NCBI GenBank assembly: GCA_964658135.1
Contig: CAZZXZ010000003.1
Coordinates: forward strand, 5,914-69,913
DNA from: an uncultured Acetobacteraceae bacterium
GTDB lineage: Bacteria > Pseudomonadota > Gammaproteobacteria > Steroidobacterales > Steroidobacteraceae
Direction: 5' to 3'
Length of the DNA stretch: 64,000 nt
This document shows, in pieces, positions 1-64,000 of this stretch. The position numbers and the translations under genes are program-made. Within the stretch, counting starts at the first letter, position 1. Each line of letters begins with the position of its first letter. Below the pieces are notes generated by a model. The model was given only the letters and a program-made list of their open reading frames with translations. It had not been told where the DNA came from and ran no database searches.

Positions 1-290
1 GCGCACCGGCAATCCCCGCCGCAGCGGCAAGCGCAGCCGCCGCGCCCGGCCGCACCGGCTCACTGTTCGTTCAAGCGGGTGCCTTCGCCGACCCGGCCAA
101 CGCGTCGCGGCTGGCGGACAAGTTACGCGGCGGAACCTACGGCAACGTCACGGTGAGGAACGACGTGATTGCCGGTCGTGCCATGTATCGGGTGCGCATC
201 GGCCCGGTGCCCGACGTGCCCGAGTTCGATCGCATCGTCGCGGCGCTGGAGCAAGCCGGCGTCCACGATGCTCATCTCGCGTTGAATTAG
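1..290 (+). CDS. rlpA: C-terminal fragment of a SPOR-domain protein (RlpA-like); 5' end lies outside the window
   Basis: Open frame runs in from the window edge (codons from nt 3) to TAG 288-290. The translation ...SLFVQAGAFADPANASRLADKLRGG...YRVRIGPVPDVPEFDRIVAALEQAG looks like a SPOR repeat. It sits directly upstream of a dacA/dacC-type gene, as rlpA does in many Gammaproteobacteria. Confidence 0.6.
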   Translation, partial: APAIPAAAASAAAAPGRTGSLFVQAGAFADPANASRLADKLRGGTYGNVTVRNDVIAGRAMYRVRIGPVPDVPEFDRIVAALEQAGVHDAHLALN

Positions 291-335
291 CGGTTAAACT
301 TTAGTCACACTCATTCAGAAGGTATTGCCATCACC

Positions 336-1469
336 ATGTTTCGTTCCTTGTTGAGTTTGGTTCTGTTGGCGGCGTTCGCCGTTCCGGGCCGCGCCGATAC
401 GCCGATTCCGAGCGCGCCGACGGTCGATGCGCGTGCCTACATCGTCGTCGACTTCCACACCGACAAGGTGCTCGCCGCGCAGAACGCGGTGGCCAAGTTG
501 GAACCGGCCAGCCTCACGAAACTGATGACCGCCTACATCGTGTTTACCGAATTGAGCACCGGCAAACTGAAGTTGGACGAGCCCGTGACGGTAAGCGAGC
601 ATGCATGGCGATCGGAAGGCTCGCGCACCTTCATCGAGCTCGGCAAGCCGGTCTCCGTCGAGCTGTTGATCCTCGGCATGATCGTGCAGTCGGGTAACGA
701 CGCCACGATTGCGCTGGCGGAAAAGATCGCCGGCACCGAAGGCACCTTCGTGCAGATGATGAACGACAACGCCAAGCGGCTCGGCATGGTCGGCACGCAC
801 TTCGAGAACAGTTCGGGGCTGCCCTCGCCGCAGCACTTCACCACGGCGCGCGACATGTCGCTGCTCGCGGTCGCCTTGATTCGCGACTTCCCGCAGTACT
901 ATAAATATTTCTCGGTGCGCGAGTTCGAACACAACGGCATCAAACAGCAGAACCGCAACGGCCTGCTGGGCCGCGACGCCAGCGTCGATGGCTTGAAGAC
1001 GGGTCACACGGATTCGGCCGGCTTCTGTCTCGTCACCTCGGCGCTGCGCGATGGCATGCGGGTGGTGTCCGTGGTGCTGGGTTCGGGTAGTTTCAAGGGC
1101 CGCGAAGATGCCAGTACCGCGCTGCTCAACTACGCGTTCAACTTTTACGACACGAAACTCATCGTCAAGGGCGCCACCAAGGTCGCCTCGACGCCGGTGT
1201 GGAAGGCGGCCCAATCATCCATCGATGTCGGCATCAAGGACGACTTGTATGTCACGGTACCGCGCGGTCAGGCCAACGACGTCAAGACGGCGGTCGCCGT
1301 GCAGCCGCGCCTGATCGCACCGCTGACCGAGGATTCCGTCGTCGGGCAGCTGCGGGTGCTCATGGGCAGCACCACGCTCGCGACCGTGCCGTTGCGTCCC
1401 CTCGCAGCCGATCCGGCGGGCGGCTGGTGGCGGCGCTTGATCGACACCATACGACTCTGGTTCCAGTGA
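336..1469 (+). CDS. dacC: D-alanyl-D-alanine carboxypeptidase (low-MW PBP5/6 family)
   Basis: 377-aa ORF with a signal peptide (MFRSLLSLVLLAAFAVPGRA). It has the SxxK (ASLTKLM), SxN (QSGND) and KTG (LKTGHT) boxes. Confidence 0.9.
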   Translation: MFRSLLSLVLLAAFAVPGRADTPIPSAPTVDARAYIVVDFHTDKVLAAQNAVAKLEPASLTKLMTAYIVFTELSTGKLKLDEPVTVSEHAWRSEGSRTFIELGKPVSVELLILGMIVQSGNDATIALAEKIAGTEGTFVQMMNDNAKRLGMVGTHFENSSGLPSPQHFTTARDMSLLAVALIRDFPQYYKYFSVREFEHNGIKQQNRNGLLGRDASVDGLKTGHTDSAGFCLVTSALRDGMRVVSVVLGSGSFKGREDASTALLNYAFNFYDTKLIVKGATKVASTPVWKAAQSSIDVGIKDDLYVTVPRGQANDVKTAVAVQPRLIAPLTEDSVVGQLRVLMGSTTLATVPLRPLAADPAGGWWRRLIDTIRLWFQ

Positions 1470-2341
1470 GCGTTCCGCTGCCCATCTGCTATCTGAGCGG
1501 CAGCTATGTGCCGCTTGCCGATGCGCACATATCGCCCCTCGACCGCGGCTTTCTGTTCGGCGATGCCGTCTATGAAGTCATACCGGTCTATGGCGGGCGG
1601 CCATTTCGCCTGCGTGAGCACTTGGATCGGCTGAATCGCAGCCTTTCCTCCATCCGCATGTCCGCGCCGCGTTCGCATGCCGAATGGGCGACGATATGTC
1701 TGCAGCTGATCGCGCAGGCCGGCGGTCAAGATTCCTACATCTACCTGCAGGTGAGCCGCGGCTCGGAACTCGGGCGCAACCACGCCTGGCCCGATGGACT
1801 CGCGCCGACGCTCTTCGCGTACGCCACGCCGCTCGATCCGACGCCGGCAAAACTCCTGGAGCAGGGTGTGGCCGCGGTCACCGCGCTCGATATCCGCTGG
1901 GCTCGACGCGACATCAAATCGACCGCGTTGCTGGCGAACATCTTGTTGAAAAAACTGAGTGCCGACGTGGGCGCCTTCGAGACCATCATGATCGAAAACG
2001 GCGAACTCACCGAGGGCTCGTCCACCACCGTTCACGTGATATCGAAAGGCGTGATCCACACCCCCCCGAACGGCTCGCACATTCTGCCGGGCACGACGCG
2101 CGATGTGGTGACCGAACTTGCCATCCGCGAGGATCTGGTCTGCAACAATAGCCGGGTGCCCGAGACATTGCTGCGCTCCGCCGATGAAATTTGGCTGGCA
2201 TTCGCGACGCGGGGAGTACTGCCGGTCACGCAGCTCGATGGCGAGCCGGTGGGCAACGGCAGGCCCGGGCCGCTGTTCAAACGCATTCGCGCGAGCTTCG
2301 ACGACTATGTGGAATCTCTGGCGGGAACCGCGCCGCTATGA
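1466..2341 (+). CDS. dat: D-amino-acid aminotransferase (fold-type IV PLP enzyme)
   Basis: GTG 1466 overlaps the dacC stop (GTGA). Motifs seen: LDRGFLFGDAVYEVIPVY, REHLDRLNRS, ELTEGSSTTVHVI. The longer ORF from 1199 overlaps dacC out of frame and is not credible. Confidence 0.8.
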   Translation: MSVPLPICYLSGSYVPLADAHISPLDRGFLFGDAVYEVIPVYGGRPFRLREHLDRLNRSLSSIRMSAPRSHAEWATICLQLIAQAGGQDSYIYLQVSRGSELGRNHAWPDGLAPTLFAYATPLDPTPAKLLEQGVAAVTALDIRWARRDIKSTALLANILLKKLSADVGAFETIMIENGELTEGSSTTVHVISKGVIHTPPNGSHILPGTTRDVVTELAIREDLVCNNSRVPETLLRSADEIWLAFATRGVLPVTQLDGEPVGNGRPGPLFKRIRASFDDYVESLAGTAPL

Positions 2342-2601
2342 ACGAGCCAACGCTGCAGGTCTTTCCGTGCGAATTTCACATCAAGGTCATGGGCCGGCAC
2401 GACAGCGACGTGCGCACCCTCACCCGGAGCATCGTCGAGCGCCACGCAGGTCCGGTCGCGGATTCGCTGGTACGCACCCGCACCAGCTCCGACGGTAATT
2501 TTCTCGCGCTCACCTACACAGTCACCGCGCAGAGTCGCGCACAATTGGACGACATCTATCGCGAACTGACCGCCTGTAAAGCGGTGCTCATGGCGTTGTG
2601 A
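2338..2601 (+). CDS. ybeD: YbeD/DUF493 family protein
   Basis: ATG 2338 overlaps the dat stop (ATGA). The 87-aa product MNEPTLQVFPCEFHIKVMG... matches the YbeD pattern. It sits in the conserved dac-ybeD-lip neighbourhood. Confidence 0.85.
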   Translation: MNEPTLQVFPCEFHIKVMGRHDSDVRTLTRSIVERHAGPVADSLVRTRTSSDGNFLALTYTVTAQSRAQLDDIYRELTACKAVLMAL

Positions 2602-3206
2602 TCGGCCGCGAAGCCCAATTCGCGCAATAGATGCGCCGTCAAACCGTCCGCCGCCTCGCGCACGCTCGCGACCTCGCACAGGTCCGCGAGACGTGTGACG
2701 GCGAGACCTCGATAACCGCATACGTTGATGCGCTGGAAAGGTTCGAGATCCGTGGCCACGTTGAGCGCGGCGCCGTGATAACTCGAACCCCGACGTACGC
2801 GCAGCCCGATGCTGGCGAGTTTGGCGCCGCCGACATAAACGCCGGGCGCCTCGCGCGAACCGCTCGCTGTCACGCCCAAAGTCCCGACGTAAGCGACGAT
2901 GGCGTTCTCCAGCGCAACCACCAGCTGTCGTACTCCCAATGCGTGGCGCCGCAGATCGATGAGGGGATAAATCACGAGCTGACCCGGACCGTGATAAGTC
3001 ACCTGGCCGCCGCGGTCGATGTCGAGTACCGGAATGTCGCCGGCCGCCAGCACGTGCGCGCGGTCGGCGTTCATACCCAGAGTGAAGATGGGTGGATGCT
3101 CGACCAACCAGATTTCATCGGCGGTCGCGGGGCCGCGTTCATCCGTGAAGCGTTGCATCGCACGCCACGTGGGCTCGTAGGGCACCAGCCCGAGGTGCCT
3201 GATCAG
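2556..3206 (-). CDS. lipB: Octanoyltransferase LipB (start uncertain)
   Basis: [19 protein letters not shown]...[22 protein letters not shown] is a clear LipB. The homology-consistent N-terminus begins at CTG 3206-3204, which overlaps the lipA stop (CTGA). Canonical alternatives are GTG 3323 or GTG 3350 (120-148 nt inside lipA) and ATG 3158 (truncating conserved residues). Confidence 0.8.
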
Positions 3207-4246
3207 AGGGGCGGCGGTAGCGACTTCGCACCCGGCAAACGGGCGTTGTTCAGCCCGGCGTTGTTGCGCATGAAAGCTTGCTCGGCGCGATAGCTGGAGC
3301 GCACCAACGGACCGGACACGCACTCGAGAAATCCCGCCGCGAGCGCCCACTCGCGATAGCGATCGAACTCGTCGGGCGTGACGAATCGTTCGATGTTCAA
3401 ATGATTTGCCGTGGGCCGCAGATATTGGCCCAGCGTCAAGATATCCACCGCCGCCGTCCGCAGATCCTGCAGCGTGCGCCGAATTTCGTCATCGGTCTCG
3501 CCCAACCCGAGCATGAGGCTGGTTTTCGTCAACACGGTGGGTCGATGACTCTTCGCGTGCTCGAGCACGTCCAGCGTCTGTCGATAGCCGGCACGCGGGT
3601 CGCGCACCGGATGGGTCAGGCGCTCGACGGTCTCCACGTTCTGGGCGAACACATCCAAACCCGAATCCACCACCGTACGAACGTCCTCGAGCACGCCCTC
3701 GAAATCCGGCGTGAGCGCTTCGACCGCCGTACCCGGGGTGCGTAATTTGATCGCGCGGATGGCTGCTGCGTAATGCGCCGCGCCGCCGTCCGGCAGATCA
3801 TCGCGGTTGACCGACGTCAGGACCACGTACTTGAGCCCCATGAGTTCCACCGAACGCGCCACGTTGTCCGGTTCCTCCGCATCCAGCCAGCCGCGCGGGT
3901 TGCCCGTATCGACCGCGCAAAAGCGGCAGGCGCGGGTGCAAACGGCGCCCATCAACATGATGGTGGCGGTGCCGGCGTTCCAACACTCACCGATGTTCGG
4001 ACACTTCGCCTCTTCGCACACAGTGCTCAACCGGTGCTCGCGCACGATGCTCTTGACGGTCGAAAATTCGGCGCCGGCGGCGAGCGGCGCCCGCAGCCAG
4101 GTGGGCTTACGCAACGTGGTCTGCCCCGCCACGGACTGCTTGATGCCGTCCTTGATCGCGGTAAAGCCCTGCGGCGTGATGTATTTCTCTCCGCTCCGAG
4201 CGGATCGTTGCTCGTGCGCGATGGGGATGCCTTTGAATTGCGCCAT
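3203..4246 (-). CDS. lipA: Lipoyl synthase (radical SAM)
   Basis: Motifs [12 protein letters not shown] and [10 protein letters not shown] (CxxxCxxC), with [12 protein letters not shown] 4246 is preceded by GGAG. TTG 4267 is an alternative start. Confidence 0.93.
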
Positions 4247-4288
4247 GCCGTCATTGTACTCCAGCAAGCCGTTCGACTTGTACTCCGG

Positions 4289-4984
4289 CTAGGCGTTCAA
4301 CGCGGCCAGCCGCTGCGGCGTGCCGACGTCCTCCCAAACTCCCTCGAAAAGCTCGCCGGCACAGGATTTCGCCGCGATCGAGCGCAGCAGTAGCGGTTTT
4401 AAGGGAAACGAGCCGTCCGCGCAGCCGGAAAAAAAACTCGGCCGATACACGGCAATGCCGGAAAAAGTGTACCGCGCGGACCCCACGGCGCCGACCTCCG
4501 GAGCCGCGGTGCAAAGCCCGTGCTGCAGCCCGAAATCGCCCCGTGCGTGGTGTGGCGGATTGGGCACCAACACGAGGCCCGCATCGTGCGCGGCAGCGAG
4601 CGTCAGCCGCGCGAAAGCATAGTTGGTCAGGATGTCGCCGTTGACCACCAAAAACGGCTCCGAACCCAGCATCGGCAGCGCGCGAAAGATGCCTCCCGCG
4701 GTCTCCAATGCCTGCGGCGTCTCTTCGCTGTAACGAATGTGCGCGCCATAATGCGCGCCGTCGCCAAGATACTCGCGGATCATCGAGCCCAGCCAGGCTA
4801 GGTTGATGACGATACGGTCTATGCCGCATTGCACCAAATGCTCGACATGACGTTCTATCAGCGGCTTTCCCCGCACGCACAGCAGAGGCTTCGGCATCGT
4901 GTCGGTGAGCGGCCGCATCCGCTCCCCGCGTCCTGCAGCCAGAATCATTGCGACCCGCGGTCGCTGCGCCGTCTCGCTACTCAC
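4289..4984 (-). CDS. murU: N-acetylmuramate alpha-1-phosphate uridylyltransferase-like nucleotidyltransferase
   Basis: AMILAAGRGERMRPLTDTMPKPLL is a sugar-1-P nucleotidyltransferase signature. It lies directly downstream of an AmgK-like kinase and next to lptD, as in Pseudomonas. Confidence 0.75.
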   Translation of the reverse strand: MSSETAQRPRVAMILAAGRGERMRPLTDTMPKPLLCVRGKPLIERHVEHLVQCGIDRIVINLAWLGSMIREYLGDGAHYGAHIRYSEETPQALETAGGIFRALPMLGSEPFLVVNGDILTNYAFARLTLAAAHDAGLVLVPNPPHHARGDFGLQHGLCTAAPEVGAVGSARYTFSGIAVYRPSFFSGCADGSFPLKPLLLRSIAAKSCAGELFEGVWEDVGTPQRLAALNA

Positions 4985-4996
4985 GAGCTCGTCCGC

Positions 4997-6031
4997 TCAC
5001 ATACCGACGCGGCGCTGCGCGGCGGCGAACGACGGGTCGATCCGCGTCGCCACGAAGTCGGCAAACGGTGCAAGCTCGGGATAGGCGCGCGCTGTCGCGC
5101 GCACATAGTCGAGCACCCGCGGCAGATCTTTCAAGTAGCCGGGCTTGCCGTCCCGGTAGAACAGCCGCGCGAAGATGCCCAATACCTTGATGTGCCGCTG
5201 CAGTCCCATCAGATCGAACCAGCGGATGAACTGAGCCTCATCGTCGGGCAGTCCGAAGCCGGCCCGCAGCAGCTGGTCACGATACCCGAGCAACCAACCG
5301 CGGACGCGGGCGGCCGGCCAGACGATGTAACAGTCCTTCAGCAGCGACACGGCATCGTAGGTGACCGGGCCGCGCACCGCGTCTTGAAAATCGAGAATGC
5401 CGGGATTGGCGGCGTCGCAGACCAACAAATTGCGCGAATGGTAATCGCGATGCACGAAGGTCGTCGGCTGGGCAAGCGCGGCGTCCACCAACACGGCGAA
5501 CGAGCGCTTCAACACATCGCGCTCTGGCGCGCCCAGCGTCATGCCCAAATGCCTGCCGAGGAACCATTCGGGCAGCAGTTCCATCTCCCTCAGCAGCAGG
5601 GCCTCGTCGTACGGCGCCAGTCGCCGCGCCGCTTCGGCGTCCGTGGTCTGCAGGGTGACCAAGGCGGCCAGCGCATCCGTGTAAAGGCGCTCGACGTCGC
5701 GACCGGCAGTCAGTTCATCGAGATATTGGCGCGACCCCAAATCGGACAACAGCAAGAATCCTTGCGCTTCATCCCGGGCCAATACGATGGGGACGTTCAA
5801 ACCCATGCCGGCCAGGGTGCGCGCCACGCCTATGAACGGCGCCACGGGCTCCATGGCGGGCGGCGCGTCCATGACGATGTAGCTGTCCACGCCGCGCGTA
5901 ACGCGGAAATACCGGCGAAAACTCGCATCGGCGGATGCCGGTTCGATCCGGCAGCCGGCGAACCCGAGCGTCTCGACCACCCACCGCGTCAATGCCGTCA
6001 GGCGGGAATCGCTTGCATCCGCTACACCCAT
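4997..6031 (-). CDS. amgK: Aminoglycoside-phosphotransferase-fold kinase (anomeric MurNAc/GlcNAc kinase AmgK-like)
   Basis: APH-fold motifs FVHRDYHSRNLLV and ILDFQDAV. ATG 6031 avoids overlap with the divergent lptD. Confidence 0.7.
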   Translation of the reverse strand: MGVADASDSRLTALTRWVVETLGFAGCRIEPASADASFRRYFRVTRGVDSYIVMDAPPAMEPVAPFIGVARTLAGMGLNVPIVLARDEAQGFLLLSDLGSRQYLDELTAGRDVERLYTDALAALVTLQTTDAEAARRLAPYDEALLLREMELLPEWFLGRHLGMTLGAPERDVLKRSFAVLVDAALAQPTTFVHRDYHSRNLLVCDAANPGILDFQDAVRGPVTYDAVSLLKDCYIVWPAARVRGWLLGYRDQLLRAGFGLPDDEAQFIRWFDLMGLQRHIKVLGIFARLFYRDGKPGYLKDLPRVLDYVRATARAYPELAPFADFVATRIDPSFAAAQRRVGM

Positions 6032-6098
6032 GCTTGACCATTCGCCCACCGCAAATGCGGCGGCACCAGTATACCGATTAAGGCGATTCACTTTGCCC

Positions 6099-8516
6099 AT
6101 GGCATTTCACGTCAGAGCCGCATTGGCTGTTGTTTTTTGTTGCGCGGTGACTCTGGTCTGTCATGCGGGGGACATGTGTCCCGCACCACCGAAGCATTCC
6201 CCGGCACCCGCCTCGCCGATCGCCGCGTTCGATCATCTCATTCACATCGAGAGCGGGGGCGCGGTGGTCGACGATGCCGGCCACGCCGCGTTGAGCGATC
6301 GGGTGACGGTGACGCAGGACGGTCGGACCGTGGCCGCGGATTCGATGAATTACGACTACAACACCGGCAAACTCGACGTCAAGGGCGCGGTCGATTTCGA
6401 AGATCCCAAACTGCGCATCAAGAGCGACACCGGCACTTACGACACCGTGGGCGGCGCGGCTTTCGATCAGGCCTTCTTTCAAATCCTCGATCGCAACGGC
6501 CGCGGGTTCGCGCGCGAAATGGCGGTGCAGCCGGACGGCAAGGTCCAACTCGACCAAGTTCGCTATACCACCTGTCCGGTGGGCAACGGCGATTGGATGC
6601 TGCAAGCCTCGTCGATCGATCTGGATACGGCGCGTCAGGAAGGTATCGGCCGCCACGTCGTGCTGCGTTTCAAGGACGTACCCATTTTCTACACGCCGTA
6701 CATTTCGTTTCCCTTGGGCGATGACCGCAAAAGCGGCGTGTTGTTTCCCAGTTTCGGGCACTCGACCAGTAACGGCTACCAGCTCGAGGTCCCGTATTAC
6801 TTCAATTTGGCACCGAATTACGACCTCACGTTGACGCCGGGTGTCCTGTCCGCGCGCGGCGTGCAGCTGGGAGCCGAATTCCGCTTTCTGAACAGCAGTT
6901 CACACGGCACCGTCGAAGGCAACTTTCTACCGGACGACCGGCAAACACACTCGGATCGCGATTATTTTCACATCACGGACGTCGCCGATCTGACCCGCGG
7001 TCTGCGCTTCGACGCCGATATCGCTAGCGTCAGCGACATCAACTATTTCTCCGATTTCGCCGTGGGCTCGGAGGCGACCAGCGTGACGTATTTGGAACGG
7101 CGCGCCGAGGTGTTGTATTACGATGATAGCTGGCGTGTGCGCGGTCAGCTGCAGAATTACCAGACCATTGATTACGATGTCATGGACTACAGCCGGCCCT
7201 ACTCGCGCGTTCCGCGCATCGAGGCGCAGGGCTTGTTTCCGATCGCGAACACGCCGCTCGAATTCGCGTTGGACGGCGAAGCCACCAACTTTTTGCGCGA
7301 CGTCGGCCCGAGCGGGGTGCGTGTGATCGCGCAACCGGAGCTGCGTTTGTCGGAACGCGGTGCCGGCTACTTCTTCGAACCTGCCTTGGGCTACCATTTC
7401 ACCCAGTACGATCTGCATAACGCGGATATGAACGACCCGCTCGCGACCGCGCGCGAACCGAGCACACCCACCCGAGCGTTGCCTTACGGTCGGATTGACA
7501 CGGGTCTGGTGTTCGAACGCGATGCCGGTTCTTCGGGGCAGCGCAGCCAGACGCTCGAGCCACGCATGGTCTACAGCTACGTGCCCTACCGCAACCAGGA
7601 CGAACTGCCCGTGTTCGATACCGGATTGCCCGATCTGAATTTGACCGAACTGTTCCGCACCGATCGCTACGTGGGCGGCGATCGCATCGGCGATGCCAAT
7701 CAAATTGCGTTGGGGCTCACCACCCGGCTGTTCGATCAGGCCTCGGGAGCCCAGTATCTGAGCGCCACCATCGGACAGATCCGTTACTTGTCGATTCCAC
7801 GCGTGACCTTGCCCGAATGGTATTTGCAGACATTGACCGGCCAGGCACCGGCGGTCTTGCAGCCGCAGAATCCGTTTGGCGTTGCCGGGCAGATCGTCGC
7901 CGGCATGCCGCAGACCTATTCACTCGGTCTGCCCGGCCAATTCACCACGGTGCAATCGCGAAAAGCCCAAGTTCTCGTCCCCGGGCAGGTGCAGGAAACG
8001 TTCCCCGCCTCGGACATCGTCACGGAAATCTCGCTCGCCGCGTACAAACACCTCAACGTCAATCTGGACTATCAGGTCAACCCCTATACCTGGCAGACCG
8101 ACAAGACCGAGATCTTGCTGCAATACCACCCGGAACCTTCGATGGTGATGAATCTCGGCTACCGGTTCCAAGACGGCATACTCAAACAATACGATGGGTC
8201 TTTTGCATGGCCGATCGCCGGCAACTGGAACACCGTCGGGCGTTGGGTGTATTCCCTCCAGGACCATCAAACCATCGAGCAATTGGCTGGATTCGAGTAC
8301 AAGAGCTGTTGCTATCGCATCCAGATCGTACAACGTCGGTATCTCTCGAATCGCACCGCCACGGGCAACGGAGGACTCGACACCTCGATTGCTTTACAAT
8401 TGGAACTCACGGGCCTGAGTTCGGTCGGAAAGCCTGCGGATGCTTTCTTGCAGAAAGAGATTCAAGGCTATGTGGCCCACGACCCGGCCGGCCGGGATGG
8501 CGCACCGGCGCCGTAG
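6099..8516 (+). CDS. lptD: LPS-assembly outer-membrane protein LptD
   Basis: About 805 aa with a signal peptide from ATG 6099 (MAFHVRAALAVVFCCAVTLVCHA). It has an OstA-like N-domain and a long beta-barrel (YYFNLAPNYDLTLTP...). It lies upstream of surA-pdxA-rsmA. Confidence 0.92.
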   Translation: MAFHVRAALAVVFCCAVTLVCHAGDMCPAPPKHSPAPASPIAAFDHLIHIESGGAVVDDAGHAALSDRVTVTQDGRTVAADSMNYDYNTGKLDVKGAVDFEDPKLRIKSDTGTYDTVGGAAFDQAFFQILDRNGRGFAREMAVQPDGKVQLDQVRYTTCPVGNGDWMLQASSIDLDTARQEGIGRHVVLRFKDVPIFYTPYISFPLGDDRKSGVLFPSFGHSTSNGYQLEVPYYFNLAPNYDLTLTPGVLSARGVQLGAEFRFLNSSSHGTVEGNFLPDDRQTHSDRDYFHITDVADLTRGLRFDADIASVSDINYFSDFAVGSEATSVTYLERRAEVLYYDDSWRVRGQLQNYQTIDYDVMDYSRPYSRVPRIEAQGLFPIANTPLEFALDGEATNFLRDVGPSGVRVIAQPELRLSERGAGYFFEPALGYHFTQYDLHNADMNDPLATAREPSTPTRALPYGRIDTGLVFERDAGSSGQRSQTLEPRMVYSYVPYRNQDELPVFDTGLPDLNLTELFRTDRYVGGDRIGDANQIALGLTTRLFDQASGAQYLSATIGQIRYLSIPRVTLPEWYLQTLTGQAPAVLQPQNPFGVAGQIVAGMPQTYSLGLPGQFTTVQSRKAQVLVPGQVQETFPASDIVTEISLAAYKHLNVNLDYQVNPYTWQTDKTEILLQYHPEPSMVMNLGYRFQDGILKQYDGSFAWPIAGNWNTVGRWVYSLQDHQTIEQLAGFEYKSCCYRIQIVQRRYLSNRTATGNGGLDTSIALQLELTGLSSVGKPADAFLQKEIQGYVAHDPAGRDGAPAP

Positions 8517-8647
8517 GACGCGCCGGTGCCGCGGGAAACCGCTCCGGTAGCAGCGTAAGGCCGCCGGTGCCATGCGGGCCGCCGGTCCGGTGAAACAGGC
8601 CGTGTTGATTGAGATTTCCACCCATCAGTCGGGAAGCTAGTCGGTTT

Positions 8648-9955
8648 ATGCGCAAAATTGTTGCCGTTTTCATAGGTTTGAGCGTCGCCCTGTGCGCGGT
8701 GCCCACGGTCTGGGCGCAGACTCGCGACATTGGCGTCCATGGCGAAATGCTGGATCGCATAGCGGCCATCGTGAACGAGGGGCTGGTCTTGAAGAGCGAA
8801 CTGGATGCTCAAATCGACGCGGTCACCAAACGTCTGCAGGAACAAAAGGTCGAATTGCCGTCGCAAAGCGTGCTCCGCCAGCAGGTGCTGGACCGCTTGA
8901 TCGTGCAAGAGATTCAAGCGCAGCGCGCCAAGCGGGTGGGATTGACCATCTCGGACGAACAATTGAACGGCGCCTTGCAGGAGATCGCGCAGCGTAACAA
9001 GATTCCTTTCGATCAGCTGCCGACCGCCTTGGAGGCCCAGGGTGTGGATTACAAGCAATATCGCGAATCCATGCGCAAGGAACTGACCTTGAGCACGCTG
9101 CGTCAACGCGACGTCATCGCGCACATCAACGTGACGCCGCACGAGTTGGAACAGTTTATCGCCCGTCAGCAGACGGCCGCGGCGAACGACGAATTCAACG
9201 TCTCGCACATTTTGTTGTCCTTGCCGGAGGCCGCCACACCGCAACAACTCGACGAGATCACCAAGAAAGCGCAGGACCTGGCCGATCGGGCCAACAAGGG
9301 CGAAGATTTTGGTCAGCTGGCCATCGCCAACTCGAACAGTCAGACCGCCTTGGATGGCGGTCAGTTGGGCTGGCGCAAGGGTTCGCAATTACCCGAATTC
9401 ATTTTACAGTTGGTCACCAAGATGAAGCCGGGCGAGATCAGCACGCCCGTGCGCACCCCGAGCGGTTTTCATATCGTCAAGCTCAACGACCGGCGCGGCG
9501 GTGAGAGCCAGGTCATCGTCAATCAAATTCACGTGCGCCACATCCTGCTCAAACCCAACGAACTGGACGACGATGCAACGGTCAGAGAAAAGCTCGGTAA
9601 ATTGCGCGACCGCATCTTGAAGGGCGAGGATTTCGCCGGCATCGCGTCGGCCACCTCGCAGGATCCGGGTTCCGCACCGGATGGCGGCGATCTGGGCTGG
9701 ACGGGGCCGGGCACCTTCGTACCGGAGTTCGACAAGGCGATCGCGGATCTCAAGGTGAACGAAATCACCGAGCCGTTCAAGACCCGCTACGGCTGGCACA
9801 TCGTGCAGATGTTGGGCACCCGCACGTACGACAGTACCGAGGATGTACGCAAACAAAGGGCGTTCGCGGCCATCCGCGAAAGCAAGGCGGACGAAGAGAC
9901 CGAGCTTTGGCTGCGGCGATTACGCGACGAGGCCTTCGTCGAAATCAAGATGTAG
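8648..9955 (+). CDS. surA: Periplasmic chaperone/PPIase SurA
   Basis: Signal peptide MRKIVAVFIGLSVALCAVPTVWA. Two parvulin modules (SGFHIVKL, YGWHIVQM). Conserved synteny. Confidence 0.92.
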   Translation: MRKIVAVFIGLSVALCAVPTVWAQTRDIGVHGEMLDRIAAIVNEGLVLKSELDAQIDAVTKRLQEQKVELPSQSVLRQQVLDRLIVQEIQAQRAKRVGLTISDEQLNGALQEIAQRNKIPFDQLPTALEAQGVDYKQYRESMRKELTLSTLRQRDVIAHINVTPHELEQFIARQQTAAANDEFNVSHILLSLPEAATPQQLDEITKKAQDLADRANKGEDFGQLAIANSNSQTALDGGQLGWRKGSQLPEFILQLVTKMKPGEISTPVRTPSGFHIVKLNDRRGGESQVIVNQIHVRHILLKPNELDDDATVREKLGKLRDRILKGEDFAGIASATSQDPGSAPDGGDLGWTGPGTFVPEFDKAIADLKVNEITEPFKTRYGWHIVQMLGTRTYDSTEDVRKQRAFAAIRESKADEETELWLRRLRDEAFVEIKM

Positions 9956-9963
9956 GCGCGGCG

Positions 9964-10962
9964 GTGTACCTACCGCGGATCATCGTGACGTCTGGCGAAC
10001 CGGCGGGCATCGGACCGGATGCGTGCGTGGTGTTGGCCCAGGAGAATTGGGCGGCGGACCTCGTGGTGGCCGCCGATGCGTCGTTGCTCGCCTCGACGGC
10101 TAGCGCGCTCGGGCTGCCGTTGCGCCTGGTGGCGTACGACCCCTCGAAATCCGGCGCGGCCCACTCGGCAGGGACGTTGACCGTGCTGCACGTGCCGGCC
10201 GAGCCCGTGACCGCGGGCATCCTGGATATCCGCAATGCCGCCTACGTCATCAAGATGCTGAATCGGGCGAGCGACGGCTGCATGAACGGCGAATTCGCCG
10301 CCATGGTGACCGCGCCGGTACAGAAGAGCACGCTCTTGGATGCGGGTTTCGTTTTTTCCGGGCATACCGAATATCTGGCGCAGCGAACCCGCGCCGCGCT
10401 GCCCGTCATGCTGTTGTTGAGCGGCGAATTGCGCGTCGCGCTCGTCACCACGCACCTGGCGCTGGCCGACGTGCCGCGAGCCATCACGCCCGAGCGCTTG
10501 CTCGCCACGTTGCGCATCGTGCATACCGACCTGGAACGACATTTCAATTTGGCGAATCCGCGCATCTCGGTGCTCGGTCTCAACCCGCATGCCGGCGAAG
10601 CCGGGCATTTGGGGCGCGAAGAGATCGAGGTCATCGCACCCGTGCTCGAACGGTTGCGCGGCGAAGGCATGAACCTGCGCGGCCCTCTGCCGGCCGACAC
10701 CGCCTTCGCGCCGCAATTCCTCGCCGACGCCGACGTGGTGGTCGCCATGTATCACGACCAAGGCTTGCCGGTCATCAAACACGTGGGCTTCGGCAACGCA
10801 GTGAACGTCACCCTTGGGCTGCCCATCTTGCGCACCAGCGTCGATCACGGCACGGCATTGTCCCTGGCACGCACCGGCAAAGCCGATGTGGGCAGCCTGC
10901 GCGCGGCTTTGCGCCTCGCGGTAACCCTGGCGAGCGGCGCTACCCAGCGTGCAGGTACGTAA
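9964..10962 (+). CDS. pdxA: 4-hydroxythreonine-4-phosphate dehydrogenase
   Basis: IIVTSGEPAGIGPD, GHTEYLA and LNPHAGE..G..G.EE motifs. GTG 9964 lies just after the surA stop. Confidence 0.9.
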   Translation: MYLPRIIVTSGEPAGIGPDACVVLAQENWAADLVVAADASLLASTASALGLPLRLVAYDPSKSGAAHSAGTLTVLHVPAEPVTAGILDIRNAAYVIKMLNRASDGCMNGEFAAMVTAPVQKSTLLDAGFVFSGHTEYLAQRTRAALPVMLLLSGELRVALVTTHLALADVPRAITPERLLATLRIVHTDLERHFNLANPRISVLGLNPHAGEAGHLGREEIEVIAPVLERLRGEGMNLRGPLPADTAFAPQFLADADVVVAMYHDQGLPVIKHVGFGNAVNVTLGLPILRTSVDHGTALSLARTGKADVGSLRAALRLAVTLASGATQRAGT

Positions 10963-11749
10963 GCGTTTCGGTCAGCATTTTCTGCACGAGGGCGGCGTCA
11001 TCCGTCGCATCGTCGATGCCATCGCTCCGGTGCCCGGCGAACGTCTCGTCGAAGTGGGCCCGGGGCGGGGCGCGCTGACTTGGAGCCTGTTGGCGCGCGC
11101 GGGGCACATGGATGCCATCGAAATCGATCGCGACCTTGCGGCGGCCCTGGAACTCGACGCGCGCGCGGCGGGTCATCTGACCGTGCACATCGAGAACGTC
11201 CTGCAAACCGACTTCGCGGCGCTGCGCGGCGCCGGCGCTCCGCTGCGCATCGTCGGCAACCTACCCTACAACATCTCGACGCCGCTGTTGTTCCGGCTGC
11301 TGCAACAGCGCGCCGCCATCGGCGACATGCACTTCATGCTGCAGAAAGAAGTGGTGGATCGCATGGCAGCCGCGCCGGGTGGAAAGGAGTACGGGCGGTT
11401 GACCGTGATGATCGCCGCTTATGCCGAGGTGCAAGCCCTGTTCGATGTCGGGCCCGGAGCCTTCACGCCCAAGCCCAAGGTATGGTCCGCCATCGTACGG
11501 CTGCGCCCCACCCTGCAACCGCGCTTCGCCATCGGCAGCGACGGCGCGCTGCGCGCGTTGGTGAGCGCGGCCTTTTCGCATCGACGCAAGACACTGCGCA
11601 ATGGCCTGAAAACCCTGCTCACGGGGGCCGATATCGAAGCCTGCGGCATCGATCCGCAGCTGCGTCCGGAGGTATTGTCGCCGGCGCAATTCGGTCTGCT
11701 GGCTTCGCGTTATGATCAGCGCACGCACTCCGTTATACTGGAAGCCTAA
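10949..11749 (+). CDS. rsmA: 16S rRNA (adenine1518/1519-N6)-dimethyltransferase
   Basis: KRFGQHFLHEGGVIRRIV, VEVGPGRGALT and GNLPYNISTPLLF motifs. GTG start overlaps the pdxA end by 14 nt. Confidence 0.92.
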   Translation: MQVRKRFGQHFLHEGGVIRRIVDAIAPVPGERLVEVGPGRGALTWSLLARAGHMDAIEIDRDLAAALELDARAAGHLTVHIENVLQTDFAALRGAGAPLRIVGNLPYNISTPLLFRLLQQRAAIGDMHFMLQKEVVDRMAAAPGGKEYGRLTVMIAAYAEVQALFDVGPGAFTPKPKVWSAIVRLRPTLQPRFAIGSDGALRALVSAAFSHRRKTLRNGLKTLLTGADIEACGIDPQLRPEVLSPAQFGLLASRYDQRTHSVILEA

Positions 11750-12181
11750 ATGGCCGGTTATGAAAAACTGTTGGTGCTGTTGGATCTGTCGGACGACAGC
11801 GAACAGATCGTCGTCGCGGCACGCAATCTGGCCGCCTATTCGAATGCCGCCATCGTCGTGCTCCACGTGGTCGAGTTCGTTCCGGTCGAACCGATGGGCG
11901 AATCGCTCATGGCCACGGTGCAGATCGAAGACGACTTGGTGCGCCGCGCACGCGAGAAATTGACCGCGCTGGCGGCGCGCCTCGGACTCGGTGCGGCCAA
12001 CCTGCGCGTCGAAGTCGGCAACACCAAAACCGAGATCTTGCGCGTGGCTGGAGATGAGCATGCGGATCTAATCGTGGTGGGCAGCCGCGAGCGCCACGGT
12101 CTCGCGATTCTGGTGAATTTCACGGAGGATAGGGTTTTGCACGCCGCGCATTGCGACGTGCTGGCAATCCGCTTAAGGTAG
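11750..12181 (+). CDS. Universal stress protein (UspA family)
   Basis: 143 aa: [16 protein letters not shown]...LHVVE...[13 protein letters not shown]. The ATG abuts the rsmA TAA with no spacer. Confidence 0.75.
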
Positions 12182-12188
12182 CGGTTGC

Positions 12189-12578
12189 ATGGAGACACCC
12201 GAGCTGCCGTCTTTGTCTATTCGCGTCGACGTCGAGACGTCTTACGTCGAGGAACAGTCGGACCCCCGCGACAAGCGTTTCGTGTTTTCGTACACCATCA
12301 CCATTCGCAACGAGGGACAGGTACCGGCGCGCTTGTTGACCCGGCATTGGATCATCACGGACGCCAACGGCAACGTCAAAGAAACGCGCGGCGACGGCGT
12401 GGTGGGCGAACAGCCGTACTTGAAACCAGGCCAGGGATTCCGTTACTCGAGCGGCGCCGTGATAGAAACGCCGGTCGGCACCATGCAAGGAAGTTATCAG
12501 ATGATGGCCGACAACGGCCAACAGTTCGATGCGCCCATCGCACCCTTCCGGCTGGCAATGCCGGGAGTCTTGCACTGA
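12189..12578 (+). CDS. apaG: ApaG (DUF525) protein
   Basis: [31 protein letters not shown]...[20 protein letters not shown]. Confidence 0.9.
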
Positions 12579-12590
12579 CCCGGGCCGTCC

Positions 12591-13418
12591 ATGGCGTTGT
12601 ATGCCGTCGGGGACATTCAAGGCTGTGACGCCGAACTCGGCGCGCTGTTGAAGGCGCTGAAATTCTCCGTCGATCGGGACCGCATATGGTTCGTCGGCGA
12701 TCTGGTCAATCGCGGACCCGAGTCCCTGCAGACCCTGCGTCGAATCCGCGCCTTGGGCGATGCCGCTACCGTCACGCTCGGTAATCACGATTTGCACCTT
12801 TTGGCCGTTGCGTTCGGCTTTGCCAAGCTGCGCAGCGACGACACGCTAGACTCCATCTTGGAAGCGCCGGATCGCAACGTATTGCTGGAATGGTTGCTCC
12901 GCAAGCCGCTGCTCCACGAGGACCCCGAACTCAACCTGTGCTTGATTCACGCCGGCCTGCCTCCGCAATGGGATATGCCCACTGCCCGCGGCTGTGCCCG
13001 GGAGTTCGAACAGGCCTTGCGACGCGACCCCCGGCGCCTGTTCGAAGGACTCTACGGCGACGAACCGGATCGCTGGAGCGAGGCGCTGTCGGGTGCGGGT
13101 CGGCTGCGTTTCATCGCCAATTGCTTCACGCGGTTGCGTTACGTCGACGGCGACGGACGGCTGGCGTTGCGCGCGAAAGGCGCGCCGAAAAAGGGTCAGG
13201 CCAAATCGTTGGTGCCTTGGTTCGATGCGCCGCACGCTCGGTGGCACGGCCAGCGCGTGGTGTTCGGGCATTGGTCCACGCTAGGTTTTTTCTCCAACTC
13301 CGATGTCACCAGCCTCGACACCGGTTGCGTGTGGGGCGGTCGACTCACGGCGCTGCGGCTCGACACCTCGGACGCACTCCCGGTTCACGTCGGTTGCCGC
13401 AGCTACAGCGTGCCTTAG
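12591..13418 (+). CDS. apaH: Bis(5'-nucleosyl)-tetraphosphatase, symmetrical
   Basis: Metallophosphoesterase motifs GDIQGC, GDLVNRGP, GNHDLH and VFGHW. Downstream of apaG. Confidence 0.92.
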   Translation: MALYAVGDIQGCDAELGALLKALKFSVDRDRIWFVGDLVNRGPESLQTLRRIRALGDAATVTLGNHDLHLLAVAFGFAKLRSDDTLDSILEAPDRNVLLEWLLRKPLLHEDPELNLCLIHAGLPPQWDMPTARGCAREFEQALRRDPRRLFEGLYGDEPDRWSEALSGAGRLRFIANCFTRLRYVDGDGRLALRAKGAPKKGQAKSLVPWFDAPHARWHGQRVVFGHWSTLGFFSNSDVTSLDTGCVWGGRLTALRLDTSDALPVHVGCRSYSVP

Positions 13419-13442
13419 CCGCATGGGTAGCACCGGAGCCAC

Positions 13443-13958
13443 ATGAATATCTCGGCGCCTTTCAATCTGCGCTCCTGGATCGAGCGGAACCGCTCGCAGC
13501 TCGTGCCGCCCGTCGGCAATAAACTGCTGTTTCAGGATGGCGAGTTCATCATCATGGCGGTCGGCGGACCGAACTCGCGCAAAGATTTCCACCATGATCC
13601 CGGCGAAGAATTCTTCTTTCAATTGGAAGGCGACATCGTGCTGCGCGTGGTTCAAGACGGCATCATCACCGACCTGCCCATACGCGAAGGCGATGTCTTA
13701 CTGCTGCCGGCAGAAGTGCCCCATTCGCCGCAGCGCCCCGCGGGCAGCGTCGGCATCGTGGTCGAGCGGCGGCGGCGCCCCAACGAGTTGGACGGCTTCT
13801 CCTGGTATTGCGAGCACTGCGGCCAGCGTCTGTACCTCGAGCGTATCGCCGTCAGCAACATCGAGACGCAGTTGCCGGCGGTGTTCGCGCGGTTTTTTGG
13901 CGATGTCGCACACCGCACCTGCGGGCGCTGCGGCACGGTGATGGCGGCGCCCCACTGA
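13443..13958 (+). CDS. nbaC: 3-hydroxyanthranilate 3,4-dioxygenase
   Basis: Cupin core DFHHDPGEEFFFQLEGD...LLPAEVPHSPQRP plus the C-terminal CxxC...CxxC pair (CEHCG...CGRCG). Confidence 0.88.
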   Translation: MNISAPFNLRSWIERNRSQLVPPVGNKLLFQDGEFIIMAVGGPNSRKDFHHDPGEEFFFQLEGDIVLRVVQDGIITDLPIREGDVLLLPAEVPHSPQRPAGSVGIVVERRRRPNELDGFSWYCEHCGQRLYLERIAVSNIETQLPAVFARFFGDVAHRTCGRCGTVMAAPH

Positions 13959-15235
13959 AACATCCCGCAGTCAACGCCGCGCTTGCGCTCGAGTACGATG
14001 CGCACGATCCGCTCGCGGGTTTCGCCGCCGAATTTCATCATCCTGTCGATGCCGCCGGCCGCCGATTGACCTATTTGGCTGGGCATTCACTGGGCCTGTC
14101 GCCCAAATCGACGGCGAGCTACGTGGCGCAGGAACTGGCCGATTGGCAGCGCCTCGGCGTGCTCGGTCATCACGTGGCGGCCCGCCCGTGGATCGGCTAT
14201 CACGAAGCGCTCGCCGCGCCGCTCGCGAAGCTGGTCGGCGCCGATGCGACGGAGGTCGTCGCCATGAATTCGCTGACCGTGAACCTGCATTTGATGATGG
14301 TCAGTTTTTTTAGACCCGACGGTGAACGAAACTGCGTATTGATCGAAAAATCCGCATTCCCGTCGGATCGCTATGCCGTCGTGTCGCAACTCGAGTGGCA
14401 TGGCCTCGCGCCGGTACGGCACTTGATCGAAGTGGAACCGCGCCCCGGGGAGCGCTGTTTGCGCACCGAGGATCTGCTCGCGACGCTGGAGCGCCACGGT
14501 ACCCGCCTCGCCCTGGTGTTGCTGCCGGGGGTGCAGTATTTGACCGGTCAGCGCCTGGATCTCGCGGCCCTCATCGGCGCGGCCCGCGGTGTCGGCGCAT
14601 GCGTCGGGGTGGATCTGGCGCACGCGATCGGCAACACGCCGCTGCAGCTGCACGATTGGAATGCCGACTTCGCCGTGTGGTGCAGCTACAAGTATTTGAA
14701 CGCGGGACCGGGCGCGATCGGCGGCTGTTTCGTGCATGGACGTCACGGCACGCAGGCAGCGTTGCCGCGTTTCGCCGGTTGGTGGGGTCAGCGCAAATCG
14801 ACCCGGTTCGAGATGGGACCTGAATTCGTACCCATTGAGGGCGCCGAAGGCTGGCAGCTCAGCAACCCGCCCATCTTCTCCACGGCTCCTTTGCTCGCTT
14901 CGCTGGAGATTTTCGGGCGCGCCGACATGACGCGCCTGCGTGAAAAGTCGCTGCGTTTGACCGGATTTCTTCGCCAGGCCGTCGAGTCGCTGCTGGACGA
15001 ACGGGTCGAGATCATCACGCCCGCGGAGCCTGCTCAAAGCGGTTGTCAATTGAGTTTGCGGATCGACTTGCCACCCGCCGAGGCGAGACGCTGCCACGAC
15101 CGCTTGAGCGCCGACGGCGTGATCGGCGATTGGCGCGAGCCGGACATCCTGCGTCTGGCGCCTACCCCGCTCTATAATTCGTTCGGCAACGTCTTTGCTG
15201 CCGCCGACAGCTTACGCAGGGCGATCCGCCCATGA
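13955..15235 (+). CDS. kynU: Kynureninase (start uncertain)
   Basis: LDAHDPLAGFAAEF...YLAGHSLGLSP...WCSYKYLNAGPG is the kynureninase pattern. The only in-frame ATG/GTG/TTG upstream of these residues is TTG 13808, 151 nt inside nbaC. The homology-consistent N-terminus begins at CTG 13955, which overlaps the nbaC stop (CTGA). Confidence 0.85.
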   Translation: MKHPAVNAALALEYDAHDPLAGFAAEFHHPVDAAGRRLTYLAGHSLGLSPKSTASYVAQELADWQRLGVLGHHVAARPWIGYHEALAAPLAKLVGADATEVVAMNSLTVNLHLMMVSFFRPDGERNCVLIEKSAFPSDRYAVVSQLEWHGLAPVRHLIEVEPRPGERCLRTEDLLATLERHGTRLALVLLPGVQYLTGQRLDLAALIGAARGVGACVGVDLAHAIGNTPLQLHDWNADFAVWCSYKYLNAGPGAIGGCFVHGRHGTQAALPRFAGWWGQRKSTRFEMGPEFVPIEGAEGWQLSNPPIFSTAPLLASLEIFGRADMTRLREKSLRLTGFLRQAVESLLDERVEIITPAEPAQSGCQLSLRIDLPPAEARRCHDRLSADGVIGDWREPDILRLAPTPLYNSFGNVFAAADSLRRAIRP

Positions 15236-16602
15236 GTTCGATGGCCATCATCGGAGCCGGCCCCACGGGCGCGCTGCTCGCCATCTTTTTGCGACAGCGC
15301 GGCCTCGACGTCACGGTGTACGAGAGTCGCCAGGATCCAACATCGGGGTCCGGCGAATCCGGCCGATCGATCAATCTGGCGCTGGCGGACCGCGGCATTC
15401 ATGCGTTGAAACTCGCGGGGGTGTTCGACCACGTTGCCGCAACGTTGGTACCCATGCGTGGAAGACTCATTCACCAACCGGGAGGCGGTGAATCGCTGGC
15501 TCTCTACGGTCAACAGCCGAGCGAAGTCATCTACTCCATTTCCAGGCACCTGCTCAATCGCGTGTTGCTCGGCGTGGCACGGGACCGGTACGGCGTCGAG
15601 GTCCGCTTCGAACATCGCATCGAAGCGGCCGATTTCGAGCAGCGCACCCTGGAACTACGCGACGTACGCGCGCAACGCACCTACACCCTGCCGATGGATC
15701 ACGTGCTGGCCACCGATGGCGCGGGCTCGGTGCTGCGCCGCCACATGCAGGCGGCCGGACTGATCGACGTCGTCGAGGCCGATCTCGAACACGGCTACAA
15801 GGAATTGTCGATTCCTGCGGATGCGCGAGGAGGCTACCGCCTGGCGCATGACGTGCTGCATGTCTGGCCACGCGGCAATTTCATGTTGATCGCGCTGCCC
15901 AATACGGACGGCAGTTTCACGGCCACGCTGTTCTTGGCCAAGCAGGGCCGTGTCAGTTTCGCGTCTCTCGCATCGCCGGCGGCCGTCGCAGAATTTTTCG
16001 CGGCGAATTTCGCGGATGTCTACGGCTCGATGCCGGATTGCAGCACCGAGTTTCAACGACATCCCACGGGCTCTCTCGGTACCGTGTATGCGACGCCCTG
16101 GCATGTTGAGGATATGGCAACCTTGGTGGGCGATTCTGCGCACGCCATCGTGCCGTTCCATGGACAGGGTATGAATTGCTGCTTCGAGGACTGCGTCGAA
16201 TTCGCACGCTGCGTGGACCGCAACTCGGCAGGATGGCGGTCGGTATTCGCTGAGTTCTATGCAGCCCGCAAACCGAACGCGGATGCCATCGCAGCCATGG
16301 CGCTGGAGAACTATCTGGAGATGCGCGAACGCGTGATCGATCCCAAATTTCAACTGCAGCAGGCGCTCGCGTTGGAATTGGAACGGCGTCACCCGCGGCG
16401 CTTCATCCCGCGCTACTCCATGGTGATGTTCCACCATGAGATCGACTATCGCACGGCACGCGAACGCGGCTCGATACAGACCCAGCTGCTCGCGGAGCTT
16501 ACCGACCGCGCCACGACCTTGGCCGATGTCGATTATTCACGCGCGGCGCACGAAATCGAGCTCAAACTGCCGCCGCTGGAGGCTGCGTCCGCTCCAGGGT
16601 GA
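15232..16602 (+). CDS. kmo: Kynurenine 3-monooxygenase (FAD-dependent)
   Basis: IIGAGPTGALLAIFL dinucleotide fold. VGDSAHAIVPFHGQGMNCCFED is typical of KMO. The ATG overlaps the kynU stop (ATGA). Confidence 0.88.
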   Translation: MSSMAIIGAGPTGALLAIFLRQRGLDVTVYESRQDPTSGSGESGRSINLALADRGIHALKLAGVFDHVAATLVPMRGRLIHQPGGGESLALYGQQPSEVIYSISRHLLNRVLLGVARDRYGVEVRFEHRIEAADFEQRTLELRDVRAQRTYTLPMDHVLATDGAGSVLRRHMQAAGLIDVVEADLEHGYKELSIPADARGGYRLAHDVLHVWPRGNFMLIALPNTDGSFTATLFLAKQGRVSFASLASPAAVAEFFAANFADVYGSMPDCSTEFQRHPTGSLGTVYATPWHVEDMATLVGDSAHAIVPFHGQGMNCCFEDCVEFARCVDRNSAGWRSVFAEFYAARKPNADAIAAMALENYLEMRERVIDPKFQLQQALALELERRHPRRFIPRYSMVMFHHEIDYRTARERGSIQTQLLAELTDRATTLADVDYSRAAHEIELKLPPLEAASAPG

Positions 16603-17128
16603 CGAAACTGTAAGCCGCCGTATTCTTGTCGTCGGCAGCATGATGTTCCCGAAACGTCTCGCGCCACCCAGGATCGCGCCAGCCGGAAAAAAATGTATCG
16701 CCGTCCGGTACCACCGTGTGAACCACCGTCAGATGCATGCGGCGGGTCGAGGGCAGGCACTGTCGATAGATCTCCGCCCCGCCCACGACCAGGATCACCT
16801 CAGCGGCATCCACGGCAGCGTGTGCCGCGCCAAGCGTACGGACCACCGAACAATCGCCCGGATTGAACGCGTCGGATCGCGTGAGTACCAGAGTGGTACG
16901 TCCTGGAAGCGACTTACCGATGGAGTCGTAGGTCCTTCGCCCCATCAGAATGGTTCTACCCAACGTCAGCGCCTTGAACCGGCGCAAATCGGCGGATAGA
17001 TGCCACGGCAGCCGATTACCGCGTCCGATGACGTCGTTTTCAGCAACCGCTACTACGATTTCGAAGGCGGCTGAATCTACAGCCGCCTCGCCGCGTACCT
17101 CGCCCGCCGGCCCGTCTTGCCCTGCCAT
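16562..17128 (-). CDS. folA: Dihydrofolate reductase
   Basis: VAVAENDVIGRGNRLPWHLSADLRRFKALTLGRTILMGRRTYDSIG. It has an N-terminal extension of about 20 aa relative to E. coli FolA. Confidence 0.9.
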   Translation of the reverse strand: MAGQDGPAGEVRGEAAVDSAAFEIVVAVAENDVIGRGNRLPWHLSADLRRFKALTLGRTILMGRRTYDSIGKSLPGRTTLVLTRSDAFNPGDCSVVRTLGAAHAAVDAAEVILVVGGAEIYRQCLPSTRRMHLTVVHTVVPDGDTFFSGWRDPGWRETFREHHAADDKNTAAYSFVTLERTQPPAAAV

Positions 17129-17162
17129 GAGGCCTTATACGCCCCGGCAGCTCGCCCTACCA

Positions 17163-17182
17163 GCCGTCGCTCATTCGACGGC
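17163..17182 (-). terminator. Hairpin between the small secreted-protein gene and folA (possible attenuator/terminator)
   Basis: GCCGTCG-6 nt-CGACGGC, a 7-bp perfect stem. It has no trailing U-run, so it is weak as an intrinsic terminator. Confidence 0.2.
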
Positions 17183-17188
17183 ATCGTC

Positions 17189-17554
17189 TTAGAACGCGGA
17201 TGCGAACGTCGGACGCGAAACGTCCAAAGGCATGGATGCCATCTCGGTCACCGCGCCGTGCGAATCGACCGAGCACCGGGCGCGGGCAATGGCTGCACCG
17301 GTCTTCGGATCATGAGCTTCCAACGTGAAGGTGTAGTCCGCCGCGTAGAAGGTGGACAAGCCGCTCGATACGCTGCCGGTACCGCCGTGGTAGGCCAGCT
17401 TGAACGCCGGAGCGCTGGCGCCCGGTGCCGCGAGGCTCGTGACGAACGCGTGGGCGCAGGCTTTCAATGAAGCCTTTTCCGGAGACGCGCTGGAAATTGC
17501 GGGAGATAAAGCGGCGATGGTTGCGGCCGCGAGAAACATTTTACGGATGATCAT
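17189..17554 (-). CDS. Hypothetical secreted protein (121 aa, two Cys)
   Basis: Sec signal peptide MIIRKMFLAAATIAALSPAISSA. AAGGA lies before the ATG. I recognise no family. Confidence 0.55.
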   Translation of the reverse strand: MIIRKMFLAAATIAALSPAISSASPEKASLKACAHAFVTSLAAPGASAPAFKLAYHGGTGSVSSGLSTFYAADYTFTLEAHDPKTGAAIARARCSVDSHGAVTEMASMPLDVSRPTFASAF

Positions 17555-17684
17555 GGTGGTATTCCTTAAAAGTTAAAAAATACCAACGCCCCGGAACGCA
17601 AGATAATGTCCCGTCACCTCCCGGACAAACGAGAAAAAATTTCAACTCGACGATATTCGCTCATGTGTATGCCTTCGCCGACAA

Positions 17685-18566
17685 TCATGCGACGCGACAA
17701 CTGTTCAATATCCATTGGGTCAGCTCTTGCAGGTCTTCGCGTGCCTTATCTTCGGGTCGATGTAATAGGACGTAGTTCTCATTCGTCGTTAATTCTGCCT
17801 CGAATAGTTTCACCAAGCCCCCCGCCACGAATCGGTCCGCGCTCAATCGGGAGGGCACCAGGGCGACACCCACCCCCTGTTCGGCCGCCAGCACCACGGC
17901 CGACATGGTGTCGAGCCGCACCAAACGATTCGGTTTGATGGCTGCGATGCCCAAACCGAGCGCCCATCGTTCCCACGCGTCGCGGCGCTCCTCGTGCAAC
18001 AGCAGCGTCTTGCCATTCAGATCCGCGTACGTGTCGATCGGGTTTTCGAGCAAGAAATCCGGCGAGCACGCGGCGATGAAACTTTGCGCGAATAACTCGT
18101 GGACGGTCAGCCCGTCCCATGGACCGGTGCCGACGACGATCGACAGGTCGGCCTCGGGTGGATGGGTCTTGGGCGCGGCAAAAGTCGTCTCGATGCGGAT
18201 ATCCGTCTCTTCGCGTGCCTGCGAGAACGACGACAAACGCGGCAGCAGGAGCTCGTTCGCAAAGAAAGGCGGCACGTTCAGGCGGATGATGGTCCGGCCG
18301 TAGCGCACCTGCAGCTGCTCGGTGACCTTTTCGAGCTTGGCGAAGACATCGTTGATGTGTTCGAGGTAGTGCGCACCGGCATCGGTCAAGTTCAGCGTAC
18401 GCACGCCGCGCTCGAACAGCGCGACCCCCAACTGCTCCTCGAGTGCCTTGATCTGATGGCTGACCGCGGATGGCGTGACGAACAACTCTTCGGCGGCGGC
18501 TTTGAAGCTCTGCAGCTTCGCCGCGACCTGAAAAGTTTTGAGAAACTTGAGCGACGGCAAGCGCAT
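17685..18566 (-). CDS. LysR-family transcriptional regulator
   Basis: N-terminal wHTH (LKFLKTFQVAAKLQSFKAAAEELFVTPSAVSHQIKALEEQLG) plus a LysR substrate-binding domain. GcvA-like. Confidence 0.88.
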   Translation of the reverse strand: MRLPSLKFLKTFQVAAKLQSFKAAAEELFVTPSAVSHQIKALEEQLGVALFERGVRTLNLTDAGAHYLEHINDVFAKLEKVTEQLQVRYGRTIIRLNVPPFFANELLLPRLSSFSQAREETDIRIETTFAAPKTHPPEADLSIVVGTGPWDGLTVHELFAQSFIAACSPDFLLENPIDTYADLNGKTLLLHEERRDAWERWALGLGIAAIKPNRLVRLDTMSAVVLAAEQGVGVALVPSRLSADRFVAGGLVKLFEAELTTNENYVLLHRPEDKAREDLQELTQWILNSCRVA

Positions 18567-18625
18567 AGATTAAACCAGTGCCAAATTGAACAAGGGCATC
18601 AACACAACCGCGCCCTCACGGCAAC

Positions 18626-18651
18626 CATCGGAGATAATACACTATCCGATG
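18626..18651. promoter_or_regulatory. 26-bp inverted repeat in the LysR/COG0523 divergent intergenic region (candidate operator)
   Basis: CATCGGA-GATAATACACTA-TCCGATG has 7-bp perfect arms around an AT-rich core. It would fit a LysR T-N11-A-type site or a Zur-like box. Confidence 0.35.
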
Positions 18652-18799
18652 GAGGCAACATTCGTGCCAGAGGGGTAAACGCTGTAAAAACTGGCTATTG
18701 GGGGCAGGCTTCGAACTCGCTGCCACGTTCGCGGGCGTTTCGACTTCGACACGCACGAATCTAGCGCAAAATACTCTACACGATGATGACGACCATTCC

Positions 18800-19819
18800 A
18801 TGACACCGACGCACGTCATCACAGGAAGTTTCGGTGCGGGAAAAACCACCGCGATCCGCTCGCTAATGGCACACAAGCCGCACGATGAACTGTGGGTGGT
18901 GATTCTCAACGAGTTCACCGACGCAGGCTTGGACGCGCTGAGCGTCGCCCAAGCCGCACAGGGATCTTACGACGTCCGCCTGGTCGCCGGCGGGTGTCTA
19001 TGCTGTATCGGCGAACTCGAATTCGGTAAACAGCTGCGCAACATACTGAGGAACTTGAAGCCCAGACGTCTGCTCATCGAACCGAGCGGAGCCGGGCATG
19101 CCGCCGATATCATCGATGAACTCGCCGTCTACGAAACGCAGCGGGCACTGACTCTCGAGAGCGTGATCTGTCTGGTCGACCCTCTGGATGCCGTACGCAT
19201 CGAAGCCACTCGGCCGCAGAACGAATGGTCCCAGATCCAATCGGCCGACGTATTGCTGATGTCCAAGCCCGATCTCGCGGACCCACCACAGCGCGCCGCC
19301 TTCGAGGCCATCGTCGCGGCGCAATATCCCTGCAAAGGGTATGTCGGCTCGTGCAGCCAAGGCGACCTGCCGTCCGCCGCTCTGCGCGCATATGCACGGA
19401 CGTCGGAATTTTCCTTGGTACGCAGAGCGGACGGCGTGACAGAACCGCGCACCATCGAGTTTCCGGTGGCCGGGCTGCTCGGCAGCGAGACCCGGCTGGG
19501 CCAACTCGGCTTTTGGGCGGTGAGCTGGGTTCTCCCGCGCGAAGTGACGTTCTCGCGCAGCGTCCTCGAACCGCGGCTCACCTGGCTGGTCGACGCCTAT
19601 CGGACGCTGCTGCGACGCTGCAAAGCGGTGTTTCGTACCGGACCCGGTCCCTCCTGGCAGATCCAGAGTCACGGTCATGGTCTGGCATGCGAGGACAGCG
19701 CCTATCGCCGCGACAGCCGCGTTGAGATCGTGCTGACGAGCGATCCCACGGAGGCGTTTCTCGATCATTGGCGCGCCCTGTGGCGCGATGCCGCATTGGC
19801 ACCCCGTCGGGCGCCATAG
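18800..19819 (+). CDS. COG0523/CobW-family metallochaperone GTPase
   Basis: Walker A GSFGAGKTT, CxCC motif (GGCLCCIG), and LIEPSGAGHA. ATG 18800 gives a normal N-terminus. The ORF extends upstream to 18698. Confidence 0.82.
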   Translation: MTPTHVITGSFGAGKTTAIRSLMAHKPHDELWVVILNEFTDAGLDALSVAQAAQGSYDVRLVAGGCLCCIGELEFGKQLRNILRNLKPRRLLIEPSGAGHAADIIDELAVYETQRALTLESVICLVDPLDAVRIEATRPQNEWSQIQSADVLLMSKPDLADPPQRAAFEAIVAAQYPCKGYVGSCSQGDLPSAALRAYARTSEFSLVRRADGVTEPRTIEFPVAGLLGSETRLGQLGFWAVSWVLPREVTFSRSVLEPRLTWLVDAYRTLLRRCKAVFRTGPGPSWQIQSHGHGLACEDSAYRRDSRVEIVLTSDPTEAFLDHWRALWRDAALAPRRAP

Positions 19820-19827
19820 CGGGCGTC

Positions 19828-21009
19828 TCAGCCGCGCGACCGCAGGTCGCGCATCGATTGCAATACCGTGTCCGCCCGGATCGAGGCAATGTCCGCCGAC
19901 AAGGCATCGGTATAGCGATAGATGAATTCGCCCACGTGCGCATCGCGTTGCCGCGTGAACACGTCGGGATACACCGTCGCCACACGGTCGATGCCGGCCT
20001 TGGCGTACTCGGTGAAGCGGTCATGGTTGACGCCGTTCGCCACAATGATCGTGGGCCGCCCGCACGAGGCGCCGAGATGCGCGGCCATGGTGTCGTTGGT
20101 GCACACGGCGTCCGCCCCGGCCACCCAATGGAGCAGTTCGAGCAAGGAGGCCTTACCGGCGATGCTTTGCGCGTCGGTTTGCTGCCGGATGGTTTCCGCC
20201 ATACCGATTTCTGCCGCACTGCCGCCGGCCAGTATCACGGCTGCCGCATTGGTTTGCCGATATCGATGTATGAACTCGATCCAGCGCTGCGCGGGCCAGC
20301 GTTTGCTACGCGTGTTGGCGCCGACGAAACACAAAATGTAAGGTCCGGCGTGCGGCGCTTTGAACGGGTGCTCGATACCGGGACGAGCGCCCGGATAGCG
20401 TTGTCCACAGATCCACGCCGCGAACTCGCCGTTGAATACGAACTCGTGTGCGCCGGCGGCGGAGCCGCTGAACACTTTCTGGTACAACGCGTCGGAGGCC
20501 GCGTTCCAACTCGCATGCGCGTACGTATTGGCCGAGCCGATGCCGAGCCGCGGAGCGGCCGCCAGCATGCATAGATCGTCGAGCAGCAAAGGTCGCGTAC
20601 GCGCCGGCGCGATGACGATTTCGAAACCCTTTTCCCGCAACCGACGCCAAATCTGCAAGCGATAGTCGGCGGACTCGAGATAGCGTTTCTTGTCGAGCCA
20701 GAGGGCGTCGTCGACGCCCTGCGCATCGAGCGCCGTGAACAACTCCTTCCAAGCGAGGTTCCCCAACAGCGTGATGGCATGGCCCTGCCATCGCGCGGAA
20801 TTTTTATACATGCCGAGCTGGTTCCTGAACAGCAGGTAATCGCCGATGTCGTCCAGTCTGACGATGAGCAATCGCTTCTCGACGGGATGCGGCGCGGCGA
20901 GCGAACGCTGGAGCAGCCGCCACTCGTTGAAATACCTCAGTATCTGCCGGCCCTCTTTGTTCGAGCGGTATCTGCGCAGCAGCAACGACGCCCGGCGTAG
21001 AGCGATCAC
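19828..21009 (-). CDS. Glycosyltransferase family 9 (heptosyltransferase-like)
   Basis: LLIVRLDDIGDYLLF N-terminal motif and the C-terminal ...AVCTNDTMAAHLGASCGRPTIIV motif are typical of GT9. GTG start. Confidence 0.65.
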   Translation of the reverse strand: MIALRRASLLLRRYRSNKEGRQILRYFNEWRLLQRSLAAPHPVEKRLLIVRLDDIGDYLLFRNQLGMYKNSARWQGHAITLLGNLAWKELFTALDAQGVDDALWLDKKRYLESADYRLQIWRRLREKGFEIVIAPARTRPLLLDDLCMLAAAPRLGIGSANTYAHASWNAASDALYQKVFSGSAAGAHEFVFNGEFAAWICGQRYPGARPGIEHPFKAPHAGPYILCFVGANTRSKRWPAQRWIEFIHRYRQTNAAAVILAGGSAAEIGMAETIRQQTDAQSIAGKASLLELLHWVAGADAVCTNDTMAAHLGASCGRPTIIVANGVNHDRFTEYAKAGIDRVATVYPDVFTRQRDAHVGEFIYRYTDALSADIASIRADTVLQSMRDLRSRG

Positions 21010-21016
21010 AGCGTCA

Positions 21017-21118
21017 TCAGCGAAAGATCAAAAAGATCAGACCGACCTTGCAGGCCAACGCGACGACTATGGCCAAACGCTGACCCCAGCCGCGCTTTTC
21101 GAAGTCGGACACTCTCAT
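21017..21118 (-). CDS. Candidate 33-aa single-TM small protein
   Basis: ATG 21118 is preceded by AGGAG at 9-nt spacing. MRVSDFEKRGWGQRLAIVVALACKVGLIFLIFR* has one hydrophobic helix. It ends 7 nt before the GT9 start. It is below the ORF-track length cutoff. Confidence 0.35.
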   Translation of the reverse strand: MRVSDFEKRGWGQRLAIVVALACKVGLIFLIFR

Positions 21119-21170
21119 CAAGCCACGCTCCTGCTAAAGTCACCATGAGCCGAGCAAAAGGTTATACAGA

Positions 21171-21584
21171 ATGACGATCACCGGTGGTTGTTTATGCAGG
21201 GCGGTCCGCTACGAGAGCACGGCGGCGCCCATCGTGACGCGAGTCTGTTGGTGTCGCCTGTGCCAGTATCTGGGCGCGGGCAGCGGCACGGTGAACACCT
21301 GCTTTGCCGTCGATTCTTTTACCGTTCGCGGCGACACTCACGGCTATCGCAGCGTCGCGGACAGCGGCAATTCGATGCATCGGCGCTTCTGTCCCCTGTG
21401 CGGTACGCATCTGTTCAGCGAAACCGATGCGCGTCCGCAGCTTATTTTCGTGCGTGCAGGCTCGCTCGACGATCCAGAAATCGTCAAACCCGCCATCACC
21501 ATATGGGCCGCGGCCGCGCCGACTTGGGCGTGTTTCGATACGGCGTTGCCGGTAGTGGCTAAGCAGCCTGCGCCTGCTGCGTAA
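21171..21584 (+). CDS. GFA/CENP-V family zinc protein (glutathione-dependent formaldehyde-activating-like)
   Basis: GGCLCRAVRY...CWCRLCQ...RRFCPLCGTHLF cysteine pattern. Confidence 0.8.
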   Translation: MTITGGCLCRAVRYESTAAPIVTRVCWCRLCQYLGAGSGTVNTCFAVDSFTVRGDTHGYRSVADSGNSMHRRFCPLCGTHLFSETDARPQLIFVRAGSLDDPEIVKPAITIWAAAAPTWACFDTALPVVAKQPAPAA

Positions 21585-21611
21585 TCTGGGCGACCGGCAT
21601 GAGCGCAGCCT

Positions 21612-23253
<1,642 letters not shown>

Positions 23254-23379
23254 TCGCAGCGCAATCCATGCAATCTCGTGCCGGTATTTTACCTTATAGA
23301 TCAAATACAATGCAGCGTTCCGTCCCGTCGCCGGTTTTGACCTGACAGGGGCGTCGCCGACCGACCAAGGAGACATCAC

Positions 23380-24684
23380 ATGATCCGTCGCATCAAAGCG
23401 GGTTTGAGTGCCGGCACGAAGGCCGACGACGCGGCCCAAGTCCGCAAGACCGTCGAAGACATTCTCGGGGCCATCGAAACACGCGGCAGCGCGGCGGTGC
23501 GCGACTATTCGGAGAGATTCGATGGCTGGTCGCCGCCGCGGTTCCGCCTTTCGAGCGACGAGATCGACGATTGCATTCGTAGTCTGCCCGTGAGCACGAT
23601 AGAGGACATCAAATTTGCGCAGACGCAGATACGGAACTTCGCGCTGGCGCAACGCGACTGCATCAAGGATCTCGAGATCGAGACGTTGCCGGGGGTCGTG
23701 CTCGGACATCGGAACATCCCCGTCAGCAGCGTGGGATGTTACGTCCCGGGCGGTCGCTATCCCATGGTCGCCTCCGCGCACATGAGTGTCGTCACCGCCA
23801 AGGCCGCCGGGGTGAAGCGCATCGTCGCCAGCGCACCGCCATTCGGCGGCCGACCGCATCCCGCCATCGTGACCGCCATGCATCTCGGCGGCGCCGATGA
23901 AATTTATGCGCTCGGCGGCGTGCAGGCCATCGGCGCCATGGCGTTGGGCACTGACGATGTCGCTGCGGTCGACGTCATCGTGGGTCCTGGTAACGCCTAC
24001 GTGGCGGAAGCAAAACGGCAACTTTTTGGGCGCGTCGGCATCGATCTGCTGGCTGGCCCCACCGAGACGCTGATCATCGCGGACTCGAGTTGCGATGCTG
24101 AGATGGCGGCAGTGGACTTGATCGGTCAAGCCGAGCATGGCCCCGGCAGCCCGGCCATACTGTTGACGGATTGCGCGCGGCTCGCGGCGGAGGTGCCGCA
24201 GGCCATCGACGCGCTGCTCGGGTGGCTGCCCACCGCCGACGTGGCGCGTATCGCTTGGCAAAACTGCGGCGAGATCATCCTGGTCGACACCCTGGAGGAA
24301 CTGGTACGGGAAGGCGACCGGATCGCATCGGAACACGTCCAAGTGCTCACCCGCGATCCGGATTATTTCTTGCGGCACCTGACGAATTTCGGCGCCTTGT
24401 TTTTAGGGCCGCGTACCAATGTCTCCTTCGGCGACAAGGTGATCGGCACCAACCATACGCTGCCGACCCTGCGCGCCGCACGCTACACGGGCGGTCTCTG
24501 GGTGGGAAAATTCCTCAAGACCTGTACGTATCAGCGCGTGACCACCGACGCGGCCAGCGCGTTGATCGGCGCATACGGGTCGCGGCTTTGCGAACTGGAA
24601 GGCTTCGCGGGTCACAAGGAACAGGCGGATTTGCGCGTCCGCCGATACGGCCTGGGTACGCCGGTCGGCGATGCGGTCGGTTAA
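23380..24684 (+). CDS. Histidinol-dehydrogenase-family oxidoreductase (HisD paralogue outside a his operon)
   Basis: [37 protein letters not shown] and GTNHTLPT motifs. AAGGAG lies before the ATG. Confidence 0.8.
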
Positions 24685-25423
24685 TCCCGTCGCCGTCGTG
24701 ACCGGGGGCACCGGCGGCATCGGCGCGGCAATCTGCAACCGACTCGCCGCGGCGGGCTTCGCCGTCGCGGTGGGGTATCACCGATCGGCAGACGCGGCGC
24801 AGACCCTGGCAGCGTCGCTGCCGGGGCCGGGCCACCTGGCCGTGAGCACCCCGGTGACCGACAGCGCGGCGCTGCGGGTCATGGCCGCGACGCTCACCGC
24901 CCAGCATGGCCGTTGCGACGTGCTTGTCAACTGTGCGGGAACCACCCGCTTCGTGGCGCACGGCGACCTCGAAGGACTGGACGATGCGTTGATCGATGAG
25001 ATCTTCGCCACCAACGTGCGCGGCAGCTTCGCCGCCGTGCGTGCGCTGTTGCCACTTCTGAAATCGAGCACCCAGTTGGGCGGTGGCGTCGTCGTCAACG
25101 TGTCGTCCATTGCCGCTCGTACCGCGATGGGCAGCAACGTCATGTACTGCGCGTCGAAGGCGGCGCTGGACAGCATGACCCAGTCGTTGGCACGCGCGCT
25201 GGCCCCGGCGGTGCGTGTGGTCTCGGTGGCGCCCGGGCTGGTCGGCACGGATTTCGTCAAATCGCTCGATCTGCGTTGGCGCGACGAACAAATGGCACGT
25301 ACTCCGCTCGGCCGTCTGGCGAGACCTGAAGAAGTGGCCACGGCGGTGGTGGCGCTCGTGCAAGACCTGACGTTCACCACAGGTTGCATCCTTCCGGTCG
25401 ACGGCGGCCGCCCGCTCAACTAA
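24671..25423 (+). CDS. Short-chain dehydrogenase/reductase
   Basis: [17 protein letters not shown] and YCASKAAL (YxxxK) motifs. Overlaps the HisD-like gene by 14 nt. Confidence 0.85.
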
Positions 25424-25442
25424 GTCCGCCCGGCCGGCGCCG

Positions 25443-26177
25443 TTACATCTGTTTGAAGCGCTCCGTGAAGTTGCGGCTGAGCGGCAGCACGTCCGCATGG
25501 TTGCGCAGATGAATATGTGCGCGTCCCAGCAAGTCGCGTTCGATGCGCTCGACCGCCGATAAATTCACGATGATGCTGCGATGGACTTGTACGAACTGCT
25601 GTGGATTTAATTGATTGAGCAATTCCTTCAACGGAATACGTGCCAGGTGACGACCCGTGGCCGTGACCGCCTCGGTATATTTTTCGCTGGACCGGCAATA
25701 GACCAGCTCGTTGACGGCAATCAAGCGCGTGGTGTCACCCAGGCGCACGGTGAGCCAGGCGAGCGTCGCCGGCGCCGGCGGGCGTAGCAACAGCGCACTC
25801 AATGCAGCCGCGTCGAGCACGCCCGCCGGGGTGTGCCGCAGCCGGGCGACGCACTGCGCGAGGCGCGCATCGCTCACCGGTTTGAGGAGATAATCCACGG
25901 CTGCTGCGTCGAATGCGCTCACGGCATACTCGTCGTGCGCCGTCACGAAGACGATGCGGGTGGATCCCGCTAGGCGCGCCACTTGAACTCCGTCGAGCCC
26001 GGGCATACGAATGTCTAGAAACGCGAACGTCGGTCGCCGCTCGGCGATGACGGCGGCGGCCTCGAGACCGTTGCCCACCACGGCGACGATGTCGAGCTGC
26101 GGCCAGGCGCGCTGCAACCGCTCGCTGAGGTCCGCGGCGAGCCGTGGCTCATCGTCGGCGATCAGCGCCGTACTCAC
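25443..26177 (-). CDS. LytTR-family response regulator
   Basis: Receiver domain (ALIADDEP...FLDIRMPGLDG) plus a C-terminal LytTR DNA-binding domain (...CRSSEKYTEAVT...VHRSIIVN). The GTG start overlaps the kinase stop (GTGA). Confidence 0.88.
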   Translation of the reverse strand: MSTALIADDEPRLAADLSERLQRAWPQLDIVAVVGNGLEAAAVIAERRPTFAFLDIRMPGLDGVQVARLAGSTRIVFVTAHDEYAVSAFDAAAVDYLLKPVSDARLAQCVARLRHTPAGVLDAAALSALLLRPPAPATLAWLTVRLGDTTRLIAVNELVYCRSSEKYTEAVTATGRHLARIPLKELLNQLNPQQFVQVHRSIIVNLSAVERIERDLLGRAHIHLRNHADVLPLSRNFTERFKQM

Positions 26178-27241
26178 GAGGTGACACCGCGGCTGCCTGC
26201 GCTGAGCGGCTGCATGGGAATGCGCAGCTCGGCGATGACGCCCTGGCGCGGGTGAGGTTGCAAGCTCAGACGACCCGCAGCGCCATACAGACTGGCGAGA
26301 CGGGCGCGTACGTTCGACAAACCGACGCCTTCCGGCCGCGCGCCGCGCATGCCGACCCCCGTGTCGGTCACCCGCAACACCAGCATGTCGTCGACGCGCT
26401 GCGCCTCGACGCTGATGTCGCCGCCCTCGAGCGCCGGTTCTATGCCATGTTTGATGGCATTTTCCACCAAGGGTTGCAGCAGCAACGAGGGCAACTGCAG
26501 CTCACTCAGACTCGCGGAGATGGTCACGCGGCTGCGCAATCGGGGACCCAACCGGATCGAGGCGATGACGAGCAGGGATTCGATCAACTCTTGCTCGTCG
26601 GCGAGGCGATAGTGCGCCGTGCGGCTGCGGCGCAACGTGCCGCGCAGGTAACGGATCAGATGTTCCAGCATTTGCCTGCCGAGCGCCGGATCGTGTTCGA
26701 TGGCACTTTGGACATGAGCCAAGGTATTGAACAAGAAATGCGGTTCGATCTGCGCCTGCAATAGGGCAAGTTCCGCCACCGCCTGCGAGCGGCTGGCCTC
26801 GGCGCGTTGGCGGCTTTCGATTTCCAATTCCAGGCGCAGTTTCGCGGCCCGCTCCGCGTTGGTGATGAAAACGGTGGCCGACGCGGCGAACAGCAGCGAG
26901 ATGCTGATGGACTTCCATTGGTGCAAGGGATCCGCGGTGAAGGCGCCGACGAAATCGAAATAGCCGAACAAGACCGCCGCCTTGCCGCCCAAAAAAATGC
27001 CGGCCGGTACGGCAATGATCAGGGCCGGCAGGAGGCCGAGGCGGTCGTCGCTGAGCGTGCGTAGCGCTTCGAGCATTCCCCAGATGGAAAATCCGATGGC
27101 GTTGCTCACCAGCAACTCCCAATACCAGGCCGACGTCGAGTCCTGCATCAGCGTGAGCGCCGCCGCAATCATCGAGCTCACCACGCAGACCATGCAAGCC
27201 GTCGCCCAATGACGCGACCGAATCGGTGCTCGCCCCTTCAT
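26174..27241 (-). CDS. LytS/YehU/AlgZ-type sensor histidine kinase (membrane bundle, no periplasmic domain)
   Basis: From ATG 27241 there are 4-5 TM helices. These are followed by the His_kinase box (LQAQIEPHFLFNTL) and HATPase_c (LLLQPLVENAIKHG...DTGVGM). The 805-aa ORF extension is rejected. Confidence 0.85.
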   Translation of the reverse strand: MKGRAPIRSRHWATACMVCVVSSMIAAALTLMQDSTSAWYWELLVSNAIGFSIWGMLEALRTLSDDRLGLLPALIIAVPAGIFLGGKAAVLFGYFDFVGAFTADPLHQWKSISISLLFAASATVFITNAERAAKLRLELEIESRQRAEASRSQAVAELALLQAQIEPHFLFNTLAHVQSAIEHDPALGRQMLEHLIRYLRGTLRRSRTAHYRLADEQELIESLLVIASIRLGPRLRSRVTISASLSELQLPSLLLQPLVENAIKHGIEPALEGGDISVEAQRVDDMLVLRVTDTGVGMRGARPEGVGLSNVRARLASLYGAAGRLSLQPHPRQGVIAELRIPMQPLSAGSRGVTS

Positions 27242-28521
27242 AGATAGTAGTCCACCAACAACTGCCAGGTCTGGCGTTCGGTGTCGGCCCCGTAATCCGA
27301 CGTGGTGGTGCCGGCGGCATCCTGCCAGCGCAGCGCCAGATCGAAGGCGACCCAATGATGCCGCACCTCGACGTACGGCAATCGACTGTGATCGGCCAAG
27401 TCCAGCCGCCAAAACGCCGTCAGATCCCAATGCCTGATGAGGACATCCGCCCAGCTGGCATACAAAAAGAGGTTCGATCGCGTCGGCAAGTCCTGCTGTT
27501 GATCCAGGTACTCGCGGTATCGCCCGTAGTCCGCCGGATCGCCTCGTTGCACCCCCGACCAGCGCTGCGCACTTAGACCTGCGCCGTTGTATTCGTACTC
27601 GACGGTCAGCGAGAGTTTGTTGGTGGCCGTGTAAGTGAGGCCCGTGGCGGCACGCGCTCGCCAGGTGCTGGTTTGCGGCTGATCGAGCGCCTGGGCGTAC
27701 AGCGACGTCGCGCGGCCGCTCGAGACCTCGGCATACACGATCGTGGACTGACCGATCAAACCGGTCGTGTTCAAGCCGACTTGTGTTGGGTGGCCGTCGG
27801 CGCCGAACACCAACCATTGCGGCGTCCATTTCGCCGCCAACCGTTGACTCACCGACACGAGCCAACGGCCCGTCGCATTGGTGGCCCCCCAGTCCGGCGC
27901 GAGCGCCGCGGTGCTGGTGTGCTGCGTGAGCCGCGGCGCGTAAAGCACCGTCAGCGCACCGCTGTCCCACAAGACCTCGCCGCGCGCCATGACCGTGCCG
28001 AGCCGATTGTCGCGCAAACTGTTGGGATCGAGCGAGACCACCGAGCGTACCGCGTCGGCGCGAAAGTAATCGGTCGGGTTGTAGCCGAACGCCACGCCCT
28101 GACGCCCGTTGATCCGGCCGCCGTCCAACACTACGTTCGCATCCGGTTGCCAGCTCACGTAAGCCTCCTTCAGGGTACCGACCGCCGCGCTGGCAGCGGG
28201 GTTCTGCGACCACGCCGTGTCCAGCCGTTCGGCGAGCACCGCACGCAAGCCCGCCGCCAACGCCGCATCGTAGCGCGCATCCAGGGACACCCGCTCGGTC
28301 TCGCTCTCGCCGCCCGACGTCTGCGCCGCCGCCGCGTCGCCTTCGACCGTCAGGGAGCTGAACCCGCTCTTTGCCGCCGCATCGGCGGGCGCGCCCGGCA
28401 GCGACAATGCCGCCGCATCCGACTCGTCGTCCGAGCCGATTCGGGTCTGCGCGCCCGCCCGCCCGGCAACCGCCAGGCTGACCAACGATCCGAGCACGTA
28501 CAGTCTCATGCCGAGGCCCAT
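27238..28521 (-). CDS. Outer-membrane beta-barrel protein, family not recognised
   Basis: Signal peptide (MGLGMRLYVLGSLVSLAVAGRAGAQ). An acidic, Ala-rich N-terminal segment of about 70 aa follows. The rest shows alternating amphipathic strands rich in Y/W/G (TGLTYTATNKLSLTVEYEY..., TWQLLVDYYL end). The stop overlaps the kinase start (ATGA). Confidence 0.6.
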   Translation of the reverse strand: MGLGMRLYVLGSLVSLAVAGRAGAQTRIGSDDESDAAALSLPGAPADAAAKSGFSSLTVEGDAAAAQTSGGESETERVSLDARYDAALAAGLRAVLAERLDTAWSQNPAASAAVGTLKEAYVSWQPDANVVLDGGRINGRQGVAFGYNPTDYFRADAVRSVVSLDPNSLRDNRLGTVMARGEVLWDSGALTVLYAPRLTQHTSTAALAPDWGATNATGRWLVSVSQRLAAKWTPQWLVFGADGHPTQVGLNTTGLIGQSTIVYAEVSSGRATSLYAQALDQPQTSTWRARAATGLTYTATNKLSLTVEYEYNGAGLSAQRWSGVQRGDPADYGRYREYLDQQQDLPTRSNLFLYASWADVLIRHWDLTAFWRLDLADHSRLPYVEVRHHWVAFDLALRWQDAAGTTTSDYGADTERQTWQLLVDYYL

Positions 28522-28523
28522 CG

Positions 28524-29348
28524 CTACTCCGGTTTGAAGCGTGCGAGATAGTCACGCTGCAGCCAGCTGTCCGGAACGTCGCGCTGCGCATAGTTCGAAT
28601 AACGCATGATGGTGACCCACTGACGATCCAAGCCGTCGATGATCACCGTCTCGGTCGGACGGTCCGCACCGAGTTTGCGTTCGTAGTGCCGATAGTAAGC
28701 GGTTTTCAACAACTGCCCGCTGTCGGCATAAAACTTCGCTTTCACGGGATGCGCATTGACGGTATCGATCCAGATCTCCAACCAGTCGTAGGTCACGTCC
28801 TTGGCCGCCGCCTCGAGCTTGAGTCGATGACAATGGCGCAGCTGCTGTTCGCCATCCGCGACGTCCTCATCGTCCACCAAGCGCGCGTGATAATCCTTCG
28901 CCAAGTTGACCGTCACCACATCGCCGTTGGCCGCCTGACCCAGCAGGCGCTGGCGCGGAGATATGCGCACGCTGGCCTGGCTCGAGGGATCGTAGAACCA
29001 GAGGTCGTTGCCGCTCTTCAGCATCAGTTTGTTGGCATCGCGCGCCGGCGCGACGAAGCGGATCAAATTACGATACTGCCCGTTCGCAGGATCGGCTTTT
29101 GCGTAGATCTGTAGGCTGTCGATATCGGTTTGATGCCCGTCGTGATATTCGATCATCGTCGTCGTCAGCCCGAACGAACCGCTTGGATTTCGTACCGCGT
29201 CGCTCGCGGCGAGGATTTTCTGGGCATCGTCCTGGTCATCTTGGCGGGCATCGGGGCCCGCGGCGTGCGCACTGCCGAGCGCACCGACGGTCAGCAGGAT
29301 TGCGCACAGGCGCTGCCGTAACCGACGCTCGACCCATCGTTCACACAT
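28524..29348 (-). CDS. LolA-like outer-membrane lipoprotein-sorting protein (periplasmic)
   Basis: From ATG 29348, signal peptide ...LLTVGALGSAHA. The pattern DLWFYDPSSQASVRIS...GDVVTVNL...WLEIWID..HPVKAKFYADSGQLLK is typical of the LolA_like family. Confidence 0.72.
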   Translation of the reverse strand: MCERWVERRLRQRLCAILLTVGALGSAHAAGPDARQDDQDDAQKILAASDAVRNPSGSFGLTTTMIEYHDGHQTDIDSLQIYAKADPANGQYRNLIRFVAPARDANKLMLKSGNDLWFYDPSSQASVRISPRQRLLGQAANGDVVTVNLAKDYHARLVDDEDVADGEQQLRHCHRLKLEAAAKDVTYDWLEIWIDTVNAHPVKAKFYADSGQLLKTAYYRHYERKLGADRPTETVIIDGLDRQWVTIMRYSNYAQRDVPDSWLQRDYLARFKPE

Positions 29349-30744
29349 GACGCAATGCCTCCACCACCTGCAGATGCGCGGCACGGCCGGCGGGCCACCA
29401 TGCCGACAGCACCGCTACCAGTATCAGCGCAATCGAGGTGCCGACCAGCAAGGACGTCTCACCCCACACCCGCAAATGCAGCGGAATCGGATTGATCCGG
29501 CCCGGCGGAGTCCAGGTCGCGCCACTGTGATTGATGAGGGTCGCCAGGCCCAGAGCGGCAAGCACGCCCGCCAGCGCACCCAGCACACCCAGCAGCAACC
29601 CCTCGGCCATGAATAACGCACGGATTCCCGAACGGCGTAAGCCGATGGCTCGCAGCGTGCCGATTTCCACCGTGCGCTCCACCACCGCAGCGTTCATGGT
29701 ATTGCCCACGGTGAACAAGACGATGGCGCCGATCAACAACGCAATGAAACCGAAAATGGCATTGAACAATCCGATGGTCTGCCCATAGGAGGGATTCAGC
29801 GTGCGAAAATCGTACACCGCCAACGGGCGATCCCGCAGGCTGTGCGACAACAGGTACTCGAGCCGGGCCGCGGCAAGCGGGATCTGAGCCGTGTGATGGA
29901 GTTGCATGACGATGGCGGTCACCTCGGGCGCGGCCTTGCCGTACAGCAAGCGCTGTGCCTGGGACAAATGCAGTCCCACGTAGACATCGTCGTATTGTTT
30001 GACGCCCTGCGGCTCGGCTTTGATGACTTTGAGTCGCGCCACGTTGGGCGCACCGTTGGTGGTCGCGGCCAGCAGCTCGAGTTCGGGCGCGGCGTCGCGG
30101 CCCTGCGCGGCGCCGGCCGGCGGCGGTACGTCGGCCGCGGCCAATGCACCGACATCGCTTGGCAGCTCGGCACCCGTGGCGGGCGCCTTGGGCTGCGGCG
30201 CCGGACAGTCGGCCACCCGCAGCGCTCGGCACAATTGCAGCACGCGGGCGACGCCGGTGCCGATGACCGTCGACTCCGCGCTGCTGCCCGTCAACACCAA
30301 CCGCTCCGGCTTGTCCGGAAAACCGTAGTCGTTCCACGTGCGCATGGCGTTCTGATCCGCCACCACCACGCCGCTGGCCATGACGGTGCGCGAGGCACCT
30401 GCCGCAAAGTTACCGGCAATGCCGCCGAACTCCAGCGTCGGCGTAATCACCGTCACCAAGGGCGCCAGCACCGGATCGTCTTTGAGCATCGCGATGATAT
30501 GGGCGTAGTCGGCGATCCCATAGGCGGTCGGATCGCCGCTGCCGTAAAGAAGGTAGTCACGATTCTGCAGCTGCAGGTGCCCATCCCCGCGTACGTAGCC
30601 GTTTTGCAGGCCATACACGATGTTCTGCACGTAGCCGCCGAACAATAACGTGCAGACTGCGCCGAGCATCATGGCGAACAAGGTCGCAAGCGACCGGCGG
30701 CGGTTACGCATCAGGTTACGCAGGGCTAGACCCCAGGTAGTCAT
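29341..30744 (-). CDS. FtsX/MacB-type ABC transporter permease
   Basis: TM1, then a large periplasmic domain of about 250 aa with a Pro/Ala-rich linker, then three C-terminal TMs carrying the FtsX signature (ERTVEIGTLRAIGLRRSGI). The ATG overlaps the ATPase stop (ATGA). Confidence 0.85.
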   Translation of the reverse strand: MTTWGLALRNLMRNRRRSLATLFAMMLGAVCTLLFGGYVQNIVYGLQNGYVRGDGHLQLQNRDYLLYGSGDPTAYGIADYAHIIAMLKDDPVLAPLVTVITPTLEFGGIAGNFAAGASRTVMASGVVVADQNAMRTWNDYGFPDKPERLVLTGSSAESTVIGTGVARVLQLCRALRVADCPAPQPKAPATGAELPSDVGALAAADVPPPAGAAQGRDAAPELELLAATTNGAPNVARLKVIKAEPQGVKQYDDVYVGLHLSQAQRLLYGKAAPEVTAIVMQLHHTAQIPLAAARLEYLLSHSLRDRPLAVYDFRTLNPSYGQTIGLFNAIFGFIALLIGAIVLFTVGNTMNAAVVERTVEIGTLRAIGLRRSGIRALFMAEGLLLGVLGALAGVLAALGLATLINHSGATWTPPGRINPIPLHLRVWGETSLLVGTSIALILVAVLSAWWPAGRAAHLQVVEALRHV

Positions 30745-31445
30745 CGTGATTCTCCCGCGTCGGTCTTGCGCTGCACCGAGACGATGCGACCGTCGCGTAG
30801 GAACGCCGCGTCGTCGGCGGCGGCCAGCACCTTCGGATCGTGGGACGAGAACACGAACGACACGTGGAATTCGCGCTGCATGTTGCGCATCAACTCGATG
30901 ATGGCGGCGCCCGTCTGACTATCCAGGTTGGCGGTGGGCTCATCGGCCAACACCAATTGCGGCGCGGTGGCGAGAGCTCGCGCAACGGCGACTCGCTGCC
31001 GCTGCCCGCCCGACAGCTGGCCGGGACGATGCCGAGCATGCTGCGAGAGACCCACCGCCTCGAGCAGTTCCTCGACACGGCGTCGGCGCGCGGCCGCGGG
31101 AGTGCGCGTCAGGACCAAGGGATATTCGATATTTTCGTAGGCCGTCAACACCGGCATCAGATTGAAGTTTTGGAATATGAAGCCGATGTGCCGAAGACGG
31201 AAATCGGTACGCTCGTTGTCGCTGAGCGCGGCCACCGATCGACCGTTCAAGACGATGTCGCCCGCATCCGGCTCGTCGATGCAGCCGATCAAGTTCAGCA
31301 GCGTCGTCTTGCCGCTCCCGGATGCGCCCGACAGCACCGTGAAACACTGCGCGCGAATCTCCAGCGTGACATCGATCAGCGCCGGCACGTCGACCCGGTC
31401 GAGGCGGTAGGTTTTCGACACCCGGGTAATGGTCGCCACATTCAT
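30741..31445 (-). CDS. ABC transporter ATP-binding protein (LolD/MacB class)
   Basis: Walker [10 protein letters not shown], signature LSGGQRQR, Walker B LVLADEPT. Confidence 0.92.
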
Positions 31446-31550
31446 GAAGAGTCCTCATCGGTACCAACCTGAGGGTACTCTAGAGGCGATCGCACGCACG
31501 CGCTCGGACATGCGACGAAAGGTCGTGGGGCCGGATGAAGCGTATTGGTA

Positions 31551-33542
31551 CTAGACCCGCATTCCTTCCGCATGACCCTCGGCGGTTGCTGCGAGCAAGG
31601 TGCGCGGCGCCCGGCAGTCGCCGATCTCTGCGCACGACAAGCCCGCCGCGAGCAGAGGAGCCCGCAATTCAGAGCGCGGTGCCCGCGGTGTCGAGTAGAC
31701 GGCCAGCGCAACCTCGTCGATCGTGCCGACTTGGCCCGTGTGCACGTTGCGGCAAGCGACGCGGGCGTTCTCCAAATCGCTGTGTGCCGAGATTTCGCAA
31801 AGCGGGATGATGTCGATGCCTTGCTGGGCGAGACGCCGCGAGATGCCGAGCCCGGTGACCAGGGGAACATCGGCGGCGATCCGATCGCGCGGCGTCACGA
31901 TGACCGTGCGATCGTACAGCCGGTGGAGGAGCTCGGCGAGGGCGTAGGTCCCCTCGGTATGGTCCATATCGAAGAGCACCGCCGTACCGCTCTGCCGCCG
32001 GGTCAAACCCGACAATTCCCGGGTCGCGGTACGCGCATCGAGCAACAATCCCTCTTCTCGCCACTGTTCCGGCAAGCCGTACGGCCAGATCATCGTCGCA
32101 CCGCCGGCCAGTATCGCGTGATGAGGATTCGTTGCCAGGACCTCGTCGGGACCGGCGCGAACTCCGAGCTCGACGATGACGCCGTAGCGACGCGCCTGGG
32201 TCCACTGAAAGTCGTACACGCTGGAGAGCGAGTCGCCGCCGGGCAACAGCGAATGCAGCCGCGTGCTGCCGCCCACCTCGCCGTTGGCGCCGAACAACGT
32301 CACATGGTGCCCGCGTGCCGCCGCGGTCCAGGCGGCCTCCAAACCCGCCACGCCGGCCCCCACCACGACGATTCGCCGGGCGCGCCCGACGTGCCTGGGT
32401 TGCCAGTCCACCTCATCCGCCTGGGCGACTCGGGGATTGTTATCGCAAGCGAGCGGCGCGCCGTCGGCAATCTGTCCCCAGCAGGTATTGCAGGAGACGC
32501 AATAGCGGATGTCGCTCTCCCGGCCCGTGGCCGCCTTGATCGGCCATGCCGGATCGGTCACCAAGGATCGGCCCAGGCCGATCAGTTCGGCTTCGCCACG
32601 CCCGACGATGCCATCGGCCTCGGCGGGATCGGTGATGAGGCCCAATGCCATGACGGGCACGCCGTGGGCATGCGGACGCAGCTGCTGTATCAGAGGCATC
32701 CACGCGCCGCGCGGCCAGTGGCGGTCCGGCACATGCCAGTCCAGAGTGCGTGAATGCGCTCCCTGGCAGAACGTCACGTAGTCGACCTCATTGCCACGAG
32801 TCAGCAGCGCGGTCGATTCAGCCGCCTGGGCAGCATCGATCCCATCCTGCATCCCGTCATCACCCGGAATCTTGATACCGATCAAAAATCGGTTGCTGCA
32901 GGCCGAGCGGATGGCGGCCACGGTTTCGGTCAGAAAACGCATGCGCCCCGCCAGATCGCCGCCGAATTCGTCGTCGCGTCGATTGGAGCGAGACGCCATG
33001 AATTGGTGGAACAAATGGCCGTGTCCCGCGGACAGTTCCACCCCCGAAAATCCGCAGCGCTCGAGGCGCGCCGACGATTGCCCGAAATCGTCGATCATGC
33101 GCAGAATTTCGTCACGCGTCAGGGCGCGTGGTACCGTCCACGACAAGTCATCGGGCAACGCCGAAACGCCGATCGCATCGGGATTTCTGCCACGCTCGTG
33201 CCGGCCCCGCCCAGAATCTTGAATTTGGCCGAGCAGACGGCAGTCATGAGCCTCCACGGCGGCCGACCACCGCTGCAGCCAGCCGACATGATCGTCATTC
33301 CAGACACGGACGTAATGGCCCCGCGTTTGTATACGCGCCGTATTGAGCGGTTCGCTGATGACCATGGCGGCACCTCCCTGCGCGCGGTTGGCGTAATACT
33401 GAATCATCTCGGCGGTCGGGGTCTGATCGAACACCCGGCGCGTCGTCATGGCGGTGTGCACGATTCGATTGCGTAACTGCAGCCGACCGCTACGCCACGG
33501 CGACAGCAGAGCCGGATACAGCGCGGTCGGCAGGGCGCTCAT
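31551..33542 (-). CDS. FMN/FAD/[4Fe-4S] oxidoreductase of the 2,4-dienoyl-CoA reductase / trimethylamine-dehydrogenase family
   Basis: OYE-like N-domain (GFSGVELSAGHGHLFHQF). Cys cluster CVSCNTCWGQIADGAPLAC. C-terminal dinucleotide fold VVVGAGVAGLEAA. ATG 33542 overlaps the MFS stop (ATGA). Confidence 0.82.
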   Translation of the reverse strand: MSALPTALYPALLSPWRSGRLQLRNRIVHTAMTTRRVFDQTPTAEMIQYYANRAQGGAAMVISEPLNTARIQTRGHYVRVWNDDHVGWLQRWSAAVEAHDCRLLGQIQDSGRGRHERGRNPDAIGVSALPDDLSWTVPRALTRDEILRMIDDFGQSSARLERCGFSGVELSAGHGHLFHQFMASRSNRRDDEFGGDLAGRMRFLTETVAAIRSACSNRFLIGIKIPGDDGMQDGIDAAQAAESTALLTRGNEVDYVTFCQGAHSRTLDWHVPDRHWPRGAWMPLIQQLRPHAHGVPVMALGLITDPAEADGIVGRGEAELIGLGRSLVTDPAWPIKAATGRESDIRYCVSCNTCWGQIADGAPLACDNNPRVAQADEVDWQPRHVGRARRIVVVGAGVAGLEAAWTAAARGHHVTLFGANGEVGGSTRLHSLLPGGDSLSSVYDFQWTQARRYGVIVELGVRAGPDEVLATNPHHAILAGGATMIWPYGLPEQWREEGLLLDARTATRELSGLTRRQSGTAVLFDMDHTEGTYALAELLHRLYDRTVIVTPRDRIAADVPLVTGLGISRRLAQQGIDIIPLCEISAHSDLENARVACRNVHTGQVGTIDEVALAVYSTPRAPRSELRAPLLAAGLSCAEIGDCRAPRTLLAATAEGHAEGMRV

Positions 33543-34726
33543 CGATTCGCGGCGGGCCGCAGCAACGTCGCCATCAGTAGTCCGGCCATCACGACGGCCG
33601 GGACGATGACCAGCGAGAAGCTGTCGCGCCACCCGACGTGCGCGACCGTGAGCGCCGTCAGCAGCGGGAAGATGACGAATCCCAAACTGATGCTCGCCGT
33701 GCCGGCAAGGGCCGCCGCCGCTGCACGCAACGGCTCAGGATAGCGCTCGAGTAGTGCCGTCAGCATGATGGAACTCGCGCCGTAGAAAAAAATTGTCGTG
33801 ATGCTGAACGCAAACGTATCTTGCCGCACCGAATGCGGCAGCCAAATCGTGCCGAGTAGCGCGGCGGCCGCGACCAGCAGCCACAGCACCACCGTTGCCA
33901 TCCGGCCGAGCAAAAATTCGCTGACCAGTGCGGCGCCCACGTAGCCGATCATGCCCACCGCGTACGACAGTCCCACAATTTGCGTGGCGGTGGCCGCATC
34001 GTAACCACGAGTCTGCTGGAAGAAAGTAGGCAGATAGAAGCTGGTGCCACCGACCGCCCCTCCATAGAGCACGAACGCCGCGGCGAACGTCAGGGTCGCA
34101 CGCAAGTAGTCGGGGCCGAGCAGTGTCTTGACCGGCGAACGCGGGACGCCCGCAGCCGGCACACCGGTCGGGGCGACCTTAACGGTTCTCGGCAAACCCC
34201 AGTAGATCAAGATACTGAGGGGAACCACCGCGAACGCGACCAGGAACGTAGCTCGCCAACCGTAGGTGCGCATGAGCGGTACGGCGATCAGGGACGCGGT
34301 AAACCAACCGAGCGGATAACCGCATTGTTGCAACGCGATCAGGAGGGCCCGTCCGCGCACGGGGCAATTCGAGGCGAGGTGGGCACCGGCAACGGGGATG
34401 ATGACGGCACTCAAGCCGAAACCGAGCACGCGCGCCACGCTGAACAGCAACGCCGTGGGAGCCAGCGCCTGCAAGCCGACGAACACCGCAGATCCAGCCA
34501 CGGCCATGGCTAGCAGCGCCGGTGCGCCCACTCGCGGCACGAGCGACGCAAGGGCCGGAACCGCCACGATGGCGAACGCAAAGGAGGCCGAGATCATTAG
34601 GCCGACGGCGCTCAGACCGATGTGCAGGTCGCTCATCACCCCGGGGACTGCATAGCCGAACATGGACTGATCCATGTTCGACAGCGTCGAAGCAATCAAG
34701 GTCACCACCAAGATTCGCCAGGGCAT
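33539..34726 (-). CDS. MFS transporter
   Basis: From ATG 34726, about 12 predicted TM helices. There is an MFS loop motif-like GRALLIAL... The upstream 560-aa ORF extension is Arg-rich and is rejected. Confidence 0.8.
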   Translation of the reverse strand: MPWRILVVTLIASTLSNMDQSMFGYAVPGVMSDLHIGLSAVGLMISASFAFAIVAVPALASLVPRVGAPALLAMAVAGSAVFVGLQALAPTALLFSVARVLGFGLSAVIIPVAGAHLASNCPVRGRALLIALQQCGYPLGWFTASLIAVPLMRTYGWRATFLVAFAVVPLSILIYWGLPRTVKVAPTGVPAAGVPRSPVKTLLGPDYLRATLTFAAAFVLYGGAVGGTSFYLPTFFQQTRGYDAATATQIVGLSYAVGMIGYVGAALVSEFLLGRMATVVLWLLVAAAALLGTIWLPHSVRQDTFAFSITTIFFYGASSIMLTALLERYPEPLRAAAAALAGTASISLGFVIFPLLTALTVAHVGWRDSFSLVIVPAVVMAGLLMATLLRPAANR

Positions 34727-34734
34727 ATGGGAGC

Positions 34735-35394
34735 TCACGGTTTGGCGGTGCCCAGGAAGCCGGAACTTAGAACGGCGGCATAAATAGCGATGACCCAAAC
34801 GTACGACCGCAGCATATGTCTTTTGAGCACACCTTCCCGCTGCGGCGTGGACCCGGCTGCCACGATCGCGCCGAACGCCACGAATACCGGCGCAAATGAC
34901 AGCTCCAACGCCAGCGCGAACAAGCAGATCGCGCCGTACAGCGCCAGCTTGCCAAGCAACCATCCCGGCATGGGCAGCCGCCCGGTGTAGCCGGCCACCG
35001 CGAGAGCACCGAAGGCGACAACCCCGGCGATCTGGCATGCGATATCGAGCATTTTCCACGGCCTCGCCTTGGGCGTGCCGCCGCACACCATGGCGGTGAC
35101 GACGGCCGTCAACCACACCAGGCTGGCGATCCATACCAGCATCAGCACGCCATGCGGCACGGGCAAAAGTCCTTGCAAGTAAACCAGTTGAAATCCCACC
35201 GGCATCATCAACACGAAGCACACCCGCGGGAACCTATCGATCACCATTCCCAAGCTAATGATCGCACTGCGCTCGGCGACCGAGCGCGCGCTGTCGATGA
35301 AACGCAATCCGGCCAAAAACACACCGATGTCCGTACCGATCCAGAACACCATCAGCAAAATGTGCAGGTACGCCCACCAATGAAGGGAATCCAT
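34735..35394 (-). CDS. Hypothetical integral membrane protein (about 6 TM), family not recognised
   Basis: 219 aa, hydrophobic throughout (MDSLHWWAYLHILLMVFWIGTDIGVFLAG...). Packed 8 nt upstream of the MFS gene. Confidence 0.6.
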   Translation of the reverse strand: MDSLHWWAYLHILLMVFWIGTDIGVFLAGLRFIDSARSVAERSAIISLGMVIDRFPRVCFVLMMPVGFQLVYLQGLLPVPHGVLMLVWIASLVWLTAVVTAMVCGGTPKARPWKMLDIACQIAGVVAFGALAVAGYTGRLPMPGWLLGKLALYGAICLFALALELSFAPVFVAFGAIVAAGSTPQREGVLKRHMLRSYVWVIAIYAAVLSSGFLGTAKP

Positions 35395-35403
35395 GCGCGC
35401 GTC

Positions 35404-35682
35404 CTACGGTAGATTGCGGGATCGCGTGGGTCGCTGCTCGGAGTTCACCGAACGCATCAGATTGTCGATCGCCGTGACTCGCATGGCGGCAAGCGCGGCC
35501 TTCTCCGACTCGTTGGGCTGGTAGCTCTCGATCGCCGCGGTCAACCGCAAACCCAGCGATTCGGCCGCCCGCTCCATGATAAACAGCCGTTCGCGGAGCA
35601 CGCTTTGCTCGGCCGCAAGTTCGAGCACCATGGTGACCAGGTGGTCGACGGCGTCGGATTCGAAGAATGCCTGGCGTTTCAT
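35404..35682 (-). CDS. Hypothetical small helical protein (92 aa)
   Basis: ATG 35682 lies 4 nt after the methyltransferase stop. MKRQAFFESDAVDHLVTMVLELAAEQSVLRERL... is predicted helical. I recognise no family. Confidence 0.5.
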   Translation of the reverse strand: MKRQAFFESDAVDHLVTMVLELAAEQSVLRERLFIMERAAESLGLRLTAAIESYQPNESEKAALAAMRVTAIDNLMRSVNSEQRPTRSRNLP

Positions 35683-35686
35683 CGGA

Positions 35687-36865
35687 TCAGCGTTTCCACG
35701 CACCGAACCCGAACCACTGCAGACTGGCGCTCAAGCGGCCCGTGTCGCCGTCGATGCGTTGCGGCGATCGAATGGCCTCGACAAATGCCGGCTCGGGAAC
35801 ATAGGAATATTGCGGAACGACGCATTGAAAATGATCGGCGGGTGCGAAGCCGCCCTGCGTCAACAACTCCTCGGGTTTCTGATCCCGGAAGGCACGATAG
35901 TAAGGCTCCATATTGTAATAAGAGTCCCAGTCGAGATAGAACTGATCGTAGGGATTCAATGCACCGTTTGGCGGTAACTCCATGTTGATGAGCATTCCAC
36001 CGGGCCGCAGCACCCGATACGCCTCTTTGATGAAACGTTTGATGTCCCGCACCGACAGTTCGTGGAGAAACATCGAGGTGAAGACGACGTCGAACGAGGC
36101 GTCTGCATACTTGAGCGCGGTCGCATCCATCTGTTTGAAATGGACCGGCAGCCCGAGACTTTCCGCCCGACCATGGCCGTAGGTGACGGCCGACGCGGAG
36201 ACGTCGATGGCATGCACGTTCGCCTGTGGAAAGGTTTTGGCCCAAGCCGCCGAGTTGTGCCCCACCGTCGCGCCGCAGTCCAAAATATCCTTGGGATGGA
36301 AATCGGGGTACCGGAACTTCACGAAGTTCGACATGGAGAGGCCGATGTCGTCCAGGTCGGCGCCCATGAAACCGGCGGAGAACACCGCGAGGCCATTGTC
36401 GTAAACCGCTCCCGCCTGCGGCGACGGCGATGACGCGTAGCCGCCGGGCATCAAGTGCACGGGTATGGCGGCGACGTTCTCGGGCATCTCGAGCGTGGGG
36501 TCCAGCTCCAAGCTGCCGCCCGCCGAACCGCTCAATTCGCGAATGGTGCTCTCCAAATGCGGCAGCGCTTCCGCCACGCTCGGGATGACGGATCGCCACA
36601 CCATTTCCTGTGCGTTGCACCGCACGGAACTGTAGAACTTGAAACTCTGATTGGACCGCATGGCTTCGTGGACTTCGTCTTGATTGCCGGGCTCCCGACC
36701 GTGCTCGCGGATGAAGGCGGGCAGCACGGTGTTCTGGTACGACTCGCGCATCCCCGCCGCCATCTCATTGAGAATATAGCTGCGCAGTTGCGAGACAAAA
36801 TCCTGGCGGGCGACAACGTCGCGTCCCACGCTCAGTTTCAATTGATGCTTCAGTTCGAGGGGCAT
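35687..36865 (-). CDS. Class I SAM-dependent methyltransferase with an unassigned N-terminal domain of about 170 aa
   Basis: Motif I ILDCGATVGHNS. Post-I D (AIDVS). Motif II/III ...FDVVFTSMFLHEL...LRPGGML. A strong GGAGG precedes the ATG. Confidence 0.78.
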   Translation of the reverse strand: MPLELKHQLKLSVGRDVVARQDFVSQLRSYILNEMAAGMRESYQNTVLPAFIREHGREPGNQDEVHEAMRSNQSFKFYSSVRCNAQEMVWRSVIPSVAEALPHLESTIRELSGSAGGSLELDPTLEMPENVAAIPVHLMPGGYASSPSPQAGAVYDNGLAVFSAGFMGADLDDIGLSMSNFVKFRYPDFHPKDILDCGATVGHNSAAWAKTFPQANVHAIDVSASAVTYGHGRAESLGLPVHFKQMDATALKYADASFDVVFTSMFLHELSVRDIKRFIKEAYRVLRPGGMLINMELPPNGALNPYDQFYLDWDSYYNMEPYYRAFRDQKPEELLTQGGFAPADHFQCVVPQYSYVPEPAFVEAIRSPQRIDGDTGRLSASLQWFGFGAWKR

Positions 36866-36895
36866 GAAAGAACCTCCGGTGACAGAATTCTAAAC

Positions 36896-37774
36896 TTAAT
36901 GGGGCTCCTCCCCACCTGAGACATTAAGCGATTCCGCAGTGATGTAACCCGCCGACTTCGAACACAGGAACGCGACGGCGTCTGCCGTGTCCGACGCCAA
37001 GCCGACGCGCTGCAGCGGGATCCGCTGCGCCATCGCGCTCAGATAATCTTCGACGGTAACTCCGAGTTTCTCCGCGAAATAGGTGTTCTGCCAGGCGCCT
37101 AGTCCGGTGGTAACGTGGTTCGGACAGACATTGTTGACCGTGATGGCGAACTTACCGAGTTCGATGGCCACCGAACGCACGAGACCGACCAGTGCATGCT
37201 TAGACGCGCAATAAGCGGCCGCAAAAGGAAAGCCTGACTTGGCGGCCTGACTGGCGATGTTGACGATGCGCCCTCCCTCGGGTTGGTTCTTCATGATCCG
37301 GGCAGCGGCCTGGATGCCGTTGAAACAACCGGTTAAATTGACGTCGATGACGTTGCGCCAATCTGTGTCGGACACCTCGAAAATCGGCTTCATGAGGTAA
37401 CCGACGCCCGCGTTGTTGATCCAGATATTCAGCGCGCCGAGTTCCCGCCTGGCGAACTCGGCCAGCGCACCGACGGCTGCCGACAGCCGCACGTCGCACT
37501 CGAACGTCAGCACGCGCACACCGGTGTCGGCGCTGATTTCGCGCGCGAGTTCGCGCATGACGGAGGCCGTCCCCAGCATCCCGTTGGACTCGCCCGCACC
37601 CTCGGCGTTCCCGCCGATATCGGCTAGCACGATGCTCGCGCCGCCCGCCGCGAGGCGACGTGCGATCGCTTCACCGAGACCGCCACGACGGCCTGCGCCG
37701 GTGACCACCGCCACTTGACCGCGGAACTCCACTGGCGTTTCGACGCGCTTAGAATTTGTAGTTGACGCGAGCAT
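36896..37774 (-). CDS. Short-chain dehydrogenase/reductase
   Basis: VAVVTGAGRRGGLGEAIA, NNAG and YCASKHAL motifs. ATG 37774 overlaps the receptor gene end by 26 nt. TTG 37810 is an alternative start. Confidence 0.85.
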   Translation of the reverse strand: MLASTTNSKRVETPVEFRGQVAVVTGAGRRGGLGEAIARRLAAGGASIVLADIGGNAEGAGESNGMLGTASVMRELAREISADTGVRVLTFECDVRLSAAVGALAEFARRELGALNIWINNAGVGYLMKPIFEVSDTDWRNVIDVNLTGCFNGIQAAARIMKNQPEGGRIVNIASQAAKSGFPFAAAYCASKHALVGLVRSVAIELGKFAITVNNVCPNHVTTGLGAWQNTYFAEKLGVTVEDYLSAMAQRIPLQRVGLASDTADAVAFLCSKSAGYITAESLNVSGGEEPH

Positions 37775-45513: not shown

Positions 45514-47556
45514 ATGCAGCGCAATCGCCTTGCCGAAGAAACCAGCCCGTATCTGCAGCAACACGCAGAAAATCCGGTCGATTGGTATGCGTGGGGCGAG
45601 GCGGCGCTCGCGCTTGCGCGACGCGAAAACAAGCCGATTTTATTGTCCGTGGGTTATTCGGCGTGTCATTGGTGTCACGTGATGGCGCACGAATCCTTCG
45701 AAGATCCGGCCACCGCGGCGCTCATGAATCGCCTGTTCGTCAACATCAAGGTGGACCGCGAAGAACGGCCGGATCTCGACAAGATCTACCAACTCGCCCA
45801 GCAGCTCATCACGCAACGCCCGGGCGGTTGGCCGTTGACCATGTTCCTGACGCCCGCCGATCAGCAGCCCTTTTTCGGCGGTACGTATTTTCCGAAGGTC
45901 GCGCGCCAGGGTATGCCGGCATTCGGCGACATCTTGCAGCGGGTGGCCGAGTATTTCGCGGCCCACGCCGAGGAAATTCGGCTGCAAAACGTGCAGCTCG
46001 GACTGGCATTCGAGCGCCTCGCATCCGGTGACCGACCGGCCGCCGGCGCGCTCGATCGACGCCTCCTGCAAAAAGCACGTGACGACCTGGAGCGCGCTTT
46101 CGATCCGCAAAACGGAGGTTTCGGAGCGGCACCGAAATTTCCGCAGCCGGGCAGTCTGGAGCGCTGCCTGCGTCATTGGCATGCGACATCGGGCGACACG
46201 GCACCGGACCTCAAGGCGTTGTACATGGCGACGCTCTCGCTCACCCGCATGGCGGAAGGCGGCATCTACGACCAGATCGGCGGCGGCTTTGCGCGTTATT
46301 CGGTCGACGAATATTGGATGATCCCGCATTTCGAGAAAATGCTCTATGACAATGGGCAGCTGCTGTGCCTGTATGCGCAGGCGGGTTTGGCCACGGGCGA
46401 AGCGCTGTTCATCCGCGTGGCCGCTGAAACCGCGGCCTGGCTGCTGCGCGACATGCGCTCGCCGGAAGGTGGGTTTTACTCCAGTCTGGACGCCGATTCG
46501 GAGGGCCAGGAGGGCACTTTTTACGTATGGGACCGGGCTGCGGTGGAGGCTTTGCTGACACCTCCCGAATACGATGCGCTGGCGCAGCGCTTCGGCCTGG
46601 ACCGTCCGGCGAATTTCGAAGGACGGTGGCATCTGCACGCCTTCCAGCCGCTGATTGAGGAATCCGCCGCAACGGCGAGCCTCGAGTCGGCACGGGCCAA
46701 ACTATTAACGGCCCGCAACCATAGAATCTGGCCCGGCCGCGACGAGAAAGTACTGACTTCGTGGAACGCCTTGACCATCAAGGGACTGGCGGTAGCCGGA
46801 CGCGTCCTCGAGCGCGTCGAGCTGACCGACGCGGCCACGCAGGCGGTCGACTTCATTCGCGCGACGCTGTGGCGCGATGGCCGGTTGCTAGCGACCTTCA
46901 AGGACCGTCGAGCTCACCTGTCCGCCTATCTCGACGACTACGCCTTTCTCGCCGACGCGCTGTTGGAACTTCTACAGAATCGCTGGCGCAGCAGCGATCT
47001 CGACCTCGCACGCGGCTTGATCGAGGTGCTGCTCGAGCAATTCGCCGACCCCGTCTCCGGCGGGTTCTATTTCACGGCCGCGGATCATGAGCGTCTCATT
47101 CACCGGAGTAAGACCTTCTCGGATGATTCGCTGCCGTCGGGTAACGGCATTGCGGTGTCCGTGCTGTGCCGCTTGGGCCATTTATTGGGCGAGAGTCGTT
47201 ATCTCGACGCAGCGCAGCGCACGCTCGAAGCCGCCGGAGCGGTGCTCACGGACCACCCGCAATCTCATATGAGCGTGCTGAACGCGCTGGATGATTTCTT
47301 GACCGCTCCTGAAATCGTCATCATCCGCGGCACCTACGACGACGCAACGCGGTGGTCGCGAGAACTCGGCGCGCTCTATGCACCCGAGCGCATGATCTTC
47401 GCGATTCCGAACGAGGTCGTCGATCTACCGGCGGGGCTGGCCGATAAACGGGTCGGGACCGAGACCACGGCCTATATCTGCAGGGGCACGACGTGCTCCG
47501 CTCCGCTCACCGACTTGACGGACGTCGCGCGCACGTTGGCCGCACGCCTAGACTGA
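45514..47556 (+). CDS. Thioredoxin-domain/DUF255 protein (YyaL-like, with (alpha/alpha)6 barrel)
   Basis: [22 protein letters not shown]...[18 protein letters not shown]. Confidence 0.85.
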
Positions 47557-48045
47557 TCGCCGCCCGAGGTGATCGGCGATGCGCCGCTGTAGTTTGCCGT
47601 GCAGCGATGTCGAGTATTCCGGTGCCACGCGCCAGTCGAACGCCCACGGTTGCGCCGTGCGGGTGTCTTCAGGCTCCCCGGCGAAGCGCGGGAACACGTG
47701 CGCATGCAGTGCCGGCTCGACGTTGCCGAACATCGCATAGTTGATGCGGACCGCTGACGTGCTCGCCAAGATCGCATCGCCGACCAGAGCCATGTCGGCC
47801 AGGAAGACCGCTCGAGCGGTCCCGGTCAAGGCATTCAGATGCGGCACCACCGGGTCCGGTAATAACAGGCAATAGCCCGTCAGCACCTGACGTTCACCCA
47901 TGACCACCCAACCCGCTTGCACTCGTGCGACCAGCGCCGGATAGTCAGACCGTCGACAGCATTCGACGATGCCGTGAATCGCGGTGAGCGGCGTTTCCAT
48001 CATTTCGGAAATGGTAACAAATGTGACGTCGATTGCGGCTTCCAC
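47548..48045 (-). CDS. HIT-like (histidine-triad superfamily) protein, divergent motif
   Basis: ...[14 protein letters not shown] resembles an HxHxH-type triad with the third His replaced. The start is uncertain (GTG 48045, ATG 48003/48000). Confidence 0.45.
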
Positions 48046-48087
48046 ACCGCGGTTGCGGCATTCTGACGAGAAATCCGGAGCATCATC

Positions 48088-48957
48088 GTGTCGAGCCCCC
48101 TACCCCAAACAGCCGATGTGGCATTTGAATTCGTCCGTTCGTTGGCGGGCGAATTATCCACCGGCAAGATCGATCTGCCGTCTTTTCCCGAGGTTGCCCT
48201 GCGCGTCAGGAAGGTGCTCTCCGATCCGAATTCCTCCATCGAACAAGTCGTTCGCGTCGTCGGTTCGGAGCCGGCGCTGGCGGCGCGCTTGATGCGGGTG
48301 GCGAACGCCTCGTCGTTCAATCGCAGCGGCAAACCGATCACGGATCTACGGACGGGCATCAACCGGATCGGCTACAGCATGGTGCGCACGGCGGCGATGG
48401 CCTTTTCCATGTCGCAAATGCGCCGCGGAGCCAAACTCGACAAGCTGCAGACCCGCCTCAACGAACTGTGGCGTCAGAGCACCCACGTCGCCGCCTTGGC
48501 CTACGTGATCGCGCGCACCGGCTCGAAGGTGAACCCGGATGAGGCCATGCTCACCGGAATGATGCACGGCATCGGCAAGCTCTACATCATGACGCGGGCG
48601 GCGCAACATGCCGAGCTCTTCGTCGACAAGGACACCTTGGACGGCATTCTCATCGACTGGCACGCGCAGATCGGTAAGGCGATTTTGGAAAATTGGGAAT
48701 TTTCGGACGCGATGTGCGCCGCAGTGGGCGAGCAGGAGGACCACAGCCGCGATGAAGAAATCGAGCCGGATCTCCGCGACGTGCTGGCGATCGCGATCAT
48801 CATGTCGTGCCATGGCCCGGATCCAGGGGGCCTCGAAGTCGCTCTCGAAGGGCTTCCCGCGCGCATCAGATTGGGCCTCGACGCAGAAAGAACCCGTGTC
48901 GTGGTCGAAGATTGTGCCGCCGAAGTCTCGGCACTCGGTGAAGCGCTGGGCGCCTGA
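48088..48957 (+). CDS. HDOD-domain signalling protein
   Basis: LPSFPEVALRVRKVLSDPNSSIEQVVRVVGSEPALAARLMRVANSS... and ...GMMHGIGKLY. GTG start with GGAG upstream. Confidence 0.85.
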   Translation: MSSPLPQTADVAFEFVRSLAGELSTGKIDLPSFPEVALRVRKVLSDPNSSIEQVVRVVGSEPALAARLMRVANASSFNRSGKPITDLRTGINRIGYSMVRTAAMAFSMSQMRRGAKLDKLQTRLNELWRQSTHVAALAYVIARTGSKVNPDEAMLTGMMHGIGKLYIMTRAAQHAELFVDKDTLDGILIDWHAQIGKAILENWEFSDAMCAAVGEQEDHSRDEEIEPDLRDVLAIAIIMSCHGPDPGGLEVALEGLPARIRLGLDAERTRVVVEDCAAEVSALGEALGA

Positions 48958-48987
48958 GCGCCGCGCCTCCGCTGCTCGGTACCGGTT

Positions 48988-49356
48988 CTACGGGCGGCCG
49001 GCCGCCTCGAGTTCGTGCCGTTCCGCATCCGTGAACACCCGCGAACGCGTGTGAAATGCCTTTCCTTCCGGACCTTCCAAGGAGAAAGTCCCCCCGTGAC
49101 CATCGATCACGTCGATGATGAGCTGGGTATGCTTCCAGTATTCGTACTGCGACTTACCGATGTAGAACGGACTGCCGCCGATTTCTCCGAGCAGTACATC
49201 ACCGGCACCCGGCGTGATCTCGCCGGGCAGGTAACAGTTGGCCGCGCTGTTGTCGCAGCAACCGCCGGACTGATGGAACATGACCGGCCCATGCTGAGCT
49301 TTGAGACGTTCGATCAGCTCGACCGCGGCGTCGGTGGCGATGACTCTGGCGACCAT
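48988..49356 (-). CDS. DUF779-family protein
   Basis: FHQSGGCCDNSAANCY...SQYEYWKHTQLIIDV. It lies downstream of an aldehyde dehydrogenase, the usual DUF779 context. Confidence 0.82.
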   Translation of the reverse strand: MVARVIATDAAVELIERLKAQHGPVMFHQSGGCCDNSAANCYLPGEITPGAGDVLLGEIGGSPFYIGKSQYEYWKHTQLIIDVIDGHGGTFSLEGPEGKAFHTRSRVFTDAERHELEAAGRP

Positions 49357-49369
49357 GGCATTCCTCGAT

Positions 49370-50890
49370 TCAAAAAAAGCCGAGTTTTTTGGGGCTGTAG
49401 CTGACCAACAGATTTTTCGTCTGCTGATAGTGGTTCAACATCATCTTATGGTTTTCGCGGCCAACTCCCGACTCCTTGTAACCGCCGAACGCAGCATGCG
49501 CCGGATAGGCGTGATAGCAGTTGGTCCACACACGTCCGGCCTTGATGGCCCGACCCATGCGATAGCACGTGCCCGCATCGCGCGACCACACGCCGGCACC
49601 CAGCCCATACAGCGTGTCGTTGGCGAGTTCGAGGGCCTCGGCTTCGGTTTTGAACGTGGTCACCGCCAGCACGGGTCCGAAGATTTCCTCCTGGAAGAGA
49701 CGCATTTTGTTGTGTCCCTTGAACAAGGTCGGTTGCACGTAAAAGCCACCCGCAAGATCGCCGGACAACATAGCCCGCCCGCCGCCCGCCAACAGCTGCG
49801 CCCCTTCCTGGGTTCCCAACTCCAGATAGGTCAGGATCTTGGTGAGCTGCTCCTTCGATGCCTGCGCCCCCAACATGGTCTCCGTATCGAGGGGGTTGCC
49901 CTGTTTGATGGCGGCCACCCGCTCGAGAACCCGCTGCATGAATCGCTCGTAAATCGACTCTTGGATCAGCGCACGCGAGGGACAGGTGCACACCTCGCCC
50001 TGGTTGAAGGCGAACATCACCAAACCTTCGATGGCCTTGTCGAAAAAGTCGTCATCCGCGGCGGCGATGTCGGCGAAAAATATGTTCGGTGACTTGCCGC
50101 CCAACTCGAGCGTGGTCGGAATCAGGTTGTTCGCCGCCGCTTGGGCGATGACCCGGCCGGTGGTGGTCGATCCGGTGAAGGCGATCTTCGCAATACGCCG
50201 ACTGGTGGCCAACGGCAGCCCGGCCTCGCGGCCGTAGCCGTTGACGATGTTGAGCACGCCGGGCGGCAATAGATCGGCGATCAGTTCGGCGACCAACAGA
50301 ATGCTGATGGGTGTCTGTTCAGCGGGCTTCAGCACCACGCAATTGCCGGCGGCGAGCGCCGGTGCGAGCTTCCACGCAGCCATCAGGATGGGAAAGTTCC
50401 ACGGAATGATCTGGCCGACCACGCCGAGCGGCTCGTGAAAATGATACGCGACGGTGGTCGCATCCAGATCGCTGAGCGCGCCTTCCTGCGCGCGGATGCA
50501 GCCGGCGAAATAACGAAAATGATCTACCGCCAGCGGCAGATCGGCATTCAACGTTTCGCGGATCGGTTTACCGTTATCGACGGTTTCCGCGTAGGCGAGC
50601 ATCTCGACATTCTGCTCGATGCGATCGGCGATTTTCAGCAATACATGAGCGCGCTCGGCGGGAGCGGTACTGCCCCACGCGGCGGCAGCGGCATGCGCGG
50701 CGTCGAGTGCGAGTTCGACATCCTCGCTGGTCGACCGGGCGGCCTTCGTGAATACCGTTCCGGAAATGGGCGTGACGACGTCGAAGTAATCACCCTTTGC
50801 GGGCGCCCGCCATTTACCGCCGATGAAATTATCGTAGTGGGTCTTGAATTCGAGCTTGGCACCGTGGGTGCCGGGAGCCGCATAGATCAT
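49370..50890 (-). CDS. NAD-dependent aldehyde dehydrogenase
   Basis: 506 aa. [16 protein letters not shown], and catalytic [11 protein letters not shown]. Confidence 0.92.
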
Positions 50891-50996
50891 GTTTTTCTCC
50901 GATGGATGGTCCTACCGCGGTCTACAGGCGCCAGCCACCGCGTATCGCCGGTATGTTACCCCGGTCGCACGCCGCCGCCTAATCCGCACGCATCCC

Positions 50997-51674
50997 TCAA
51001 GCCGTCAGCAATTGCTCGTAGAAACCGCCGATTTGTCGCGTGCGGTCGACGAAATGAATCTCGAGAATCCAGTGCCGCGCACGACCCTGCGCGTCGGGCT
51101 CACGGAGCGGCTGCGGGTTGCCATGGCGAATCGAGAAGCGTCGCGAAGCGCCGGGGACGCGTTCATGCGGAAATTGACCGATCAAATGTCCGGCCGTGGG
51201 CGCACCGAACTGCCAACCCGCCGAGTGCGCGAGGCCCGCGACATGATCGTACAACTGACCGGCAGTCAGATCGGGAGTCCGCGCAAACAGATTCTTGCCT
51301 TGCTGGAAGGCGATGGCTAGGTCACCGACCAGCCGCTGCTTGACGGGATCGGCACCAACCACGTAAGTACGCCCGAAGTCGGCCTCCCAATCCTCGAAAA
51401 CCGGACCGAAATCCAAGTACACGATGTCATCCTCGGCAATGCACCGATCGGGTCCTTCGTCGTGGTAAGTCAACAGCGTATTCGCACCGGCGCGGGCGAT
51501 GCGTTTGTGCCAGTGCCGTCGGCAGCCGAATTGCCGGCGTGCCAACGCGTGAATGTCCGCGGACAGTTCGCTTTCGAGTTTACCGGGTTGAATCAGGCCG
51601 CCTGACACGACGGCCGCGAACAAGGCTTCCGCGGTTTCCTGCGCCTTGATCAGCGACTGCGCGGTCGTATTCAT
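50997..51674 (-). CDS. M24-family (pita-bread fold) metallopeptidase, catalytic domain only
   Basis: DIVYLDFGPVFEDWEADFGRTY, GHLIGQFPHE and WILEIHF fit the D/D/H/E/E metal-site spacing. At 225 aa it lacks an N-terminal creatinase-like domain. Confidence 0.6.
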   Translation of the reverse strand: MNTTAQSLIKAQETAEALFAAVVSGGLIQPGKLESELSADIHALARRQFGCRRHWHKRIARAGANTLLTYHDEGPDRCIAEDDIVYLDFGPVFEDWEADFGRTYVVGADPVKQRLVGDLAIAFQQGKNLFARTPDLTAGQLYDHVAGLAHSAGWQFGAPTAGHLIGQFPHERVPGASRRFSIRHGNPQPLREPDAQGRARHWILEIHFVDRTRQIGGFYEQLLTA

Positions 51675-51694
51675 TTGGTATCTCTCCCGCTAAC

Positions 51695-52201
51695 ATGACC
51701 ACACTCATGAAGGCCGAAGCGTACCGAGAACTCGATACCCAACTCGCGGCCTTGTACGCCGGCGAGCGTAATGCGCTCGCGAACGCCGCCAACCTGGCGG
51801 CGCTGCTCTACCATTCGTTGGACGATGTGAACTGGGCGGGCTTTTACTGGTGCGACGCCGATGGCTTGGTACTCGGCCCCTTTCAAGGCAAAGTAGCGTG
51901 TGTGCGGATTGCGTGGGGCGCCGGCGTTTGCGGTACCGCGGCCGAACGCCGCGCCACGGTGATCGTCGAGGACGTCCACGAATTCCCGGGCCACATCGCC
52001 TGCGACGCCGCGTCACGCGCCGAGATCGTCGTCCCTCTGCTGCGCCAAGGGCAGCTCTTCGGCGTGCTGGACCTCGACAGTCCTGCCACGAAGCGCTTCG
52101 ACCGCGACGACGGCATCGGTTTACAAATGCTCGCCGAGCGCTTCATGACCAGTTCCGACCTGGATCACTGGGCGCTCACCAGCACCGGGCGGTCGCTGTA
52201 G
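51695..52201 (+). CDS. msrC: GAF-domain free methionine-(R)-sulfoxide reductase-like protein
   Basis: ANLAALLYHSL..VNWAGFYW...GPFQGKVACVRIAWGAGVCGTAA...HIACD..S.AEIVVPL is the YebR/fRMsr pattern. Confidence 0.75.
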   Translation: MTTLMKAEAYRELDTQLAALYAGERNALANAANLAALLYHSLDDVNWAGFYWCDADGLVLGPFQGKVACVRIAWGAGVCGTAAERRATVIVEDVHEFPGHIACDAASRAEIVVPLLRQGQLFGVLDLDSPATKRFDRDDGIGLQMLAERFMTSSDLDHWALTSTGRSL

Positions 52202-52878
52202 AGTGTCGGAAAAGTCCTCCGGAAATTCTCGACCTTGGGCATATCGTTCACGGCGATGTAAGGTGCGTGCGGATTGTTCACCAGATAATCCTGGTGATAG
52301 CCTTCGGCCGCGTAGAAACCCGTCAAAGGATCGACGCGGGTGACGATGGGTTTCGCGAACGCGTGGGACTGATCGAGTTGTGCGATGTAGGCCTTCGCGA
52401 TGCGTTTCTGGTCGTCGTCGGTGTAGAAAATCTCCGACCGATACTGCGTACCCACGTCGGGACCCTGTTGGTTCAACAGGGTCGGATCGTACACGACCGA
52501 GAAGGCGATCTGCAGGAGCTGCCCATAGGTCACCTGTGCTGGATCGAAGAGGATCTGCACGGATTCCGCATGGCCCGTCGCACCCGAACTGACGGTCTCG
52601 TATTGCGCCGTGTTCTTGCTGCCGCCCGCGTACCCCGCCACGACTTTTTTAACTCCCTTCACGTGCTCGAACACCCCCTGCACCCCCCAGAAACAACCGC
52701 CGGCCAATACGGCGGTCTGCGTAGCGCCCACAGCTTTCGCATTGTCGACGACCGGCGCTGCGATGAGGACGGGCGGTTCCGCCCCATATAATGGTGTGTG
52801 CCACACCGTGACGGCCAGCGTCACCGCGGCCACTGCACCGAGGAGAGGAAGCGGGCGTTTGACGAATCGATATGACAT
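52165..52878 (-). CDS. msrA: Peptide-methionine (S)-S-oxide reductase, secreted form
   Basis: Signal peptide (LLGAVAAVTLAVTVW...) plus the active site GGCFWGVQGVFE. AAGGAG precedes the ATG. Confidence 0.9.
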   Translation of the reverse strand: MSYRFVKRPLPLLGAVAAVTLAVTVWHTPLYGAEPPVLIAAPVVDNAKAVGATQTAVLAGGCFWGVQGVFEHVKGVKKVVAGYAGGSKNTAQYETVSSGATGHAESVQILFDPAQVTYGQLLQIAFSVVYDPTLLNQQGPDVGTQYRSEIFYTDDDQKRIAKAYIAQLDQSHAFAKPIVTRVDPLTGFYAAEGYHQDYLVNNPHAPYIAVNDMPKVENFRRTFPTLYSDRPVLVSAQ

Positions 52879-53159
52879 GGCTGCTCCTTGAGAGGACGTA
52901 ATGGGCCGGCGCGCGACTCAAGCGCGCTGGACGAAGCGCAGAGACACCGAGTTCATGCGGTACCGCAAGCCGGTGGGCCGCGGAAAGCTCGGCCAACCGG
53001 TACCGATTCGAACTTGCTCTGCGCGTCGTACAACGCGGTGTCGCAACGCGCAAGTATAGATACCATCGGCATGACTGGTCGCCTACTCGCCCGAAAATGA
53101 CGCCTCGGTGCCCTCTTGGCGCGCCACTTTCATATCCACGGTGGCTGAGGTACTCTGCC

Positions 53160-53275
53160 GATCTCTTTGGGGAGTAGCCGACCCTCGGACACGAGGGGTG
53201 GTGCATCAACATACTTGGCCTTTCGGCCATGGTGCACCGAGCCGCGAGGCCTGGCGAGACCATTGACTAGATTCC
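53160..53275 (+). promoter_or_regulatory. yybP-ykoY (Mn2+-sensing) riboswitch-like leader
   Basis: Conserved blocks GGGGAGUAGC (53169-53178), AACAUAC and GGCGAGACC (ends 53261). Nested helices: CCCUCG-GACA-CGAGGG and GGUGCA...GGCC-UUUC-GGCC...UGCACC. It lies 60-70 nt upstream of a cation-transporter gene. Recognised from memory of the family consensus, not scored with a covariance model. Confidence 0.62.
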
Positions 53276-53332
53276 TATCCGGGCTGGACGGGAATCTCGT
53301 CAGTGGCTCGAGTTCAGCCCCGAGGATTCTTC

Positions 53333-54346
53333 GTGACCTCATCGGTGTTTCTGGCGTTCGCCCTGTTGTTGATCTCTGCAGTGGCCATCTATTGGGCCTG
53401 CGAGTACTTCGTCAACGGCATCGAGTGGGTGGGGCGCAAGGCGGGCGTCTCGCAAAACGCCGTGGGAACCGTGTTGGCGGCATTCGGCACCGCGCTGCCC
53501 GAGAGCGTAGTGACCTTCGTCGCGGTCATCTTCGGACATGATGCGGCCGCTCGCAGCATCGGTGTGGGGGCCGCTCTGGGAGGCCCGCTGGTACTCGCGA
53601 CCTTGGCGTATCCGGTCGTCGGGATCATGCTGTTGGTGACCCGCACCCCCGCAACCCGGCCCATCGATTTGAATGGGCGCCGGCTGAGCCGGGATCAAGG
53701 TTGGTTCTTGATCATCTTCCTGTGCAAAATCACTCTCGGCCTCATTGCCTTTACCATCAAGCCTTGGCTGGGCTGGCTGTTTCTCCTGGCCTACGCGCTA
53801 TACAGCTGGAGCGAAATGCGGCAGGAAAAATCCGTCTCCGAGGGCGAGCCGGAGCCGCTCAAATTTCAACCACGGCGCGCGCAACCTGCCGCGATCTTGG
53901 CGGGCGCGCAAACGCTGTTGGCGCTCATCGTCATCTTCGGCGCATCGCAGGTCTTCGTTGCTCAGCTGTCCGTGGTGGGTCCGTGGCTCGGTATCCCGTC
54001 GGCGGTCGCCGCCCTCTTGCTGAGTCCCATCGCCACCGAACTGCCGGAAACCATGAATGCCATCATCTGGATTCGGCAGGGCAAACATCGCCTGGCTCTG
54101 GCGAACATCAGCGGTTCGATGATGATTCAGGCAACCATCCCCACGGCGCTCGGCTTGTTCTTCACACCCTGGCTGTTCAACCGGGCTCTGGCGTGGGCGG
54201 CCGCCGTCACCGCATTGGCGATCACCGGCCTGTTGACCCTGCTCCGGCGGGAGGCGCTCACCCCCGCGCGTCTCGCGCTATTCGGTATTTTTTATCTCTT
54301 ATTCGTGGCCGGCATCGTCTTTTTGTGGCGTACCGCGCGCTGGTGA
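53333..54346 (+). CDS. CaCA-family (Na+/Ca2+ exchanger-like, YrbG-type) cation antiporter
   Basis: Two alpha-repeat-like segments (GTVLAAFGTALPESVV and LLLSPIATELPETMNAI) within about 10 TM helices. GTG 53333 is preceded by GAGGA. GTG 53303 is an alternative start. Confidence 0.78.
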   Translation: MTSSVFLAFALLLISAVAIYWACEYFVNGIEWVGRKAGVSQNAVGTVLAAFGTALPESVVTFVAVIFGHDAAARSIGVGAALGGPLVLATLAYPVVGIMLLVTRTPATRPIDLNGRRLSRDQGWFLIIFLCKITLGLIAFTIKPWLGWLFLLAYALYSWSEMRQEKSVSEGEPEPLKFQPRRAQPAAILAGAQTLLALIVIFGASQVFVAQLSVVGPWLGIPSAVAALLLSPIATELPETMNAIIWIRQGKHRLALANISGSMMIQATIPTALGLFFTPWLFNRALAWAAAVTALAITGLLTLLRREALTPARLALFGIFYLLFVAGIVFLWRTARW

Positions 54347-54356
54347 GAGGCCTCGC

Positions 54357-55400
54357 TTACGCAAGGCTCGCCATATCGATCACGAAGCGATACCGGACGT
54401 CGCTTTTGACGACCCGTTCGTAGGCTTCGTTGATCTTCTGAATGGGCGTGATTTCGATGTCGGACTCGAGGTTGTGCCGGCTGCAAAAATCGAGCATTTC
54501 CTGAGTTTCGGCAATTCCTCCAATCATGGAACCGGACAAGCTGCGCCGTTTCGGGATCAGCGAGAAAGCTGCCACGGGGACTTCGGTCTCCGGCACGCCG
54601 ACCACCACCATCGCGCCATCGACTTTCAGCATCGAGAGATATTGGTTCCAATCGATCGGCGCCGACACTGTGTTGACGATGAGATCGAACGTCTCTTTCA
54701 GCTTGGCGAACGTTTCCGGATCGGACGATGCGTGATAGTGATCGGCGCCCATGCGCATGGCCTCCGCCTGCTTGTTCATGGACTGGCTGATGACCGTCAC
54801 GTCGGCGCCGAGCGCATGCGCTATTTTCACCCCCATGTGTCCCAGCCCGCCGAGACCGACGATGGCGACACGCTTACCCGGCCCCGCCTTCCAATGCACC
54901 AGCGGGGAATACAGCGTAATGCCGGCGCACAGCAGAGGTGCCGCCCCCGCCAGCGACAGATTCTCAGGAATGTGCAGGATATAGTCTTGATTCACCACGA
55001 TCTTGTCCGAATATCCGCCCATCGTCGGCGTCTTGCCATCGCGTTCGATGCCGTTGTACGTCTGCGTGCAGCCTTCCACGCAGTATTGTTCGACGCCCCG
55101 TTTGCAATACGTGCAGTGCCGGCATGAATCGACGAAACAACCCACGCCGACCCGATCGCCCACTTTGAATTTCTTGACACCGGTACCGACGCTCGACACC
55201 AACCCGACGATTTCGTGCCCCGGCACCATCGGAAAAATGGAACCGCCCCAGCCGTCCTGCACCTGATGGATGTCGGAATGACACACCCCGCAGAACTTGA
55301 TGTCGATCAACACATCGTTGGGTCCCGGCGAGCGACGCTCGAACGTGAAGGGAGCGATGGGCGCTTTCGCATGGGTGGCCGCATAGCCTTTGGTCAGCAT
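54357..55400 (-). CDS. Zn-dependent NAD(P) alcohol dehydrogenase (cinnamyl-ADH/YahK type)
   Basis: From ATG 55400 (GGAG upstream): [15 protein letters not shown], and the structural-Zn Cys cluster [25 protein letters not shown] is the dinucleotide fold. Confidence 0.9.
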
Positions 55401-55455
55401 GGTAGTTTCTCCGAATGATGATGAAGCACGATGGGTCGCATCGTGCAGCGGCGCC

Positions 55456-56016
55456 TCAACCGTTCCAGGTGCGCGGCACGCCGGTGTCGAGATGGACGAA
55501 ATTCGACGCTTTATAATAGCCCACACCGCCGAAATTCATGGCCCTCGCCTGAGTGGAGACCTCTGCGCAGTCGACGCCCGCGAGGCGAATGTCGATTGCA
55601 CGCCCCTCGAGGTGCAGGCTGTGACGCGCGACGCCGCTGGATCTTTCGCGTAGCTGTTCGTTCGTCTCCGGCGATCGGTAACCGGAAATGACGCTGTAGA
55701 CGGGATCGACTCCGAGGCGCTGCGCGACGTCGTACAGATGATCGAGTAAGGTCGAGTCGATGATGTGCTGCTCGCCGTTACGGTAATCGCGGAGCAAAAT
55801 TTGAATCGCGGCCAGCGCATCGGGCACATAGACGCCGCCACGACAGAACTCGAGATCGAGACGTTCTTGGGTGTGCAGATTGAACAGCGCGAGCCGCTTG
55901 CCGACGCCGCGCGATTCCGCCGCCGATGCCGCGCCCGAACGCCGCACCAACCCGGCGGTAGAGGCCAAAGCGACCGCGCTTCCCACGTGCAACAGCCGCC
56001 GCCGCGTCCACGTCAT
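55456..56016 (-). CDS. DUF882/peptidase M15A-like (YcbK/MepK-type) protein with Tat signal
   Basis: Twin-arginine leader [19 protein letters not shown]. ...[10 protein letters not shown]...[11 protein letters not shown]...[11 protein letters not shown]. The ATG overlaps the decarboxylase stop (ATGA). Confidence 0.78.
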
Positions 56017-57242
56017 CGGGACGCATGATCCGTTACGAGCCGCCCACGATCGAGTGCCAGCACCGTGGCTCGGGGGAAAAAATTGAATTCCGATGCGGAT
56101 GCCCAGGTGTACGCACCCATGGCCCGACCCACCACGAGATCACCCACGTCGAGCTTGGGCAGATCGAGATTTTCGTTGATCACATCGATGCTGTCGCACG
56201 TCGGGCCGGCGAGTACGGATGGATAGATCGGTCCCGGCGCCACCAAGGCATCGACGGGATATTTCGCATGATCGTACATTTGACCGCTATAGCTGCCGTA
56301 CAAGCCATCGTCCAGGTAGTACCACCAGCGGTCGTCGCGCAAGGCGCGGCCCATGACGGAGGAGACGGCGATCGCGGCGGACGCCACGATGTAACGGCCG
56401 GGCTCGGCGATCACTCGGACACCCGTTTGCAACGTGCCGAGCGCCGCGCGTATCGGTGCACAAAATTCCTCGATGGGCAGCGATTGCTGGGCGTAATCGG
56501 CGGGGAACCCACCACCGATGTCGAGGGTCTCGAGCCGAGTACCCGCATGAGCCGCGGCGGCCATCAACTCGCGGCACACCTCGATGGCATGCACGTGCAT
56601 GCCGGATCCGGCGGATTGCGAGCCGACGTGGAACGACAGGCCTTCGATCTTGACCCCCAGCTGCGCAGCGAGGGTCAACATCCCGGCCACCGCTTGCGGC
56701 GCGCAACCGAACTTTTTTGACAGATCGCAGACCGCATCGGGGCTGCGGAACGATACGCGCAGCAAAAGCGATGCCCGGGTGCGATACTTGACGAACTTAC
56801 GCAGCTCGTCCGGATTGTCGACCACGAATCGCTGCACGCCGTAGGTCAGTGCCGTGCGGATGTCGCTGTCTCGTTTGATCGGATGCGTGTGTATGCACAA
56901 ATCGGGTGTGACGCCGAGACGCCGCACCAAATCGACTTCGCCATTGGTGGCGAGATCGAAGCACGCTCCCTCTTGCCGCAGAGTTTGAATGACGCTGGCA
57001 TGCGGCAACGGCTTCAACGCGTAATGCAAATCGACCTTCGGCAGCGCCGCCGCCAAGCGTCGATACTGCGCCCGGATGCGCTCCGCATCGATGATGAACA
57101 ACGGCGAACCGAAGCGCTTCGTCAGGTGCTTGATGCTCGCCGGCGCAAAGGGATCTTGGTCGGAACCGAATTCCAATGCATCGCCCGCGGACAATCCGCG
57201 CATTTCGCCCGCCTTTGCCACAGCCACGTCTCCGTTAACCAC
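56013..57242 (-). CDS. PLP-dependent group IV decarboxylase, ornithine/lysine decarboxylase (eukaryote-type ODC) family
   Basis: HYALKPLP (PLP-Lys), DIGGGFP and GPTCDSIDV motifs. GTG 57242 lies 4 nt after the preceding stop. ATG 57203 is an alternative start. Confidence 0.82.
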   Translation of the reverse strand: MVNGDVAVAKAGEMRGLSAGDALEFGSDQDPFAPASIKHLTKRFGSPLFIIDAERIRAQYRRLAAALPKVDLHYALKPLPHASVIQTLRQEGACFDLATNGEVDLVRRLGVTPDLCIHTHPIKRDSDIRTALTYGVQRFVVDNPDELRKFVKYRTRASLLLRVSFRSPDAVCDLSKKFGCAPQAVAGMLTLAAQLGVKIEGLSFHVGSQSAGSGMHVHAIEVCRELMAAAAHAGTRLETLDIGGGFPADYAQQSLPIEEFCAPIRAALGTLQTGVRVIAEPGRYIVASAAIAVSSVMGRALRDDRWWYYLDDGLYGSYSGQMYDHAKYPVDALVAPGPIYPSVLAGPTCDSIDVINENLDLPKLDVGDLVVGRAMGAYTWASASEFNFFPRATVLALDRGRLVTDHASR

Positions 57243-57246
57243 GTAC

Positions 57247-58233
57247 TCAACCCGCGCTCAGTTCGAGCGGATCACCATCCATGCCGCTGGCGCGCTGCAG
57301 CCGATCCAAAATCGCCGCCCAACGTTCCTCGTCCGGCAGCTCTTGAACCAGAATCCGTGCACAGCCGGCACTGTCCAAGGCTCGCAGATGATTATAAAGG
57401 TTGTGTGCATACGCATCGGGTTTTTTGCCCGCGTTGATCCAGGTCATGTGCCGTTGCGTCTGCAGCGGCGGCCGCATGGCGAGCACGGCGACTTTCTCCT
57501 GCCGCGCGACGAACTCGCCGGCGTATTTTTCCAAATCGTCGGATGACACGATGGCGAGCGGTGTCGATGGCGCATAGTGCAGCAGCCGATCCCCCGGCGT
57601 GCGCGGCACGATCCCGCCGGACACCAATTCCACCACCTGAGCCAGCTGCGAACGTGTAATGAAACCCGGACGCAACAGCCGCGCCTCGTTGCCCAAACAC
57701 GACACGATGGTCGACTCTAGACCGATGGGCGACTCGCCACCGTCCAAAATCACCCCGACGGCCTCACCGAGCTCTTCGCGCACATGCTCGGGTTTGGTCG
57801 GACTCAATCGGCCGAAGCGATTGGCGGACGGCGCCGCAATGCCGCCACCGAACGCGGTGAGCAGCTGCTGGGCGATCGGGTGCGACGGCACCCGGATGCC
57901 GATGCTGTCCTGGCCGCCGGTCACGACTTCGTTCACGTTATCGGCTTTGGGCAGAATCAGCGTGAGCGGGCCAGGCCAAAATTTTGCCGCCAAGAGTTCG
58001 GCGACCGGTGGCACATCGGATACCCAGCGATGCAGATAGCGCCGATTGTCCAAATGCACGATGACGGGATGATCGGCCGGTCGGCCTTTGACCGCGAAGA
58101 TTTTGCGCACGGCAGCGGGATCCGCCGCGTTGGCACCGAGGCCATACACGGTCTCAGTGGGGAATACCACCAATTCGCCGGCGCGCAGCGCTTCGACGGC
58201 CTCTTCTATTTCAGTCTGTGTCGCTCTTACCAC
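57247..58233 (-). CDS. L-threonylcarbamoyladenylate synthase (Sua5/YwlC type, with C-terminal Sua5 domain)
   Basis: GELVVFPTETVYGLGANA, GRPADHP, PSANRFG. The 328-aa length fits the two-domain form. Confidence 0.88.
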   Translation of the reverse strand: MVRATQTEIEEAVEALRAGELVVFPTETVYGLGANAADPAAVRKIFAVKGRPADHPVIVHLDNRRYLHRWVSDVPPVAELLAAKFWPGPLTLILPKADNVNEVVTGGQDSIGIRVPSHPIAQQLLTAFGGGIAAPSANRFGRLSPTKPEHVREELGEAVGVILDGGESPIGLESTIVSCLGNEARLLRPGFITRSQLAQVVELVSGGIVPRTPGDRLLHYAPSTPLAIVSSDDLEKYAGEFVARQEKVAVLAMRPPLQTQRHMTWINAGKKPDAYAHNLYNHLRALDSAGCARILVQELPDEERWAAILDRLQRASGMDGDPLELSAG

Positions 58234-58350
58234 GCGTGCATGATATCAAGACTGTGCTGCGGCGAAACGCCGCTTCGCATGTCAGTCCAGCCAACTGTGT
58301 CGCAGTGCCGGTTTATTTTCGAGCCGCTGCGAGCCTTTCCACACCGCGGT

Positions 58351-58848
58351 TCATAGCGCTCGTTCCATGAATATCAAGTCGAGCCACCGGCCGAACTTGA
58401 ATCCCACCTCGTGGAAATGACCCACCGTCACGAAACCGAGGCTTTCATGCAGTGCGATGGACACGCGGTTGTCGGCGTCGATTCCGGCGATGAGACGGTG
58501 CTTTCGCAAGGCTGTTGCGCGCTCGATGAGTTCCAAAACCAGCGCCCTGCCGATCCCGCGGCCGCGCGCGTCCACCCGCACATGCACGCTGTGCTCCACC
58601 GTCTGTTGGAAACATGGCCATGCTCGAAACTCGCCGAACGTGCCGAACCCCACGACCCCCGACGTATCGCGCGCGACGATGAACGGGAAGCGCTGCCGCA
58701 CCTTGGCGGCGAACCATTCATCGCCTCGCGCGGGAGTGAACTCGACTTCCGAATACACTGCGGTGGAATGGCGGATGACCTCGTTGTAAATGGCGAGTAT
58801 CTGCCCGAGGTCGCTGTGTCGGGCATCGTCGATTACGATCGCGTTCAC
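58351..58848 (-). CDS. GNAT N-acetyltransferase (phosphinothricin/methionine-sulfoximine acetyltransferase-like)
   Basis: From GTG 58848: ...VHVRVDARGRGIGRALVLELIERA (acetyl-CoA loop) ...ALHESLGF. The GTG overlaps the protease stop (GTGA). The longer 325-aa ORF is rejected. Confidence 0.8.
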   Translation of the reverse strand: MNAIVIDDARHSDLGQILAIYNEVIRHSTAVYSEVEFTPARGDEWFAAKVRQRFPFIVARDTSGVVGFGTFGEFRAWPCFQQTVEHSVHVRVDARGRGIGRALVLELIERATALRKHRLIAGIDADNRVSIALHESLGFVTVGHFHEVGFKFGRWLDLIFMERAL

Positions 58849-61724
58849 GGTACCGTCCCAGGACTTGGGCGCGAGGGCGTCTGCGCCATGCTCGTTTCCG
58901 GCGCATCGAGCGCGGTCCGCGACCAGCTCCCGTCGCTCTGGCGGTCGAGTTCGTAAGCGGGCCAGTAGTGCGTGTCCAGTTTCAGGGTGATGACGTCCGT
59001 CTGCCCATTCCAGCTGATGGTGGTCAAGCGCAACGAGGCGTGATCGGGTTTGCCGCGAACCACTTTGATGAACGCATCCAAATCGGGCGTTGCCTGGCCG
59101 TCGACTTCGACGATCCGGCGTCCGGCGTACAGCCCATAATGCGTGGCCGGCGAGCCATAGAAGAAGAACGACACGAACACGCCGTTGGGAGCGATACCAC
59201 GCTGCGCCGCCATGGCGCGATGCGGCGCCTGCAGCGTGGCGCCCGCCCAGATGAGTACGCGATCGATGTCGCGGCCGTTCAACGCCACGGTCTGCAACGT
59301 CAGCGCCTTTTCCGCGCCGTCCCGCCATACGGTGACCGTCACGTCGGGCTTTTGCACGGCGCGTTCGACCTCGCGGAAGCGATTCACCACCTTGCCGTCG
59401 ATCGCCAACAAGAGATCGCCCGGCTCGAGCAAGCGGGCCGCCGACGAGCCCGCCACCAACCGGTCGACACTCAGCACCTGACGATGTTGCGAATCGTGGT
59501 TTTCGAACTTTCGCACCCAGTCGTCGGACAGCCCAAGCTTGCGGGCGCTGGCGAGCGACTGCACGTCGAATTCCGCTTCGAACGAATACAGAGGTTTCTG
59601 GTTTTCGACCACAGCCACCATCTCGGTCACGAGCGCGGCGGGTATGCCGCGGTTGATCTGCTCGAGCTCACGCTGCGTCTCGAACGCAAAACTCGACCAC
59701 AGCGCCAAGACGTCACCCTTCTCGTCGGTCAACACCCCATCGATGTCGCCGGGCGGATTGACGAGACTGATCGCTTCTAAGTTGCTGTCGCGAAAACGCA
59801 GGGTGCGCGACAGCGGAAAGGACACGGGATCCACGCCCGCGACCTCGGTTCTTTGCGCCAAGATACGCGAGTCGCCACGCTCGCCCACCACCCAAACGTC
59901 ATCGCCCGGCTTCAAATCCTTGTCGAGCAGTGTCGCCGCGTGCACCGGCGTATCGCCGATGGACTTCGGGTCATAGGAGATCATCGCGAGATTGTGCAAT
60001 GGGTGCACGAACTCCACCTTGCCGGCGACCTCGACCGAGCCGTTGAAGGTGACCCGCACGTCGCCCATGGCGAGCGGAACGGTGTTGCGGTCTACGACGA
60101 CCAAACCGCGCTGTGCGTCGACGATGACCCCGGTGCCATGGTAATTCTTCTCCGTCACTCCGGAGACCGAGTAGGGCATGTCGAAGGTCACCTGGACCAG
60201 AGAGGGCGCCAGCCGGTCGATACGCGGGTCGCCGGTTTTGGAATACTGGGTGGCGGCCGGAGGCACCTTTTGCAGCAGAGGTCCCGACGCGATATTCACG
60301 CAGGGCCACGTCCCCGAAACGTCGTCGCGGCGACACTTGCGCGCGGGAAACCAACGTCGATCCATGTGGATCACCTTGAGTTGCTGGGCATGAGGATCTT
60401 CGAGAGTCACGTAACGCACCGGCGCGCGGGCGCCGTCCGCAAGACCGGCGAGAGCCGCCTCGAATTCCGCGAGGGTGTCCACTTTCACGCCATCGAAAGA
60501 GCTGATCAACGCGCCATGCGGAATGCCCGCGCTACCGAACACGTACCCCGGGTTCGCCACGTAGATGCCCTGGATCGGCAAATGAAAGTGGCGAGCTTGT
60601 TGATAAGACAGCTTATGCACCACCGCCTCGCCGAACTCGATATAGGCATCGGTCGTGATGGCGCTCAAATCCTGCACCGCGAAGCGATGCTCGACCGTCG
60701 CACTACCGCGCTGCACCTCGACGTCGACCGACTGCCCCACGTGGTTGTCGAGCACATCCTCCAGCGCAAAAAATTCCGGCACGGGTTTGCCGTCGATCGC
60801 GACGAGAATATCGCCGGGCGCCAGCACTCCATCGGCAGGCGAGCCGGGCTGCACGTCGTCGACCACCAGCATGCCCGTGAGTTTCGGATACGCCGCGCGC
60901 ATGCGCGCTTCGGTGGCCGGGTTCAGGCCGAGCCGCCGCAGCTCGTCGTACGGCGTGTACTTGAAAACGGTTTCCAGCGTGCCACGCGGTACCGGCTTGC
61001 CGGCGTCGATGAACTTGAGCGCACGGACGACCGCGGTCAGCGGCAGGTAGAAACTGGACTGCGCACCGGTGGCGCCGCCGGCATTGAGCGCGACCACCCG
61101 GCCTTCGATGTCGATCACCGGAGAACCCGACGAGCCGCCGGAGGTTCCGGACGCTGCTTGATAGTAAAAGGTGTTGAAGTCGTTGTACTTGCCGTAGCCA
61201 TACTCCGGCGCTTCGCGATCGAGTCGCGCCAGCGTGCCCGCGAGGATGGAGAGTTGCTCGCCGGCATCGTTACCGACGACGCGGATTTCCCGACCGATCA
61301 CCGCTCCGGCGGGGTATAGGGGCAATTCGGCGGGTTGGATGAACTTCAGCTTGGCCGGATCATAATGGTAGATGCCGAAATCATGGACCGGGTCGCGGTA
61401 CACCGGATAGAGCTGAACCTCCTCCCGGTTCTGGAACGTCGCCTGCGCGGTCACTGGGCCGGGCGTTACCACGTGCCGATTAGTGAGGATCAGGCCGCGC
61501 TTCGCATCGATGACGAAACCGGTGGCTTGTGCACTGGTATTCCATTCGGTGTCGAACGCGCGCGTGCTGTCGATCTGTATGGTGACCACACCGCTGGCGA
61601 TGCGTTCGAGCGTTTGAGCCCAATTGGCGGTCGTGGTCGGCCTTGCCGGTGCGCTTGCGGGCGCTGCCATGACGCCTCTGCATGCCATAATGAACGAACA
61701 CAAAACTAACGCGGTACGGGACAT
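58845..61724 (-). CDS. Secreted Nma111-like serine protease with duplicated HtrA modules and several PDZ domains
   Basis: Signal peptide from ATG 61724. Module 1 has an intact triad context (LILTNRHVV, DPVHDFGIY, SGGSSGSPVID). PDZ-like segments are present (GDILVAIDGKPV, GDLLLAIDGKVV, GRRIVEVDGQATP). Module 2 is degenerate (VVVDRNTV, PGDIDGVLTD). Confidence 0.8.
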   Translation of the reverse strand: MSRTALVLCSFIMACRGVMAAPASAPARPTTTANWAQTLERIASGVVTIQIDSTRAFDTEWNTSAQATGFVIDAKRGLILTNRHVVTPGPVTAQATFQNREEVQLYPVYRDPVHDFGIYHYDPAKLKFIQPAELPLYPAGAVIGREIRVVGNDAGEQLSILAGTLARLDREAPEYGYGKYNDFNTFYYQAASGTSGGSSGSPVIDIEGRVVALNAGGATGAQSSFYLPLTAVVRALKFIDAGKPVPRGTLETVFKYTPYDELRRLGLNPATEARMRAAYPKLTGMLVVDDVQPGSPADGVLAPGDILVAIDGKPVPEFFALEDVLDNHVGQSVDVEVQRGSATVEHRFAVQDLSAITTDAYIEFGEAVVHKLSYQQARHFHLPIQGIYVANPGYVFGSAGIPHGALISSFDGVKVDTLAEFEAALAGLADGARAPVRYVTLEDPHAQQLKVIHMDRRWFPARKCRRDDVSGTWPCVNIASGPLLQKVPPAATQYSKTGDPRIDRLAPSLVQVTFDMPYSVSGVTEKNYHGTGVIVDAQRGLVVVDRNTVPLAMGDVRVTFNGSVEVAGKVEFVHPLHNLAMISYDPKSIGDTPVHAATLLDKDLKPGDDVWVVGERGDSRILAQRTEVAGVDPVSFPLSRTLRFRDSNLEAISLVNPPGDIDGVLTDEKGDVLALWSSFAFETQRELEQINRGIPAALVTEMVAVVENQKPLYSFEAEFDVQSLASARKLGLSDDWVRKFENHDSQHRQVLSVDRLVAGSSAARLLEPGDLLLAIDGKVVNRFREVERAVQKPDVTVTVWRDGAEKALTLQTVALNGRDIDRVLIWAGATLQAPHRAMAAQRGIAPNGVFVSFFFYGSPATHYGLYAGRRIVEVDGQATPDLDAFIKVVRGKPDHASLRLTTISWNGQTDVITLKLDTHYWPAYELDRQSDGSWSRTALDAPETSMAQTPSRPSPGTVP

Positions 61725-61777
61725 GCAGATCCTAAGGTTTGCGGCAATGGCGCCCTCACATTGTATGCGGAGCCCGC

Positions 61778-63577
61778 GTGGCACACGGTAGAATTCGGCC
61801 CGCGCACCACCTCGCTGCCGCCGCGTTGTTGCTGTTCTTTGGGTGGCGCACCGAGGCGCGGCCGGAGATGCCCACCGAGCAACTCGACTCCCTGTATGAA
61901 ACCGTCTGGCAACGCTGGCTGAGCGAGGATCCGACGCTGGCGACCAGCGTGGGCGATTCGCGCTACAACGACCGATGGCCGGATTTGTCGGTGGCGGCGC
62001 TCGACCGCGTCAACGCCGCGGACCGCACGGCGCTCACTGCGATGAAGCGCTTCGATCCCGCCGGCCTACCGGCCGCAGATCGTTTGAACTATGAAATCAT
62101 CGCCGTCGAGTTGCAGCGCCGTCTGGCCGGCGCGCCCTTCAAACCCTATGTCTATGCGGTCAGCCATCTTGGCAGCCTACAGAGCGCCGGCAGCCTACAG
62201 ACCGCGAGCGAAATCGTCGAAATCACGCCATTCCTCACGATCCGGGATTACGAGAACTGGCTGGCTCGCTTGCGCAATTTCGGCACCTACGCGAACCAGG
62301 TCACGGAACTGCTCAAAATCGGGATGCGCGAAAAACGCACGCAACCACGGATCATCATGCAGCGCGTCGAGCCGCAGTTGGCGGCGCAGCGTGTGGCGAA
62401 ACCCGAAGACAGTCCATTCTTCGCACCCTTCAAACAGTTTCCGGCCTCGTTCTCGGCCGCGGAAAAAGCCCGCTTGACGCAATCGGGACGCGACGCCGTC
62501 GCGGCAACGGTTCTGCCCGCGTTCGCGCGATTCACCGAGTTCTTCCACAATCAGTACTTGCCGGCGTGCCGGTCGACGGTGGGGATTTCGGACACGCCCG
62601 ATGGCGCGGCGTTCTATCGCCAACTCATTGCCTATCATACGACCACGGACCTGACGGCCGCCGAAATCCACGCCATCGGTCTCGCCGAAGTCGACCGCAT
62701 CCACGGCGAAATGGCCAAGGTGATCGCGGCGGTGGGCTTTCAGGGCACGTTCACGGAGTTTATTCATTATCTGCGGACCGACCCGAAATTCTTCTACACC
62801 GATCCTGCGGATCTGCTGCACGGTTACATGGTCATCGCCAAGAGCATCGACCCGAATCTGGTGAAACTGTTCGGCAAATTGCCGCGTACTCCCTACGGCG
62901 TGCGCCCGGTGCCGGACACGAGCGCGCCGAACACCACGACGGCCTACTACCAGCCGCTATCCACCGACGGCTCCCGGCCCGGCTACTACTACGTCAATCT
63001 CTACAAGCCGGAGGCCCGCCCTAAATGGGAGATGGAAGTCTTGACCACCCATGAGTCGGTGCCTGGCCATCATTTACAGTTGGCTCTGCAGTACGAGAAC
63101 TCGGTCGGCGTACCGATGATCCGGCGCATGAGCGATTTCACGGCATATGTCGAAGGCTGGGGCCTGTACGCGGAGAGCTTGGGCTATCAACTCGGTCTCT
63201 ACACCGATCCCTATGCGAAATTCGGCCAGCTGACCTACGACATGTGGCGTGCGGTGCGGTTGGTCGTCGACACGGGCATCCATTCGCAGGGCTGGACGCG
63301 GCAACAGGCCATCGACTTTTTCTTGGCGAACGCACCGAAAAGCGAGCTCGACATCACGAACGAGGTGGATCGCTACATTGCGTGGCCGGGCCAGGCGCTC
63401 GCGTACAAGATCGGCCAGTTGAAGTTTTTCGAATTACGCGACGCGGCAAAACAGGCGCTCGGCGACAAATTCGACATTCGCGAGTTCCACGATACCGTGC
63501 TTTCGACCGGCGCCGTACCGCTGTCCGTGCTCGACCGTACGGTGCGCGAGTGGATTGCCGTGAAAGCGGCGCACTGA
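61778..63577 (+). CDS. DUF885-family protein (putative metallopeptidase-like)
   Basis: ...THESVPGHHLQ... motif and overall DUF885 pattern. GTG 61778 gives a signal-like N-terminus (AAAALLLFFGW). TTG 61739 and ATG 61868 are alternative starts. Confidence 0.75.
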   Translation: MAHGRIRPAHHLAAAALLLFFGWRTEARPEMPTEQLDSLYETVWQRWLSEDPTLATSVGDSRYNDRWPDLSVAALDRVNAADRTALTAMKRFDPAGLPAADRLNYEIIAVELQRRLAGAPFKPYVYAVSHLGSLQSAGSLQTASEIVEITPFLTIRDYENWLARLRNFGTYANQVTELLKIGMREKRTQPRIIMQRVEPQLAAQRVAKPEDSPFFAPFKQFPASFSAAEKARLTQSGRDAVAATVLPAFARFTEFFHNQYLPACRSTVGISDTPDGAAFYRQLIAYHTTTDLTAAEIHAIGLAEVDRIHGEMAKVIAAVGFQGTFTEFIHYLRTDPKFFYTDPADLLHGYMVIAKSIDPNLVKLFGKLPRTPYGVRPVPDTSAPNTTTAYYQPLSTDGSRPGYYYVNLYKPEARPKWEMEVLTTHESVPGHHLQLALQYENSVGVPMIRRMSDFTAYVEGWGLYAESLGYQLGLYTDPYAKFGQLTYDMWRAVRLVVDTGIHSQGWTRQQAIDFFLANAPKSELDITNEVDRYIAWPGQALAYKIGQLKFFELRDAAKQALGDKFDIREFHDTVLSTGAVPLSVLDRTVREWIAVKAAH

Positions 63578-63606
63578 GACCGCTGACGAATACCCGTCGG
63601 CGCGAC

Positions 63607-63954
63607 TCAACCGCCCGCTTTCTTCGCCTGCCAGCCCTGCTTGACGAGTTCGGCGACGATCGCGTCGCGATGATCGCCCTGAATCTCGATCACACCGTCG
63701 CGTACCGTACCGCCCGACCCGCAGCGTTTCTTCAATCCGGTGGCCAGCGCATCGATGGCGGCCGCACTCAAGGGCAGGCCGATGACGGTGGTGACGCCCT
63801 TGCCGGCCCGCCCCTTCACCTCGCGGCCCACGCGGATTGGGCCCGGTTTCGCCGCACCGGGCGCGCCTTTGGGGCAAACACAGTCTCGTACAGCTCTGCG
63901 GCAGTTGGGGCAGAGGCTGCCCTGCCCGGTGGAATAGACGATACGTTCTGCCAT
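63607..63954 (-). CDS. yciH: Translation initiation factor SUI1/YciH
   Basis: From ATG 63954: ...GKGVTTVIGL...LKKRCGSGGTVRDGVIEIQGDHRD. Confidence 0.88.
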   Translation of the reverse strand: MAERIVYSTGQGSLCPNCRRAVRDCVCPKGAPGAAKPGPIRVGREVKGRAGKGVTTVIGLPLSAAAIDALATGLKKRCGSGGTVRDGVIEIQGDHRDAIVAELVKQGWQAKKAGG

Positions 63955-64000
63955 GCCGCCATTATGCCGATCGAGGTAGAATGCGACCATGAATCAACGT

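Follow-up and report, generated by a model that had tools for sequence, protein, structure and literature searches.

Known envelope routes and the architecture of the locus

The Mla pathway (MlaFEDB-MlaC-MlaA/OmpC) relies on an ABC transporter in the inner membrane, a soluble carrier of lipids in the periplasm, and a barrel partner in the outer membrane. The LolCDE-LolA-LolB pathway of Proteobacteria is built on a type VII ABC transporter with a separate ATPase and a soluble LolA-fold carrier. Its acceptor of lipoproteins, LolB, is itself a LolA-fold lipoprotein (PMC13078400). Type VII ABC transporters act in the periplasm rather than carrying substrates across the inner membrane, and MacB-type pumps export amphiphilic antibiotics, peptides, and siderophores (PMC5985334). 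A cluster of MacB-like, LolA-like, and Omp85 proteins in Borrelia (BBJ23-BBJ29) was described in 2026, computationally only (PMC13078400).

The locus described here lies in the window, the whole stretch of 64,000 nucleotides that was analyzed, and is composed of six genes, as follows:

30741 to 31445, minus strand: ABC ATPase, 234 amino acids, LolD/DevA/MacB-NBD class, ABC_tran domain; ribosome-binding site GAGGA at 31452 to 31456
29341 to 30744, minus strand: type VII ABC permease, 467 amino acids, FtsX domain; AlphaFold2 (AF2) model and Foldseek
28524 to 29348, minus strand: periplasmic LolA-fold protein, 274 amino acids, PF17131, signal peptidase I (SPase-I)-type signal
27238 to 28521, minus strand: predicted outer-membrane 18-stranded beta-barrel, 427 amino acids, AF2 and Foldseek; no Pfam or NCBIfam model
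26174 to 27241, minus strand: LytS/AlgZ-type histidine kinase, 355 amino acids, PF06580 and PF02518
25443 to 26177, minus strand: LytTR-family response regulator, 244 amino acids, Response_reg and LytTR domains

The original prediction had placed all six open reading frames exactly at these positions, and its five overlapping or nearly abutting junctions proved exact when the sequence was read directly. These are ATGA between ATPase and permease (30741 to 30744), ATGTGTGA with an 8-nt overlap between permease and LolA-like gene (29341 to 29348), TAG-CG-ATG with a 2-nt spacer between LolA-like gene and barrel (28522 to 28523), ATGA between barrel stop and kinase start (27238 to 27241), and GTGA between kinase and response regulator (26174 to 26177). 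The start that gives the 8-nt overlap and a 274-residue LolA-like protein is the same as in the deposited gene call. The longer kinase start, which creates the ATGA overlap, is favored because homologues align from query residue 8 to 12, upstream of the alternative Met17; in the JGI call of a related locus (L003), the kinase start likewise overlaps the barrel stop by 4 nt. This packing may reflect stoichiometric co-expression of the six genes, whose products could form a complete route from the inner to the outer membrane.

As predicted, the operon lacks genes for a MacA/HlyD adaptor, TolC, or any cargo. It shares the MacB-type motor fold with MacAB-TolC, PvdRT-OpmQ, DevBCA-TolC, and Aat, but where these pumps have a MacA/HlyD-type adaptor and a TolC-type duct, it has a diffusible carrier and a porin-like barrel, with no continuous conduit. 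Literature searches found no characterized system of such composition, in line with the claim that none is known, although the Borrelia cluster is a computational precedent (PMC13078400). Both contain a clustered MacB-like ABC transporter, ATPase, LolA-like protein, and outer-membrane barrel. The Borrelia cluster differs in its Omp85/BamA-like barrel, which shares no sequence family with the present one, in its extra chaperone-like proteins, in its plasmid-borne location in a spirochete, and in having no two-component system.

The ABC transporter and the LolA-fold protein

The ATPase matches ABC_tran (5e-32) and the permease matches FtsX (7.8e-15) in Pfam. The top NCBIfam model of the ATPase is LolD, at 210 bits versus a cutoff of 307.75, and the permease scores 66 versus a cutoff of 362 for LolCE. 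By these wide shortfalls, the two proteins are not LolCDE orthologues. Of the Pfam domains expected in the operon, ABC_tran, FtsX, LolA_like, His_kinase with HATPase_c, and Response_reg with LytTR were all found, whereas MacB_PCD was below threshold in the window permease and gave only a faint precomputed match in relatives.

Hydropathy places TM1 of the permease at about residues 19 to 43, a periplasmic domain at about 44 to 328, and TM2 to TM4 at 329 to 456. An Ala/Pro-rich low-complexity insert (about residues 183 to 217, pLDDT of <50) lies C-terminal to two invariant cysteines, C172 and C180. The best Foldseek match of the AF2 model (pLDDT of 70) is LolE in LolCDE-lipoprotein complexes (E value of 3e-18, TM-scores of 0.61/0.68), followed by MacB, LolC, YtrF, HrtB, and YbbP, which bears out the assignment to the FtsX/MacB-type VII permeases.

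The LolA-like protein belongs to PF17131 (LolA_like, 1.2e-36), annotated as TP_0789-like in precomputed annotations, and the Pfam scan reported no match to another LolA family. The closest solved structure is 3BUU, the “LolA superfamily” protein NE2245 of Nitrosomonas europaea (E value of 3e-38). Its signal is of the SPase-I type, ends in AHA/AG, and has no lipobox, which agrees with the prediction of a periplasmic protein that is not a lipoprotein. Among 140 relatives, 117 have no lipobox-like match, and the matches in the other 23 lie mostly 5′ of the likely start codon; a plausible lipobox is present in three loci (L022, L023, and L039).

The operon resembles LolCDE-LolA-LolB in its type VII ABC transporter with separate ATPase, in a permease model closest to LolE and LolC, in its soluble LolA-fold carrier, and in having neither adaptor nor TolC duct. 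It differs in having one permease gene, in missing the LolD and LolCE cutoffs, in its PF17131 carrier, and in an outer-membrane partner modeled as an 18-stranded barrel, where the Lol pathway has the lipoprotein LolB.

The outer-membrane barrel

The 427-residue protein, predicted to be a beta-barrel without a known family, has no Pfam or NCBIfam match. Its relatives number at least 533, every one annotated as hypothetical, and its family comprises 618 clusters at 50% identity. The medium-confidence AF2 model (pLDDT of 74, pTM of 0.73) shows 18 strands, with short turns, assigned to the periplasmic side, alternating with long loops, and suggests a new family of 18-stranded outer-membrane barrels. 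The best Foldseek matches are AlgE (E value of 4e-10, TM-scores of 0.52 to 0.55) and OprD/Occ. The model shares the 18-stranded monomeric fold of these proteins, but there is no sequence-level membership, and TM-scores against them are only 0.45 to 0.55. Moreover, the locus has no alginate genes, and its barrel is partnered with an ABC transporter and a LolA-like protein rather than AlgK/AlgX.

Besides the signal peptide, the N-terminal part carries a conserved motif, DDxAALxLxG (about residues 33 to 43), which is a candidate docking site for the carrier. The most conserved stretch is the long loop that joins strands 5 and 6 (residues 133 to 175), with a GYNPTD motif and Arg-rich invariant columns. 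The model would place this loop inside the barrel lumen, albeit in its least confident part (pLDDT of about 41 to 52 at residues 141 to 170). The long loop and its conserved arginines would suit a selective, possibly anion-preferring pore.

Conservation and genomic neighborhood

Conservation extends to four genes (ATPase, permease, LolA-like, and barrel) and not to all six. In a sample of 80 genome and 80 metagenome loci, the four-gene order is kept wherever the contig reaches, over about 160 loci and down to about 33% barrel identity, with five to six exceptions. The permease is not beside the ATPase in L124, L127, and L128, and the barrel is an orphan in L141, L136, and L110. The loci belong mostly to Burkholderiales, with some in Steroidobacteraceae, Sulfurifustaceae, and Acidiferrobacterales; the cassette is uncharacterized but widespread. 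The LytS/LytTR pair follows the barrel on its 3′ side only in the clade of the window (L003, L006 to L008, L139, L153, L160, L166, and L168). Outside it, the cassette is adjoined by other regulators or none, the neighbors in other lineages being MerR-TipAS, AraC, or algZR-hemCDXY. The predicted six-gene unit was upheld for the four-gene block, which co-occurs above chance, but the two-component system belongs to it only in this clade.

No biosynthetic or cargo family flanks the cassette in a conserved manner, nor does a conserved lipoprotein gene lie in or near it across the approximately 160 loci. In one lineage only (L089 to L092), the cassette overlaps a small cluster encoding a C-A-T nonribosomal peptide synthetase (NRPS), a thioesterase, and an ATP-grasp protein, with an MFS gene after the cassette. 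A comparable association exists in Pseudomonas, whose lipopeptide clusters include macAB-like genes. In Undibacterium, a MerR-TipAS (antibiotic-recognition) regulator lies directly upstream, and Noviherbaspirillum sp. ST9 has two cassette copies in one genome (L067 and L077). Extra copies are expected of efflux-like modules and not of a housekeeping route. The distribution is patchy and the contexts are variable, and this, together with the second copy and the predicted inducibility, further distinguishes the cassette from LolCDE-LolA-LolB.

Proposed route and cargo

We judge the chances to be even that the locus is a self-contained four-protein export cassette that crosses the envelope and is under clade-specific AlgZ/AlgR-like regulation. 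Mechanotransmission is established for the type VII ABC superfamily. A type VII transporter of MacB/LolCDE fold, presumed to be a homodimer because there is a single permease gene, would use cytoplasmic ATP hydrolysis to power periplasmic work. At the periplasmic surface of the inner membrane, it would extract or capture a molecule of hydrophobic or amphiphilic character and, by analogy with the transfer from LolCDE to LolA, pass it to the soluble LolA-fold carrier, which would deliver it to or through the dedicated porin-like barrel. From the model and the comparison with OprD and AlgE, the Arg-rich loop would probably be the specificity constriction. Export is the direction suggested by the superfamily, and the cassette would have this role and, in one lineage, the coupling to an NRPS in common with the MacB-type pumps. 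The NRPS link, the MerR-TipAS neighbor, and the two copies in ST9 hint at the class of cargo, which might tentatively be a small anionic molecule that resembles a lipid or lipopeptide, and not a lipoprotein.

Lipoproteins would be the cargo if the cassette were a Lol-like branch dedicated to one or a few of them, with extraction by the ABC transporter, chaperoning by the LolA-like protein, and a barrel that replaces LolB as acceptor or surface translocon. The lipoprotein-bound LolE chains among the top structural matches, the LolA fold of the carrier, and the reading of the analogous Borrelia cluster in this sense (PMC13078400) point that way, as does lgt, which adjoins one distant locus on the opposite strand. 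The missed equivalog cutoffs, the absence of a conserved lipoprotein gene in or near the cassette, a barrel like the substrate channels AlgE and OprD and unlike LolB or an Omp85-type insertase, and the NRPS, MerR-TipAS, and AraC neighbors, which point to small molecules, make this unlikely. Bulk lipid (phospholipid, ornithine lipid, or similar) shuttled between the membranes in either direction is a somewhat more doubtful reading. The three-compartment logic is common to the cassette and the Mla pathway, a stand-alone cassette without biosynthetic neighbors would fit a ubiquitous cell component, and a kinase that senses only within the membrane is compatible with it. Nevertheless, the cassette and the Mla pathway are built from wholly distinct protein families, with no match to an MCE, MlaC, or other Mla-type family for any of the six in the Pfam scan, and the motor mechanism differs. 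Patchiness, duplication, and variable contexts are atypical of a housekeeping lipid route, and retrograde lipid import is not known for type VII ABC transporters (PMC5985334).

Proposed clade-specific regulation

The export reading includes regulation by the adjoining two-component system. The kinase matches PF06580 (3.5e-18) and PF02518 (HATPase_c, 8.5e-11). As predicted, it consists only of a TM bundle and the kinase core, with about four TM helices within the first 130 residues (three segments above the hydropathy threshold and a fourth, residues 39 to 58, by eye) and loops of at most 20 amino acids, so that sensing must take place within or at the membrane; the kinase may monitor the transport machine. 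The response regulator matches Response_reg (1.5e-17) and LytTR (5.1e-22), and its top NCBIfam model is BtsR (131 bits versus a cutoff of 246).

Pseudomonas aeruginosa AlgZ(FimS)/AlgR likewise combines a LytTR regulator with a LytS-type kinase whose sensor region is limited to four TM helices. The first 150 amino acids of AlgZ contain four TM helices, and the protein was reported to lack ATP-binding motifs, whereas the window kinase retains a recognizable HATPase_c domain (PMC4064291). In L026, genes for a LytS-type kinase, a LytTR regulator, hemC, an unassigned open reading frame, hemX, and hemY directly precede the cassette; in L026 as in L049, hemY is the gene directly before the cassette and has a LytTR regulator gene upstream of it. 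The window pair does not adjoin hemC, and its regulator has only about 31% identity with the hemC-linked one of L026, which marks it as a paralogue rather than the orthologue of AlgR.

Upstream of the ATPase gene, tandem 10-nt direct repeats with a 20-nt period (GCNNTTCGTC) were found, as follows:

31534 to 31543, minus strand: direct repeat 1 (ACGCTTCATC), part of a putative operator of the LytTR/AlgR type, about 97 to 98 nt 5′ of the ATPase ATG
31514 to 31523, minus strand: direct repeat 2 (ACCTTTCGTC), which agrees with the AlgR box CCGTTCGTC in 8 of its 9 positions
31477 to 31482, minus strand: −10-like hexamer TAGAGT, 31 nt 3′ of repeat 2, with no −35 match

Tandem repeats with a 20- to 21-nt period are typical of LytTR operators (AgrA and ComE-type sites). 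The AlgR box of P. aeruginosa, matched by the operator half-site, is experimentally defined (PMC4064291, PMC4787818). The repeat pair recurs with the same position and architecture in 26 of 111 nonredundant related loci versus about 0.2 expected (background of 0.0019 per 250 nt), and the extended motif TT[CT][GA]TCGCA occurs in 31 of the 111 upstream regions, clustered 70 to 80 nt 5′ of the start codon (background of 0.005 per 250 nt). All seven scorable loci with an adjoining two-component system have the pair; three lie outside the training of the operator matrix, which was built from such loci and is partly circular for the other four and the window. The 31-nt spacing from repeat 2 to the hexamer is identical, by hand count, in L006 (TAGATT) and L007 (TACAGT), and Noviherbaspirillum loci have TATATT or TATAGT at a roughly equal offset. 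A sigma-70 consensus scan of the upstream region found no full promoter, as would be expected of an activator-dependent one.

The conserved tandem-repeat element, a predicted operator, strengthens the link between regulator and operon, and an AlgZ/AlgR-like switch probably turns the operon on in the lineage of this bacterium. In this clade, the cassette would have gained the two-component system as its fifth and sixth genes, and the response regulator would activate the operon, and hence itself, through two tandem AlgR-type boxes whose centers lie about 45 to 70 nt before the presumed start of transcription. That the system is adjacent through clade synteny only, the repeats being the footprint of an unrelated promoter element, is improbable. 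It would agree with the restriction to one clade, with the absence of AlgR-type boxes from about two thirds of loci, and with a matrix trained on that clade, but it leaves unexplained the ATGA overlap of barrel and kinase, also called in L003, the LytTR-operator-like internal repeat with its AlgR box match, the LytTR genes upstream of hemY in L026 and L049, and the recurrence of the repeats, at a constant distance, in 19 loci that belong to other families and have no adjoining two-component system.

Uptake, in which the barrel would admit a hydrophobic or anionic nutrient for the LolA-like protein to carry and the ABC transporter would complete import or signal its presence, is very improbable: OprD/Occ uptake channels are among the nearest folds of the barrel, and some Bacteroidota PF17131 operons are induced under iron or heme limitation (PMC10434189), but the type VII fold lacks a path for substrate through the membrane (PMC5985334), there are no features of a solute-binding-protein-type importer, and the Bacteroidota operons have MMPL partners and a different architecture.

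Organization of the cassette

The six minus-strand ORFs of the original prediction are present in the window, and the genes are translationally coupled. All five junctions, read off the sequence, agree with the claim of overlaps or near-abutment.

30741-31445, minus strand, ABC ATPase gene
29341-30744, minus strand, permease gene
28524-29348, minus strand, LolA-like carrier gene
27238-28521, minus strand, gene of the 427-aa barrel
26174-27241, minus strand, LytS-type kinase gene
25443-26177, minus strand, LytTR regulator gene
30741-30744, minus strand, ATPase/permease junction, ATGA
29341-29348, minus strand, permease/carrier junction, 8-nt overlap ATGTGTGA
28522-28523, minus strand, carrier/barrel junction, 2-nt spacer
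27238-27241, minus strand, barrel/kinase junction, ATGA
26174-26177, minus strand, kinase/regulator junction, GTGA

The start of the LolA-like protein (274 aa) is identical with that of the deposited gene call. For the kinase, the longer predicted start, which overlaps the barrel stop, is supported over Met17, because homologues align from residue 8 to 12, upstream of this alternative, and because the JGI call in the related locus L003 likewise overlaps the barrel stop. Nearly all Pfam families foreseen for the six proteins were recovered (ABC_tran, FtsX, LolA_like PF17131, His_kinase with HATPase_c, and Response_reg with LytTR); the exception is MacB_PCD, which stayed below threshold and in relatives of the permease appears as a "faint" precomputed match only.

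Downstream (21612-25423), the neighbors have no evident link with the cassette. A short-chain dehydrogenase gene (24671-25423, plus strand) is convergent with the regulator gene across a 19-nt gap with no predicted terminator; a histidinol-dehydrogenase-family gene is found at 23380-24684, and beyond it lie pantothenate-synthesis-like ORFs, identified by eye only. The many long antisense ORFs in this stretch are spurious, due to the high GC content. The sole Rfam match across the window is a manganese (yybP-ykoY) riboswitch at 53157-53327 on the plus strand (64 bits versus a gathering score of 45), and no tRNA genes were found in the window.

Four genes form the conserved unit

A barrel-profile scan of one genome per GTDB species gave 80 genome loci, in which gene order was assigned by tblastn with the six window proteins. 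The ATPase, permease, LolA-like, and barrel genes occur in the same order and on one strand in all of these loci with sufficient contig reach. Distant members were used to seed 80 further loci from metagenomes, nearly all of which keep this core, and the four genes are retained in relatives at 33 to 34% barrel identity. Two sets of three loci depart from this rule. In L124, L127, and L128, the ATPase, LolA-like, and barrel genes have no adjoining permease; the other three, L110, L136, and L141 (9923-11185), have orphan barrels, the last adjoining a PPTase, a GAF protein, and a sigma-54 two-component system.

Kinase and regulator genes downstream of the barrel are confined to the clade of the window itself (loci L003, L006 to L008, L139, L153, L160, L166, and L168). 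Therefore, the conserved unit consists of four genes, and the two-component pair is a lineage-specific addition. The co-occurrence across genomes that the original prediction proposed to check holds for the four core genes, including the barrel; a two-component system behind the barrel is limited to this clade.

The hosts among the 80 genome loci are mainly Burkholderiales, with Steroidobacteraceae, Sulfurifustaceae, and Acidiferrobacterales also represented. Closest to the window are Steroidobacteraceae loci (53 to 58% barrel identity), and its nearest relatives are Steroidobacteraceae metagenome-assembled genomes (MAGs). The cassette is no one-off, being found in hundreds of environmental Betaproteobacteria and Gammaproteobacteria. 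Two loci from MAGs labelled Enterobacteriaceae and Clostridia (L011 and L015) encode proteins typical of the betaproteobacterial group, and these labels probably reflect mis-binning or mislabelling of contigs.

The ATPase and permease belong to the type VII superfamily

The ATPase matches ABC_tran (5e-32, Pfam), and its top NCBIfam models are LolD, DevA, MacB, and FtsE. Hydropathy places TM1 of the permease at residues 19 to 43, followed by a periplasmic domain of ~285 residues and TM2 to TM4, and the secondary structure of the AF2 model concurs; the FtsX domain spans residues 333 to 459 (7.8e-15, Pfam). An ABC ATPase, four TMs, a large extracytoplasmic domain between TM1 and TM2, and a C-terminal FtsX domain place the pair in the type VII (MacB/FtsX) superfamily. 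Members of this superfamily work in the periplasm and move no substrate across the inner membrane (PMC5985334).

The AF2 model of the permease, made from 37 homologues, has moderate confidence (pLDDT 70). In whole-chain Foldseek searches it is nearest to LolE in lipoprotein-bound LolCDE (E 3e-18, TM 0.61/0.68), followed by MacB, LolC, YtrF, HrtB, and YbbP, and it matches the isolated periplasmic domains 5udf and 3ftj with a TMt of ~0.6. As modeled at this confidence, the permease is a type VII fold with a periplasmic domain of the Porter (plus Sabre) kind. The stretch of residues ~172 to 220 (window ~30085-30231, minus strand) in this domain contains two invariant cysteines, C172 and C180, and, immediately after them, an Ala/Pro-rich low-complexity insert of low model confidence, which may be a disulfide-framed flexible loop.

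Neither protein reaches its NCBIfam equivalog cutoff (210.5 against 307.75 for the ATPase and LolD; 65.8 against 362.45 bits for the permease and lolCE). They are therefore not LolCDE orthologues, an identity that the original prediction had named as a possible refutation.

A LolA-fold carrier and an outer-membrane barrel of a family without a database model

The carrier matches PF17131 with 126.6 bits (cutoff, 30) over model positions 3 to 184 of 184 and has an SPase-I type signal without a lipobox; a lipobox scan of LolA-like N termini gave mostly spurious matches, which precede the true starts. Among solved structures, the one nearest to the carrier is 3BUU, of the structural-genomics protein NE2245 (E 3e-38). 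TP0789, the namesake of PF17131, is known only as a structural homologue of LolA, and other operons with PF17131 proteins (the Bacteroidota MMPL type and BCAL3149 of B. cenocepacia) differ in architecture.

The 427-aa barrel has at least 533 relatives, every one "hypothetical" and without a Pfam domain, and barrel relatives form 618 clusters at 50% identity. The window protein itself matched no Pfam family, and a Pfam scan of 41 relatives at E values up to 1 retrieved no family, only scattered sub-threshold noise. The AF2 model (pLDDT 74, pTM 0.73) shows 18 strands, with turns of 2 to 8 residues alternating with long loops in the usual pattern of outer-membrane proteins. In Foldseek it is nearest to AlgE and OprD/Occ (E ~1e-9 to 1e-10, TM 0.45 to 0.55), and the likeness to OprD/Occ is at the fold level only. 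AlgE, an 18-stranded monomeric barrel, is the top match and may be of the same fold class, with a TM of only 0.52 to 0.55 and an RMSD of 7 to 9 Å. The barrel is a Pfam member of neither the alginate-export nor the OprD family, and no alg genes lie nearby. The model and these matches bear out the proposed beta-barrel and therefore speak against a non-barrel fold. The protein defines an outer-membrane family without a database model.

About one-third of the invariant barrel columns lie within residues 133 to 175, between strands 5 and 6, a segment that contains several arginines and a GYNPTD motif. Under the usual topology rule, the segment would be extracellular loop 3, a tentative placement given that model confidence is lowest in this loop. 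In porins and OprD, extracellular loop 3 is the constriction loop. The arginine richness of the conserved loop might, speculatively, suit an anionic head group on the cargo. At the N terminus, a predicted periplasmic extension that is otherwise disordered contains a short conserved motif, DDxAALxLxG, which could be imagined as a docking peptide for the carrier. Four longer relatives of the barrel (P0224, P0127, P0124, and P0241) were considered as domain fusions; their extensions contain no Pfam domain and are probably mis-called starts.

The two-component system and a predicted AlgR-type operator

His_kinase (PF06580), HATPase_c, Response_reg, and LytTR all match the kinase and regulator above their gathering thresholds. 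The kinase has ~4 TM helices in its first 130 residues, connected by loops of at most ~20 residues (hydropathy), and its N-terminal 150 residues have no Pfam match, neither to a LytS-type multi-TM sensor domain nor to any other family. This agrees with its description as a TM bundle plus a kinase core. AlgZ has the same four-TM layout (PMC4064291); the window kinase keeps HATPase_c, whereas AlgZ is reported to lack ATP-binding motifs, and, unlike AlgZ/AlgR, the window pair does not adjoin hem genes. The window regulator is only ~31% identical to the hemC-linked regulator of L026, a related locus, and is therefore a paralogue rather than the AlgR orthologue.

When the regions upstream of the ATPase gene were compared among loci bearing the two-component system, a pair of 10-nt direct repeats, GCNNTTCGTC, emerged, with a period of 20 nt. 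The copies in the window are the following:

31543-31534, minus strand, repeat 1 ACGCTTCATC, predicted AlgR-type box
31523-31514, minus strand, repeat 2 ACCTTTCGTC, predicted AlgR-type box with one mismatch to CCGTTCGTC

LytTR operators classically consist of tandem repeats ~20 to 21 nt apart, placed immediately before the -35 position (AgrA, ComE-type sites). The half-site matches the AlgR box CCGTTCGTC, exactly so in L006; this box was defined by footprinting and ChIP-seq (PMC4064291, PMC4787818). A -10-like TAGAGT follows repeat 2 of the window by 31 nt, and after it come the ribosome-binding site, GAGGA, and the ATG. In L006 and L007, a TAnAnT hexamer lies at the identical distance of 31 nt (hand count), and Noviherbaspirillum loci have a similar hexamer at about the same offset, with a third upstream repeat in several. 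Consensus scans for sigma-70 promoters and terminators were uninformative in the high-GC cassette region.

At a fixed matrix threshold, the repeat pair was present in 26 of 111 non-redundant loci, with the first repeat 91 to 116 nt before the start codon (mode, 94 to 98). Elsewhere in the same loci the background is 0.0019 pairs per 250 nt, so that ~0.2 loci would be expected by chance. An extended half-site, TT[CT][GA]TCGCA, was found in 31 of the 111 upstream regions, clustering 70 to 80 nt before the start. In Noviherbaspirillum sp. ST9, the cassette is present twice, on separate scaffolds (L067 and L077), and the tandem boxes are at the usual position in L077 only.

A less likely reading of these data is that the two-component system only happens to adjoin the cassette. 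Its confinement to one clade is compatible with this; on the other side, the repeat pair is present in all seven scorable loci where the system does adjoin, three of them outside the matrix training, and it recurs in 19 loci without an adjoining system. We infer that an AlgR-like regulator activates the cassette through the predicted boxes in about one-third of the lineages, and that in the window's clade such a regulator and its kinase would have been captured into the operon, for which positive autoregulation is therefore proposed. The predicted operator offers a concrete promoter on which an AlgR-like LytTR regulator could be studied outside Pseudomonas.

Proposed route and comparison with known systems

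On the model of LolCDE/LolA and MacB, a hydrophobic or amphiphilic cargo would be captured by the ABC dimer on the periplasmic side of the inner membrane and loaded onto the LolA-fold carrier, which would bring it to the barrel, acting as a selective exit channel or acceptor. More broadly, the cassette may represent a widespread, hitherto unrecognised envelope-crossing architecture, partly AlgR regulated (in about one-third of the lineages), in which surface export of an anionic lipid or lipopeptide-like molecule would run through a type VII motor, a diffusible LolA-fold shuttle, and an 18-strand barrel of a new family, without adaptor, TolC duct, or LolB. This composite reading is tentative, and we regard it as somewhat short of probable.

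Well-understood inner-to-outer routes for hydrophobic cargo use carriers (Lol, Mla), bridges (Lpt, AsmA/Tam-like), or tripartite ducts. We know of no experimental study of a mix of MacB/Lol-type motor, LolA-type carrier, and channel-like barrel. The cassette would work most like Lol, with a motor and a soluble carrier, yet it is not LolCDE, which has two paralogous permeases (LolC and LolE) or LolF, plus canonical LolA and LolB; the cassette has one permease gene, a carrier that matched PF17131 only, and the barrel as outer-membrane partner. With MacAB-TolC it has the MacB motor in common, but neither adaptor nor TolC. In agreement with the original prediction, genes for a MacA/HlyD adaptor or a TolC duct are absent from the operon and its immediate flanks, no gene of either kind is recurrent around the 80 genome loci, and the barrel matches porin-like barrels rather than TolC.

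The claim that no system of this composition has been characterised likewise holds for the literature covered (TP0789, LolA-like with FtsX/MacB, lipoprotein sorting, and LytTR with FtsX). The only comparable combination found there is Borrelia BBJ23-29, a MacB-like ABC transporter with a LolA-like protein and an Omp85 barrel, described computationally in 2026 (PMC13078400). The cassette merges parts of two known routes, and its components and logic are familiar; its composition, its barrel family, and its predicted AlgR-type control are undescribed. Knowledge of the cargo might uncover a novel surface lipid, biosurfactant, or mechanism of resistance, and might clarify how a LolA-fold carrier docks onto a barrel.

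Genomic neighbors and hints of the cargo

ORFs in the 6-kb flanks of the 80 genome loci were compared all-against-all by BLASTP and clustered. No cargo or biosynthetic family recurs in these flanks; the recurrent neighbors are regulators only (LytS/LytTR, MerR-TipAS, and AraC), plus genus-level synteny. In the Undibacterium-type loci (L030, L040, L043, L050, L065, and L070; 21 kb), a MerR regulator with a TipAS antibiotic-recognition domain is encoded directly upstream on the same strand (~5800-6880), and AlgR-type boxes are absent. This neighbor hints at a possible part of the cassette in efflux or resistance.

In a few Betaproteobacteria, the cassette comes directly after hem genes. In L026, where it begins at ~6800, the stretch 62-6597 carries a LytS-type kinase without an HATPase_c match, a LytTR regulator, hemC, an unassigned ORF, hemX, and hemY, which we take to be the Pseudomonas algZR-hemCDXY arrangement; L017 and L049 are similar. 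MacAB has been reported as a protoporphyrin exporter, and HrtB is among the fold matches of the permease. Porphyrin export was considered on account of the hemY adjacency and was rejected, since this occurs in only ~4 loci and proximity to the neighboring kinase/LytTR genes explains it better.

A dedicated lipoprotein branch would suit a permease whose nearest structural match is LolE in lipoprotein-bound LolCDE. Several hints nevertheless favor a small amphiphile over a lipoprotein: the surroundings of the cassette contain no conserved lipoprotein gene, the barrel is similar to substrate channels, the TipAS-type antibiotic-sensing regulator lies upstream in Undibacterium, one genome has two cassette copies, and one lineage links the cassette to an NRPS cluster. 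An Mla-like bulk-lipid route, also less likely, would share the plan of inner-membrane ABC transporter, soluble carrier, and outer-membrane barrel, but two copies in one genome would be atypical of it. Uptake, the least likely, would suit a channel-like barrel, but the type VII fold has no transmembrane path for a substrate (PMC5985334).

The NRPS link is seen in L089 to L092 (e.g., L090, 728-12650), where the four cassette genes overlap the tail of a small gene cluster in the order metal-dependent hydrolase, C-A-T NRPS (1418 aa), thioesterase, ATP-grasp, cassette, and MFS transporter. These loci are one metagenomic lineage, with a barrel ~34% identical to that of the window, and so do not allow generalisation; they may offer a lead to the class of cargo.
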